This document shows, one piece after another, positions 1-64,000 of a stretch of 64,000 nucleotides of DNA (position 1 is the first letter of the stretch; each line of letters begins with the position of its first letter). Source of the stretch: Podarcis pityusensis (taxonomy: Eukaryota); the NCBI GenBank assembly GCA_964106645.2, contig OZ067042.1. One strand, written 5' to 3'. The notes below the pieces were generated by a model. It was not told the DNA's origin, did not search any database, and saw nothing but the letters and a program-made list of their open reading frames with translations. Made by a program: the position numbers and the translations under genes.

Positions 1-66
1 AGCACCACAACCCCAGAGTCGTCTGCAACTGAGCTAACGGTCAGGGGTCCCTTTACCTTTACCTTT
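1..66 (+). mobile_element. 3' end of a Sauria-type SINE, truncated by the window edge
   Basis: ccccagagtcg...ggggtccctttacctttaccttt, with (ACCTTT)n tail; resembles the 3' end of the full copy at 47341-47710. Confidence 0.8.
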
Positions 67-3000
67 AATCCCTTGGGATCCAGCAAACCCCTTTCCTGAA
101 TGTAACCGTTATCATTTCCCCACGCACACCTATCTCTCTGTTAGCTTAAAAGGCCCTTCATCAAAGGCTCTTTCCTAGGAGCCCCTGCTTTTGGAGGCTA
201 GGTGGATGACAACCATTGAGATGGTTTTTAGCTTAGCACCTATCCTTAATTTTTTTAAGGCTTTTATAAACTGCAGTTGGGTTGTTTTAGTCTGTCCCTG
301 CTGCCTGTTGGTGCCACTGTGTTTTATCTTGTTTTTTATTGACTAGTGGTTGTTCTACCTTTCTATAATTTGAAGGGACTGTAATGCTGTCATGAGAATA
401 ATGTTTACAGGAAGTATGGCGTGTAGGTTGTCTATATTTCTTTGCCAACTGGATCAGGACTTTCTACCGGTTCTATACTTTATAATGCCAGTGATGATTC
501 TGGAAGCCAGTGCCCCCCTACACCATGTATTTCCTACTGGGTATAGCACTGCATACGACCAGAAATGTTTTCCAACACCTAATCATGTTCCAAGAAAATG
601 CTGATGAAAATACCAAAATACTTCAGTTCCTATTCAATGTGTAAAGTATCAGATTTCCTTGATCTAGGCTGCACAGATTATTATGACCTGACCAGTGCTG
701 GCAAAAACAATCTAACTTTTACCCCAAGACTTCTATAACCATGTTACTCTTAAAAAGATGAAATCATGTTTAGCACTCAACATCAACCTGACCTTTGAAC
801 ACATCAGTATTTCTTGGAAAATTATTATGGGCAGGATGCCTACCACAGTAAACAATATTAGCTGCTCCAACCCATTGTTGACTCATGCTGGGTTCTGGCT
901 TATCAAAATAAGAGGTTAGAAACCAGCAGGGACCAGAGATCTTCTGACAAACTCCACAGGATATGAAGAACAATGTAAATGCTCCAGCCTTGGCAGATAT
1001 ATTTCTACATTACTGTTCCAGAGATAACAGCTAAGGTGAATCATTTCCCACCACCTACAGTACCAAATGATTTCAAATTCTGAAGGGACCATATTTATTT
1101 CATTGGTAGCTAGCAATTTACTTACCCGAAGATCATTATATTTATGTGTCTGTGAAATCCTCACAATAATTATACATTTGAGCTGTCTCAGAAGTGCTAT
1201 ATATATTCTCATTAGTCATGTACTTCCAAGGATATTATCATTTTTCCTCCAACAACCTTTGCGATACAAGTGGAAAGGACTCTACTGCACATGAATCTGG
1301 ATTCTTATAGGCTTTAAAAAAAGCTTCTAGTTTAATCAAACAGCAGGGTAGCTCATATTCACATGCAAATGTTGGAAACAGTGTTGGGATAAAAGAACTT
1401 GATTTTTTTTCTAAATGACTTCACTGGTTGCATTTATTTAAAAACAAGTCACACTGCGTAATATGAGGGAGAGAATGTGAAGAAAGTTTTCATTCCGTAA
1501 TACTTTCAAAAGAGGTTATAGGAATAATTTGGATAAGGTTAAACTGATTGGCTGGGATCCATAAAGCCCTGTGCACAAATGAAAAGCACTTCCATGCATG
1601 CATGGTCTGTTTTTTTGTGAAGAGCTAATTTCCCATTCTAGTTGTAACCTCTTGTGCTGCATCATAACCCACTCTGGGGACCTCCTCAAGTTTTGGGTGG
1701 GGAGGGGAGCACCATGAGACTGAAGCATATCTAGGTGCTTACCTTGCATTCTTCTGATGGCCTTTTTTGGGAAGGGGGGGCGGTATGATCGATGTTATTC
1801 CTAGTTTTTTGAACCGCACTCCACTTTGACTATGTCTTGGAAGGAGAGCAACATGGCACAGAAGAATTGTGGCCACATTACCTCATGGGCGATTGCACAG
1901 TGCTGGCCTCCTGCTGGCCATAAAAATGGGCTCGTAATGGCAGGAGTGTTCATTTTCAATCACATTACTGAGACTTTGTTTCATTACTTATAGTTGTGCA
2001 TAAAACGTTACAATAGAATACACACTTACATGGGAGTAAGTCCCTTTGAACTCAAGGTAGTTTATTTCTGAGTAAACATGTGTAAGATTGCACTGAGTGG
2101 CAAACACCAAACAATTTTAAACTAGTTGTGTTGAGCTCAGATTTAGACTGCTTGTGCAGTGGTGCATAAAATATGAACATTAAAAGGCATAGTGACTGCT
2201 GAGAGGAAAGGAACACAGCAATGTTAGATTCTGGGGGAAATCCATCAGTGTGGTTTATTTGCATACTGGAATCAGAAGGGGATTGATTTTGCATGCTTAT
2301 TGATTTGGGTGTTTTTTGATTAATTATGAGTCTAGGACATATTCAGAGAGTGGACAAAGATTTGGCATCCCTTTAAAATCGAAGAAGTTTGAATTTATAG
2401 GCATTTCAGTTATGCAAATATGGGGATATACACATGCATTTTATTAGACTTTAGTTGTATCAAAGCCCCAAGAACATTGTGCTGTATACTCAGGATAATT
2501 TGGGGGCTATGCTTAATACAAAAATGCTGCATAACAATTACTTTCTTCTTCATTATGAATGATTTCCACTATATCACCTTGGACACGAGAACAAGCTTGA
2601 ATTCCCACCGCATGTAATTTATTATTACTGCTGTAGATATTGTTTTGTGTTAGAGTGCATAAAGTATTTCTAGAAATATATTGCAAAAAATCTACAGGGG
2701 AGGAAATGGCAAAATAAAACTGCTTCAGAAGTTATTGCGTTTTTATAATAGATCAGCACATTATTCCCATAGTAAAGCACTTTAAGAAAATAGGCTGGAC
2801 GTTTTCATCAGAAAAAGCTTTTTTGCAAGCACATTATATACAGACCTTGTGCTGATGACATGGTACACATATTTAACATAAATTACATACGTGAGATATT
2901 CAAGAATCTAGAGAATAAACTCTGGTGGTTTAAGATTATTATTTTTTAAAATAAAAAACCAATTTAAACTAGCCTGGAAGTTACACCATTTGGCTTCTAA

Positions 3001-4649
3001 GCCTTTCCCCTAATTCCAGATATGTGAGAGTTTACTATGACTCAATATGAGGAAAAGGGGCTCTGTACATGCTTAGAACCGTTTTCCTTTTTAGAGATGA
3101 GCTATAGCACTGAAAACAGAACCCATGTTGCCCTGGCTCAAATTAAAACAAAGGTAAATAAACCTAGAATTACAGTGCAATCTAATGCATATCTACACTT
3201 AGAAGTCCCACTTTGTTTGTGGATTTACTCCCCAATATGTGTGCATAGGGTTGCTTAGCCCATGTAGTAAACAGAGAGAAATCTTGTCTGCCATTTTTCT
3301 TACAGACTGAGTTCTAAACAATTTCAGCTTGAAGACTGTGAAACTGGAACCCAGCTCCATTTCCCACACCACTTTTTCAGAACTATGACTAAATCATTCC
3401 CTCTGCTTCCATATGAAAACAAACTCAGATTATTGGAATGGTCATATTGTTACACAAATTATGGGGCAACCTCATCATCAGGGTGCAGAAATATTTTGTG
3501 TTGGTTGAAAAAGTGATGGACATAGAGTTTGATTTCAAATAGTTACCTCTGCATGCCACATCTCGAGTCAAGAGGGGCAACAGGTAAGTCATGAGCAGTA
3601 GCCTAATTCCACTGGTGAGTTCCCTTAGAAAAATGCTTGGGGATCATTGTATATCAACTCAGCATTATTAGTATGATTACTAATTACAACAGCAATGATG
3701 GTGCAATGCCAACTCACTAAGCTCTCCTTTTAGAAATCAACATGGGTATTTCATTTCCCACCATGCTAATATAGGTGGTTCTCCTGCTGCTCCTCGGTAA
3801 ATTCAACATGCTCAACTTGCTGGATCCCACAAGACCAAAACTCAAGTTTACTAAATGTACAAAAGGCTTTACCATCATGTATACATTTATATGATAAACA
3901 GGAACCCACAATTACTCTTTAAATATATTAGAATTGGAAAATGTTTAAGAAATCTAGATTATGGAGAAGTAGATAGAGTTAACAAAGCTAGACTCTTTTC
4001 TTGCTGTTGCAAAACATGAATTTTGCTTTATTCACTTGTAACTCTAAACCCCAGATAAACATTACAAATGTAGCAAGAATGCATTTCTTCCTTCTGTAGG
4101 AGGACCAAGATTGCCCTCCTGAGTGTGCCAAACAGCATGGGGTACTTCACATATTATGTGATTGGCATGCACTTTACTTTGGAATCTGCTTGGGGATGAA
4201 ATTGTTGGCTAATGCTGTGGAAATTTTGATTCTGCAATAGACAGGCTGCTTTTATCTGCCTTGAAACAAGAAATCACTTTCTTTTAATGATGCCACGCTC
4301 TTGGCTTTGCCACTGTTTTAATGATGTCATTAATTGTTTTTTGTTTCAAAATGTTGTGCAACAGCACCCCAAGCATCTCGATAGGGGGCCCCTTTACAAA
4401 CAAAATCATCATCATCATTATTTCAGTAGCTACTGAGGAAATGTACTAAATTATTTTGGAAAACTTCCACAATAACTTATCTTGACATGACATTTCCACT
4501 GTGTATCGATGGAGGGAATTTTTATATGGATTGGGAAGAAGCTAATGTTGTACTGTTTACAGTATATTGTGATCCACCTTTACAAAAAAAAGTAAGGGCA
4601 AAATGTATCAACTGGCATTTAGATTATAAAGAGAGATGCATGTGATGCC

Positions 4650-5157
4650 TGTTGGGATTCAAGCCTTTATCAGGAGAAAATGGCCACTCTCCAGGCACCC
4701 GGCTTGATCTCCTGTTGACCTTCCTGTCTGCATTCCCCAGCAGGATACAGGCTAGGTCGCGATAGGCGATCCTTCTCAGTGTGAGAAGAACACACACCCT
4801 CTTTCCTGCCCCCCCGGGCAGGGGAGAGAGATAGACAGAAACGTATTTACATTCCTTTATTTCTGTCTTTGCAGCGTTACGAAAATCATGACTGCTCTCT
4901 TCAAGCTTCAGCAGTCGAGAGACAAACTCCTCCTGTACTTCCTGTACAGCTCATATTACACTCTGAGCTAATTCCGGTGCCCTCTGCACTGTGAATTGAC
5001 TGTCCCTCTGTTTCCCACGGAACAGTCCCAACATTCCCATTATGTTTTGCTTTCAAGCTACCAGCTCGCGGCCGCATTGCTTCTATATTGTAACATAATG
5101 GAATCGTCATGCTTGTGTACCTGCTTGCTATTTTGACATTTTATGGCTTCTGTTTCA
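4650..5157 (-). mobile_element. Probable solo LTR (ERV/gypsy-like), 508 bp
   Basis: TG...CA termini; 4-bp direct repeat TGCC at 4646-4649 and 5158-5161; minus-strand AATAAA at 4856-4861; more CpG than flanks. Confidence 0.55.
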
Positions 5158-6171
5158 TGCCATGGTAGGGTTTTTGGCTAAAGGTGTGAAATCCTTAACC
5201 TTATATGTATTAGAAAATTGTTGTCCTTTGAGTGTGACCAGGATGCTTGCATGCACAGCAATGATTTTCATATAGTAATATACAACCCACGAATCATTTA
5301 TGGAACCTTGAGGGTGAGTAACACCCAGTAGGTGTTGGCAGCTATGCTGCAGAACCAGCTAATGTGAAACTGCCAGGCCAATATTTTCAAAAAATAAATG
5401 ACACCATGGAGATGTGGTACATATATTATAAACTGTTACAGTGCCATGATATTTTGCAGTATGGCATCCATGTAGAGAGAGCTCTTGTGTTCCAGAATAA
5501 ATAATATTGCCACAAAATAAGTGGCACCAGGCCAATCTTAGGATGAGTTGTCATCCTGAATAGAGAAAAATATACATTTCATTCATAGGTCTCCTCAGCT
5601 AAAACATCTGAAAACTCCCAACTACGCAAAGTATCCTTTACAACTTTGCATGTAAGCAAATGGGGAAGGAGTATAGCAAGAGTTACACTGATATGCCTCC
5701 CGCTTTCCTCAAAGCTCTAAACAGCTTTAAAGATGATTGATCAGATGCTATCTTTACCGACACATCTCATCCTGCAGGGACATGACAGAGGCATGGGCAA
5801 CATCCCATGTATTCACACAGGTTGTTAAACCGATTGCCAGATGGAGGTAGAGATAGCTCAAACCTCGAGAGACAAGGTGAAAAATCTTGATGTTTTAGAG
5901 CGAAAACTAAAGTTATTTTATATTCAAGGCAAACATAAAATGTGTTTCCCTTTTCCAAATACACTGATCCTTTTTTAAAAATACAACACCCAGCTGTATA
6001 AATGCAACCACTCATCCAATTCCTGTTGCTTTAATGCCACTTAGCTTCTTAAAATAATTTCAGATCCAGGGGGGGAAAAGTAGAATGATAAAGGTGGTGT
6101 TTGCTAATCTTTAAAAGCCTATTGTAAATCCACACTGGAATGTGGTTTAGTAGCGTCTTCACATGGAAAAT

Positions 6172-6507
6172 TTATTCTGTTGAATGTTCAGCAGGTAAAA
6201 GTTGCTGAGGCTCAGAGAGAGAGCTTCTCTCAGGCCTGACAGGAGCTGAAATATTAGGAATGGCATGGCCTTTTGAAAACCACAGATAATCGTTTGCAGC
6301 TGAAGAATTTAAAGCAAAGGACCTATCTGCATGGCTTTTGGGAAATCGCCCCAGAATGGACCGCTTGGTATTTGGATACTCGACAAATGAAGTCTGATAA
6401 ATGGTATGCTTGTCAGTACTGCTTGGAATGGGTTCATGGGCCAAAAAAAGGTAGCTTTCTGAATGGTGTTGACATGTCTCGCGTTGAAATTTCCTTAGAC
6501 CTAGTCC
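6172..6507 (-). CDS. TEX36: TEX36 exon 4 (terminal coding exon)
   Basis: Acceptor tcttttag|GGA; GLGLRKFQRETCQHHSESYLFLAHEPIPS...TE*; TAA at 6172-6174. Confidence 0.9.
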   Translation of the reverse strand, partial: GLGLRKFQRETCQHHSESYLFLAHEPIPSSTDKHTIYQTSFVEYPNTKRSILGRFPKSHADRSFALNSSAANDYLWFSKGHAIPNISAPVRPERSSLSEPQQLLPAEHSTE

Positions 6508-9500
6508 CTAAAAGAGATGAAAGAAAACACATATACTTCAGGTTTTTCTCACTGTTTAAGGTAGCTAACAATATACCCTAATTACAGAACCATCACAGAA
6601 AGTTTTATTAGCATATTTGGGAGCGCATTTTGATAATTGCAGATAAACAATTAATTTCTAAAGATATCATTCTCATCTGATATACAGGAGAAGCGAATAC
6701 ACGTCAACAAACTTGAAGCACAGTTGTGTACATCACTGAATCAGGGAACCAAGGCCAATTTAATTTTCCATAGTGAAAAAAGATGTAGAGTTGCCTCACT
6801 CAGTGTGAAGTAGACACAAGTATACACTGTGGGTGGAATTCAACTAATTTCTATGCAGAGTAAACCTACTGAAATGAATAGACCAAACTTAGTCATACTC
6901 ATTAATTTTGATGAGTTTACTCTAAGTAGGCCTAGCATTGAACTCCACCCTACATTTTAATGCTGACCTGCTTCTACAGCAATGTGTGAGGTAGCCCTTA
7001 CTGACACCATTGAGTCTGACATTTTGATCAAGGTTAGGCTCGACAGCTATATAATTCATAAAAGCAAGCATTTATTTCCATTCTTCTGATTAAGGACACT
7101 TATTGTGCACTTCTAAGAGCTATGTTAAGGGCAAGCAATCTGTCTTAAATGTTGCAACGAGACAAGATATAAACATAAATAAACAAGCAAACCCGTTAAA
7201 ATTTATCACACTTTAGCATTGCATCAGACTGCTCTCTGGAGGAAGTGATGGGACCAATAAACTGAAGCTGAATACCCAAAAGACAGGTGTAGGTAGGTTG
7301 TCCTTAAAGCCAGGAATTTGGTAGATGGCCTATTATGGCGAGAGCTGCAATCCTTCTGATGGAACTTGTGCACAATATGTGGGTGTTCTTGGTCTCATCT
7401 TTGTTAGTGGAAGCTAGTGTATGGCTGATCTACTCTCTAAGGCCACTCCTGGACAGATAGCTCAGCCACAGTGACCGGGTAACTTCCAGAATACTTAATA
7501 TGCTCTACCTGGAGCTGCCTGTGAAAATGATTTGTGAACTGTAGCTGGTACAGAATTCTGTGACAATAGTATTGACTCATTTGTCTAGTTGTACTCTTAT
7601 AAAACCCATTTTGAAGAACCTACATTGGCTGCCTGTCTTATACTGAGCCAAAGTTTTGAAGCCACTTAATAACGCTCCAAATTACTTAGGACCTAGGTTC
7701 ATCTCCCTGTAAATTGCACCTGGCCATTAAGATTTGCTGGGGGTGCCTACTTGTCAGACCATCTTTGAGTGATGGTCATACCTCTACAACTAATGAAAAG
7801 GCCTTCCCAACTATGTAATGTCCTATATCTGGAAAGCTAGATGGTGCTACTACTGGTTGTAGGTACCAGCTAAAAACTTTTTAGCCCAGCTTCTAATTAA
7901 GTAGGATCTTGATGCATTAGACAAATTATTTTTCTAGTAAGGAGCAGCAGAGGTTATTCTGATTGATTTTATGTTGCTTTAATCGTTTTGTTTAAATTGC
8001 TATGTCTTATCTATGTATTTTTATCTGTTTGTCATCAGTTCTGCCTTTCACTCTTTTTTACATCAATTCTACTATCATTTGAAAGTGGGATACTACAAAA
8101 GGGAGAATGAATTTGCTCACTTGGAAAAGAGACAGCAACTCTTAAAAGAAAGAGCCCCTTGCCCCAAGCAAAAAACACAATACTTACAGAATCCAAGTAC
8201 TCTCCGACATTCAATAAACAATGTCTATTATCATGGATTGAAAATGGAAATGTGTTTACTGGTTTCTAAAAATAGAAACAAGAAAAATATAATAATTGTT
8301 ATGCATGTGCAGTATTGCTGTAGCTTTCATATTCAACAAAACCCAATATTACATTCATGTAAACATGCCTATATGTAATGTGTTTCTTTGTTGGTAGTTT
8401 GTTAGTAAAGAATACAGATTGATTACATTATACACTAAATTTATAAGAGAATTTAATCTCTCCTAGTCATCTACACACTTACATAAGTACCCAAACTTTT
8501 GAATTAGATCAGTTTTATTTATAGAGGCACAAATTTTTAGACAAATACCAAGATTTCTTTTAGTGCTGAGTCTACAGCTAATGAAAGCTGGACTTCAAAA
8601 GGAAACTCGTAATTGAATCAACTTGAGATTTATGAGCTCAGTGCCACCCACTGAGAAGATGCTATATATTATATGCTATATATTATATCAAATTACCGAC
8701 TATATATTGAAAATGGCTAAGTCTCAAATATAGCAAGCACAAGTACACATGTTAAATTTTATTACAGTTAGTTTCCAATTTCTGGCATCTCATATTAAGC
8801 GACAGCCAGGAAAGCTAGTCTCTAAAGATTTTCTGTGATCTAGTGAAGTGAAAGCCAACTGCCTCCTGCAGACTCAACAAAATGCAAATAAAGAACAAAA
8901 CAGTTTTAAGAGTCTTAATTCGGAACTACAGAGTTAGAGGGAACCAAATAGCCAAGTAGTGCAGCACCCTGCTACAAAATCCTTAATTTGGGGGAGGAAA
9001 AGAACAAACGAGACAATTTATCCAGCTCACAGCCCCTCCCATAATTTATCATGAGATGAAAGACCACAGCTAGTTTGCACTTTTATGTTTCAAAATAACT
9101 TTTAAAATGGCTGTTTCTAGCTATTTGCTATTTCTTGCTAGCAGGACCCCCCAAAAGTAAGTTTCGCCTTGTAATAAAAAATCATTGCAATGTATTTCCA
9201 AAACCCACTTATTCTCATTCCATTTCTTTCCCACTGAGATTGGCTGGACTGTGAGCTTGCTGTTGTAGTATATATGTATCTTGTAGTATATGTATGTAGT
9301 CCTCTCCCTTGCAAAATGTACACTTCCATCACACAGACATTGGTACAGAGTTGGTGCATTGATGCCTCTGTGGAATCACTGATAGTGTTGTGTGAGACTT
9401 GGTTTTTCCTAGGAGGCTTGTTGCCTATGTGTTCCCCATGTTCTATGGTCCTGTACTATAGAACTGACTGCTATGATTAGGTTAGAACTCTCTCCTTCCC

Positions 9501-12500
9501 TCTGTGGTCCTGGATTTTTACCTGGCAAAAGGGATGTAGCAAATTAAGCTAGTGCCATCAGTATTTGGAAAGCTACAGGATTCAAACTGTAGTCTGCAGG
9601 AAATATTGTAGCATGAGAAATCAATTATTGCTCTTCTATCCATTGCAATCCATGGACTTTCAGCATAGGCATGGGAGCAAGGCAGCAAGCAAGCAAGATG
9701 ACTGACAACTAGATTACTGACCAGCAGGGAAGTTCTCCAGTGCTACTGGAATTAATACATAAGAGAGCCAAGTGTTGAACAGCAGCCTGTCTAGATGATT
9801 GATAAGGAACAAACCCTTACAGTTGTTCCACAAACAGCTTACAGGCAGCAACTGAGGGTTTTTGTTGTAAGCAGCATTCGAAACTCCCATTGTTCTAGGC
9901 GCATTTTGCAACTGGGAATTGAATTAGCGTGAGCAATTTCTGAGCTCTGGGTGCAGTACTGCACCTAAGATTTCAGATTACAGCTGCCACTGCTGGCGCT
10001 GGGGGCGTTGGAGAAGAAATTCTTGCCGGCTCGACTTCCAAGATCACTGCAGCGTCAGGCAAGCTGATAGGTTCTGCCTCTCAGCTGGCCTTACAGAAAG
10101 GCAGCATTTTGTGGGACCTTCATAAGAATATTAAGGGTGCGCGCATGGGAAGCATGACTATGTTTTTTGCTGTGAGGACTAGATTATGTGAAAAATGAAC
10201 ATAAGATTTTTGGCTGCAGTTCATTCACTTTCAGCTTTGTATTCTTGTTATTAAAAAGTGCACCTAGACATTCCGTTGTGGCGCCCACAACCTAGGTTTA
10301 AGGTGCCATTTAGCTCCTAGTTTCTAACACTGGTAGTAAGACTGGCGTACTAACGAGGTCTTGATTCTAAGCATATCTTAACAATGAATTCCTGCACTGT
10401 TTAGCTTGAGCTTTCACCTTTATTCATTCCCATTTCTGTTCTTGAGATCCCAGAGAAGACTGTGAAGGGTCCAGAGCCAGGTGGTAAATTTAATTGGGAT
10501 GCATCAGGTCCCCTGATTCTGCAGGTTTCCTGAACAAGTGTTTTCCTTCAGTGAAGTGTTGGGGTTTCCTACAGGAGGCCCTGACCCCTCTGGTATGTGC
10601 TGCATCTGATGAGGTTTCACTTGATTGTGGCACTGGAGGTACACGGATCTTGACATATGGAAGCTGAACTGGGCATTGCATTGTCGGCTCTTCCTGGATG
10701 ATTCGTGTATGGGATTTTGTTTTTACATGTGAAGGTGTGTGGACCATCACCATGCAGTGACTTGTGCCTTCTGCGCCCATCTAATGTGGCTATGGTTGGT
10801 GCACAATAGTAACATTTATGGGGGGGGGCTGTGGCAATTTCTGGGGGGCCCTGTGGCAATGGCTTCTGGTGCTGCCATGTTATCTCTTGCTTATTCATAT
10901 ATTATTTTGCTTTTTACTTTACTGCTGGGAGGGCAACAAAACTGCAAAGGCAGATGTTGGTTTTGCTGTAGGGTCAGTCTACTAATAACAATTCTTAAAA
11001 TTTTCTAAGAAGTCAATAGCATTCCAACATTATATTTTGATTGTTTCAACTGCAAAAATGTTTGGTTATAATTGCGAATATTGTGCACACGAAAAATTTA
11101 TTTATCTGAATATTGCCGGCTTCCCCTATTTCAGCCTGCCAGATTGACAGAATTCCAGAAATAAAGAGTTTCTGTTCTCTAACATGCATTGGAAAGCAAA
11201 GATCAGATAACACATTTAACTGAGAAACCTTTCTTTCAGGCCCCACCTAACACTTCTCAGCATATTCTCTATTTTAGACCATGAGTCTGGTTTTACAATT
11301 TTCAAAGAAGGATCTAGGTAAACCGAAAAAAATGACAAGATCTGCTCTGCCAGCCTAGATATCTACCCTAATACCACTGTAATCGATGACCAGAATTAAC
11401 TGATAGAAGATGTCAAAAATTTCAGAGATCCTTTTTTTTTTTAGATCCACCGAGTGCAGTTATATCCACGAACATTTCTAGGCCCTCTAACACATAACTA
11501 AAGGACTTATTTAAAATGTACTATGGGAAATACCAGGATTCAAAGAGCTACTTTAGGCATCCCCAAGGACTTGGGTACACCCTGGGGAATTTTTGACTTT
11601 TTCTTTTTCTTTGAACAGATCCCCATGTCATATTACAAACGGCTTTTGAAAGTCCCCTCAGTTTTAAAAACTGCTTGCTATGCAGGCTGTTTTATTTTGT
11701 TTTTTGGGAAATACAAGTATAAATGCCCCTTGGGTACATGGAACTAGTTCCACCTTTGGACCCCAGTTTATGTATGTAGTAAGTGAATTCACTCAGTCTT
11801 AACGATTAAATAATTCAGCTATACTTGAAACCATTTGCAAGACTGCAACAAAAGTAAGAACAATGTGATACAACTAAGGAAATGCTGTAGTGCTCCCTCT
11901 AAGCAAGTTAATTAATCTCACAGCTAGAGTGGTGCCTCACAGGGAGAGATTAGACAGTCAGCTGTTGCCCACAGTTAGCTTCCAGTTTCTTTTAAACTGG
12001 AGAAAAGCCTTCTCCAGCAGTTATTCAAAAATTGTTCAAGTAAAGTCAAGTCTCTCACACTGTGTTTTTGTGACATCATATACCACCTAATGGCAATCTG
12101 CTCATTCTGACATGTCTATTTTAGTTCATCATAAAAGGATCATACATACTTCTCAGAATATTCCTAAACAGTGGAAAAAACAAACAAACAACAGAAATAA
12201 ATAGATGTCACACTAATTAAAGCCAGATCAGAACATAATAGACCAATGGCTTAATAGCCTCTTTTAATCAGTGGCCAAAATGACAGATGGTTTAGAAATA
12301 TAAATCCCCCTCCACCCTCAGACACAGATCTTTAGCCTTTTGCTCTATTCCTGTTTCTAAAACATGGTTGCTGTTACCGTGAGCTCAGTAAACACCAGAC
12401 TAAGAAAGAATCCAATTAAACTTAACATGTAGTAGGTTGGAAACAAAAAAACAAAAAACTGTTTTTTATTCTCAAAGAGAACTATCCTGTGAAAGGTTGC

Positions 12501-15500
12501 ATTACTTGGCTTTGATGTTCAGCAAGAGCATATTCCATTCAAGTTTTACTTCAGTTGAACAAATTCCCTTCAAGTTGCTAATTTTGCCCTTTTGAAGGAT
12601 ACCACTGTTGATTACAAAGTCTGCAGCTGCTTGAACTGTAGGAAGTAAAACCAAAACCTCTGGGATGTACCCTCATAGCTTCACTAAATCACTCTACTGG
12701 GAAGGAAACAGTGATATTTAACCCCATCCTTAAAATACGTTTGAAAAACACAGAAGGCATGCCTCCTAAATTAATATTACATACAGAAATAATGAGACTC
12801 ATTTCTTATGTACGTTCTTGTGCATTCAGAAAAGAGTTAGCCAGCTTAATAAAATAGAATGGTACAGCCATGTATTCTTATGCTTAAAAACTTGGACTGC
12901 TGAAAGTTAGTTGTGAAATCCATCTATTTCCCTTCCTCTACATTATACAATCTACAACAAGAATGAACAGACAGAGGGAAATTGGTCACATAACTGAAGA
13001 ACCATCTTTTCCCACATGAACCCACTGACATTTGAGGTTCTGCTTTGGGTCCTGAGCAGATTGGCTGGGGCATAGAATGGTTGTGAGGGAAGTTGTAAAT
13101 ATGGTAGCCATTGTAGCTGTAGCGCCCAAACAGCCTTCCAGAATCTTCAGACCCATGAGAAGAGAAGCCCCTTTGCTCTTTCAGGCTTTGGTGATGGGAT
13201 TGGAAAGCCCTCTGTACCAGTGGCATAGCGTGGGGGGTGCAGGGGGGCCGGCCGCACCGGGCGCAACATCTGGGGGGGGCGCGCTCGCACTCGCAGCTCT
13301 CTGCCCCTACCTGGCTCACTCACTCTCTCTCACTGCAGTGCTGGCTGTGCGAATCCGATCCGAGCCGCTGGGTCGCCGCCCACTGTGGAGGGGGTGGGTG
13401 CCAGGCGTGCAGTGCGGAGAGAGAGCGAGGGACTATCTGGGGGAGGGACAGTGCAGCGGCCGCCCAGCGCAGCGCTGAGCGCGGGAGAGAACCACACCAG
13501 ACCAGACCAGGCAGCAGCAAGAAGAAGCTGGCAGCGGCGGCAGGTTAGGGGTTAGGGGGCGCAAATTACTTGCCTTGCCCCGGGTTAGGAGGCGCAAATT
13601 ACTTGCCTTGCCCCAGGTGCTGACAACCCACGCTACGCCGCTGCTCTGTACACTCTATCAAGGGACTCTTCCTCATACTCCTCATACTCAATCTCACTGA
13701 ATTCTGAATTTCTTCAGATTCAAACCCTTCTGCAAAATCTTGATATACCTAATATTCTCAGAGGTGGGTATATGTATCTATAATCCAAATTGTCTTAAAT
13801 ACACCAATCTCTCTCTCTCTGCATCTCAAACATAGTAGGTAGTGACGGAAGACAGGCGTCTTTGTTTTCTTTTAAGCCCCAGGTTGAAACCCAGGACTTG
13901 CTGGGGACTTTTAAGCCTCTTCTCCTGCAATACTTTCCAGGAAGAAATGCTCTATTGAATTGAATATATATTGCAATAAATGGGACTTACTTCAGAGTAG
14001 ATGTGTCTAAGATTGTGTTATATGTTTATGCTGGAATTTTATTATTCTCTGCCTCAACTTCTAATCTGTAGATGTTTTATTGCATGTTATTCTATTGCTT
14101 TCATTGTTTTATTCTGTAAGGCACGGTGAGAGTTTAAGCAGAAGATCAGCTAATAAATAGTATACATGTATGCATACATACATTCAGAATGCAAGGCAAT
14201 CTGTGCAGCTCATATTTAAGGAAGCCCATATTTATGTGCTTTTTCCTTCATCAAATGACATTATTTCCTGGTCCATTTGTTTGCAATTATAGGTGGTTGC
14301 TTTTTTTAAAAAAAGTAAATTAATAATATTTGAAAAATAGTTTATCCTGTCTACCATCTGTTTCTTGCAATTTGCTGCAATTATTCAAATAATTTGTAAA
14401 TGTTTTTAATTATATGCAGTTAAATAAGAAAGATACCCTTTAACTGTCTAATTCTTGATATTTGTTCAGTAATCTGAACAATTTTTATATCCGTGTAAAG
14501 CATACAAAATGGATATACTGGAAAGCAATCATAGGTCAAGAAGTTCATTGGTGTTTGTACAGTATGACTGTTATTGTGTGTTTTTTAACTATTCCAGATC
14601 TACAAACAAAGTTGTTTTATCAATAGTGCTTTCTCTCTATTTTTCTTTTCTGTTTTGTTGGAAGAAGTGATACATCTCTCCATTTAGTTTTTATGAAATC
14701 ATTAACAACAACAACAACAAAATGAGGATGACATGGGGACGACAGGTGTACAGCACCACAAAAAGGCACCTGCATCCAGCATTGAATGCACCTTATAATA
14801 TACACCCTGAGAGGAGAACATGCATTGAGATAGATAGCTTATGGAGCTCTCGGGATTTAGCTCTGCTAACAGCATCAGGGTTGCCTCTCTCTGGAGGTCT
14901 ATATGGAGCAGTGGATTTGACTGTCTATTTGCATGTTTAATCTGTGCCTCTACCTACTTTTAACCTCTATATTTGTACATGAACTCAAATGTTACAAAAC
15001 TCCATAAGCCTCCAGTGATCTCCTTTCAAAGGAAACAGAACTCACATAAGCACTGTGCCCTAGAACTTCCACTGCTCAGGAAAGTTGAGGTACACATAAC
15101 ATCATGGTCATGAAAATCATATCAGTGATTGCCCAGTTCAGATGCTATTTTTATCCACATGAACCTGTGCCTGAGAAAATATAGACCAGTTTCCATGACA
15201 AAAAATATTGCCTGTACCATCTCTAAAATATTCAGATATTTAAGCAAGATGTTTTCATTTATAACCTAATAGATGATTTTATTAATATATATTTTTTCTT
15301 TAGATCCAGACTGTCATGCCAGTATGATACATTAGAAGCTGGATTCTGATGGGCTTATATAATGTACTGAATAAGAGCTACTTAGAGCAGGGATGGAAGA
15401 CCTGTGGCCCTCTAGCGCAGGCATAGGCAAACTCGGCCCTCCAGATGTTTTGGGACTACAACTCCCATCATCCCTGACCACTGGTCCTGTTGGCTAGGGA

Positions 15501-18308
15501 TGATGGGAGTTGTAGTCCCAAAACATCTGGAGGGCCGAGTTTGCCTATGTCTGCTCTAGCTGTTGTTAAGACTTCCAAACTCCCATCAGCCCCAAGCAGA
15601 TGGCCAAAGGTCAGGGATGTTGAAAAATTTAGTCCAACAATATCTGGAGGGCCACAGGTTCCTCATCCTTAAATCTTAAGGACATAAAAAACTAAATTAA
15701 GACGGCCCTATATGAAATAAGTCATTTTATTACATTTTATTATCAACATGTATAATACTATCGCATATAAACTGGACAAAAATACATTTGTGCAGTCAAA
15801 AGTGAAATTGTAAGTTAAAACTTCTGTAATACTTTACAGTGTACATTTAATAACTATCAACATATGCCCAGAATATTACAAGATTAATAATATGGGTAGA
15901 AAGTTACGTTTACAGTTTTTAAAACTGAAGCTAATTTAATTTTTTACCTAATAAATAATCAGTCTAGCAAGTAGTCACAAACATTCATACATCAAATTGA
16001 CACTCATGAATGCAAGAATGTTTACTGACCTTCTCCCGAACTTTGTACATCTGTGGCAATCTATTGTTGATTTGATTAGTAGCTTCTAAATTTAGTATCT
16101 GTTTTTGCATAGAGGCTGTAAGAGATTCAGGAAATATTTGCAGCTTTCCAGACTGTGCAAACTGTGAAACATAAAAAGGAAACAAAAGTATAAAGAAAAC
16201 ATAAAAACATAACAAAATATAAAAAGTAGAAGCACGTTTGTATTATTTGTATTGCAGCAACACCTAGAGGCTCCATTAAGAAGCAAGAATCCCACTCTAC
16301 TTTCACTTAACAAACCAAATATCAAATGCAAAATAAAATATAATTCCAATTTTCAAAGCTTGGGTAGGTAATTTAAATATATGAATGAAAGCAATAGAAC
16401 GCACATAAATTTCATAATAAATAGCAAGCCTATTCAATTGGTAGGGCTGCAATTCTGGTCCACTCTAGTGGAAGAGTGACCTTAAGTAGGAACAGGGTTT
16501 TTCAATGTTATTGCAGTGTTCACATGTTTCAGGAGAGAGCCAGACAGTGATGTCATAAACCTGCTCTGCATATTATTAACCGCTTCAGGATGAACTGAAG
16601 AATCGATACTAGAGCTGTGAACACTTCCTTGTACTGTCACTTCAGTTTAGAACTTCAAAATATTTTCCCAAAGGGTAGCCATGTTAATAACTTGCAGCAA
16701 CAACAAAAATCAAAGACTCTTATGGCACCTTAAAGACTAATGGATTTATTATGGCAGACGTCATGGACTATAGCACACTTCAGATGCTGTTATGCTTCTG
16801 CCCGTTATATGACTGCCAGCAGTGACGAAGGTAATGAGGTGTTTTCTCGGCAAACGGGGTGGGGGTGGGAGAGCAGCATACTAACTGGGCAGTAAAATTT
16901 TGGAGAAGACAAATATTTAGACAAGTAAACCTGAGTGTTAGCGGGGGAAGAGAAATAATGGAAATACACCCAAAGGGGGGGATTGCTTTGTGTGTGTTGT
17001 TGTTATTAGGGGAAAGGGTGCACCTTTGATAAGATTATTGTAGAAAATACAGCTGTAGAAACCAGTCTAAGAAATCCTTGACTTTCATGATGACAACAAA
17101 TCCAAAGCAACCGCCAACACTTGATTTCTTACAGGATTTGTCCACACTTCCATTTATCCTGTACTGTTATTACCTGTCCCTTATTTAAAGGAATGGTTCC
17201 TTATATTGGTGAAGCTAAGGCTGGACTGTGGGGCCCCAAAGTCTAGGGCCCCACAGCCCAGAGGGCTCTGAATGACAATCCAGAGAATGCAGAGTGATGA
17301 AGATAATGGCAAACAGGCCCCACATCAACCCCTGGATGAGCATGTGGGTATGAGGGGGGCACAGCAAAGCCGATACTCATAGCTGCAGGTGGCGCCCCAT
17401 CCAGTCAGAGGTAGCCAGTTATATACATGGTTACATATTCTCATTTCATTGCAGTGGTACCTCGGGTTACATACGCTTCAGGTTACAGACTCTGCTACCC
17501 CAAAAATAGTGCTTCAGGTTAAGAACTTTGCTTCAGGATGAGAACACAAATCATGCTCCCGCAGTGCGGCGGCAGCGGGAGGCCCCATTAGCTAAAGTGG
17601 TGCTTCAGGTTAAGAACAGTTTCAGGTTAAGAATGGACCTCTGGAACGAATTAAGTACTTAACTCGAGGTACCACTGTACTTTTACTTTAACATTATAGT
17701 ATCCCTTTCTGCAACAAAAGGATGCTTGTTTCCAAGAAAGTGTGTTTAGCATCAGAGAAAAAGAATTTATATACTGCCCTATACCCAGAAGTCTCAGGGC
17801 TGTTCAAAAAACTGTCAGCCAAGCTGGTGCTACAATTTTAAGCGAGTTCAGAATGCAAAACTGCACAAGTTCATAGCATCATTGGGGGTTTTTTAGATCA
17901 GGGTCTGCACATGACTTTTGCTCTAACTTAACAGGAATGTAGAAGTCCGTGGATTGGCGTATTTATTTGAAAATAAATGTTGTGTGCTTAAATTTCACAC
18001 CTTTAAGTAATACACATGGCCTTATAAAACCACCACACACCCCGCTCCCCAAGACCGTTATAGGTGAAGGTCTAAGTACTTAGCTGCACTACTCCATCCT
18101 TGTTTCGTAGTGGAATTTAGCACTAAGACGAAATAAGCAACAGGCTGCAACCTGAGACGTTGGGCTATGCCTTTCTCTCCCTTCCCTTCCCACACAAACA
18201 CCCGCCGCCGACCAGCAGAGCTGCTCAGAGGCTCCTTCTCTAAGGGCTTCGCCTTACCCAGGCGCCATCCCGCGCGGTGCTGGGGTTGGCCCGCCTCCCC
18301 TTGGGCAT
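6172..18308 (-). CDS. TEX36: Testis-expressed protein 36, complete 4-exon CDS (18258-18308, 16030-16161, 8188-8265, 6172-6507; 597 nt, 198 aa)
   Basis: Spliced translation MPKGRRANPSTARDGAW/FAQSGK...YKVREK/KPVNTFPFSIHDNRH...YLDS/GLGLRK...RFPK resembles remembered TEX36 (MTKGRR..., YKVREK, FPFSVHDNRH, DSGLG). All introns GT-AG phase 0; synteny with EDRF1. Confidence 0.92.
6831..6950. mobile_element. Old palindromic MITE
   Basis: Inverted termini gggtggaattcaa / ttgaactccaccc with internal inverted segments (agagtaaac / gtttactct). Confidence 0.55.
7240..7900 (+). mobile_element. Degraded L2 LINE 3' fragment (boundaries approximate)
   Basis: aataaactgaagctgaat (NKLKLN-like) and other segments resemble the L2 copy at 30250-31200. 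Confidence 0.55.
8188..8265 (-). CDS. TEX36: TEX36 exon 3
   Basis: tttttag|KPVNTFPFSIHDNRHCLLNVGEYLDS|gtaagt; 78 nt. Confidence 0.92.
13218..13643. mobile_element. Non-autonomous hAT-type DNA element with CpG-rich interior
   Basis: Perfect 8-bp TSD ctctgtac (13210-13217, 13644-13651); TIRs cagtggcatagcgtgg / ccacgctacgccgctg. Confidence 0.85.
15388..15670. mobile_element. Older hAT-type palindromic MITE interrupted by a younger related MITE
   Basis: Termini cagggatgg...cctgtggccctc and ggagggccacaggttcctcatcct; insertion at 15418-15553. Confidence 0.75.
15418..15553. mobile_element. Young palindromic hAT-type MITE (136 bp), nested
   Basis: About 58-bp inverted arms with one mismatch; 8-bp TSD ctctagcg/ctctagct. 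Confidence 0.88.
16030..16161 (-). CDS. TEX36: TEX36 exon 2
   Basis: tttcacag|FAQSGKLQIFPESLTASMQKQILNLEATNQINNRLPQMYKVREK|gtcagt; 132 nt. Confidence 0.92.
16668..16790. mobile_element. Probable Penelope-like retroelement terminal fragment
   Basis: gggtagccatgtta...ggcaccttaaagactaa...cttcagatgc resembles a common squamate Penelope-like terminal repeat (from memory). Confidence 0.5.
17452..17677. mobile_element. Tc1/mariner (Tigger/pogo-like) MITE
   Basis: TIR cagtggtacctcg / cgaggtaccactg; TA target on the right; same family as 40918 and 42318, in opposite orientation. Confidence 0.88.
18258..18308 (-). CDS. TEX36: TEX36 exon 1 coding part
   Basis: gccATG-PKGRRANPSTARDGAW|gtaagg; 51 nt. 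Confidence 0.9.
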
Positions 18309-18403
18309 GGCCTCCCCACGACCCAGCGCGCCCCGAGTCCTGCTGTAGTCTGGCGGGGTTCAGCTCCGCAAGGGAGCCGGAAGGGAGGGCTGAGGCGGCT
18401 CTC

Positions 18404-18417
18404 GTTGCCATGGTCAC
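18404..18417. promoter_or_regulatory. RFX X-box
   Basis: GTTGCCATGGTCAC, 12/14 to the palindrome GTTGCCATGGCAAC, about 100 nt upstream of the TEX36 ATG. Confidence 0.7.
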
Positions 18418-19600
18418 TACTGTCTAGCTCACGTCTTCTGTGCCGGGGACTCCCTCCATCACCCACCGACCGGGTGGAGAAGCGCCCTCCGTAGCTCGCC
18501 CAGCAATGAATGAAAAAGGCGAAGAAAACCCTTATTGTTTCAAGAAAGGCCAGCCTCTTCTCTCTATTAGTTTCCCGGCTTTTAAGAGGCAGCACTGACT
18601 TCGACTAGGCACACGGGAAGTTGAAACACGCGGCAGCAGATTTATAATTTATTGCCACACCGACGCGGGTGGATTTAGAAGCGGAGGGGTGGGTGAGAGC
18701 CCGGGGGAAGGGTCTCCTTCATTCATCTTAATAGGGGAGCGGGCGAACCTCGCATTCAATGCATTAGCCACATCTTTAAGCATCTCTTTACACAGCTGAA
18801 TGCAAAGAACCACGGGGGCTAACCGCACGCATATGAATTGCAGTTTGTTGACAGATGGTCTGGGGAGTAGACCCAACTGCTGTGAAAGTTTTCACGCATG
18901 CAACCCTGCTCTGCATGCAAAATATTCATGTTTAGAGCTCATTGAAACCACAGAGAAGTGCAGCTAGCCCAGCCCTTTACTCAAAAGCTTAACGATTGGA
19001 CCCTCACTTCATTTGTAAGGGAAGGACCTGTGGTAGAGCACCTGTTTTGCAGCGTTCGGAGACTGTAAACCCTGGAGAGGGTGTGCGGACAGTACAAAGA
19101 TGGGTAGACCAATGGTACTCTGCCCTTCTGATACTCCTAACTAACCACTGTTTGGAGTGGCCTGGGATATTACATGTTTGGGGGTGAGTGGTTGAGAATC
19201 CACCATGCACTGTCTCAGCACAAGGGGGCACTTCTTTCATTCGCCCCATTTCACAGAAGAACCCCCTAACGAGAAATGATATAGAGAGCTGGCATTAATT
19301 ATTTCCACTTAAAATTTGAACACACACAAGCTCTGTGGACAGAAGGCACAGGTGGAATCAACCTCACTGCTGCTCAGCCCATAGTGGCCTTTACAGTTTC
19401 CCCTCTAAATCTACATTTCCCAGGATTCATAGGAGTGTCTTGGGTTTGAGTTCTGGAAAAAACTACTAAGAAGCAAACAATGTCAATTGGCGAGGCTCCA
19501 ATTTTGAGCCTACTACAATTCAGCTTTTGGCTCCGCCTCCACGTTTTAACCAATCCTCTCTGTCCGAACCAAACTGAGAGTCGAACCGCTCCCTAAGAGA

Positions 19601-19610
19601 TCTCGCGAGA
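19601..19610. promoter_or_regulatory. CGCG element (BANP / 'Kaiso' motif)
   Basis: Perfect palindrome TCTCGCGAGA about 190 nt upstream of the EDRF1 ATG. Confidence 0.75.
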
Positions 19611-19802
19611 GTTCTCCTGTCTTTCACGCGAGCAAGGAAACGAAGTTAGCGCAGCGACGAAAGGGAGGGGGCGGAGCCTAGGTGTGCGTGGTAGCGTCGA
19701 GCTCTTTCCGGTTTTTTTCCTAGGTCGCCGGAATCTCCTCTCAGGGAAGCCAGTGAACTTCCGATTGTCACCGCGGTCGCCGCTGCCGGAGGAGCGAAGC
19801 GA

Positions 19803-19916
19803 ATGGGGGACCCCCGGGGAGCAGGGGCCGAGTCGGGCCTAGCAAGGAAAAGCGACCCGGGGGCACCCGCGCCTGGCCCGGCGTCGCTGAAGGGGGAGCG
19901 AGAAGAGCCGAATCAG
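19803..19916 (+). CDS. EDRF1: EDRF1 exon 1 coding part
   Basis: ATG-GDPRGAGAESG...EEPNQ|gtac; 114 nt, inside the CpG island. Confidence 0.85.
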
Positions 19917-22900
19917 GTACCCTCACTCCGCGTAGGCGGCTGTTGACCTTTACGCGCGCGCGCTCCCACACAGCGCACCCTCCCTGGCCTCTGTGCTTTC
20001 GGTGTCTCCCCGCCATAGTCACTTACCCACGTTGCCAAATTAACGTGGAACCCGCGTGTCGGACCCTCACCCCCCCCGTCGCTGTCTTAAAGGAAAGGAG
20101 CGGGGGCAAGGCGTGAATGAGCGCCCGTTTCTCCTCACACGCTTCGAGTTCAAGGTTGGGCCCCTCCTGGGAGAGAGAGAGAGTTGAAGTCAGAGTTCAC
20201 GTTCAGCTGTGCCTCCAAATAAGCGAAGTGACGAATTTCTAATGTCGTCTCTCCCTGCCACCCCTGTCGTGCCCCCCCCCTTCCTTTTATGGTTCCCCTT
20301 GTACTGTTTTTATGTTCACTTCTGGCAGCTGGTAAGTGGGTAAGAGTAGCAAGGGGGATGCTGCGAAAGGTCCAATGCTGAAAGGTCAAAACAATACACA
20401 GTGATTGTGTAACAAAACTGTTTCTTTTAAAGACGGAGCTGTTTTTATTCTGTAGCCCCGTGAGTGTACTAAATGGCATTCCTGAAATGGTTTTAGGTGC
20501 ATCTTGGTGGTTGTCCCTGCTTTGCTCATTGTAATCTTGCACTGTGGTGAGTAGACACACGGCATAGTGGCCATAGCACTATGTCATAGCTGTCAACCTT
20601 CCCTTTTTTTCTGGGAAATTCCCTTATTCCAGTGCCGTTTCCCATTGCTATCCCAGATTGTTAGATATCCCGGAGACTGTCCCCGGGACAGGTGAGGCTG
20701 CTGATCCCTTATTTTCAAATCTGAAAGTTGACAGCTATGCACTATGTGGGGCACCTCATGTTGGGGAGCCCTAGACGGTTTTGCCATGTTTGCCCTCTCC
20801 CCACCCCTGAAAGGTCTTACTTCCTTAGGGAAATTTGGTGCCATAAAGGCCCATAGCAGCTGGAGGTGCAGGGCAGCCTTGCCAAGGAGTTAGGCTCATG
20901 GGTTAGCTTCTTTATTGAAGGTTGTGACTTGCATCACATAGCTGAGCAATACGATTGGAATACCTACGTAACATCTCTTCACCACTGTACAGTGGTGAAT
21001 GCATGAAATCTTTCTGAGGTTGCACAAATAACAACCGCTCTCTTCATTACTGGTGTAATGAGAACCTTTCTACTTTGTATTTTGTGGGGGATCTTTTTAT
21101 GAAAGAAGCAAGCGCTGTGAAATGGAGACACTAAATTATTATGTGTTGGGGTGACATTGCCTTAGTTCAGCACTCACCATACATTCCTACAGGGGATGGA
21201 TTTTCTCTGAATCTTGGAGTGAGAGTGATTTGTGTGGGTTTCACATAGACTTTCAATGGCTGCAGTGGGTCACTCTTGTTCCACCCACATACTATAAATT
21301 ATTGCCTCTTTAGGTACAGAGTACACAAGAAAGGAGATCATGAGAAAATTTGGTGTGCACCATTTCTCAAATGTACTTGTAGGAAAACATGATACATTCA
21401 TACAAAGCTGCATCTAAACCATGGGTAGGCAAACCAAGGCCTGGGGGCAAGATCACCCAATCACCTTCTAAATACAGCCTGCAGACGGTCCAGGAATCAG
21501 CGTGTTTTTACATGAGTAGAATGTGTGCTTTTATTTAAAATGCATCTCTGGGTTATTTGTGGGGCATAGGAATATGTTCATTCCCCACCCCAAAATATAG
21601 GCCGGCCCCCCTTAAGGTCTGAGGGACATTGGACCAGCCCCCTGCTGAAAAAGTTTGCTGACCCCTGATCTAAACTTTAAAAAGCAAGCCATTATAAATA
21701 TAGTTGGCAGATTGTCTGGGCAGAGTTTGGGCGTGCAGGACTTTTTATTGAATGGGAAAATATAATACAAGCAGGATGTTATAATACCTGTAATTGTACT
21801 CTGATCTCCTTATTCTAACCAAACTATTTATTGTTTGTGCAAACTAGGGTTCTGTGCTGTTTCTTGGGGGCAATGAAGTGAAGAGCAGTGCTGTGGTAAA
21901 GTATTCATCTGCTCCACCACAAGCAGCATTTGCCCGCCTTCAAGAGAAGACTGATCTGAAACTTCCGCCAGCGAATTGGTTACGCGAAAGTGCCAAACTG
22001 GGACCAGCAGGGGCAACTATTCTTGGTAATAGCAAGAAGGGCAAGCCATTTTCAAGGTAAATATTGGAAATATTATTTATCCCCACTCAACCTATAGAAA
22101 AGTTGCCCAAGTTTGATTAAAAGCAAATAATGAAATACTACTTAAAGAAATGTGACAAGTTAGTCAGAGTACTTAACTATTAAAAAAAATAACATACATA
22201 CTTTCATAAAATCAAAAGGTTACAAAAATATCAAACATTTTAATTTTCTTTTTTTTAAAAAAAATGAAGCTAGTTAGGTAGTATTTGTGTATCCTATTTC
22301 CTATCAACTATTTGGCAAGGGGAGCTTTTCTTTTCATTTACGAAAGAGTCTGTGAATACAGCAGATGCTTTTGCTTACAGAATTATGGAGAAGCTATTTT
22401 TACTGCTTCCTGTGGCATCACACATTGTTCCAGAAAGTCCTCAGGTCCTCTGACCCAAGTGATTTTGGCAAAAATATCATTTTACCCTTTCATGAGTTGA
22501 GTTCCACTCAAGGATATCTGGATCCAACACTAAGAGAGAGAAAAATCTTGCTATGTAATAGATTTGTAATGATGATTTGACATGTACCTATAAATATATT
22601 TATTTATTTATTTATACAGTACTTTAACTAATACAATTCTGCTTCAATAGAATGCAATTCTAGTTACTTTTAATGTTACACTTTACACTTTTTTATTTTT
22701 AAAAATAGCTTTGGCATGGCGTATGATTTTATTGACTCAATTGGAAATGATGTGGATGTTGTATCTGATTCTGAGGTATGTATACATTGCAAATAAAGAC
22801 TTAACTCAAAGTTGTTACTAATGAAATTAAGTTTTTTAAAGCTCTTACCTTTGGAAAAGAGAGCCTTTTGATGAATAGCCATAATGAACTGGGTTGTGAT

Positions 22901-24241
22901 TTTGATAATTAAATGCTTTACTTTTATTCAACAATTTTACCTGCATTAGTGTATCATGTATCAGCAAGCTCACAATGTGTTGACAGCATGAAAGGTGTAC
23001 TTCTGTCAGTATTGAGATTTTATATTGCTTTTTAGAAGAATAGTGGCGTAGTGCATGTCATCTAATTTAAGAATGCGTAAGTGTCATCTATTATACAATG
23101 GGTTGGATACAAAAGTGCCATTCTGTTCATTCAAGGGGCTTGCATCAAGCAGAGCTTCTGTAAATAGAAGTGTACGTGTTGGTGATGTTTGTGATTCCTA
23201 CTTCTGTCTGCATTTTCTCGAATCACTTTCAACACTTCTGGTATGTGCATGTACACTTCTGGACAGGGAGCTACAAAGCAGAGCAGCTGAAATTCTGATC
23301 CACTTCGAAGTATAAATTAAGAATAAACTCTTTGCACAATTAAAGTTTTTATAAACTGCTGAAGAGCAGGGATGGGCATCATATAGTAATAATTGTTTTA
23401 AGCAGTTCGTGTCATCATTTCTGAAATTCGAACTCTCCCTCATGGAGCTGTCACAGGCTCCTTGAATTTTTTCACATATTTACACATTATAATGGTACCG
23501 TTAGTGGCTAAAATATTAATTAAATCCTACTTTTAGTATTACTGACTCTTGTAAAGGTACCACTGAAAGATCAAATAAGAGTTGAAAGTATCCAGTTGCT
23601 GTTGTGCCAGTGCAGATATCTATATTACACAAGTAAGAGAGGCTGTAACTTTACTGAGTATCCATGACTGCCGCTTCACATAAGAAATTCCCTTTTACCA
23701 CGTGAGGGTTAGAAGATTACAAACAGGAGGATTAGAAACTCTCCTTTCCCCACCCATCAAAAGTTGATGCATCACTTTTTCAACTCTGACATTACCTCAC
23801 CCCAAACCATGATTTGACCTTTCTCATACTCAGACAAGCTATGTTTCATGGCTGCTTTTTTGCTTCATTTTTAATTTGATCAGCACTCCAGTCTCTAGGT
23901 ACAGCAAGAACACATAACTGTCATCTGTCAACTCAGACATCCTGTCAAACCATAGCTAATTGGAGTATATTTGGATAGGACGGGTGGGACAGAGAAAAGT
24001 AAGTTCTGTTGCATGAGCAGAAGTCCACTCATCGGACATTGGAGGTCTTCTACTGTCTGATTCTGGTTTGCCAATTGATTGCTGTATTGCCAGTTTGATT
24101 GACATATAGCAGAGCAGCCCAATTTTTCATACCAGGTGGGCTGCAAGAGTACTTTGACATAGAACCTGCAGGCAACACACTACCTTGTTGTGCATGGAAG
24201 AGCGTGTTGCAAGGGCAGATTTGACACCCCACCCCCCAGGC

Positions 24242-24297
<56 letters not shown>

Positions 24298-27200
24298 ATG
24301 TTGCTGAGGGCTGCCAAGAAAAACCTTGAGGGCCGCCAAAAAGGCACATGGCCCTTCAGCCACACATTGAACCACCCAGAGATACAGTGGTACCTTGGTT
24401 CTCGAACTTAATCCACTCTGGGAGTCCGTTCGACTCCCGAAACCATTCAAAAACCAAGGCACGGCTTCCGATTGGCTGCAGTAGCTTCCTGTGCTCAAGC
24501 AGAAGCCACGTCGGAGGTTCAGTTTCCCAAAAAAGTTTGCAAAACCGAAACACTTACTTCCGGGTTTGCAATGTTTGGGAGCCAAGCCGTTCGAGTACTA
24601 AGGTACCACTGTATATGATTCGATAATTGTGGTCTAAAGTTGATGCTTTTATTAAATGTATTACTGTCCATTTTGACCCATGTAGAAAATATACTTAAAT
24701 GTTTGAAAATGAACAGAAAAGTTTGTCTATCTTTTACTCTGCAGAATATTAAAAAGCTTCTTAAGATACCATACAGCAAATCTCATGTCAGTATGGCAGT
24801 ACACCGGATTGGGAGAACTCTCTTACTAGATGATCTAGATATTCAAGAGCTCTTTATGAGATCATCACAGGTGATAAACTTCGTCGTAGTTATTTCTTTG
24901 GCCATATAGTGTTTCCATTTCTTGTTTAATGTTGCCTTTTCCCTCAATGACATAGGAATTATGGATGTGTAGCTATCTGCTTAGCAATACAATAGCTATG
25001 CTAGAGAGTTTGATACATCTTGGATTATGACCCAGAAAATGTCCATCAGTGCTTGATCTTCATAGAGCCACTTTGTTTTACATTTAGTACTGTTTCTTAA
25101 AATGAAATGCAAGTATCATGTTCTTTGAAATATACACTAAAACAATTATTTAAGAACTTAGATGTTGAAGTTGTAAAAATGTAACTCTTTAAAATAGATA
25201 TGAAATGCTTTATTTTATACAATATCCTGTTCATTGAATATCTTTAGTCAGGTAACTAAAACACTTTACAATATTAATTGTATTCTTTTTTATTTATATT
25301 ACTTAGACTGGAGATTGGACATGGTTAAAGGAATTCTACCAGAGATTAATAGATCAGAAGTGGCAACGAAAGAAGAAGAGCAAAGAACACTGGTACCAGA
25401 AAGCTATACTTTCCAAATTTTTATACTACAGGTATCTTTTGTAATTTTCCCCCATAAACTCTGTTCTGTTTTTTCAAAATTAATTGATCCGCTTTGTGTT
25501 TTTCCTGGTATGCGTCTACGCCTGAAGTAAAAATAAGTTTTTCAAAACTTGTGCCACAAGTTTTTTTTCTACAGAAGACTAATATGGCTGGCCCTTTGGA
25601 ATTTAGCAACCAGTTCATTGTTCTTGAACATTAGCTGAAATGCAGACAAAAGCAAGTGCAAAGTGATCTTCTTGACTCATTCCTCGCGGTTTGCCACCAG
25701 ACAGCATTCCCCATCCTCAAGGGGGGGGGGGGCTTCATTTTTGTCTTTCACAATGTATATTTTATGGTTGTAGGCTGCTGTGGATTTCTTTTTTGGGGGG
25801 GGAGGCAGCAGAATATAAACTTTTAAAAGAATATTGGAGAAGTGCAAGGGCCTGCTGCAAAAGGGAGAGCTTAAAACACCCATGAGTGTGCAGCTGTTTG
25901 AAACTGCATGGTAAAAAATGGGGGGCTTTAAAATGTGGTGTTTTGAACATGATTTATTTTTAATTCCATTTTCCCCCTAAGGGCCAACTATAAGAGCTAA
26001 GGGAATTAAATGATCTTGAGTTAGGGCTGAGCAGTGAGATGGCCAAGTTTGCTGCTGATGCCACATTATTCAGGATGGTAAAGACCAAAAGGGGATTGTA
26101 AGGAGCTCCAAAGGATATAAATAGGCATCAAGAGGAAAATGTGTTCATTGTCAGTGAGTGTAAAGTGATATATATTTGGGTAACCTCCGCCCCCAATTCA
26201 CATATACCCTGAAGGCGTCTGAGCTAGCAGCAGTTGTGGTAGAAAGCTCAGTAAAAAGATTGAACCATGTGTGACAGCTATGAAAAGAGCAAAGTCCATA
26301 TTGTTGTTGGTGGTTAATTTATATACTGCTTAATTACCAAGGTGGCTTCCATGCAGTTTACAGAATAAAATCAATTATAAAAAAAGGTATGCACATAATT
26401 TAAACACAAGATAAAACAATTTTATCACAACATTAAAATGAACGTCACAAGTAAAATGTGCAGAAAAGCAGCACAACAATTAAATCTGTTAAAACGGGAA
26501 ATAAAAAAAGGAGGGTCAGGTCAGGAAATGTCAAGGATAAATAAGGAAAGGTTGTTTAGTGGATGTTTAGTGTTGGCCATTATTTTAATAACACATAAAA
26601 GAAATCAAATAAGGAACTCTCAATATTTGACATCTCTTAGCTTTTTTCAGAATTGTTTGCACAGAAAAGATATACTACTATATTTGGGCTTACCTGTATC
26701 ATGAATCATTGCATTATGTTGCTGTGATCTTCATCTGTACTATACTGCAGTTGTTTTCTTTTATTTTCTTTTTTGTAAAATTTAAATTTAAGAAAATACT
26801 ACATGGGGGGGGGGGAACAAATACTGTACTGACAGACACGTTGGGTGGCCAAAAGCCCCAATGTTGCTATTATCTGCTTCTGGAAATCAAAATAGATGAT
26901 AGCAAATAATAAGATGCGAAAAGAGTCCCAGATGTGTTTGATTTTGATATCATATTAATAGTAACAATAAACAAATACTCAATGTTAAATGGTACGGGTT
27001 GAGAAGTTTCTGACTAAAATTGTAATGTCTGTTTTGTTAGCATCAATGGTGATGGAGCTGCTCAGCCTGTTCCTCCTGAAGAGCAACATCAGGAAGAAAC
27101 AACTGAAGATCAAACTGCCGAAGCAGGACGGGTTTCTTGGCCAGCCCCTTTTGAAATGCCTTCCTCACTTTCTGAAGATGCAAGTGCTTCTAATCAGGTT

Positions 27201-30200
27201 AATTTGGCAGGTGCCTTACTTAGAAAAGCAGTCTTGATGCTTCATAGGCATGCTTGTAAAGATGGTGGCAATATACTAAAAGGAAGAGTAAACAATTATT
27301 TTGCAGTGCCCAGTCCAAATACTGTAAAATAGTTTCCCATGAAATCTTAGTTTACTTTACATAAACAGTTACTATTCAGAAGGGGTCAGGTGGTACGAAA
27401 CTGAGAGCGAATATTTAGAGTGCAATCTTGCATATACAGTTCACCAGGGTTCAGCATTGCTGTGCACCTATGGAGAGGCTTTATTGCGAGCCCGTGACTC
27501 TACTGTCTTAGCTGCCACTGCTGCCTGTTCCTGCCTTTGTGGTGATTGTGTTTGGGCCTAGCTTCAGTCCTCTGCTCCCATCAATGTGTGTATTGCCCAT
27601 GGTGGTGGCAGTGACTCCTCCATTTCTTCCCCCTGCACATCTTCCTGAGCAGTAGAGGGTAAACAGTAGTAGCTGCTGCTGCTGCTGCTGCTGCTGTTAG
27701 TTCATCTGCCACTCAATGAGTCATGGTGGCTGTTAGAAGCAGAAGCAGCTATCACTTGAGAGGGAGCATGGATGGCTGCTGCTAGTCACTATTGCTGGTT
27801 ACCTGTTTGCCAAAGTAAGCTAGTGATTTCCTACTATCTTCCTCTGTTGATGGTAATGGTTGCTCCTTGCAGGAGACATTTTCACGGTCCACTTTGGTGG
27901 CTGTTTGGCGGCAAGCAACAGTTGCAGCTGCCTGCCTCTGTCCATGGGGAGAGGGAACACAACAAAACCTGATGCTAGTCCTGAATGCACACATAGTTGT
28001 GGGAAAGTCCTGTTGAAGTCACTGTGACATACTTCTCAGTTAGCATGCTTTGGATTGCACTGCTTATGGTTTGGTTCGAATGCGTTTCACCACAGATGAC
28101 AAAGCTTGTTGATCAGTTTTCTCACATAGAAAAAAGTTGTGAGAGAAGATTTGAGAAAGATGGACTCTGCTTTCTGTTGTGGTGCAGTTGGAGTTTACAT
28201 TTGTTGCTTGTTTGTTTGTTTGTTTGTTTGGCAGAACTGGCTCAAACTAGATGTTGAGTAATACTATTACCAAAGCTATATGAGGGTTTTATACAACTTT
28301 TTCCTTTTGCCAGAAGCAAATCTAATTTGCAGGCACAGGAACGTCTTCAGAATGGATTAAGCTTGCCAGATTGCAGGTCTGGGAGCTTCTGTGGGAGAGA
28401 TAAAAGAAATTCCTCCATAACTCTTATTAGGGAAATGCCTTTATCAGGCCCGCTAAAGGTGTAAGATCCATATTAGTTTCATGTGGTTTTTGGGGGGGGG
28501 GGGGAGCAGTTGTTTGTTTGTTTCTTATCTTTAAATAATTGAAAGCTGGCTAAGTGTTGTGTGTACTCTTTAGAAAACTTTGCATCTTCAAACTAGCCAG
28601 AAGTCTTTCCAGTACTTGTTTGTGTTGGGAGGACACATCCTCCAAAATGTATTACAGGATCAATCTGTCCCTATGCTGTCTGTTGAATAGCTATGGAGGA
28701 TTTCCCCCCTCAAGCAGAGTAGCATATGATTTAAAAAAAAAAAGTTAAATGAAACTTTAATCTTTTTTTAAAAAAATCAACCACTTCTCATCTTTAACAA
28801 ATAAAAAATAAAAAATTCAGAAATCTTCAGTGCTCTACAGGCAGCATTTTCTTGCAAAATTCATTGTCCTAGAGGAGAGAATCATAGAGAAATAGGAAGG
28901 CATAGAAATATAAAAAACAGAAATACTGAGTGGTTTTGTGGGGGCCCTGATCTGATCTGTAAGTGGTGGTCTGACTTGGGGAGGGGTAAAATCACTCCAA
29001 TTCACCTCAATAATTTGCCCCAGTGCAGGGTGGTTGCACAGTGAACAAGACTTTGACAGTTTGATCATCTGCTACATACGTTACTTAAACCAAGCTTACT
29101 TACTCTCAGCAGTAGAATCACTTATATCCTTGTGCTTTTCACAGGGAAGTGTGCCTCATGAACCCTCATATGTAGTGGGGGATGTGTCCTCAGTCCCCAA
29201 AGAACAAAACCTATCTACTTTGTTCAGTGACGGGGGAAACAGTCAGGTATGGTTTTATGTGGCATCTGATCTAAAAAGTACAATCCCCTTACTCAGTTTG
29301 ATCTATAGGGTAGCTGAGAGAGAAATTTCACTTGTACCAGTTGTTTTGTGACATCTGTGATCTTGACCTTTATTGTGAATGACCAGCATAGTCATTATGC
29401 GCTGTACTTAATTTTCTTTCCTTGAAATTTGCTTTATTGCATTTATGCAGGCTGTATTGTATTTTTCTTTGTGTAAAGAGAATGGTTTCAAATGCTTCAC
29501 TATTTCCTCTGCACATTTAAAGGGTCTTAAAAATGACTTTGTTCGGAACATCTTGTGGACATTTGAAGATATTCACATGTTGGTTGGATCAAATATGCCT
29601 ATATTTGGAGGAGGAAGATACCCAGCTGTGAGCTTGCGTCTCAGGTGAATTACTAATCACTTAAAATCAGTGCAACATATTTTATAAAGCAGACTAATTT
29701 TGCTGTTTGGTTCACTCTGTGTGTCTAGCATGATGGTTAATCGTGGTTTTGCGAGCTGGGACACTGTTTATACTATGGGGTACCTATCACCAGCATTCTG
29801 TCTCTGGCAATCGTTATGTTGTCTGATAAAGATTCTGAGTTCCCACTAACTTGAGGGCCAGAGTCTACTCAGAGTGGCCATACTCAGAGTAGACCCATTG
29901 ATTTCAGTGGGACTACTTTGAGTATGGCTATAGCCCCGTACATTTAATCTTGATTTGACTTCTTTACTACTTTGAAAAGTTATCAGAGTTATTTTGAAAC
30001 CTTTAAACAAACCGTCATCTGTAAAGTGTTATAAAGACTTTATAAGGCCACAGTCCTGTGCACGCTTACCTGGAAATACAATATTTTAATTAATCTCACA
30101 TTTGCAATCTGCCTTGAGATTTTGAGAGAGGCTAGGGTGGAAATAAAAATATTGCCTGTTTAAAAAGCCTTGATGGATTTATTTCCTGTATTTTGATGAC

Positions 30201-33200
30201 ATTCCCTGCTCCTGTTGTTTTGTATTCTTTCCATGTATTTCCCCCAAATATTTATTATTATTATTTATTCAATTTATATACCACTCTTTATCCAGAGATC
30301 CCAGGTTGGTGTACAACATTAAAAACATAATTTACACATCTTCAAAATAAAGACATAATACATGACATAATAATACACAGTATAATTTAAAAAATACTCA
30401 TAATAGCATTACTCCAGATTTAACAGGCCATAGATTATTTAATGGCCAAAGGCCTGGGTAAAGAGGAATGTTTTTGCCTGGCTCCTAAAGACATGTAATG
30501 ATGGCACCAGGCAAGCCTCTATGGAGAGAGCATTCCACAGACGAGGAGCCCCCACAGAAAAGGCCTGTTCTTGCATTATCAACCTCGAGATCTGTCATGG
30601 AGCAGGCACATGAAGAAGGGCTTCAGATGATGATTGCAGGGTCCGAGTCAGTTCATATGAGGCAGTCCAGCACTTTGAATTGGGCCCGGAAACTGATGGG
30701 CAGCCAGTGCAGTCAGGCCAGGAATGGTGTTAATATGCTCAAACCATCTTGCCCTGACTGCCCAATTCTGCACCAGCTGAAGTTTCCAAACCATCTTCAG
30801 AGGCAGCTCCATATAGAACACATTGCAAATAATGTAACCTAGAGGTTACCAGAGCATAGGCAACAAAAGTTAGGCTATCCCTGTCCAGATAGGGGTGTAG
30901 CTGGGCCACCAGCCAAAGCTGACAGAAGGCACTCTGTGCCAAGGCCACCTGGGCCCCAAGTGACAGCAATGGATCCAGGAGCACTCCCAAGCTATGTATC
31001 TGCTCCTTAAGAAGGAGCATAACCCCATCAAGAACAGGCAGTCTCCCATCTATCCAGTCTAGGGAACCACCCAGTAACAGTGCCTCTACCTTATTTGGAT
31101 TAAACCTCAGTTTATTGGCTCTCATCCAGTTCATTACTGAGGCAAGACACCAGTCCAGGACATCAGCTGTCACACCTGTAGTTCTTAAAGGAGAAATAGA
31201 GCTGTGTGCCACATAGGGTGTGTGTGTGTAAACATGTAATCACAGTTCTTTCTTCCGCACAATTGGACTGTGGTGGCTTATGCTTTTCTCACTTCTGGCC
31301 TCTATACCTCACCTGGAGACTACTCTTTCTCCCTACAGGTGATTCCCTAACTTACTGGTTCTTAAAGTGTTGCCTTAGAAATGCTTCTCATAAACTTTTT
31401 TTATTCACAGTCTCAACCTTTTAACACAGTGCTGTAGCCAATACCAGAAAGTAAAAAAGCAGTTCTTGTTTAAAAACCATGTGTTTTGTGCTTTTCTCAG
31501 CCTTTGTATGTACCCTACTGACTAAAATGTATTACAGATACTCTATGAATTTTGAACCTAACTGAAGGGGAACAAAGTTTCTATTTGTAGATTTTAATGA
31601 GTCTGATTCATTTTACTGAAATAACACTACATATATTTCTGTTTGTAGGGATAACAATAAACCAATTAATGTGCTAACTGGCATTGACTATTGGCTGGAC
31701 AATTTGATCTGCAATGTGCCAGAACTTGTGATGTGTTTCCATGTTAATGGAATTGTTCAGGTAAGCTTTAAGTTCTGTTGCTCTGATTACTGTATTTGTT
31801 CTTGGTCAGTAAAATATGATTGCACAATTGTTAAGCCACAGTTTTCAAGCAGGTTTTTTTCACTTAGATGACAACCGGTTTAGGGCATTGGTGTATTGAA
31901 AAGGAATATTTTGTTGATACTACTTCATAAGCACATTCAGACTTGGCAAGAGATTTTAGTGGGCACATTAATAATGAAATTCTTAAACCACAACAAAAAT
32001 ACGAAAGGTGCATTGGGTTAGTGTGTATGACTGTTAACCAGAAGGTTGGTGGTTCAAACCCACCCAGACAAGGTTGTGGGCCAGATTCCTGCATTGCAGG
32101 GGGCTGGATTAGATGACCCTCAGGGGAATGTTCCAACTCTACAGTTTTCTGATTCTAAGAATGCATGGAAGGCAATTACTTCCTTGTAGCATAAACAATA
32201 CTTCTAATTGGTTGTTTTGTTTATTTTAGAAATACGAAATGATTAAGACAGAGGATATACCCAACTTGGAAAACTCAAATTTCTCTACCAAAGTAATAAA
32301 AGATATTGCTCAAAATATTTTATCATTTCTGAAAGCTAACTGTACCAAAGAAGGGCATACTTACTGGCTGTTTAAAGGTGAGCATTTTTCCATTTTTCTT
32401 TAAAGGTAACTTGCAGAATTACCATGATTTAGGGTAGGGAAGATTCCTAGGTTCATAGACAATTGCACAATATATGGTGCCAGTATTTTTGCCTCTTTCC
32501 TGAGGGTCTCTGCTGGGCATCTGGCAATGTAGATTGTGCCCTGTCTCTCCCTTCTTTCTTTACTTCCTCCCTCCCCATAGCATGTGGTGGCAGCATGTTG
32601 TGTGCTCCTGGGGTGCTCTAGGGTGCTCCTGCCACAGACCCATGCTCTGTTAGACTAGGGGCAGCAACCTGGGCTGCTCTGGTAGCTCAGGAAAAGAGCA
32701 ACGTCTTATTACATGCACAATGTACCAACAGACAGGAACAGAATTTTGCTCCCTCTTGTTTTTTGTGCTTCCTTCATTCCTACTTTTGTGATGCTAGGAG
32801 GGAGGGGCTTGGAAGCGGAGCAAGGATTAGGGAGTCTAAACTGAGATCACTCTAGCCATTCTGTCTCGTCTTGTTCTTTCCTTGTTTGATCATACTGGAG
32901 TGTGACCAAAAATTCCAGTTTTTCCTTATTTTATTGTAGGACCCATACTTTTTCAAGCATACACTTATGGAAAAAATATTTTTCTTTCAGCAAGTGGAAG
33001 TGATATCGTAAAGCTGTATGACCTGACCACTCTCTGTGAAGAGACAGAAGATAAATACCAAAACCCCTTCACGATGCCAGTGGCAATTCTTCTTTACAAG
33101 TAAGTTTGCTTTGTATGGTTAGTACTATAAACACAGGAAAAGGTCTGAATGATACTGTTCAGCTTGAGGATTACAACCCAAATCTATGCAATCTGTAGAA

Positions 33201-36200
33201 CACATGGGAGAGTGCTAGGCTTGTAGCCCCACTGCAGGAAGTCAAGAAAGCTAGCATTTCTCTGCTTCTGTACTGGCGTACTTTGCCGTTGTAGCAGGAT
33301 GGTGGCAGAAGTCACTATGGGGATGCTAAAGAGAACTTCATGATATTGGTAGAGAACTATTATGAAGCTGTATTGAGAGAGAAAAAGTGAAGTGGGGCTG
33401 AAAGTGGTTTCTTAACTTCACTGTAAGGCCAGCCAGAGCAATTCAGTGTCCCTCCATGCTGATGAGTGTTGGGATCAGAGTGATTTTTTAAAAACCCTCC
33501 TGCAAATATCAGGGTAAAGCTGATCTTGAAGGGGTACAAAATATATAAGCCTAATTTTCTACTCATCTGTTGTATTCCACAATTCTTTTACAAGTTCTGT
33601 TTTTGTGTTTCTCTTAGCGTTATTAAATTTGAGAATTTTTAATATAAGGGTAGTGTTCATGTTGATGAAGCAGAAGAGTTCTTAACCTTTCAATATATTT
33701 AAATGCATTCCTTCGAGGGGTTTTGAGTTGGAAGCGCAGAAGTAGGAAGTGCAAGAACAAAGTATTTGATTGGACCAATGTCAAGTAAGGTCATGATAGC
33801 CTCCAGATATTATCATTTCTGTATAGTTATGTCCAGAACCAGATGCAGTATTTAATTGTATGATGTAGCCTTTGTCGCAACTAAGGCAAAATTGATTTTT
33901 TCTGGGAATGTGTTTTGAAATAATTTTTAATACAACACACCATATATGAAACTAGCTAATTTGGAAATAATAAATACAAAATTGATAACAGTTGTTTCAG
34001 TAGATGTTGCACGGTCAGTATGAGAGGGCCTTTATAGTTTGCTTTCTGTTCATTTTACTTTCTCTTAGAGTTGCTTGCAATATGATGTTGAAGAAAAACC
34101 AAAACAGGAAGCATTATGGTACTATCAGAACATTACTCCTTAACTGTGTGAAGTTGTTGGACAAGGGTAGACATCCTCAGGTAAGAATTGTATTCTGAGG
34201 CAAATGTTCCCAATACCAGTGACACCTAAAGGGAAAACACTTCATGGAGAGAGAGGTCATAACTAACCCCATCAGAATAGTTAAATGAATTATGCATTAG
34301 TCATTTTATTCCAATGTACAAGTATAGGCTGCATATGCCCTAAGCAAAGCATCTGGAAAATTTATTATATTCACTCCTCTCTCTTGCTCTATTCAGTTTC
34401 AGCAGAAATCCCAAACCATGTGCATTTAGCATTATGTGAATGATCAGAAGCAAACCTTGGGCTCAAGCACTCCCGTTTTAGGTAGTTCAGTAGGATGTGC
34501 ATTTGGGTATGGGTGATGATCTAGGGGAGGGGTGAGTTGAATGGCCAAGAGAGAAGGGAAATTTGGCTTCTTGTAAACATGGTGGTTTGCCTTCTGTTGG
34601 AGCAGAAAACTGGGTCATCAAAAAAGTGGCTTAATCTCTGCCTTGTACTCAGTTTCTTAAAAAGTCAGGTCCATCTCATTCAGTATTGCCTATATTGCTT
34701 GCCAGTGACTCTCCGACAGGGGAGCCCTAAGTGCAGATGCTAAAGACTGAATCTGGGAACTGGTGTTTCTCTCCCCAAAAGGCCTGGCTGTTCTTTATTC
34801 CCCTCCCACACTCCAGACAAGGCTGATAGTTCCATTTTTTTCTTCCTTTCCTAGCCCCTCAGGCTTCATTTTTTTCTTCCTCACATTATCTACCTTTCCT
34901 TAACTTTTAAAGGCATAAAACTTTTAAAGGCATAAAAATGTTGGTGTCTATAACTTTGAGAAACCACTTGAATTGATCTTTCCCCTTTTCTGAATAAAGA
35001 TTATTGCTTCGGCAAACTACATGCTCTCAGAACTGTTCCAGCTTGATGAGCCAAAAAAAGAAGAGGGTGGTGAGTTCCCCTTAAATGGAAATTCTGATGA
35101 AAGCTACAGTGAGGAGGAAGAGGAAATGCCTGATAGTGATGAAAATGGTTCCTATAGTACCAGTTCAGATCCTCCTGATGACAACAAAGCAGTTGCTGTA
35201 ATAAAATCAGTTGGAGAACTGTCTGTACCTGAAAAATACAAATCTACTCATCAAATACGTGTAAGTGTTAACTGGCTCAATTGAGATTGAATTTTGTAAT
35301 AAGACATAATCGTGTTAATTAGCATACCTTTGCCAGGGAAATCAGTATGAGGTAAAGCTTTCCCTCAAATGCCAGCTATCACCACAATACTAAAAAGGCA
35401 TAGAGGAAGGTGTAGGACATTTTCACCATATATATGTATTTGTCTTCCATAGAATAATGTGTGGAAAGTGAATAATTTTTTCTTAATAGTTTATTTCTGA
35501 AGATCTGGGGTTTTCTGAGTGATGTTTTTGAGGAAAATAGCCAGGGTCAAACTAGGGCAGTAGGTCCTGGAAAATAGATGTGGCTGCAGTATGGTGCTTA
35601 TTTAAATGTTTTCAGTCAGTTGTCATTAGCTTAGCTTTATTATATCCTAATAAGAATATTGAAAGCCTGAATCTGTAGCCCTTTTTAAAGATTTAACTTT
35701 ATTGAGAACATAATAATTGATTATTCCTCTAATGGCTTCTGATGAGAGGAATTTCTGTTGAATTCTTCTGATTCAATGGAGCTGTTTTCTTTTGTCTTTT
35801 CTGTGCAGCCTAGTTGTGCATTTCCAGTTTGCCACGACACTGAAGAAAGGTGCAGACTAGTGCTCAACTATGTTCTTGAGGTAAGTTTTGTTTTACTAAT
35901 TGTTTTAATGCATTGTATCCTAACATCCTTTGAAAGTGCAAATAATAACTAAAAGACTTTTTCTTTTTGTTTAAAACAGGGCTTAAAATCTGTAGACAGC
36001 AGCATCAAGAAGGAAAGTGATCTTCCTGCAGCAGATCCCAGCACTCCCATTCCATTAAAGTATGAAGATGAATCAACAAGTGTTGGACCTGAGTGTCTTG
36101 AAAAGCAGATGGCCTTGTTTTTAGACAAAAGTAAGTTTGTCTGACTCCCTCTTCTCAAATTTAGTAGAATGGTTAAAAAAAATGCTTTTTGATATAGATA

Positions 36201-39091
36201 TTTAAGTTCCTATAATTAACCTTTACTAGTTCACATTCTAAATTTTAATTCAAAGATTCCTAAGAATAAATTGCTTTATTTTTTAATTATAGTGGGCTCA
36301 TTTCGGGAAGTTAAACATTCTAGTCAGTCAGGAATGATCCCTGGATCTTGGCAGTACAAAATGAAGCTTCAGCTGATCTTGAAATCCTCAAAGGCTTACT
36401 ATGTTCTCTCTGATGCTGCTGTGAGTCTTCAGAAATATGGGAGAGCATTACGGTACATAAAACTAGCTTTACAGTGCCATGGTAAGTTGGAATATTTTTA
36501 TTGTAGGTTCTAGATATAAAATGGCAATTGGTTATAATACTCAGCCTATGTCTGCACTCTACATTCATGAACAAGAAGGAGCTGCTATGGACTTCCATGT
36601 TTCCCTCCTCTCCTCCTCCTGCAGCTGGGAAAAGAACTTTGGTGGAGTTTAGATTCACCATCCATGACACATGACTTGTTACATACAGACAAAATATTGT
36701 GTATTAAACACTGGTTAGTTACAGAAGTCAGCTATATAATCCATGGTTTGTAGCTGACGTATTTAGAAACTGGCCAGAGTTTGTTTCAGATGGTCAGACC
36801 TAATAAGGCCTACAGACTGGAGATTTCCCAGCACTGTTTTAAAGCCTTCTTTAAAATCACACTTCCAGTACATTCCCTCTACACTCCGGTATTTTGAATT
36901 CATGTGCCCTTAGAGAGATTGCAAGGAACATGTGATGCATTTTACCACATTGAATAAAAAGCTGAAAAGAAGAGGTGATATAGCCCCAGAACCTGGGTGT
37001 GTAATGTTGCTCTAGCCCTGGGGTAGTCAACTTTTTATACCTACTGCCCACTAATGCATCTTTCTTGATGGTAAAATTTCCTTAACCCCCACCAGTACTC
37101 GATGGAAGGAGGATTCAGCTTGTGCCGTAGAACCTCCTACCGCCCACCTAGAATCCTGAAACGCCCACTAGTGGGTGGTAGGGACCAGGTTGACAACCCC
37201 TGTTCTAGCCAATGTACAGTTGTCATTATAATATTTGAGAACACAGCTGTGCTTGGTACTGGCAATCTAAGTTGACAACTTTGAAATTGTATAAATAAGC
37301 ATGCATACATTAATGCTTCCAAAAGATGAGGAGGAAGAGGATTTATTGAATTTATATACCATCCTATATCTGGAGGTCTCAGGGCGGTTCACAGAAAAGA
37401 TCGTACATGTGCACAGTTTCTTTGTGTGGCTTCATATCAAAAAGGTATCCTGTTCACTGGCTTCCTTTCTTACTTCCCTCCAACTAGATACATATTGCTG
37501 CCTCTGCACCAACATGCTTTCTGAAGTACTCCTGTTTCTTTGTCAGAGTTTAACTCTTTGTGGTGATATCCAACTAATGCTGGCCCAGAATGCAAACAAC
37601 AGAGCTGCATATCTTGAAGAGTATAACTATCAAACAAAAGAAGATCAGGAAATACTACATAGTCTTCACAGAGAATCCAGTTGCCAAGGTGATGATTTAG
37701 TATCTGAAATACATTGTATTCAGCTAATTGGTTCTTTATTTACTCCTGATATTTATACACCACATTTCACTGTACAGGATCACAAAGTGGTCTACACAAC
37801 AATCTGTAAAGCAATACATAAAATAATGCTTTGTTTAAAACCAAAGGATACAGGTGGAACCAAAAGGTAAAGGTAAAAACATAAGGGGCATCAACACAGT
37901 TGTAGGTTGGGTTGTATATATTTGTAGCATAGTTTTTGGAAGGTCCTGTTCATAATAGGAGAGAGGTATTTGCAGGTGGAGTCAACATTCTTGGTCAAGA
38001 TGCTGCTGATCCCATCCTTTCTTCTTCCCTTGCTCTGTCTTCTTAAAAGACATGACAAATGCCCTGGACCAAAATAATATTTGCATAAACTTTAAAACAT
38101 ATCACACTTGGCAGAGGATGGAGACCCTTGTTGGTTTCATCCATTGGCAGCAGTTTTTGCTAAAGGTCTCACTAAACTGTAAATTACCATGGCATCTAAA
38201 TACAGACAGTGGTGATAAGACTACACAAGACAAATATAGACAGTGCTGAAGTCCCTGTGGAATGGTAGTTTTCACTCTCTGGATGTCCCCTGCTTAAACT
38301 ACTGAGTACAGGTGTTGGCTTCACAGCTGCAGGGTTCAGACAATTGCTCCACTCCTTTGAGGAATGGGGGTTATGGGGCCAGGTGAGCTAGTCCTGCCCT
38401 TGTCACCATGCCCCATTTTCTGCATGTAAAGAAGGGCCTCTGTGGGTAGCAGTCATCTGTACAAGGGGAGTGCTTAACTGTGTGGCCCCACAACTGAACA
38501 CCCACTCGCCCCGAATAGGGCATAGAGAGAATTTCATTATTTCTAACCATATAGTATCACTTTGCAATGAATGCTTGAGACACTTGTGCAGCAATGCTCC
38601 AGACAGTACTCAAAATGAAAATGGCCACAGAAAGGTTTTTTCCGCATTCATAAAATTAAATCAATATAAAGTATTTTTATTACAAAACCATTCATTTTGC
38701 AGAGCTTTTAAAAGCTGTAAAGTTCTTTATACACAGATTATAATCTTTTGAGTAGCTTTTGTTAATTGTTTCGAATACACTTTTATGGTTCTTTAGAAAT
38801 AGTGATATAGCAAAAATTTACAGTGGTGTGTTAATTTTCTCTTCTAGTATTTTCTTGGGCTACTGACTTGTCTACAGATTTGGAATGCCAGCTTTCAATT
38901 AGCTGCAAATGCTATGAGGCAGCTAATGAAATTTTGCTTTTTAGTAATTTAAAAGGGCAGAATCCAGAACAATATACACAAGTGCTGAAGAGAATGGGTA
39001 ACATCCGAAATGAAATTGGAGTATTTTACATGAACCAAGCTGCTGCTTTACAGAGTGAAAGAGGGGGCAAGTATATATATCTCGTTCTATT

Positions 39092-39131
<40 letters not shown>

Positions 39132-42100
39132 TACTGGTGTTTTAATTTTTTTTCGATATAGGACTTTAATTATCTGAAAAGAAGACTAGAATTGGAAGAT
39201 ATGGTGAAGCTCACCTAATCATGGTTTATTGTGCAGTACAAAGCAAATTCAGTTTTTGGAAACTGCAATATATATCCTAAGGCTAATTGAAACAAAAGCC
39301 CTGCAGTGGTGATGGAACCACTTCCATCACAAGGGACCGGTTCAGACTTAACATTACCATTGCAAACCACAGCAAAATGATTGGGAACAGGGGATTTGAT
39401 CTTCTCCTCCTCCTCCTCCTCCTCCTCCTCCTCCTCCTCCTCCTCTCCTGACACTTTCCTTGAATGCCAAGCTGTGTTCAAATCTAGCTTAATACAGAAC
39501 TTGCATTAGTGGTAATCATTACTAATGTTTAGGTTACTCATAGTAATTTATTTAAAAACTGACAAATAAATTTGAACCTTTTTGCTGTGGGGTGGGGTAA
39601 ACAGATGCAGTGTGTGGCCCTGCAACCCTGTGCCATTCATTTATCATAGGTAAGGGACAGGCTGCATTACATCTGCACTGGCCTGTACAGTTGCTTGGCA
39701 CCAACACCTGGAATTAATTGAACTGAAGATAAGGATTTGAAACATTTTTTCTCTCTAAATTAGTGCTGACATATAAGCTAGAGGCCTAGATTTTGTTTTT
39801 GTTTTTTTCAGTCTGTATGCTATAAATATGACCAATAGTGTTTTCGGGTACATTGTGCAGAAAAGGTAGACGAGAATATGTACCATAGGGAAGATTGTCA
39901 TAGAAAATCATATAGGCTAAATGTTTCTTTATAACCAGGCCTTTGGCTGATTAAGCATTCTATAGGCTTTTCGGTGTGTTTGTGGGAGGTGGGGTTATTG
40001 GTTTGCTTTTGTTTTATTATGTATTTTGTGTTCTCATTTTGTATTTGTATGTTGTGAACCTTTGGATAAAGGTCAGTATACAAATTTAATAAAGGAAGAA
40101 TTTCCCTGTTGAGCACTAGTTTCTTCAACAGGATTTTGCTAAATTTGAGTATAATTAGTTATTTATAGTGAGGGGGGAACTAAAATCACTTTGTTTTTAA
40201 ATGTTTTTTAATGCTGGAGTAGTTGGTGAAATATTCTCTTTGGAGGCATCTTCCCTTTCTGGAGGCAATTGTCCTTACGGGTTTTATAAAATTACATTTA
40301 GGTCCTTTAATGTAGCACTTTTTGAGCCACTATAAATAAGAAAATACAGTTCTCGCTGGTAGCCATCTTGGAAGCCATATTTTTGAGAAGAAAGACTGTA
40401 CTTAAATTTGAGAATGGCAGTAAAATAGCTAATCCATGGAAGTACACATACTACTGATTTCTTAAAATGTACCTCTTTCTCTTTCTGCTGTTCTAGAGAA
40501 CAAAACTGTATCTGCAGCAGAACAGCAACTTTGGAAGAAAAGCTTCTCTTGCTTCGAAAAAGGGATTCAAAACTTTGAATCCATTGATGATGCAACCAAT
40601 GCTGCTCTTCTCTTGTGTAATATGGGAAGATTAATGCGGATTTGTGCTCATGCTCACTGTGCTGCTGCAGTAGACTTCAAAAGAGAATTTTCCCATGAAG
40701 AGGCTCTTTATTATAATAAGGTAACAACCACCCCAATCATCTTAAGCTGATTGCAATTCCTAGATAGAAGAGTAGGTCTCTACTGTGATTAGTGGATGCC
40801 TAGACATACAGAAATCCTATGTTGCCTTTTTGAAATGAATATTTATTGAGTATTTCTGTCTTGGATTTAGATTATATGTCTATGTAAGTTTAGTTCCAAA
40901 AATATAAGAAATGTTTACAGTGGTACCTCAGGTTAAGTACTTAATTTGTTCCGGAGGTCCGTTCTTAACCTGAAACTGTTCTTAACCTGAAGCACCACTT
41001 TAGCTAATGGGGCCTCCTGCTGCTGCCACGCTGCCGGAGCACGATTTCTGTTCTCATCCTGAAGCAAAGTTCTTAACCTGAAGTACTATTTCTGGGTTAG
41101 CGGAGTCTGTAACCTGAAGTGTATGTAACCTGAAGCGTATGTAACCCGAGGTACCACTGTACTAGAATAGGGATGAAATAAGCTTTTAAATATCTTCACT
41201 CTGAAGATCCATTTCATATTCCTTTTCCACTGGCTCATTTCTACAAGTTACTGCTTGTATAATCGGTCTACTCATGAGAATAATGTGATGTCAGTTAAGG
41301 ATCTTACGGAACTCTCAGTGGCAGCTCAGTTGTAATGAGAGGCGGCTATTGTGTTCATGCCCTGCTTTCCTAAGGCATCCATGAGAATGCATTGTTGGAC
41401 TAGATGAGACTTTGGGGTCTAATCCAGCAAGGCTCGTACATTCTTAGCTTTTTTGGTTGTGCTTTTTTGCATGCCCTGTAGCCTTCCTCATGAAAGATGC
41501 AGCTAAAACATCTGTGGGTACTCTTATCTGATGTTACTTAATACTTATTTGAGTAATCTGCTAGTGTAAATAGGCAAGTAAATATTCTGAACCGACATGG
41601 TCTCACCAAGTTAATCAAAACTTTCTTGTTTAGAATCAAACCCTTGATACTGAGGGGAACAATAGAGACCATGGTTAGTGGACATGTACTTCTCACAGAG
41701 TTGTTCAGCCTGTTTTTACTTTTATAAAAGGTACAGCATTGGGGGGGACGAGTATAGGAGGTTCAGATTGCAATTGAGTTCATTGGATAATGTATGGAGA
41801 ATATTTAAATTAGCAGTGAAAATGTTCACTTATCAGTGTACACGCTGCCAGAGGGGCTAAAATACTAGAGTGATAATTATGTTTAATAATAGGTCATAAG
41901 CTCTTCAATTATTGCAGACACCCTGTATTCAGAATCAATAAGTATTCAGTACCTACTATGTGCCTTGACGTAAATATTAGTAATGAATACAAGCCTGTCA
42001 ACAACTTATTTTACTATGCAATGATTGAATTCTGTAGGCTGTTGACTACTATCTGAAGGCCTTGAGGTCCCTGGGTGAAAGGGAAGTTCATCCTGCTGTT

Positions 42101-42199
42101 TGGGATTCTGTCAACTGGGAGCTGTCTACCACCTACTTTACTATGGCAACTCTGCTGCAAGATTATGCTCCCTTATCCAGAAAGGCTCAAGAACAGGTA

Positions 42200-42249
<50 letters not shown>

Positions 42250-45200
42250 AAGAACTAACCATTCCTGTAGCACTTAAAATAGAAAAAAGGAAGAATGACT
42301 CAGATTCATGTTGAATACAGTGGTACCTCGGGTTAAGTACTTAATTCGTTCTGGAGGTCTGTTCTTAACCTGAAACTGTTCTTAACCTGAAGCACCACTT
42401 TAGCTAATGGGACCTCCTGCTCCCGGAGCACGATTTCTGTTCTCATCCTGAAGCAAAGTTCTGAACCCGAGGTACTGTTTTTCAGTTTGCGGAGTCTGTA
42501 ACCTGAAGTGTATGTAACCCAAGGTACCACTGCATAGCATTTGAATCATCAATAGAAAAATTAGGTGATCATGATGATGATTGCTGCAAGAATGGTTTCT
42601 TTCTTAGCTATATAGGCTTTTTACTTACCTTGAGCAAATACTATTGCATGCATCCCTGTCCTTTCTGAAGCCCACACTCTGGTAGCAGCCATATGTATCT
42701 ATGATGACAGATCAATGGTAGATTGTGGCATCCTGCATAGTGTTGTACAAATGTTAATTATTCTTTGATGATCTCTCGTAGCCGAGTAAGATTGTCTACC
42801 ATGAATTTGGTCTTAACAGTGTGTCCGTGACTGTAGAGGCCAATTCTGGATCCACGCGTCCTTCCACAGTGGAGACATAGGTTCCCAGGCAGGAGTTGAT
42901 CACTGCGAAGATTTGCCTTCCTCTTAGCATGTTTTTCCCTTTCATCCTGAGTTTGTGCTTCTTCAAAGTCCATGACGCCTTTGGTAAAGGCTATTCTCCA
43001 ATTGGAGCACTCACAGGCCAGTGTTTCCCAATTATCTGTGCTTATACTGCATTTTTTTAGATTTGCCATGAGAGCATCTTTAAACTTCTTTTGTTGTCTA
43101 CCGGCATTTTGTTTTCCATTCTTAAGTTGGGAATGGAGTAGTTGCTTTCGAAAATGATAATCAGGCATCCGAACAGCATGATCAGTCCAGTGAAGTTGAT
43201 GTTGAAGAATCATTGTTTCTACACTGGTGATCTTTGCTTCTTCCAGTACACTGACATTAGTTCACCTGTCTTCCCTGTATAAATGTTATGGGCGTAGGAG
43301 CAGTATTTCTTAATTTTTCTTATTCATGAAAATAAATAATGCCAAATACTCTATTTTGAGAAATTCATGTATTGCAAGGTATTACAAATTTTGAAAGCTT
43401 TTTCTTTGTGTGTTAGATAGAAAAAGAAGTTAGCGAGTCAATGATGAAATCCTTGAAATATTGTGATGTTGACACAGTGTCTGCACGGCAGCCCCTTTGC
43501 CAGTACCGGGCAGCTACAGTTCACCACAGGCTGGCTTCCATGTATCACAGCTGTTTGAGAAACCAGGTATTTGTCCAAAGAGAACCTACAATAATGTGTC
43601 TCTGATGGTGCACACTTAATATATATTGGTTAGTATATATCTCATATGTAAACAGAGGGGCATATTGTTTTATTTTTTAAGCATAGGTTTGTTACATTTT
43701 TTAAAGTGTGAATTTCTGACTTGTTGATTTATGATTGATTTATGGCCGCATCAATGTCTGCATGACACTATTGGTTTTTCTAGTAGTTGGTAAACTTCTT
43801 TTATTCTCAGTAATTATGCTAGCCTTGATACATCAGCAGTAGCCTCATTGTGTGGTACTCTGGCAGGAAGATGTTACTACATCCAGTAGGTTTCTAAACA
43901 TATTTAATAGCACGTATATTTTTATAAAAAGAATCTTGTAAAATAGTCACAAGGAGAAATTGATTTCATATGCTTCCTGCTAAACATGTATTTTCTGTAA
44001 ATATTTAAGCAGTTATGTAGTAAGCATTGTTAAAGGGGGGGATATGCTTTACCATAATACATAAAACTATGCTTTTTATTCACCTGAACAAATTTTAAAC
44101 AATATTTTTTTGTTAAAGGTTGGTGATGAACATCAGCGGAAACAGCATAGAGTACTAGTAGATCTTCATTACAGTAAAGCTGTGAAGTTTTTTCACCTCC
44201 TGAAGGATGTGCCATGTGAGCTTCTTCGCGTACAGCTGGAAAGAGTAGCATTTGCAGAATTTCAGATGGCAAGTAAGTTGAACAGTTGCTCTATTCTGAA
44301 TAAATATTATCCAAACTTTTTTTTCAAAAATAACTGATGAACAGCAGTTCCCTGGGATGAAACAGAATTTGCTAATTGGTTCACTGGACTTGTCTTAAAC
44401 TCAAAATATTATTAGACAAAGAATTTGGTAATTGACAAGTACTTAGTATATTAATATCATTCTTATCTACTTCTAGGTCAAAATAGCAGTGCTGGAAAAC
44501 TAAAGACTTTGTCTGGGGCTTTGGATATAATGATAAAGACCCAGTCTGTGTTTCAGCTCATTAGAAAGGAACTTGTTGCTGAATTTGAACAGGTAAACTA
44601 ATTATTATTATTATTATTATTATTATTTAGATGTTTGTGGTTCTGTCATGTTACATGATTATTTACACTGGTTTAGAATTGAGTAAAAGATATGTGTTTG
44701 AACGGTTGTGTTATACTTAATGTCTGTATTTTTAAATACCCCCCAGCAGCTTTTTAAAAGTTTCCCTATAATTACATAATTACATACGTGTGCTGATACT
44801 TAACTCTTTGTTTGTTTGTTTGAGTAAATCTGTATACTACTTTTCAAAACCAAAGATGCTCCCCAAAGCAGCTCACAGTGGTTTTTTTGTCCTTTCTGTT
44901 TAGAGACTTGAGGATAACAAAAGCAATGTGGAAAGTGTGCCTGCTGAAGACTCATCCACTAGCCTCAATAAGGAGGAAATTGTAAAACTCCTTGGTATAT
45001 TTGAGTCTCGATTGTCTTTCCTCCTTCTTCAGTCCATCAAACTGCTTACATCAACTAAAAGGAAAGTTGGGTAAGTCAGTATATGGTACTATTTCTCTTA
45101 ACTTCTTTACTTTGCATGAATTGTTTTTTATTGCGCTTTGGATCCAAACTATATCATTTACAGAAAAAGAGTAGCAATAGCATTGTTCTGCAGAGTTCAC

Positions 45201-46738
45201 TCAGTGCTATAGCAGATGTTTGTAGTAGTACTACATAAACAGACCCATTTGGGGATTTAGTTTTTTGTGCATTTCTTGCACAACCCTGTAGAATGATGTG
45301 TAAAAGATTCGTTCCTTGAAGAGCATATTGACATCTAGCCAAGAACTTTGTTTTGTCTTTTAAGCCTATTGTGTATTGCAGGGCTGTCCAACTTCCAAGA
45401 GACTGCAATCTATTCCCACTATAAAAAAACTGCCAGTGATCTACCCAATGGATTGACCAAAGTTGTTTTTTAGGGAGCCAAAGCTGTTGAGCTCCACCCC
45501 CCTTTGCTACATTGGTGAGGGTCCAAAGGCAGACCAGGAACTAACTCAGACATCCCACAATCATCCAGTATATTGTGATCGACCTGTAGGACACTGGTGT
45601 ATTGTATTAATTTTATGTTTGGCGTATTTGGGAAAATGTTTTGTGTATCGGCCTTTCGTGGTGATACCATGTATTCAGTTGGGAATGGAGAAGAATTGGC
45701 ATTGATGTTTCTGTAGGAAAGGCATTACCATTGCTTATGGTGCCTACAAGGATCAAGCAATCTCTGTTTACCTGCACTTACAATAATAAGCCTGCAGCTC
45801 AGGAGGAGGAGGGAGGAAAAGAGAGTAAATAAAACGCATGCTGTTGCTGTGAGGTAAAGCTCACTCTGTATGTAAGAGCTGGTAGATAGTACAAAATATC
45901 TGTTGTTTTTCCCAGCTTTAAGATTATGTTATGTTCATAGAGCTAGGCAAAAAGAAAATTGGGTTTTGATTTTTATTTGTGCAAGGAAATTGCAAGAGTA
46001 ACTTGGAGTGCCAGTCACTTACAAATCTATCCACATGGAATTGTTAACTTAGAAAGCTCTGAAGTTGTGTTGGCATGTGTGCTAAATATAGTATAGCAAC
46101 TACAGTATTCCAAGTGTAAAGAAGCTTCATGGGGCAAGATGATCAATACACGATAGGACAGAGTAATAGCAGAGTGTTTGCTGTGCTTCTCTTTTTTCAG
46201 TTTTTGTATTAGAATTCTGAGTCTCCACAAGGTGGCAGTATAAATACAGAAGGCCAAAACGTAGGAGTTTTTTTTTTCCAGAGTAACTCGTTTACTATAT
46301 AATATGTTAGCACTTGTAATTGTTCATGGTGTAGTATATTGTGCAGATTTGGAAAGGCTAATAATGTCATGGAAAAATATTTAGATTTTTGTGTATTCTA
46401 CTCTTTGAATTACTAGTAATTCTCTTTAGCTTTTTCTAAAGCCTGGGCACATCAATCCCAGCTACATCATTTTTAAATATTAATTTTTCAAGCTTTCCAA
46501 AAATGACAGCAGAAGGGTGCTGTAGCCATTTCATTGTATCTGGAGCTGCATCAGAATTGTACTTCTGCCATATCCGTGCTCAGTTTCCTCAACCTCATAA
46601 TGTTGTCATTTATTATTACCATGTATTTATTTATAGACTAAAATGGTTTCATGGTGATTGCAGGAGTATAAAACAAGTAGAAAACAACATAATTATAATT
46701 AAAACAAAAGAAACAAAACCCAGTGATCCAGTATTAAA

Positions 46739-46810
<72 letters not shown>

Positions 46811-49743
46811 AATATACAACAACAGCATGATCACTAGCACAATTTTCAACAGGGTCACACCCGTTTTTTCCTGGCAAAGCTTGTCATGCAGGGCAACCAA
46901 GCCAGTTTTAGTGCAGAACTCATGTCTAAACCCTGATTGAAATAGAGCCGGACAATTAAGTCTCATCCAAAAGTAGCCACAGAGAATACTGCTCAAAGGA
47001 TGGGTTTTGCCTGCATGCTATAATTATCCTTTATTAACTGACATTTTATCATCTTCAGTCTCCTTCAGTGGGTATGATGTCATAGTCCTGCCTTTTTATA
47101 AATACAAATGAGTTTTTAGATCTTACTCTATTTTAGATTTATGTTTGTTTATGCTTACTTCTTGTAAAAAAAGAACTAATTAAAGTTCAATAAGTAATGA
47201 TAAATGATGCTGTTGTATAGTACCCCTATATATCAACAAGAGCAAGGGCCACTGTAGTAATATTACGGCTGCCAGGGACTGCTGCTCCCTGGGACTATGG
47301 TTGGATCTGAGTGTATGGTCACCACTTGCGGTTATGTGTCAGACGCGGGTGGCATTGTGGTCTAAACCACTGAGCCTCTTGGGCTTGCTGATTGGAAGGT
47401 CAGTGGTTCGAATCCATGCAACGGGGTGAGCTCCTGTTGTGCAGTCCCAGCTCCTGCCAACCTAGCAGTTCGAAAGCATGCCAGTGCGTAAATAAATACC
47501 GCTCTGGTGGGAAGGTAAACAGCGTTTCCATGCGCTGCTCTGGTTTCAGTGTTCCATTGTGCCAGAGGCAGCTTAGTCATGCTGGCCACATGACCCGGAA
47601 AAACTGTCTGCAGACAAACGCCGCCTCGGCCTGAAAGTAAGATGAAGCGCTGCAACCCCAGAGTCGCCTTTGAGAGGACTTAACCGTCCAGGGGTCCTTT
47701 ACCTTTTACCTATGTGTCGGTGCTGGGATATTACCAGCTAGTAATACTGTGGCCTCGTAAGCTTGAGTTGTTAGGCATTTTGTAGGGGAATCAGCTTAAT
47801 ATTGAATGTGGTGATCCAGTTCACACATGCACACAATTACTCGGGAGTTACTGATTTGCAGCTGAATGTATGAACAGACACTGTTTAAAGCATAATTCTA
47901 AAGTGCTGTGTGTGATTGTGTGCTCCTCCACAGTTGAATCACGAAGTCACGATGTGATCATTACAGCATGTTTTTAGTCAGTTGATAAAAGAGAGGCATC
48001 CCTAATAGAAAAGAGGACACAAAGGGAAGTAGAACAGAATTGCTATAAAGGACAAAGCACATTGGTATATATAGTCACTGTGCCATGTTGAATGTGTGCT
48101 CAGAAAGTTAAATTGGCTTAGAGAGCTAAGGTCACTTTCAACTCCATTGTGAGGCTTCTAATGGACCCTTTGAGTTAATAATTCTGTAGTGAAAGATCAG
48201 GGGTGTAAAGAGGTAAGCCTCGTCAGACATTTGATTGTGTTTTCTCCCTTGCTGCTAAATGTTTGGAACACCTGAAGCTTTTAACTATGAGAATGTAACT
48301 GCAGACAAATTGGGGTGGGGGGGAGAGTGGTATCTCCAGAATGGGGTGTTTAGCTAGGAGGCTTAGATATTGAGAACTACTAACCAGCTTTATGTATCAT
48401 TTGGAATGCATATGCATCATCAGTGGAATATCAATGCATAAACCATCTATAATAGAGCAATGCATGGATAAAATAGCTGCTCTCTCAATTATAAAATAAC
48501 TTTGCTGTTTGGCAATGAAACAGTTTTAAAACACTTATTAAAATAAATACTTAGTTCTGGATATTCTAATAGAATTCATTGGAATTTTAAATTTACTAAC
48601 TGGTTTGTCTGCATAATAAATAAAGCTGTCAATTCTATTTGCCAAATGTTAGGAATTTAATTGCTTCTTGCTTTCTTGGATCAAAGTATTTCCAGTGGCA
48701 ATGCTTTCTCTGTATAGTTCTAGATAATGCCAGCTGTGGCAGTTGTTCATTTTTGAGCACATTTTATTAGTGTCTAAAAAGAGATGGAGAACTTGCACTA
48801 ACAAAAGCAAAAGATCTAAGCTTATTCAACACACCTGAGTTCCTCTGACAATTAGCATTGTGATGAAGCATGATGAAAGAGAAAGGTTTTTCTAAAAAGT
48901 ATTAATGTAGAGGTACACAGAGGCTGGTGCATACAATGAGCTATTGTGGTGAACCCAAGTAGTTGAAAAATAAGTTGCCATTAAAGGAGAATGTAATAAA
49001 TGGAAAGATTCAACCGTGACAAAAGTGAGATTCCATTAGTACTCAGAAAGTGTAAGTGTTGCACACTTTTGAGTTGCACTGATGAGAACATGAAAAACAG
49101 GATAAATGGTATTTGCTCCAGGTGGAAGGAGGATGAATTGTGGTCCTGCTGTCTCCCAAGGGTTACTGCTCAGCTAAATTCCCCTCTATTTGCTCACAGT
49201 ACAGGATCTTCCCTTGCACTTAAACCTATTTTCCTATGATAGAGGTAAGGGAAAGAATATGCTAATAGGCCCCTTGTGTCCGCATGATTAAGGAGGATGT
49301 GGTAGTGGTAAAAGTCTAAGTGGATAGGTTTTGATCCAACATACTGCAAGCAGAGTTCTGCCACCCCAAAGAAAGCTGCTCCTAGGGTAAAGGATGTGTC
49401 ACAAGAGGCTTCATTTGGCAGGGCGAATATGTGTAAATCAGGGGATCTTCTCTTTGCACAAATAAACGTGCATCTCACACACATTATTGCTCTGTTGGAG
49501 CCAAGCCATTATCTGCAGACTTTGTTTATGCATCAAGTACTAGATTAACCTAGTTCCCCCCTTTCTTCCAGAGGTAACAGTGAAGAAGAAGAAATTCTTA
49601 AGACCAATAAGAATGTTTATTCACTTCTCTTGCGATCAGCAGCAAATAAAAACCTGACTCTGCTAGAAAGAACGGAAGTTGTTTTAAACTTATTGGAAAA
49701 GCTGACTCAGGATAATGAAGGCAATAATCTGGGAATTCAGTGA
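19803..49743 (+). CDS. EDRF1: Erythroid differentiation regulatory factor 1, complete 25-exon CDS (3738 nt, 1245 aa)
   Basis: All 25 exons splice in frame (24 introns, one GC-AG). Peptides such as KTDLKLPPANWLRESAKLGPAG, LLKIPYSKSHVSMAVHRIG, GIDYWLDNLICNVPEL match remembered EDRF1; synteny with TEX36 and UROS. Confidence 0.96.
20585..20739. mobile_element. hAT-type MITE
   Basis: TIR catagctgtcaac / gttgacagctatg; perfect 8-bp TSD cactatgt. Confidence 0.88.
21420..21667. mobile_element. hAT (Charlie-like) MITE
   Basis: Termini catgggtaggcaaac / gtttgctgacccctg; perfect 8-bp TSD atctaaac. Confidence 0.85.
21848..22056 (+). CDS. EDRF1: EDRF1 exon 2
   Basis: ag|GSVLFLGGNEVKSSAVVKY...KGKPFS|gt; 209 nt. 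Confidence 0.95.
22709..22775 (+). CDS. EDRF1: EDRF1 exon 3
   Basis: FGMAYDFIDSIGNDVDVVSDSE; 67 nt, AG/GT. Confidence 0.95.
24242..24290. repeat. (TG)n(GA)n compound microsatellite
   Basis: Directly visible. Confidence 0.95.
24385..24611. mobile_element. Tc1/mariner (Tigger-like) MITE, second family
   Basis: TA-cagtggtacctt ... aaggtaccactg-TA. Confidence 0.85.
24745..24870 (+). CDS. EDRF1: EDRF1 exon 4
   Basis: NIKKLLKIPYSKSHVSMAVHRIG...MRSSQ; 126 nt. Confidence 0.95.
25307..25431 (+). CDS. EDRF1: EDRF1 exon 5
   Basis: TGDWTWLKEFYQRLIDQKWQRKKKSKEHWYQKAILSKFLYY; 125 nt. Confidence 0.95.
26005..26300 (+). mobile_element. Degraded CR1 LINE reverse-transcriptase fragment
   Basis: Reads NDLELGLSSEMAKFAADATLFR, similar to the CR1 ...SEVAKFADDTKLFR motif. 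Confidence 0.7.
27041..27197 (+). CDS. EDRF1: EDRF1 exon 6
   Basis: INGDGAAQPVPPE...WPAPFEMPSSLSEDASASNQ; 157 nt. Confidence 0.93.
27672..27695. repeat. (GCT)n trinucleotide repeat
   Basis: Directly visible, intronic. Confidence 0.9.
29145..29246 (+). CDS. EDRF1: EDRF1 exon 7 (phase 0-0, cassette-type)
   Basis: GSVPHEPSYVVGDVSSVPKEQNLSTLFSDGGNSQ; 102 nt. Confidence 0.88.
29523..29644 (+). CDS. EDRF1: EDRF1 exon 8
   Basis: GLKNDFVRNILWTFEDIHMLVGSNMPIFGGGRYPAVSLRL; 122 nt. Confidence 0.95.
30250..31200 (-). mobile_element. L2-clade LINE 3' fragment
   Basis: ORF 30739-31212 reads WMRANKLRFNPNK...LGVLLD...VTSRL, typical of the L2 RT C-terminus; (TAA)n-like tail near 30250. Confidence 0.85.
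31649..31760 (+). CDS. EDRF1: EDRF1 exon 9
   Basis: DNNKPINVLTGIDYWLDNLICNVPELVMCFHVNGIVQ; 112 nt. Confidence 0.95.
32010..32158 (+). mobile_element. tRNA-derived SINE with CR1-type 3' tail (lacertid POM/P.s.1-like)
   Basis: B-box-like ggttcaaacc, then gggctggattagatgacc...ttccaactctac...gattcta CR1-like tail. Confidence 0.7.
32230..32377 (+). CDS. EDRF1: EDRF1 exon 10
   Basis: KYEMIKTEDIPNLENSNF...KEGHTYWLFK; 148 nt. Confidence 0.95.
32991..33099 (+). CDS. EDRF1: EDRF1 exon 11
   Basis: SGSDIVKLYDLTTLCEETEDKYQNPFTMPVAILLY; 109 nt. Confidence 0.95.
34069..34180 (+). CDS. EDRF1: EDRF1 exon 12
   Basis: VACNMMLKKNQNRKHYGTIRTLLLNCVKLLDKGRHPQ; 112 nt. Confidence 0.95.
35000..35260 (+). CDS. EDRF1: EDRF1 exon 13
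   Basis: IIASANYMLSELFQLDEP...acidic tract...KYKSTHQIR; 261 nt. Confidence 0.95.
35809..35880 (+). CDS. EDRF1: EDRF1 exon 14
   Basis: PSCAFPVCHDTEERCRLVLNYVLE; 72 nt. Confidence 0.95.
35980..36130 (+). CDS. EDRF1: EDRF1 exon 15
   Basis: GLKSVDSSIKKESDLPAADPSTPIPLKYEDE...LFLDK; 151 nt. Confidence 0.95.
36293..36481 (+). CDS. EDRF1: EDRF1 exon 16
   Basis: GSFREVKHSSQSGMIPGSWQYKMKLQL...LALQCH; 189 nt. Confidence 0.95.
37018..37202. mobile_element. hAT-type MITE
   Basis: Termini ctggggtagtcaac / gttgacaacccctg; TSD ctctagcc/ttctagcc. Confidence 0.8.
37488..37688 (+). CDS. EDRF1: EDRF1 exon 17
   Basis: TYCCLCTNMLSEVLLFLCQSLTLCGDIQLMLAQN...RESSCQ; 201 nt. Confidence 0.95.
38848..39066 (+). CDS. 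EDRF1: EDRF1 exon 18 (ends at a GC donor)
   Basis: FSWATDLSTDLECQL...RMGNIRNEIGVFYMNQAAALQSERG G|gcaagt; 219 nt. Confidence 0.92.
39095..39125. repeat. (CA)n microsatellite
   Basis: Directly visible. Confidence 0.95.
39404..39444. repeat. (CTC)n microsatellite
   Basis: Directly visible. Confidence 0.95.
40497..40720 (+). CDS. EDRF1: EDRF1 exon 19
   Basis: NKTVSAAEQQLWKKSFSCFEKG...NAALLLCNMGRLMR...YYNK; 224 nt. Confidence 0.95.
40918..41159. mobile_element. Tc1/mariner (Tigger-like) MITE
   Basis: TA-cagtggtacctc ... gaggtaccactg-TA. Confidence 0.9.
42038..42196 (+). CDS. EDRF1: EDRF1 exon 20
   Basis: AVDYYLKALRSLGEREVHPAVWDSVNWELSTTYFTMATLLQDYAPLSRKAQEQ; 159 nt. Confidence 0.95.
42204..42246. 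repeat. (TG)n microsatellite just after the exon 20 donor
   Basis: Directly visible. Confidence 0.95.
42318..42532. mobile_element. Tc1/mariner (Tigger-like) MITE
   Basis: TA-cagtggtacctcggg ... aaggtaccactg; same orientation as the 40918 copy. Confidence 0.88.
42757..43275 (-). mobile_element. RTE-clade LINE, 5'-truncated
   Basis: ORF 42758-43213 reads QLHWTDHAVRMPD...KQLL...G.QQKKFKD, as in RTE C-termini; flanked by tgtacaaatgtta / tgtataaatgtta (12/13 TSD). Confidence 0.85.
43417..43566 (+). CDS. EDRF1: EDRF1 exon 21
   Basis: IEKEVSESMMKSLKYCD...QYRAATVHHRLASMYHSCLRNQ; 150 nt. Confidence 0.95.
44119..44272 (+). CDS. EDRF1: EDRF1 exon 22
   Basis: VGDEHQRKQHRVLVDLHYSKA...ELLRVQLERVAFAEFQMA; 154 nt. 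Confidence 0.95.
44477..44592 (+). CDS. EDRF1: EDRF1 exon 23
   Basis: QNSSAGKLKTLSGALDIM...AEFEQ; 116 nt. Confidence 0.93.
44904..45070 (+). CDS. EDRF1: EDRF1 exon 24
   Basis: RLEDNKS...LLGIFESRLSFLLLQSIKLLTSTKRKV; 167 nt. Confidence 0.93.
46744..46810. repeat. (CT)n(CA)n compound microsatellite
   Basis: Directly visible; sits within an apparent decayed LINE fragment. Confidence 0.95.
47341..47710 (+). mobile_element. Full-length Sauria-type SINE
   Basis: tRNA-like head with A-box-like tggcattgtggtc and B-box ggttcgaatcc; ACCTTT tail; TSD tatgtgtc at 47333-47340 and 47711-47718. Confidence 0.9.
49572..49743 (+). CDS. EDRF1: EDRF1 exon 25 (terminal coding exon)
   Basis: GNSEEEEILKTNKNVYSLLLRS...GIQ-TGA; phase fits exon 24. 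Confidence 0.92.
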
Positions 49744-49874
49744 CCCACCTTAATGCTTGTACATGTTGCAACCATTGAATCAGTGCCTTGCTCAAAAAGG
49801 GATTTGTGGTTCTCTTCCATAGATTGCCTGCTTTATTTATATTGTTCCATATTTATAAGTTTGTACAGTTGGAA

Positions 49875-49880
49875 AATAAA
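49875..49880 (+). terminator. Candidate EDRF1 polyadenylation signal
   Basis: AATAAA 131 nt after the stop, followed by T/GT-rich sequence. Confidence 0.6.
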
Positions 49881-50058
49881 ACTATTGTTACCCTTTGAAT
49901 GCTGTTATGAATTAGCATATATTTTTGTTTTTACACTTCTGGGTTTGTTTTGAAATGCTCAAAGAGAAATGTACAGTTAGTTTATTTAATCTGAACTGTA
50001 ATGGGCTTTGTATTGTTGCAAAGCAGAATGGTTTTGCTAACACTCTACTCTGTTTCAC

Positions 50059-50197
50059 CAGGGGTGGGGAACATGGGCCCCCACAGCTGTTGTTGGACTC
50101 CCAACCCTCAGCATTTGTGACCACTGGCTGCATTGGCTGGGCCTGATGGGAACTGGAGTCCTGTCACATCTCAAAGGCCACAGATTCCCCACCCTTG
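50059..50197. mobile_element. Degraded hAT-type palindromic MITE
   Basis: caggggtgggaac ... ttccccacccttg; related to the 15388 element. Confidence 0.6.
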
Positions 50198-50499
50198 TGT
50201 TACAGCAAAAGTCCCCTTTGCTGTTTCTTTCCACTATGCATTCTCTGCTAAGCAAAACGTCCGTGAAAGGCACATGCCAGCAGTATTAATTAAAACCATA
50301 ACATTACAATTACAGATTCCTCCAAAAATGTGCCTTTTGCACTTCAATGCAAACACTTAAAATAGACATTACTCTGAAAAATGAAATGGGCTTGTTTGTA
50401 CCTCACTGTCACTTTTTCAGAAATGTGAATAAACAGTTGTATATTGAAGAAATTTTATTAAAAATTTATCCCAGTGGTCAGCATTTCATTTCTGTTGTC

Positions 50500-53400
50500 T
50501 CATTTTCCTCCCAGAAAACCTCAAAGGTATCAGTGCATACAAAGGTTGCTGTGTTGGTTCTTTTGTTTGTTCTTTTGTAGAGGTTTGTAACACCATCAGG
50601 GAACACAAGTTTCTTTTAAAAAGGAATATTGTTCCTGCATTGCACAATAATCTCATTCCGCAAATGGCTACCATTTTGCCTAACCAAATATTCCAAGTAA
50701 CTTGAAAGATTGCTCATTCTTGCTTTTCCACAGAATCACTTTCTGTTGCCTGCTGTGTCTTCTCTTGTGTATGACCGACAGGCTATATTATCTTGTATTA
50801 TTTATTAGGCGTCATATGCAATGTTCAAAATTGTGACCCTATGGTGTCTTTGCATGTTCTAATTCGGCTCAGATACTCACTGCATGATATGACTGAGCTA
50901 CCAACCAATAGTTCTCTCATCTTATTCTGAGTCATTTTGACTCATTGGCTTGGATCCTAACTTTTTTTTTTTTTTTTTTAATATATATTTATTCAAGTTT
51001 TTCAATACATAAACATATTTAAACAAATAACATTAATTATTTGACATCTTTTCATCATTGCTTTGGACTCCCCCACGCCTCCCGCACACACCTGCATCGT
51101 TAAAGAATTGTTTCCAAACAAATTATCATTTTGTTCGTAATCTTGAATTTGATCATTAACATATAGTTTAAACTTAAATCTTATTTAGTGGTAGACAATT
51201 ACTTCTACTCTGACATCCTAATCAACATTCGGCCAAATTACAATACTTTTGCAGATAAATCTTGAACTTCTTCCAGTCTTCTTCCATCCTCTCTTCTCCC
51301 AAGTCTCGAATTCTGCCGGTCATCTCGGCTAGTTGCATATAGTCCATCAGCTGCATCTGCCATTCTTCCAACGTAGGTAGATTTTGAGTTTTCCAGTTCT
51401 TAGCAATCAGTATCCTTGCTGCTGTTGTTGCGTACATGAAAAATGTTCTGTCCTTCTTTAACACACTCTGGCCGACAATGCCCAAGAGGAAGGCCTCCGG
51501 TTTCTTGGTAAAGGTGTACCTAAACACCTTTTTTAACTCATTATATATCATCTCCCAAAAGGCCTTCACTCTCGGGCAAGTCCACCAGAGGTGAAAAAAG
51601 GTTCCTTCATTTTCCTTACATTTCCAACATTTATTATCAGACGAATGGTATATTTTGGCCAATTTAACTGGGGTCATGTACCATCTATATATCATTTTCA
51701 TTACATTTTCCTTCAAAGCATTACATGCAGTGAAGTTCAGCCCAGAGGTCCATAACCTTTCCCAGTCTTCAAACATAATATTATGCCCAATATCCTGTGC
51801 CCATTTTATCATAACCGATTTGACCATTTCGTCTTGTGTGTTCCATTTCAGCAACAAATTATACATCTTTGAAAGTACTTTAGTCTTAGGTTCTAACAGT
51901 TCAGTTTCCAGCTTTGACTTCTCCACCTGGAATCCTAACTTTTTGTCATTTTTAAATACTTCTTTAATCTGAGCGTAGTGTAACCAGTCCCGCACTTTAT
52001 CTTTCATTTTCTCTAAACTCTGCAATCTCCAATTGTTACCATCTCTTTCTAATATCTCCCAATATTTTGGCCAGTTGGCCTCCATATTGGCTCTTTTTCG
52101 GGCCTTAGCCTCTAGGGGTGACAGCCACCTCGGAGTTTTATTCTCCAATAAGTCTTTGTATCTTATCCAGACATTAAATACTGCTTTCCTGACAATATGG
52201 TTCTTAAAGGCCTTGTTTGTCTTAACCTTGTCATACCATAAATATGCATGCCATCCAAATGCATTATTAAAACCTTCTAAATCTAATACATCCGTATCTT
52301 CAAGAAGTAGCCAATCTTTTAGCCAGCAGAAAGCTGCCGCTTCGTAATACAGCTTTAGGTCTGGCAGGGCAAAGCCCCCTCTTTCTTTTGCATCCGTTAA
52401 TATCTTAAACTTAATTCTGGGCTTTTTGCCCTGGCTTGGATCCTAACTTTTATTTTGCTCTTGGGGTTTGGGGAACCCTTGAGCGGTGTGGAGAGCTGCA
52501 GGCAGCCAAGGGAACATGGTTTCTTCTATAAAGGCTACACTATGTTGGTTATTAGCAACCTGATTCTGTAAGAATTTTCTACATAGTAGCTATATAGATA
52601 TTTCAGTGAATTATATTTTTTAAATTTGCAGCTCCAAAAAGATGTATAGTCCTTATCTGGACCACCTGGAGTGCATTTTAAGTATCACTTCCTTTGGCAG
52701 TTTGATACGGAGTTGTTTCCAGCTGCAGAGAACATTTTGTGCAATGGGACATTTCTCTTCCTTTCTTTTGTCCCCCATATACCCATGGGATATGCTGTGG
52801 GCTAAATTGTCTGGGCCTGCAGTGGGAGGGCATAATTGTCCCAAAGCAGGTAGGGAAATCTTGCACAAGATTCTTCTGCCCAATACCTGGTGATTCACCT
52901 CCACCCTGTTCTGGATAACACAGCCCACAATGTTTGGTAGGTCCTGCTGAGTATCTAGAGAGACTTTTTGTGGGGGGTGGGGGTGGGAAAAGGAAAGGGA
53001 GATCATATGAGCTACCTTAACTTGTGCTTGTGCAATGTTCAATACATCTCATGAGCACAAGAACTTTGCTACAGGTAAGCTTGGAGAACACTTGTGGATT
53101 TTCCTCTAATAGTTGGAATTTACCTTTTTTGAAAAGATGTTAAATGAAAGGCCACTTCATAAGTAGTACCAATAGATTGTATTACCACCAATGTAAATAA
53201 TGTGAGATAACCAGCTTCGGATAACCAATATGCTTAAGTCTAATTAATGCATGAAGGGGTTAAAACCAGAGTAAGCTCTCCTGCCATGCTTCTTGAAACT
53301 TGGGAGGGACTAGCTTATCAAGCCTTTGTTCCATCACTCTACCCAAGATGCTCAGGATGTAAAGCAATCCAAGCTGGTTGTTCCAAGCTCAGATTTCATG

Positions 53401-56011
53401 GCTCTAACTTTCTTGAGTTCATATATCAATAATTTAGGAACTTTCACCAATGTAACTAAACCAAGTTTTACTGTCTGCAACCTTTTCTGACTGCTGTATG
53501 GAAAAGCACACGAACCTGACCCATGGGGAGTTTGTAAGTAAACCATTTTTAACTTAACCAAATGTGTGTCTTTTCTATGCTAAGGGAAGAGGGAAGTTTT
53601 GAAACTCACAAGGATATATTTTAAAGGTCTAGCAGCCTGTATTTCCACACTTTAATATTCTGCATATGTGGCGATTTTAAAACCTCTGCTGGGGTTTTTG
53701 CCCCAAACCTGGATGTTAGCATTCAGGAATTCTCTTTCCTATACGCCTATTTTATTTTTTGCCGCCAACAAATAAAAGTACTTTACAATTCTGTTGGTGG
53801 CGTCTTGCCTACATTATCATCTTAATGAGAGTGATATTTTTGATATTCAGCATTTTATGTCAAGCAGAGTAATAGTGATTGTTTATATGTATGAAATATC
53901 TTCCAACTATTATAGATAACTTTATTATTTTGGCTATTGTCTAGAAAGAGATTCTGCTGGAGTTTTTAGAGTGAATTAAGCAACTGCCACATAGCTACTG
54001 GATGTTTTGTTGCATGCTGACATTTTCCTTTTATGAGGAAGCCAACTGTTTGGTTTAACTTGTGCTATCTACATAACAACCATCGCCTATATCCTTTTGT
54101 GCTTCACCTATTTAAAGGTTAAAGAGAACCAAAGTAAACCTACATACCGTATTAACCATTTCCAGTCAGCTGGATCCAGGTGGTGTTTAGAGTAACAATG
54201 GCATATATAACTTGTTCAAGAAGCCATTTTAACTTGCAAAAGATGCTGATAAATATTGTAGCTCATTTTTTCCCAGGCCTTATATTTGACCAGTTTGCAG
54301 GGAATCTGTCTTGCAAAACACTTTACCCCCCACTCTGAATGTAGTACTTTAAAAGTTTGCATTGCTTCCCAATAGTAGTGTTTAGAAAAGTTGAGTGAAG
54401 GCAAAACTGTCCAGAACAGAGATAGGTTTTCCAAATGCTAGGCAAACAGCTTGCTGTAAAACTGAGTTTCTTGCTAAGGGGGAAATTGGCAGGTCTGCAT
54501 CTCTTCTTTCCTACTCCCTACTGTAGATTTAAGGCTGCAGCTTATTGCTTTGGGGCTCCCATGTGAAGAGGAGCTAAGGGTTTGTTGACATTAGATTTTT
54601 TTTTATATAAAAAAAATCAAACACTTTAACAATTGGGCAGATAACAGGGATTGAATTCATTCTACCTAGCCTGACTCTAGCAGTCTGGATCATAGAGTTA
54701 TGCTGACCACTGACTGCAAAACAGTTGAATTGCTTTAGTGCCTATAAACTCTGTCCCTTATGTTTTATAAGCAGCAATTCTCTCCCCTCTAGTCTCAGTT
54801 AATGCACTTTGGCATCAGAGAGAAATTACACAGCAGGAACTGTCATTACCCAAGCCAGAGTACTAAATAACCGGTGTAATGTACCTTTTCTTTTGCTCTG
54901 TACTGGGGTAGTCAGGCATCATGCCTTCTGTCTAAGCAAATTAGGAGGTGATACTGATGTGTAGGCTTGATGCTCTTCTATGGCCTCATTCTGTGTTGTA
55001 AGACAGCATTTGTTTCTCCTTTATATTCTAAGCATTATTTATTAAGAGCCATTATGTGAGTTAGCCTAAATGAATCAGTGCATTTTCTTTTAACTTTTCT
55101 TTCTGTTAGATGAGCCCTGTTAGATCTCTTTTAATTAGTAATGATGGCTCTACATTTTGCTATCCAGCATATAGGCAACAATCCCAGAGGCATAATAAAA
55201 TCCACAATATTCAAGTACACAGATTATCTAGTACTGTTGCCTTTGGTAGAGAGCTGATCATGTTAGACAGGACAAGGTTTTAGAATGCTGTAGCAGCCTT
55301 CTACTAATAACATTTCACCATAAACCACAGACAAAATGTTGTAGTTCCAACACAGAACTGAACAGTAAATGGCTGCAAAGTAGATGGAGGCCCCTTTCCC
55401 TTTCTTCAGGCATCTGAAGTGGCTTTGAAAGGGACATCCATGCTTTCATTCTTTTCCGTCTACATGAATATGTTAGTAAGGCAGTAAATGGAGTAGTTTG
55501 TTACAACTCCCTTCCCCAGTGGTGGTGCAGCAGTTGTCCCAAGTTCTCCCTGTGATTTATGAAAACAAAAATACCCTACTTGCATCAGACCAGAGGTCCA
55601 CCTGTACTTTGCACAGTACAGTTTACAAACATGGCTTAGAGTTGATAATCCTCTCTTGCTATATTATCCTACATCTGTGGCAAATTTGGAGGCAATTTTG
55701 TGCAAAACATTATTCCACAGTGGTGGCTGATGCTCATTGGGATTGCTAGGGAAGAATGGAGGCAGGTGAAGCCAAAGCCGACTAATTCTAGTCTTGTCTC
55801 CATCTTCTGTTCTGAATTCCACAATAGCAACATGAGAATCAAGAGGAGGGGACAGTCACCGCCGTCCAGTGGACTGCTTGTTATGGAGGAAGGCAGACAG
55901 GTTGGTATGGCAGTGCGCCATTTGCCCCAGTGAACAAGATTCCACTGCTATTCTGTATCGCCATCATGACCAAGAACCAGCGAGAGATATTGTCCATGAT
56001 TCTGAACTGGT
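50500..56011 (-). pseudogene. MMP21: Putative highly decayed unitary MMP21 pseudogene (scattered exon relics)
   Basis: Sits in the MMP21 syntenic slot on the expected strand. Collinear fragments: CGI (55811-55823), WRLIGEGY-like (55645-55673), QTGQI*GL vs EIGHVLGL (54274-54297) with LDPADWK..G|gtatgt (54148), WY.YE-like (53156-53171), TIFLFKRN vs SIFFFKGN (about 50610). Manual comparison only. Confidence 0.55.
50962..52431 (-). mobile_element. Young 5'-truncated L1-clade LINE (ORF2 C-terminus, 3'UTR, poly(A))
   Basis: Frame open 52430->51222 (GKKPRIK...GGFALPDLKLYY...CWKCKENEGTFFHLWWTC); poly(A) as T-run 50962-50979; 16-bp TSD tggcttggatcctaac at 50946-50961 and 52432-52447. Confidence 0.93.
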
Positions 56012-57650
56012 CTAAGTACAACAGAAAATAAAATGGAGAGAGAAATGCAAAGCTTACAGGGAGTGTTTCCCTGCTACCTGTCTTAACATTTTGACAGGTC
56101 ACACAGTAGGACTTTGTAGGTTGATCTGAATGCCTGGCAGTCTCATAGGGGTGTAGTTGGTCCTTCAGATAACATGATCTCAGAACTTTGAGGGCTTTAA
56201 AAGTTCAAAACTGAAACTTTAAATGGACCTGGAAATGAAACTGGCAAAAAGTACAGAATTGGCTCCCACAAGCATTATTGCTGCTGCATTCTGTACCAAT
56301 GGAATTTTCTTAACTGAAAGGAGAGCATTATTCTAATTCATTGTGGATGTAACCAGTGCATGAGTCACTATGGCAAGGTCACATTTCACCAGATAGATTC
56401 CAGCCAAACTCAAGCTGTGGCCCCTATTGCAAAATCAATTTAACTAGGTGACCAGTTCTGGCATTGCAAGTGAGGAAAGGAAAAACCTCTACTAACTACT
56501 TTTACAGCAGTAGAACCTCTGAAGACTACTGTTCTTGGCAATCTTGAGATCACTTTAGGAAATTAATGTTTTTAACAATTCTAGACTTTTGAATTGATGT
56601 TTTTAAATTGTGGAAGTGTTTGCCACCCTGGCCTTCTTCAATAAAACATACAAACGGTCTGAATTCACAAGGTTAGGTGCCTATGTTTTTCAAGGTATAA
56701 CCAGAACATCAAGAATATTTTGTAACTTGTTTATTGGAATTGTGACTTGGAAATCATTCTTTCCCTCTTTCAAAGGATGATGCAAAACATGATTTAAACA
56801 GGAGCACACAATGTGCTTGTATAAACTGAGATACTTGATATACAGAACACTTGTCAGAAGCGACTAATTTGAAATGAACATATTCACAGCCTATGATCAA
56901 ATATCTCATTTATATGCTATTATTCACAGTAGCAGAGAACGTACAATTACGAAAATCTGCATAAGGTGTAAAGTACATAGGAGGCAACCAATATCCCACC
57001 CCAAGTGTATGGTGGAGTGTCTCTGGAAGTCTGCTTTTAGTCAATGGGCAGATTTCATGTAAAGTGTCCAATCAGCACGAGGGTTTTCACTCATGCAATT
57101 GAGCTTTCTCTTTTTTCTTCCCTCTGCTTCCCATCTGAAATTGGCTCAGGGGCGTTAGAAGAATTCCCAGAACAGCACATAGGGGATTAGTCTGTCTGGC
57201 AGGTTGCAATGCTTGCACTGACCATAACCCGACATTGAAATCTACCCTGGATTTCTGAAGGGAACTTAGGTGCAATGAAAATTGCATCTGGATTATAGCA
57301 ACATTGCTTACATTAAATGTGAGACTTAATTAGAAGGCAACAGAACACCTAATGCTTCATTATTACTATTTCTAAAACTTTTTTTAAAAAAGCTCACATT
57401 TATCAGGGTAAGATTAGACAAGCTGTTAACTGTGCTAGACAGCTACTATTACTGTCCATTTTAATTTGTATTTAGCACCACTGTTAATACAGTATAAAGG
57501 CATACATTAAGTGTCTTACAGGCCAGAGCTGAATATGACTTCTAATCCCAATGAATGTTACACCCACTGACAATAAGTTTTCATTTTAGAGATGTCATTT
57601 CTGCGAAATAGCGTAATATCCAATACACACAGCCTTAAAATCCGTCAGTT

Positions 57651-57776
57651 CTACAACTGGAGACTCCTTTTAATGCAAGCAGTGAGATCCTCTGGAGTTG
57701 GGCTACTGGCAATGCAGCTCACTGAGACGCCTTGAGCAGTTATAGCTTCAGCTGTTGTTGGACCTATAGCAGCAAA
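57651..57776 (-). CDS. UROS: UROS terminal coding exon
   Basis: tttcag|[44 protein letters not shown]; 126 nt. Confidence 0.95.
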
Positions 57777-60601
57777 CTGAAATGACACTCGTGTTAACAC
57801 AGTAGAGACCGATACAGTATTGACTTCAGCTCTTGCTATGTCAGCCAGCTGCCTGATAACATTTCCCCATGTAGATCAACACCCTAGCCTTTCAGAAATG
57901 TATTCCAAACTCATGTATGTATGTGGTTTTGGATCAAGGGCTAAAATGCATCCCTTTTCATTGGTCTTCAAGTTGCAATAAAGATCTATTGAACTTATTT
58001 TCTCATACCAATGAAGTTTGGACTAATAAATGTCAACGTACCCTCTTTAACTTACGTCTGGTACCAATAGCCAGCCTTGAAATTACATAGCAAGCAAGTT
58101 CGCACTACTAATTCAAAATTCAAGTAGGGCAGGAAATTAAGCCCCATCTTAATATATGCTGTGTTCATGCTCAAACTATAGAATGGCTTTGCTCACACGT
58201 CATACTACCCATCTTTAATGGTTTAGTGTGAACATGCTGGTCTCTCCTGTTTTGCTCCTCCTTGTTGGACCCACTTGGTTTAGCATTACATCCAGACCAG
58301 ATATCATGGTTTGTCCTGCTCAAAGTGTAAACCATTACTAGATTGGGATTGTGGTGCAGCTGGGCAACTCTTTGCACCCTGCCCCCACTATTTATCCCAG
58401 GGTGAAAGCAGCTATTGATGCCAATAGCGTTTTCAGGATGGTGACTTTCATCAGAACTGCAACATGGGTGGAAAATATTATCTCCCTCCCTCCTTGTGTT
58501 GTGGCCTCAATACAAATCTCCACCCCCACCTGGGTGGTAAAATATAAACACATGTGAATATGCACTCAATGTCACAAGTGGTTGATAATTCATATTCTGC
58601 AAACAGTGAAGTGAAGAAATAAATCAAGTGAAATGGTGTCGGCTTCCAATGGCGTGCATGCCTTTGCTGCTTCTTTTCCCTGCAGTTATTCCATAATGGT
58701 TGTATATCAAACTCTCATTACTGTTTGGTTGCTAACACACTGAAACATCCATAGATTAATGTGATTCTGAGTCAGTAAATAAGTTCTGTATCCCTCGACA
58801 CTATAGGAAAAACATGTCCCCCAATTCATAAAGTGTCTTTCTACAAAGGATATTAAGGCAATTGACAGCGAACAGTTGCCACCCACAGCACAAAGTTAAG
58901 AGACAGAAAAGCTTAAAGCAAAATGATAATCAGGAATCCAAGACCCTTGAATCAGAATTCTGTTTGAACCAAATGCAATATTACCTCTCCAACAGATTTG
59001 TACCTTAATTTGGGGAAAGAGATCACCAGCCAATTCCTGAATCTGCTTCATACAATATTTGACACCAGATGGACTGAAAAACGTGATACTTGCAGGAATA
59101 CCCTGTGGAAAAATATTTAAAAGAGAAGGAGAGCTGATATTTCTTCCTGGTTGAATCTCTTGATGTATGTTCAACCAGGGTTGTTTTTTTGTTTTGTATT
59201 CACCATGGCCACTTTGCAGCTTAAAAGTCGGTTTTGAAGTTGCTGCAGTGGATATTACAGCTAGCGGGGGGCTCTTACCACATGTACATAAAGCAACACA
59301 ACATCACATTTCAGTTGCTGTTTTGCCCAAGAATGCATGAAGTTTGATTTTTCCAGTTTGATTGGGAGGAGGTCACTAGAAGACCAGGCTAATGTTTCCT
59401 GAAAGAAGTCCTTTTTATTCCTGTCTACAAACAATTCCTCATAGTAACATAGTTACTTAAAGTTTTGTAAATGAACCTCACATTTCTAATTGTAATAGGC
59501 AACTGCGTAGCTTGGGTTCTACAGTCAAGATCCCACAGCCAATATAACCTCTCCTTTCTAATGCACTTTTAATCAAACAAAAATCCTTCAAGGGCTCCCT
59601 TCTAAACTTACTCTGGGCTACTGATCCAACACCAACTATATGCTCCACAAATGACCATGCAGAGTCAAGCATTCAGTTGTGTGGAAGACAGCCTGCTGTG
59701 GCATAAAAAAATATACGTGAGCTAGAGAACTAATCTCAACAATGGCATTAGAGTAAGATCTCTCCTAAAAGTATTCAGCATGGAAAAAAACAGCATCCCT
59801 ACAAAATTCCTAATTCCCACTGAGGGGCACGGGCGGAGATGGTGCAAATGAACAACCTGTGTTAACCCTTTACATTCAACAGTGTGAATTCCCTTAGAAC
59901 AATAAATGCTTTACTGCAGAAAGGGAAAAAAAAGATTTTTCTACAAAAAAAAAAGTTTTAGGAAGTACAAGAAGACGACAATAAGATATAACCTCAAGTC
60001 CACCTAATTGGCAGCAGCCCCATTTACTTTAGTGGGACCCTTCTAATTCTAGATCGCTGCCATAACCCCTCAAAAAACCCCCATGAAGCTGGGAACAAAA
60101 CACACAAGTTACCTGGAAGGTAAGATTATTTGAGTTCTTTCTGTGAGAGCATCTAAAATAGGTTGAACATCTCAATTGCAGGAGGAAAAAAGATATATGT
60201 CTATACCATTAGTGTGGTAAGAAATGTTCAAGGATTATATAACATAAAACCATCAATAGGTTTAAGAGCTATTGTGTTTCGTATCACAAAAATGTCTGGG
60301 GACCACTTCCATTTTTATCAAACAAATGCATTATATCTAAGATGACTAAAAGCACAGCCAGAGGAATTCTGCCTCCACAGCTAGGGGAGGGGGCTGGAGA
60401 AATTGCTTAAGCAGCTTGCTGGTTGTCCTTGGCAATAGTAACTTAACAGACAACCAAGAGAACGTAATAAAATTTATCATAATGTAGATAAATGCTCACT
60501 TGAGAAGTGAGATACCTGTTGTGAGAAATAATTCCTCAAGGAGTCTTGAAGATTAAGATGTTGAGTAGTTTGGTAAACAGTAAGGCCCTCTAGTGCAATG
60601 C
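57651..60601 (-). CDS. UROS: Uroporphyrinogen-III synthase, last three coding exons (gene continues beyond the window)
   Basis: [11 protein letters not shown].../[13 protein letters not shown].../FAAIGPTTA...SPTPEDL... match the UROS (HEM4 family) C-terminus; GT-AG introns in frame. Confidence 0.95.
59004..59102 (-). CDS. UROS: UROS penultimate exon
   Basis: ccacag|[33 protein letters not shown]|gtac; 99 nt. Confidence 0.95.
60516..60601 (-). CDS. UROS: UROS third-to-last exon
   Basis: ttgcag|(G)[28 protein letters not shown]|gtatc; 86 nt. Confidence 0.94.
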
Positions 60602-60889
60602 CTGCAACAAAACAGTGAAATATATTACTGATTAAGCTTATCGGTTTCAGTTAAATCAAAACACAAACATTTAAACTGATGTCATCCTGAGCATTAATAC
60701 TAACATGGATGGGTATCTAGCAGATGCTGCCCCAAATCTAAAATAAACAACCACCTCTTTGTTTTGAAAACAAAATTATTTGGGGGAAAAATATTTTAAG
60801 GGTTTATTGTCATTTACAATAAACATGCAAAGACTTGCTAACCAAAGCATATGAGATAAACTGAACAAAAATCCCACACAACACTATGT

Positions 60890-61138
60890 ACCAGTGTGGT
60901 GTAGTGGTTAAGAGCGGTAGACTTGTAATCTGGTGAACCGGGTTCACTTCCCCGCTCCTCCACATGCAGCTGCTGGGTGACCTTGGGCTAGTCACACTTC
61001 TCTGAAGTCTCTCAGCCTCACTCACCTCACAGAGTGTTTGTTGTGGGGGAGGAAGGGAAAGGAGATTGTTAGCCGCTTTGAGACTCCTTAGGGTAGTGAT
61101 AAAGCGGGATATCAAATCCAAACTCCTCCTCCTCTTCT
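60890..61138 (+). mobile_element. tRNA-derived SINE (Squam3-like), antisense in a UROS intron
   Basis: tggtgtagtggttaagagc A-box and ccgggttc B-box-like head; body gtgaccttgggctagtcac; (CTC/CTT)n tail. Confidence 0.8.
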
Positions 61139-62664
61139 ACCTGAATATTTTTCAAGGGCTAAAAAATGCAGGCACTGTAACTGAATATGCTGTGCCAAAA
61201 TAGCATGCTGAGTCATCATCACCAACCCCAGGAACCATCTTAATTGATTATTTAAATGGCAGTGACCTGCCTTGTTGTGCTTGCCACAGAAATGGGTGAG
61301 GATGACTTATTGTATATGGGGATGATGTATAGGTTCACTTACGCACCACTCTTCTGATTTCAACAAAGGCAAACATTGGGCACACACTGAAACTTTGCAG
61401 GCTGCATTAGGATGAACTTGCCCCTTGGACTGATCCAGGTTGTCACAGAAAGAGCATCAACATAAACTACCCAGTAGCACCACTGAGATGGCAATGTTTG
61501 ACGGAGCCCACAAGTATGCAAAGCCGGTTATTGGTCTGATAACTGGCACTGTCTCTCATGCACTCTGTGTTTCTCAAATTGAAGGACCAAACTTCAAAAA
61601 CACTTTAAACGATTTAAATCAAACCTTTCCCACTGAGCATTGTTGGAAGTGTTTCCCTTTTGAGAGCCCCGCAAGGAAAAAACAGAGGCAATGAATTGGG
61701 TGACTCCCCTGTTTGAAAAAATAAAATAAAAATATATTTAATTCATGAGGTCATTTTAAGCACAAAGTCCCCAAATAATACTTTTAAACCATCACACTAC
61801 AAACACACAGTGAAAAGTATGATATGTGTTACTTGCACCCTTAAGACTACTGAAAATAAAGTTCAAGGCACATAGGTGTTTCACATGTAGCAGAAGCTCT
61901 TTAGCATGTTTTTTTATTTAAAAAAAAAAAACAGGTTTCCATTGCCAAGACATGGATATTTTGGCTAAAGAGTTCTGGCAAAAAGATAAATTGCCTTGCT
62001 ATGCTCCATTTCTTTGCTATTCAACAGAGAGCTACCAAGCACAATGCTTCCAATCATCTTAATAAGTTTTCTCCCTCCCCTTCAGTCACTTGGCATTCCT
62101 CATACTTGTTTAGCTATTTAAAGACTCATTTCAGCTGAATAAATTTGCTGTCTGACATTCCACACAAAGGAAAGGTCAAGGCTGTCACAAGAAGGAACAG
62201 GGTGGTTTGAAAAGATGTTCCAGATACAAGTTGTCTTATTGGGGATATATAACACACCCATTTTCTGGTTTTTAAAATGGACATTCACTTTTTTGAACCC
62301 CTACAAGTTCTCTTAGGGGAACCATCACACAAATGTCCTCAGACAGACCTTCTTATTGGAGAACAGTCATCCTTGCATACATTCATACAACATATTCCTA
62401 CTAATATGTTTTTTTAAATCAATTTATGGAATTCACTGTTGCAAGATGTGCTGGTAGTCATTAGCTTAGCTGGTTCTAGAAATGGATTAAGACACATTCA
62501 TGGAAAGGAAGTCTATTAGTTGGCCACAAAAACTATACCTCTGAATATCAGATGCTGGGGACCAAGAGAAGAGGGCTGTTGCCCTCATATCCTGCTTCCC
62601 AGAAGAATCTGTATGGCCACTGTTGGAAATTCAATTCTAGACTACATGCAGCAGGGCTCTGATA

Positions 62665-62862
62665 CAGTCGTACCTCGGACATCGAACAGAATCCGTTCTG
62701 GAAATCCGTTTGACTTCCGAAACATTTGACTTCCAAAATGTGGCTTCTGTTTGGCTGCAAGAAGCTCCTGCAGCCAATCGGAAGCCATGGAAGCACCGCC
62801 AGGCATTCAGCTTCCAACTGAAGGAACGCTCACTTCTGGTTTTCAATCATTCAAGCTGACTG
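62665..62862. mobile_element. Tc1/mariner MITE with damaged right end
   Basis: TA-cagtcgtacctcgg ... gactg-TA; interior related to the 24385 element. Confidence 0.7.
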
Positions 62863-64000
62863 TATTCTTATAATGGTCTGGTGTTTTCAAGAGGCTCATG
62901 GTTCACACTCCATTACCCAACCACAAGCAGAGAGATTATCCTGGAGCAGAAGAAGGGTGTGGTCCTTTGCCTAATGTGTACAGCTTGCTTCTTCAGAACT
63001 GATTTAGGAAACGCCAGGGAGAAATCACATGGCTCCTACTGAAACCTCATCTCTATTCTACTCATTCTTCTTAAAGGCACTTTTGTGCCCCCAGCACTAG
63101 ATAGATAATATAGATTTATGTATATATTTCTGTTGCATGCTTGCACATTCAGGATCGGTGCATACACATATTAAGAAAACATGTGTTGCTCTTCTGAGCC
63201 AAACTAGGAATGCCTGGAAGGTTTGCCCATGAAATTAGGTGATCTGGACTGGAGAAAGTGGAGGGGTAAAACAATTTAAAATTCTCTGGTCCTACTATTT
63301 GCAGAGGATTTGCTTTTTTCCAAATTGTTTTTAAACCAGATAAAAGAAAACATGGTTTGGGGTGTTTATTTTAAATGCTACAAGTACATTCTTGCCTCTT
63401 AGTCTTAAGCTCCTGAGTTTTCTCCAGGGTGAAGAAAACAGGCTCATTCCAGTAAAATCAAGCTGAGGGACCTTATTAGGAGTCTGCACAGATTTATCAG
63501 AATAACCTAATTGCAAACTGAAGTTTTATTAGGCACCACAGATATGTTAGTAATAAATTACAGGAAGCAACAAAGGACTTGAGACAGAATACAGAGCGTT
63601 ATTTTGAGAGATAAAAGCAAAATATGTTAATATCAATCCTACCAAGGCTTGTGTCGGTTAATTGAAATGCCAATGTGATATCTGAAAAGTAATGCTAATC
63701 TTTTTAAACTTGTGTTTACAAAAAAGAAGAAGAAAAAGAATAACAGCCTGATAGCTCTGGCCTACGTAAGAGGCACCAGCCCCGGCAGTATCTCCTTCTT
63801 CTATAACAAATTATGCAGAGACATTAAATTCTAAAAGACTTTAAGATCTGTCTCGAGGAAAAAGACTAACACTACCTATTTAATTAAGGAGCCAGTTGAT
63901 ATATTTGCCCAAGCAACTCAGCCAAAGTCAGCTCTGAAGACAATGCAACTATTTTCATACAGGTCCTACAGGATTCTAGACTTTTCATTATCAACCAGGA

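What the first reader, a model, noticed from the sequence alone, without database searches (positions are those of the whole stretch)
50500..56011. Molecular fossil of MMP21, a left-right organizer gene, between EDRF1 and UROS
Established: in mammals MMP21 lies on the UROS strand between EDRF1 and UROS. It belongs to the gene set tied to a motile-ciliated left-right organizer and is reported absent in birds and reptiles. Seen: no intact metalloprotease ORF here, but at least four minus-strand patches resemble MMP21 exons in the correct 5'->3' order: prodomain/catalytic start (55645-56011), Zn-binding exon (54148-54309), hemopexin (about 53120-53171) and last exon (about 50500-50690). They carry stops and indels. 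Inference: the gene decayed in place rather than being deleted, and the relic could help date the loss. The comparison used remembered MMP21 sequence and each patch alone is weak.
Basis: partly seen in the sequence, partly recalled or inferred. Interest (0 to 1): 0.85.

Follow-up and report, generated by a model that had tools for sequence, protein, structure and literature searches.

The report
Decayed MMP21 gene in wall lizard
A left-right patterning gene thought absent from reptiles survives as faint broken remnants around a still-conserved non-coding element, and damage shared with turtles and a crocodilian suggests it died once, early in reptile history.

Summary
Podarcis lizard DNA between EDRF1 and UROS, where MMP21 sits in marsupials and a caecilian. 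No intact gene is present.

Against 44 intact MMP21 proteins, none of the four patches convincingly beats chance (best p 0.03-0.08). Two turtles and a gharial, however, keep clear collinear exon relics. Bridged through them, the lizard holds real MMP21 DNA:
- exon 5 at 54320-54087, above all 1284 null windows;
- the 3' part of exon 6 at 53200-53056;
- the exon-4 region at 55250-55025;
- a 270-bp non-coding element (54959-54690), about 81% identical to turtle, whose core lies in intact marsupial intron 4.

The 'zinc exon' is exon 5. Patch 1 as exon 2 fails all tests, and patch 4 is unresolved.

Turtles and gharial share loss of the catalytic Glu, a Met-turn deletion, a stop and an exon-6 insertion (12 shared changes versus 4.3 expected). 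The gene therefore died before their split. The insertion probably also occurs in lizards, suggesting one loss on the sauropsid stem.

Degeneration in reptiles was already noted in 2015 (seen second-hand). I did not find the shared lesions or the retained element in the library. The scan had not noted this on other DNA.

The parts
55025..55250 (-). End of intron 3, relic of MMP21 exon 4 (zinc-binding/Met-turn exon, about 55230-55083) and start of intron 4; broken by stops and frameshifts
   Evidence: Turtle+gharial DNA block aligns end to end, 131/209 identical; full-length score 10.1 bits, above all 1279 null windows; best interval-wide hit of the protein+turtle+gharial model ends at 55087, p 0.003, matching the place projected from the Elgaria and turtle alignments. 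The exon-only DNA model is not significant alone and one combined model gave only p 0.02, so the exon sequence itself is faint.
54690..54959 (-). Conserved non-coding element in former MMP21 intron 4 (probable cis-regulatory element)
   Evidence: 89-90% identical to Elgaria and gecko, 81% to painted turtle and gharial, 77% to Emydura; more conserved than the UROS last coding exon (82% vs 74% to turtle); 1- and 2-base indels, so non-coding; core found in intron 4 of the intact devil gene, 18.6 bits vs shuffle maximum 10.6; no Rfam match and no covariation support.
54087..54320 (-).
   Evidence: Near full-length alignment to the turtle/gharial exon-5 relic, 125/220 identical; exon-only model 8.7 bits, above all 1284 null windows; reciprocal best window in both turtles, p 0.003 and 0.002, but not in gharial; exon-4 models score below most shuffles here (83/100).
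53056..53200 (-).
   Evidence: 71% identical to Elgaria; the Podarcis+Elgaria profile has its best window on exon 6 in both turtle (p 0.006) and gharial (p 0.005); anchored test 1/300 shuffles; not detected by unanchored forward scans of Podarcis alone.
53201..53820 (.). High-copy repeat fragments lying directly upstream of the exon-6 relic; they hold the 'YPKL'-like motif
   Evidence: Read-contig depth hundreds of times background, with loose ends at 53201/53221 and 53263/53268.
50462..50786 (-).
   Evidence: Intact-protein model p 0.03-0.08; 0/100 shuffles in one anchored test, but the signal is lost when Elgaria, gecko or gharial are added; it abuts the EDRF1 3'-end element, which lies 1.8 kb from the MMP21 stop in devil.
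55645..56011 (-).
   Evidence: 64% identical to Rhineura, no alignment to Elgaria, gecko, turtle or gharial; exon-2 models no better than shuffles; read depth up to about 3 times background.
50981..52430 (-). Young 5'-truncated LINE (L1-like) insertion with poly(A) tail and target-site duplication, between the exon-6 relic and patch 4
   Evidence: 308-aa open frame; the same stretch of 16 or more bases on both sides; family name is my reading, Pfam gave no match.
56716..57790 (-). UROS last exon and 3' UTR (upstream boundary of the relic)
   Evidence: tblastn of the UROS protein; RNA-type contig ending in a poly(A) tail at 56716.

Best explanation
This is a unitary pseudogene of MMP21 in its ancestral place. 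SHOWN: turtles and gharial keep collinear broken exons; the lizard keeps DNA orthologous to exons 4-6 around an intron-4 element; the gene was already dead before turtles and crocodilians split. INFERRED: it was inactivated once, on the sauropsid stem, when the cilia-driven left-right organizer that uses MMP21 became dispensable. Its exons have since drifted neutrally and been cut by deletions and mobile elements. The middle of the locus was not deleted because intron 4 carries a regulatory element, most likely an enhancer, that stays under strong selection, probably serving a neighbour (UROS, EDRF1, BCCIP or a more distant gene). The exon relics on each side persist as passengers.
For: Synteny. 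Relic scores against intact-protein models: painted turtle e1 33, e3 28, e4 23, e5 85 bits; Emydura e1 30, e3 55, e4 26, e5 82; gharial e3 28, e4 26, e5 53; all in gene order, opposite strand at most 26. A prodomain piece in turtles, 0/300 shuffles. Lizard exon 5, the exon-4 block and the exon-6 region. Intron-4 core in devil. Turtle-gharial shared lesions: catalytic Glu lost, Met-turn MQPN deleted, TAG stop at the same codon, exon-4 donor lost, 4-base deletion in exon 5, insertion of about 60 bases in exon 6; no intact protein of 119 has an insertion there. 12 shared derived changes at 172 invariant sites versus 4.3 expected, P 0.0016. Unconstrained stem branch 0.08 substitutions per site (about 0.03-0.15) versus 0.22-0.23 on each later branch. 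Lizard shares 2 of 4 exon-5 derived states and the intact state at none, has TAA at the shared stop, and aligns inside the exon-6 insertion. No sauropsid among the best 120 MMP21 homologues.
Against: The lizard signal is near the detection limit and depends on the model: an eight-segment chain score with one combined model was not significant (53 of 72 null runs as high), and intact-protein models alone see nothing. Test windows were partly chosen after looking at the data. Lesions shared with the lizard rest on about 55% identity alignments, and two are transitions that can recur. The exon-6 insertion ends in YAG in both turtle and gharial and might be a decayed small intron. The enhancer role and its target are untested. 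The intron-4 element was not found in the 10 kb fetched for Rhineura.
Confidence: 0.62

Rival explanations
1. The relic is real but the gene was lost twice: once on the turtle-archosaur stem and independently in lepidosaurs, after a period of relaxed selection.
For: The Met-turn deletion shared by turtles and gharial appears absent from the lizard alignment. Statistically firm shared lesions exist only for turtle plus gharial. The stem-branch length converts to time only if early rates resembled later ones.
Against: Lizard DNA aligns inside the exon-6 insertion and carries derived exon-5 states. The unconstrained stem is about 0.37 of a later branch, longer than the short interval between the two splits (about 25 of 255 million years, my recollection of standard dates). 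A deletion limited to one clade is also expected after a single earlier loss.
Confidence: 0.2
2. Only the intron-4 element is true MMP21-locus DNA in the lizard; the flanking exon likenesses are chance or repeat-derived, and the exons were deleted or overwritten.
For: Negative direct searches, non-significant chain, patch 1 negative, a repeat inside patch 3's neighbourhood, and z-scores of 4-5 seen in wrong exon-block pairs.
Against: Exon 5 tops 1284 null windows at the expected side and distance from the element and is the reciprocal best in two turtles; the exon-4 block tops 1279 null windows; the patch-3 profile lands on exon 6 in two species. These stretches are single-copy by read depth.
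Confidence: 0.13
3. The locus has been re-used as a transcribed non-coding RNA or UROS read-through exon, and the conserved element acts as RNA.
For: A few low-depth RNA-type contigs lie on the interval, one over the element (depth about 2-8 versus about 70 for UROS).
Against: No splice joints among relic exons, and the runs may contain DNA; no Rfam match; covariation term unfavourable, only 4 of 70 pairs with a compensatory change.
Confidence: 0.05

Closest known systems
MMP21 of mammals, amphibians and fishes (matrixin family M10A; seven coding exons in devil)
   Same: Position and strand between UROS and EDRF1; order and spacing of exon 4, intron-4 element, exon 5, exon 6.
   Different: No open frame, no HEXXHXXGXXH motif, exons 1-3 and 7 not demonstrable in the lizard.
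Reported loss of the five-gene left-right organizer set (MMP21, CIROP, PKD1L1, DAND5, C1orf127) in reptiles, birds and even-toed ungulates
   Same: No functional gene in sauropsids (10.1101/2024.09.03.611012; PMC12344233). Guimier et al. 2015 are cited as calling it 'absent or degenerating' in birds and reptiles (PMC12143041).
   Different: Those sources, as far as I could read them, report absence. Here exon-level relics, lesions shared across turtles and a crocodilian, and a retained intronic element are mapped. The 2015 and 2022 originals were not readable, so they may already show some relics.
Unitary pseudogenes dated by shared lesions (for example enamel genes in birds and turtles; own knowledge)
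   Same: Decay in place, shared stops and indels used to date a trait loss.
   Different: Probably far older (over 255 million years), near the limit of sequence detection, and centred on a conserved non-coding element.

Membership tests
Unitary pseudogene of MMP21 | Lies at the syntenic position and strand of the intact orthologue | tested here: met
   (UROS-MMP21-EDRF1); window map.
Unitary pseudogene of MMP21 | Sequence homology to MMP21 exons above chance, by direct comparison with intact proteins | tested here: not met
   no lizard patch convincingly beats null (best p 0.03-0.08). Met in turtles and gharial.
Unitary pseudogene of MMP21 | Sequence homology to MMP21 exons above chance, bridged through slower-evolving relics | tested here: met
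   Exon 5, exon-4 block and exon-6 region; intron-4 core in intact devil gene.
Unitary pseudogene of MMP21 | Exon relics collinear, with intron sequence kept (not a retrocopy) | tested here: met
   Order exon 4, intron-4 element, exon 5, exon 6 on the minus strand. The full eight-segment chain was not significant.
Unitary pseudogene of MMP21 | Disabling stops and frameshifts | tested here: met
   Stops in all or most frames and frame-breaking indels in exons 4 and 5.
Unitary pseudogene of MMP21 | No intact copy elsewhere in the genome | tested here: inconclusive
   No sauropsid among the best 120 of 276 homologues; this genome could not be searched as a whole.
Functional matrixin (M10A) gene | Open frame with cysteine switch, HEXXHXXGXXH and Met-turn | tested here: not met
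Conserved non-coding element / enhancer | Non-coding conservation far above flanks across deep lineages | tested here: met
Conserved non-coding element / enhancer | Regulatory activity and a target gene | not testable with these tools
   Needs chromatin data or a reporter assay.
Structured non-coding RNA | Rfam match or covarying structure | tested here: not met

The most novel reading that the evidence does not exclude
MMP21 was inactivated a single time on the sauropsid stem soon after the split from mammals, recorded by an exon-6 insertion and an exon-4 stop shared by lizards, turtles and crocodilians. This would give a molecular date for the loss of the motile-cilia left-right organizer. 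An intron-4 enhancer became more constrained in sauropsids after its host gene died and keeps the fossil in place.
Probability: 0.5. Interest if true: 0.68.

Novelty: new member of a known kind. Interest (0 to 1): 0.5.

Why it matters
Reptiles and birds set left and right without motile cilia, and gene absence alone cannot say whether that happened once or several times, or when. Shared lesions can. The data already place MMP21's death before the turtle-archosaur split and point, less firmly, to the sauropsid stem. The same bridging method (intact proteins, then turtle and crocodilian relics, then lizards) can be applied to CIROP, PKD1L1, DAND5 and C1orf127 to test whether the set was lost together. 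The retained intron-4 element is a candidate regulatory sequence inside a gene linked to human heterotaxy.

Tried and rejected
Searches that found nothing in the lizard:
- Pfam on ten stop-free pieces of the patches: nothing metalloprotease-like.
- tblastn word size 2 and hmmsearch on six frames: noise.
- Codon profile from intact proteins alone: noise in Podarcis, Rhineura, Elgaria and gecko.

Assignments rejected or left open:
- Patch 2 as the zinc exon: rejected. It lies downstream of the intron-4 element and exon-4 models score below shuffles.
- Patch 1 as exon 2, including an appealing whole-exon alignment of the right length: rejected; 86/100 and 77/100 shuffles score as high.
- Exon 1 candidates at 56479-56414 (p about 0.1) and 55552-55329 (p 0.33): unresolved. 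Exon 3 was not found in the lizard.
- Gharial exon-6 hit at 49345-49392: replaced by 48744-48900 after turtle alignment. Gharial exon 7 is tentative (p about 0.1).
- RNA-structure reading of the element: rejected.

Technical limits:
- Two scripts timed out and one failed on an N in a fetched locus; windows with N were then skipped, not filled.
- Coelacanth and mole-rat look-ups had no record; possum and caecilian gave no DNA.
- Tuatara and birds were not examined.
- No human sequence was fetched or typed. Spliced models were searched exon by exon, by reference; the joined step was left out.
Full report
Setting. A UROS exon of the window matches Podarcis lilfordi UROS at 100%, so this is a wall lizard. 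EDRF1 runs on the plus strand to a stop at 49741-49743, and the last UROS exon lies on the minus strand at 57779-57654, with the UROS poly(A) site at 56716. In possum, Tasmanian devil and a caecilian, MMP21 lies between these two genes on the UROS strand, and in koala it follows UROS. The interval has no metalloprotease frame; its one long ORF is a LINE fragment. Contigs from two other runs hold the relic region at about 99% identity.

Getting real MMP21 sequence. I fetched the koala locus through UROS, searched with its exon 1 by reference, and recovered about 120 MMP21 proteins from mammals, amphibians and fishes, none sauropsid. A profile was built from 44 non-primate proteins. The devil gene gave the seven-exon structure. 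No human sequence was used. Spliced models were searched exon by exon and the joined step was left out.

Pfam, tblastn with word size 2 and hmmsearch show nothing. A frameshift-tolerant codon model gives the four assignments p = 0.29-0.59, 0.26-0.66, 0.70-0.84 and 0.03-0.08 against 772 null windows, while turtle controls reach 0.003 or better. Taken alone, the patches are not evidence.

Slower lineages keep the gene visible. Downstream of UROS, painted turtle, Emydura and gharial carry collinear relics. Exon 5 scores 85, 82 and 53 bits and exon 3 scores 28, 55 and 28; exon 1 scores 33 and 30 in the turtles; the opposite strand never exceeds 26. Turtles keep a short prodomain piece (0/300 shuffles), while most of exon 2 is gone. 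Exon 6 is present in painted turtle and gharial.

An anchor in the lizard. Window 54959-54690 is 81% identical to turtle and gharial and 89-90% to Elgaria and gecko, more than the last UROS coding exon (82% vs 74%). In turtles and gharial it starts about 150 bases after exon 4. Its core is the best hit in the whole 25.7-kb devil locus and lies in intron 4 (18.6 bits vs a shuffle maximum of 10.6). It has 1- and 2-base indels, no Rfam match and no covariation. It is therefore MMP21 intron DNA kept under selection, most simply as a cis-regulatory element (inference).

Bridged exons. Models built only from turtle and gharial DNA align end to end at 55250-55025 (intron 3 end, exon 4, intron 4 start; 10.1 bits, above all 1279 null windows) and at 54320-54087 (exon 5; exon-only 8.7 bits, above all 1284). 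The exon-5 stretch is the reciprocal best window in both turtles, though not in gharial. A Podarcis+Elgaria profile of 53200-53056 peaks on exon 6 in both turtle and gharial (p 0.006 and 0.005). The 'YPKL'-like motif beside patch 3 is inside a high-copy repeat. Patch 1 aligns only to Rhineura and fails as exon 2 in every test. Patch 4 is borderline and sits against the EDRF1 3'-end element, which is 1.8 kb from the MMP21 stop in devil.

Limits of the lizard signal. Exon 4 without flanks is not significant. One combined eight-segment chain was not significant. Some windows were chosen after inspection. I put the lizard relic of exons 4-6 at about 0.85.

Dating. Turtles and gharial share loss of the catalytic Glu (invariant in 44 of 44 intact proteins), deletion of the Met-turn MQPN, a TAG at the same codon, loss of the exon-4 donor, a 4-base deletion in exon 5 and an insertion of about 60 bases in exon 6. 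No intact protein of 119 has an insertion there. At 172 invariant sites they share 12 derived bases against 4.3 expected (P 0.0016). A likelihood fit gives an unconstrained stem of 0.08 substitutions per site (about 0.03-0.15), stable when sites near gaps are dropped, against 0.22-0.23 for each later branch. With dates from my own knowledge (amniote split about 318, lepidosaur split about 280, turtle-archosaur split about 255 million years ago) and similar rates, this reaches back past the lepidosaur split. Direct lizard evidence agrees but is weak: two of four exon-5 derived states and no intact state, TAA at the shared stop, and alignment inside the exon-6 insertion. The lizard appears to retain the Met-turn stretch, so that deletion is later. 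The insertion could be a decayed small intron, which I could not exclude.

Mechanism. Shown: neutral decay in place, loss before turtles and crocodilians split, and strong selection on an intron-4 element. Inferred: a single loss on the sauropsid stem tied to the switch away from a motile-cilia organizer, and survival of exons 4-6 as passengers of an enhancer serving a neighbouring gene. Low-depth RNA-type contigs show no splicing of the relic and may be read-through or DNA.

What is known. Absence of MMP21 in reptiles is reported (10.1101/2024.09.03.611012; PMC12344233; 10.1101/2024.10.13.618030 for the cilia context), and a 2015 paper is cited as saying 'absent or degenerating' (PMC12143041). 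The originals were not held. Library searches showed no description of shared lesions or of the element, which does not prove novelty. Verdict: a real but faint unitary pseudogene, a new member of a known kind, whose value is that it makes the timing of organizer loss testable. Interest 0.5.

Noticed in passing
window 54690-54959 (-); L001 47688-47957; L003 45779-46034; L007 13255-13310: The intron-4 element is strongly conserved across sauropsids but only a short core survives in the devil gene, so constraint may have risen after the host gene died. It was not found in the 10 kb fetched for Rhineura.
   Followed up: partly
window 50981-52430 (-): 5'-truncated L1-like insertion with an unbroken 308-aa frame, poly(A) tail and exact target-site duplication; looks young and may be polymorphic among Podarcis.
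   Followed up: no
window 6175-16242 (-): Three exons hit Pfam HDNR (PF15115): the TEX36-like gene expected upstream of EDRF1 (gene name from my own knowledge).
   Followed up: partly
L005 about 31060-31190: In Elgaria a stretch that looks like a retroelement 3' end appears to be inserted into the exon-4 relic (read from the alignment).
   Followed up: no
L008 34860-34920; L001 45677-45734: In both turtles a prodomain piece of exon 2 sits only about 200 bases after exon 1, once a lineage-specific insertion in painted turtle is set aside. This implies large old deletions on both sides; gharial seems to lack exons 1-2. Could include the first inactivating lesion.
   Followed up: partly
window about 50420-50460; L007 17519-17566: EDRF1 3'-end element with a poly(A) signal on the plus strand, conserved between lizards and devil.
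   Followed up: partly
window 56716-57650 (-): UROS 3' UTR of about 930 bases, with blocks conserved among squamates.
   Followed up: no
window 56146-56247 and 30669-31211: Fragments of an old LINE family shared with Rhineura, Elgaria and gecko loci.
   Followed up: partly
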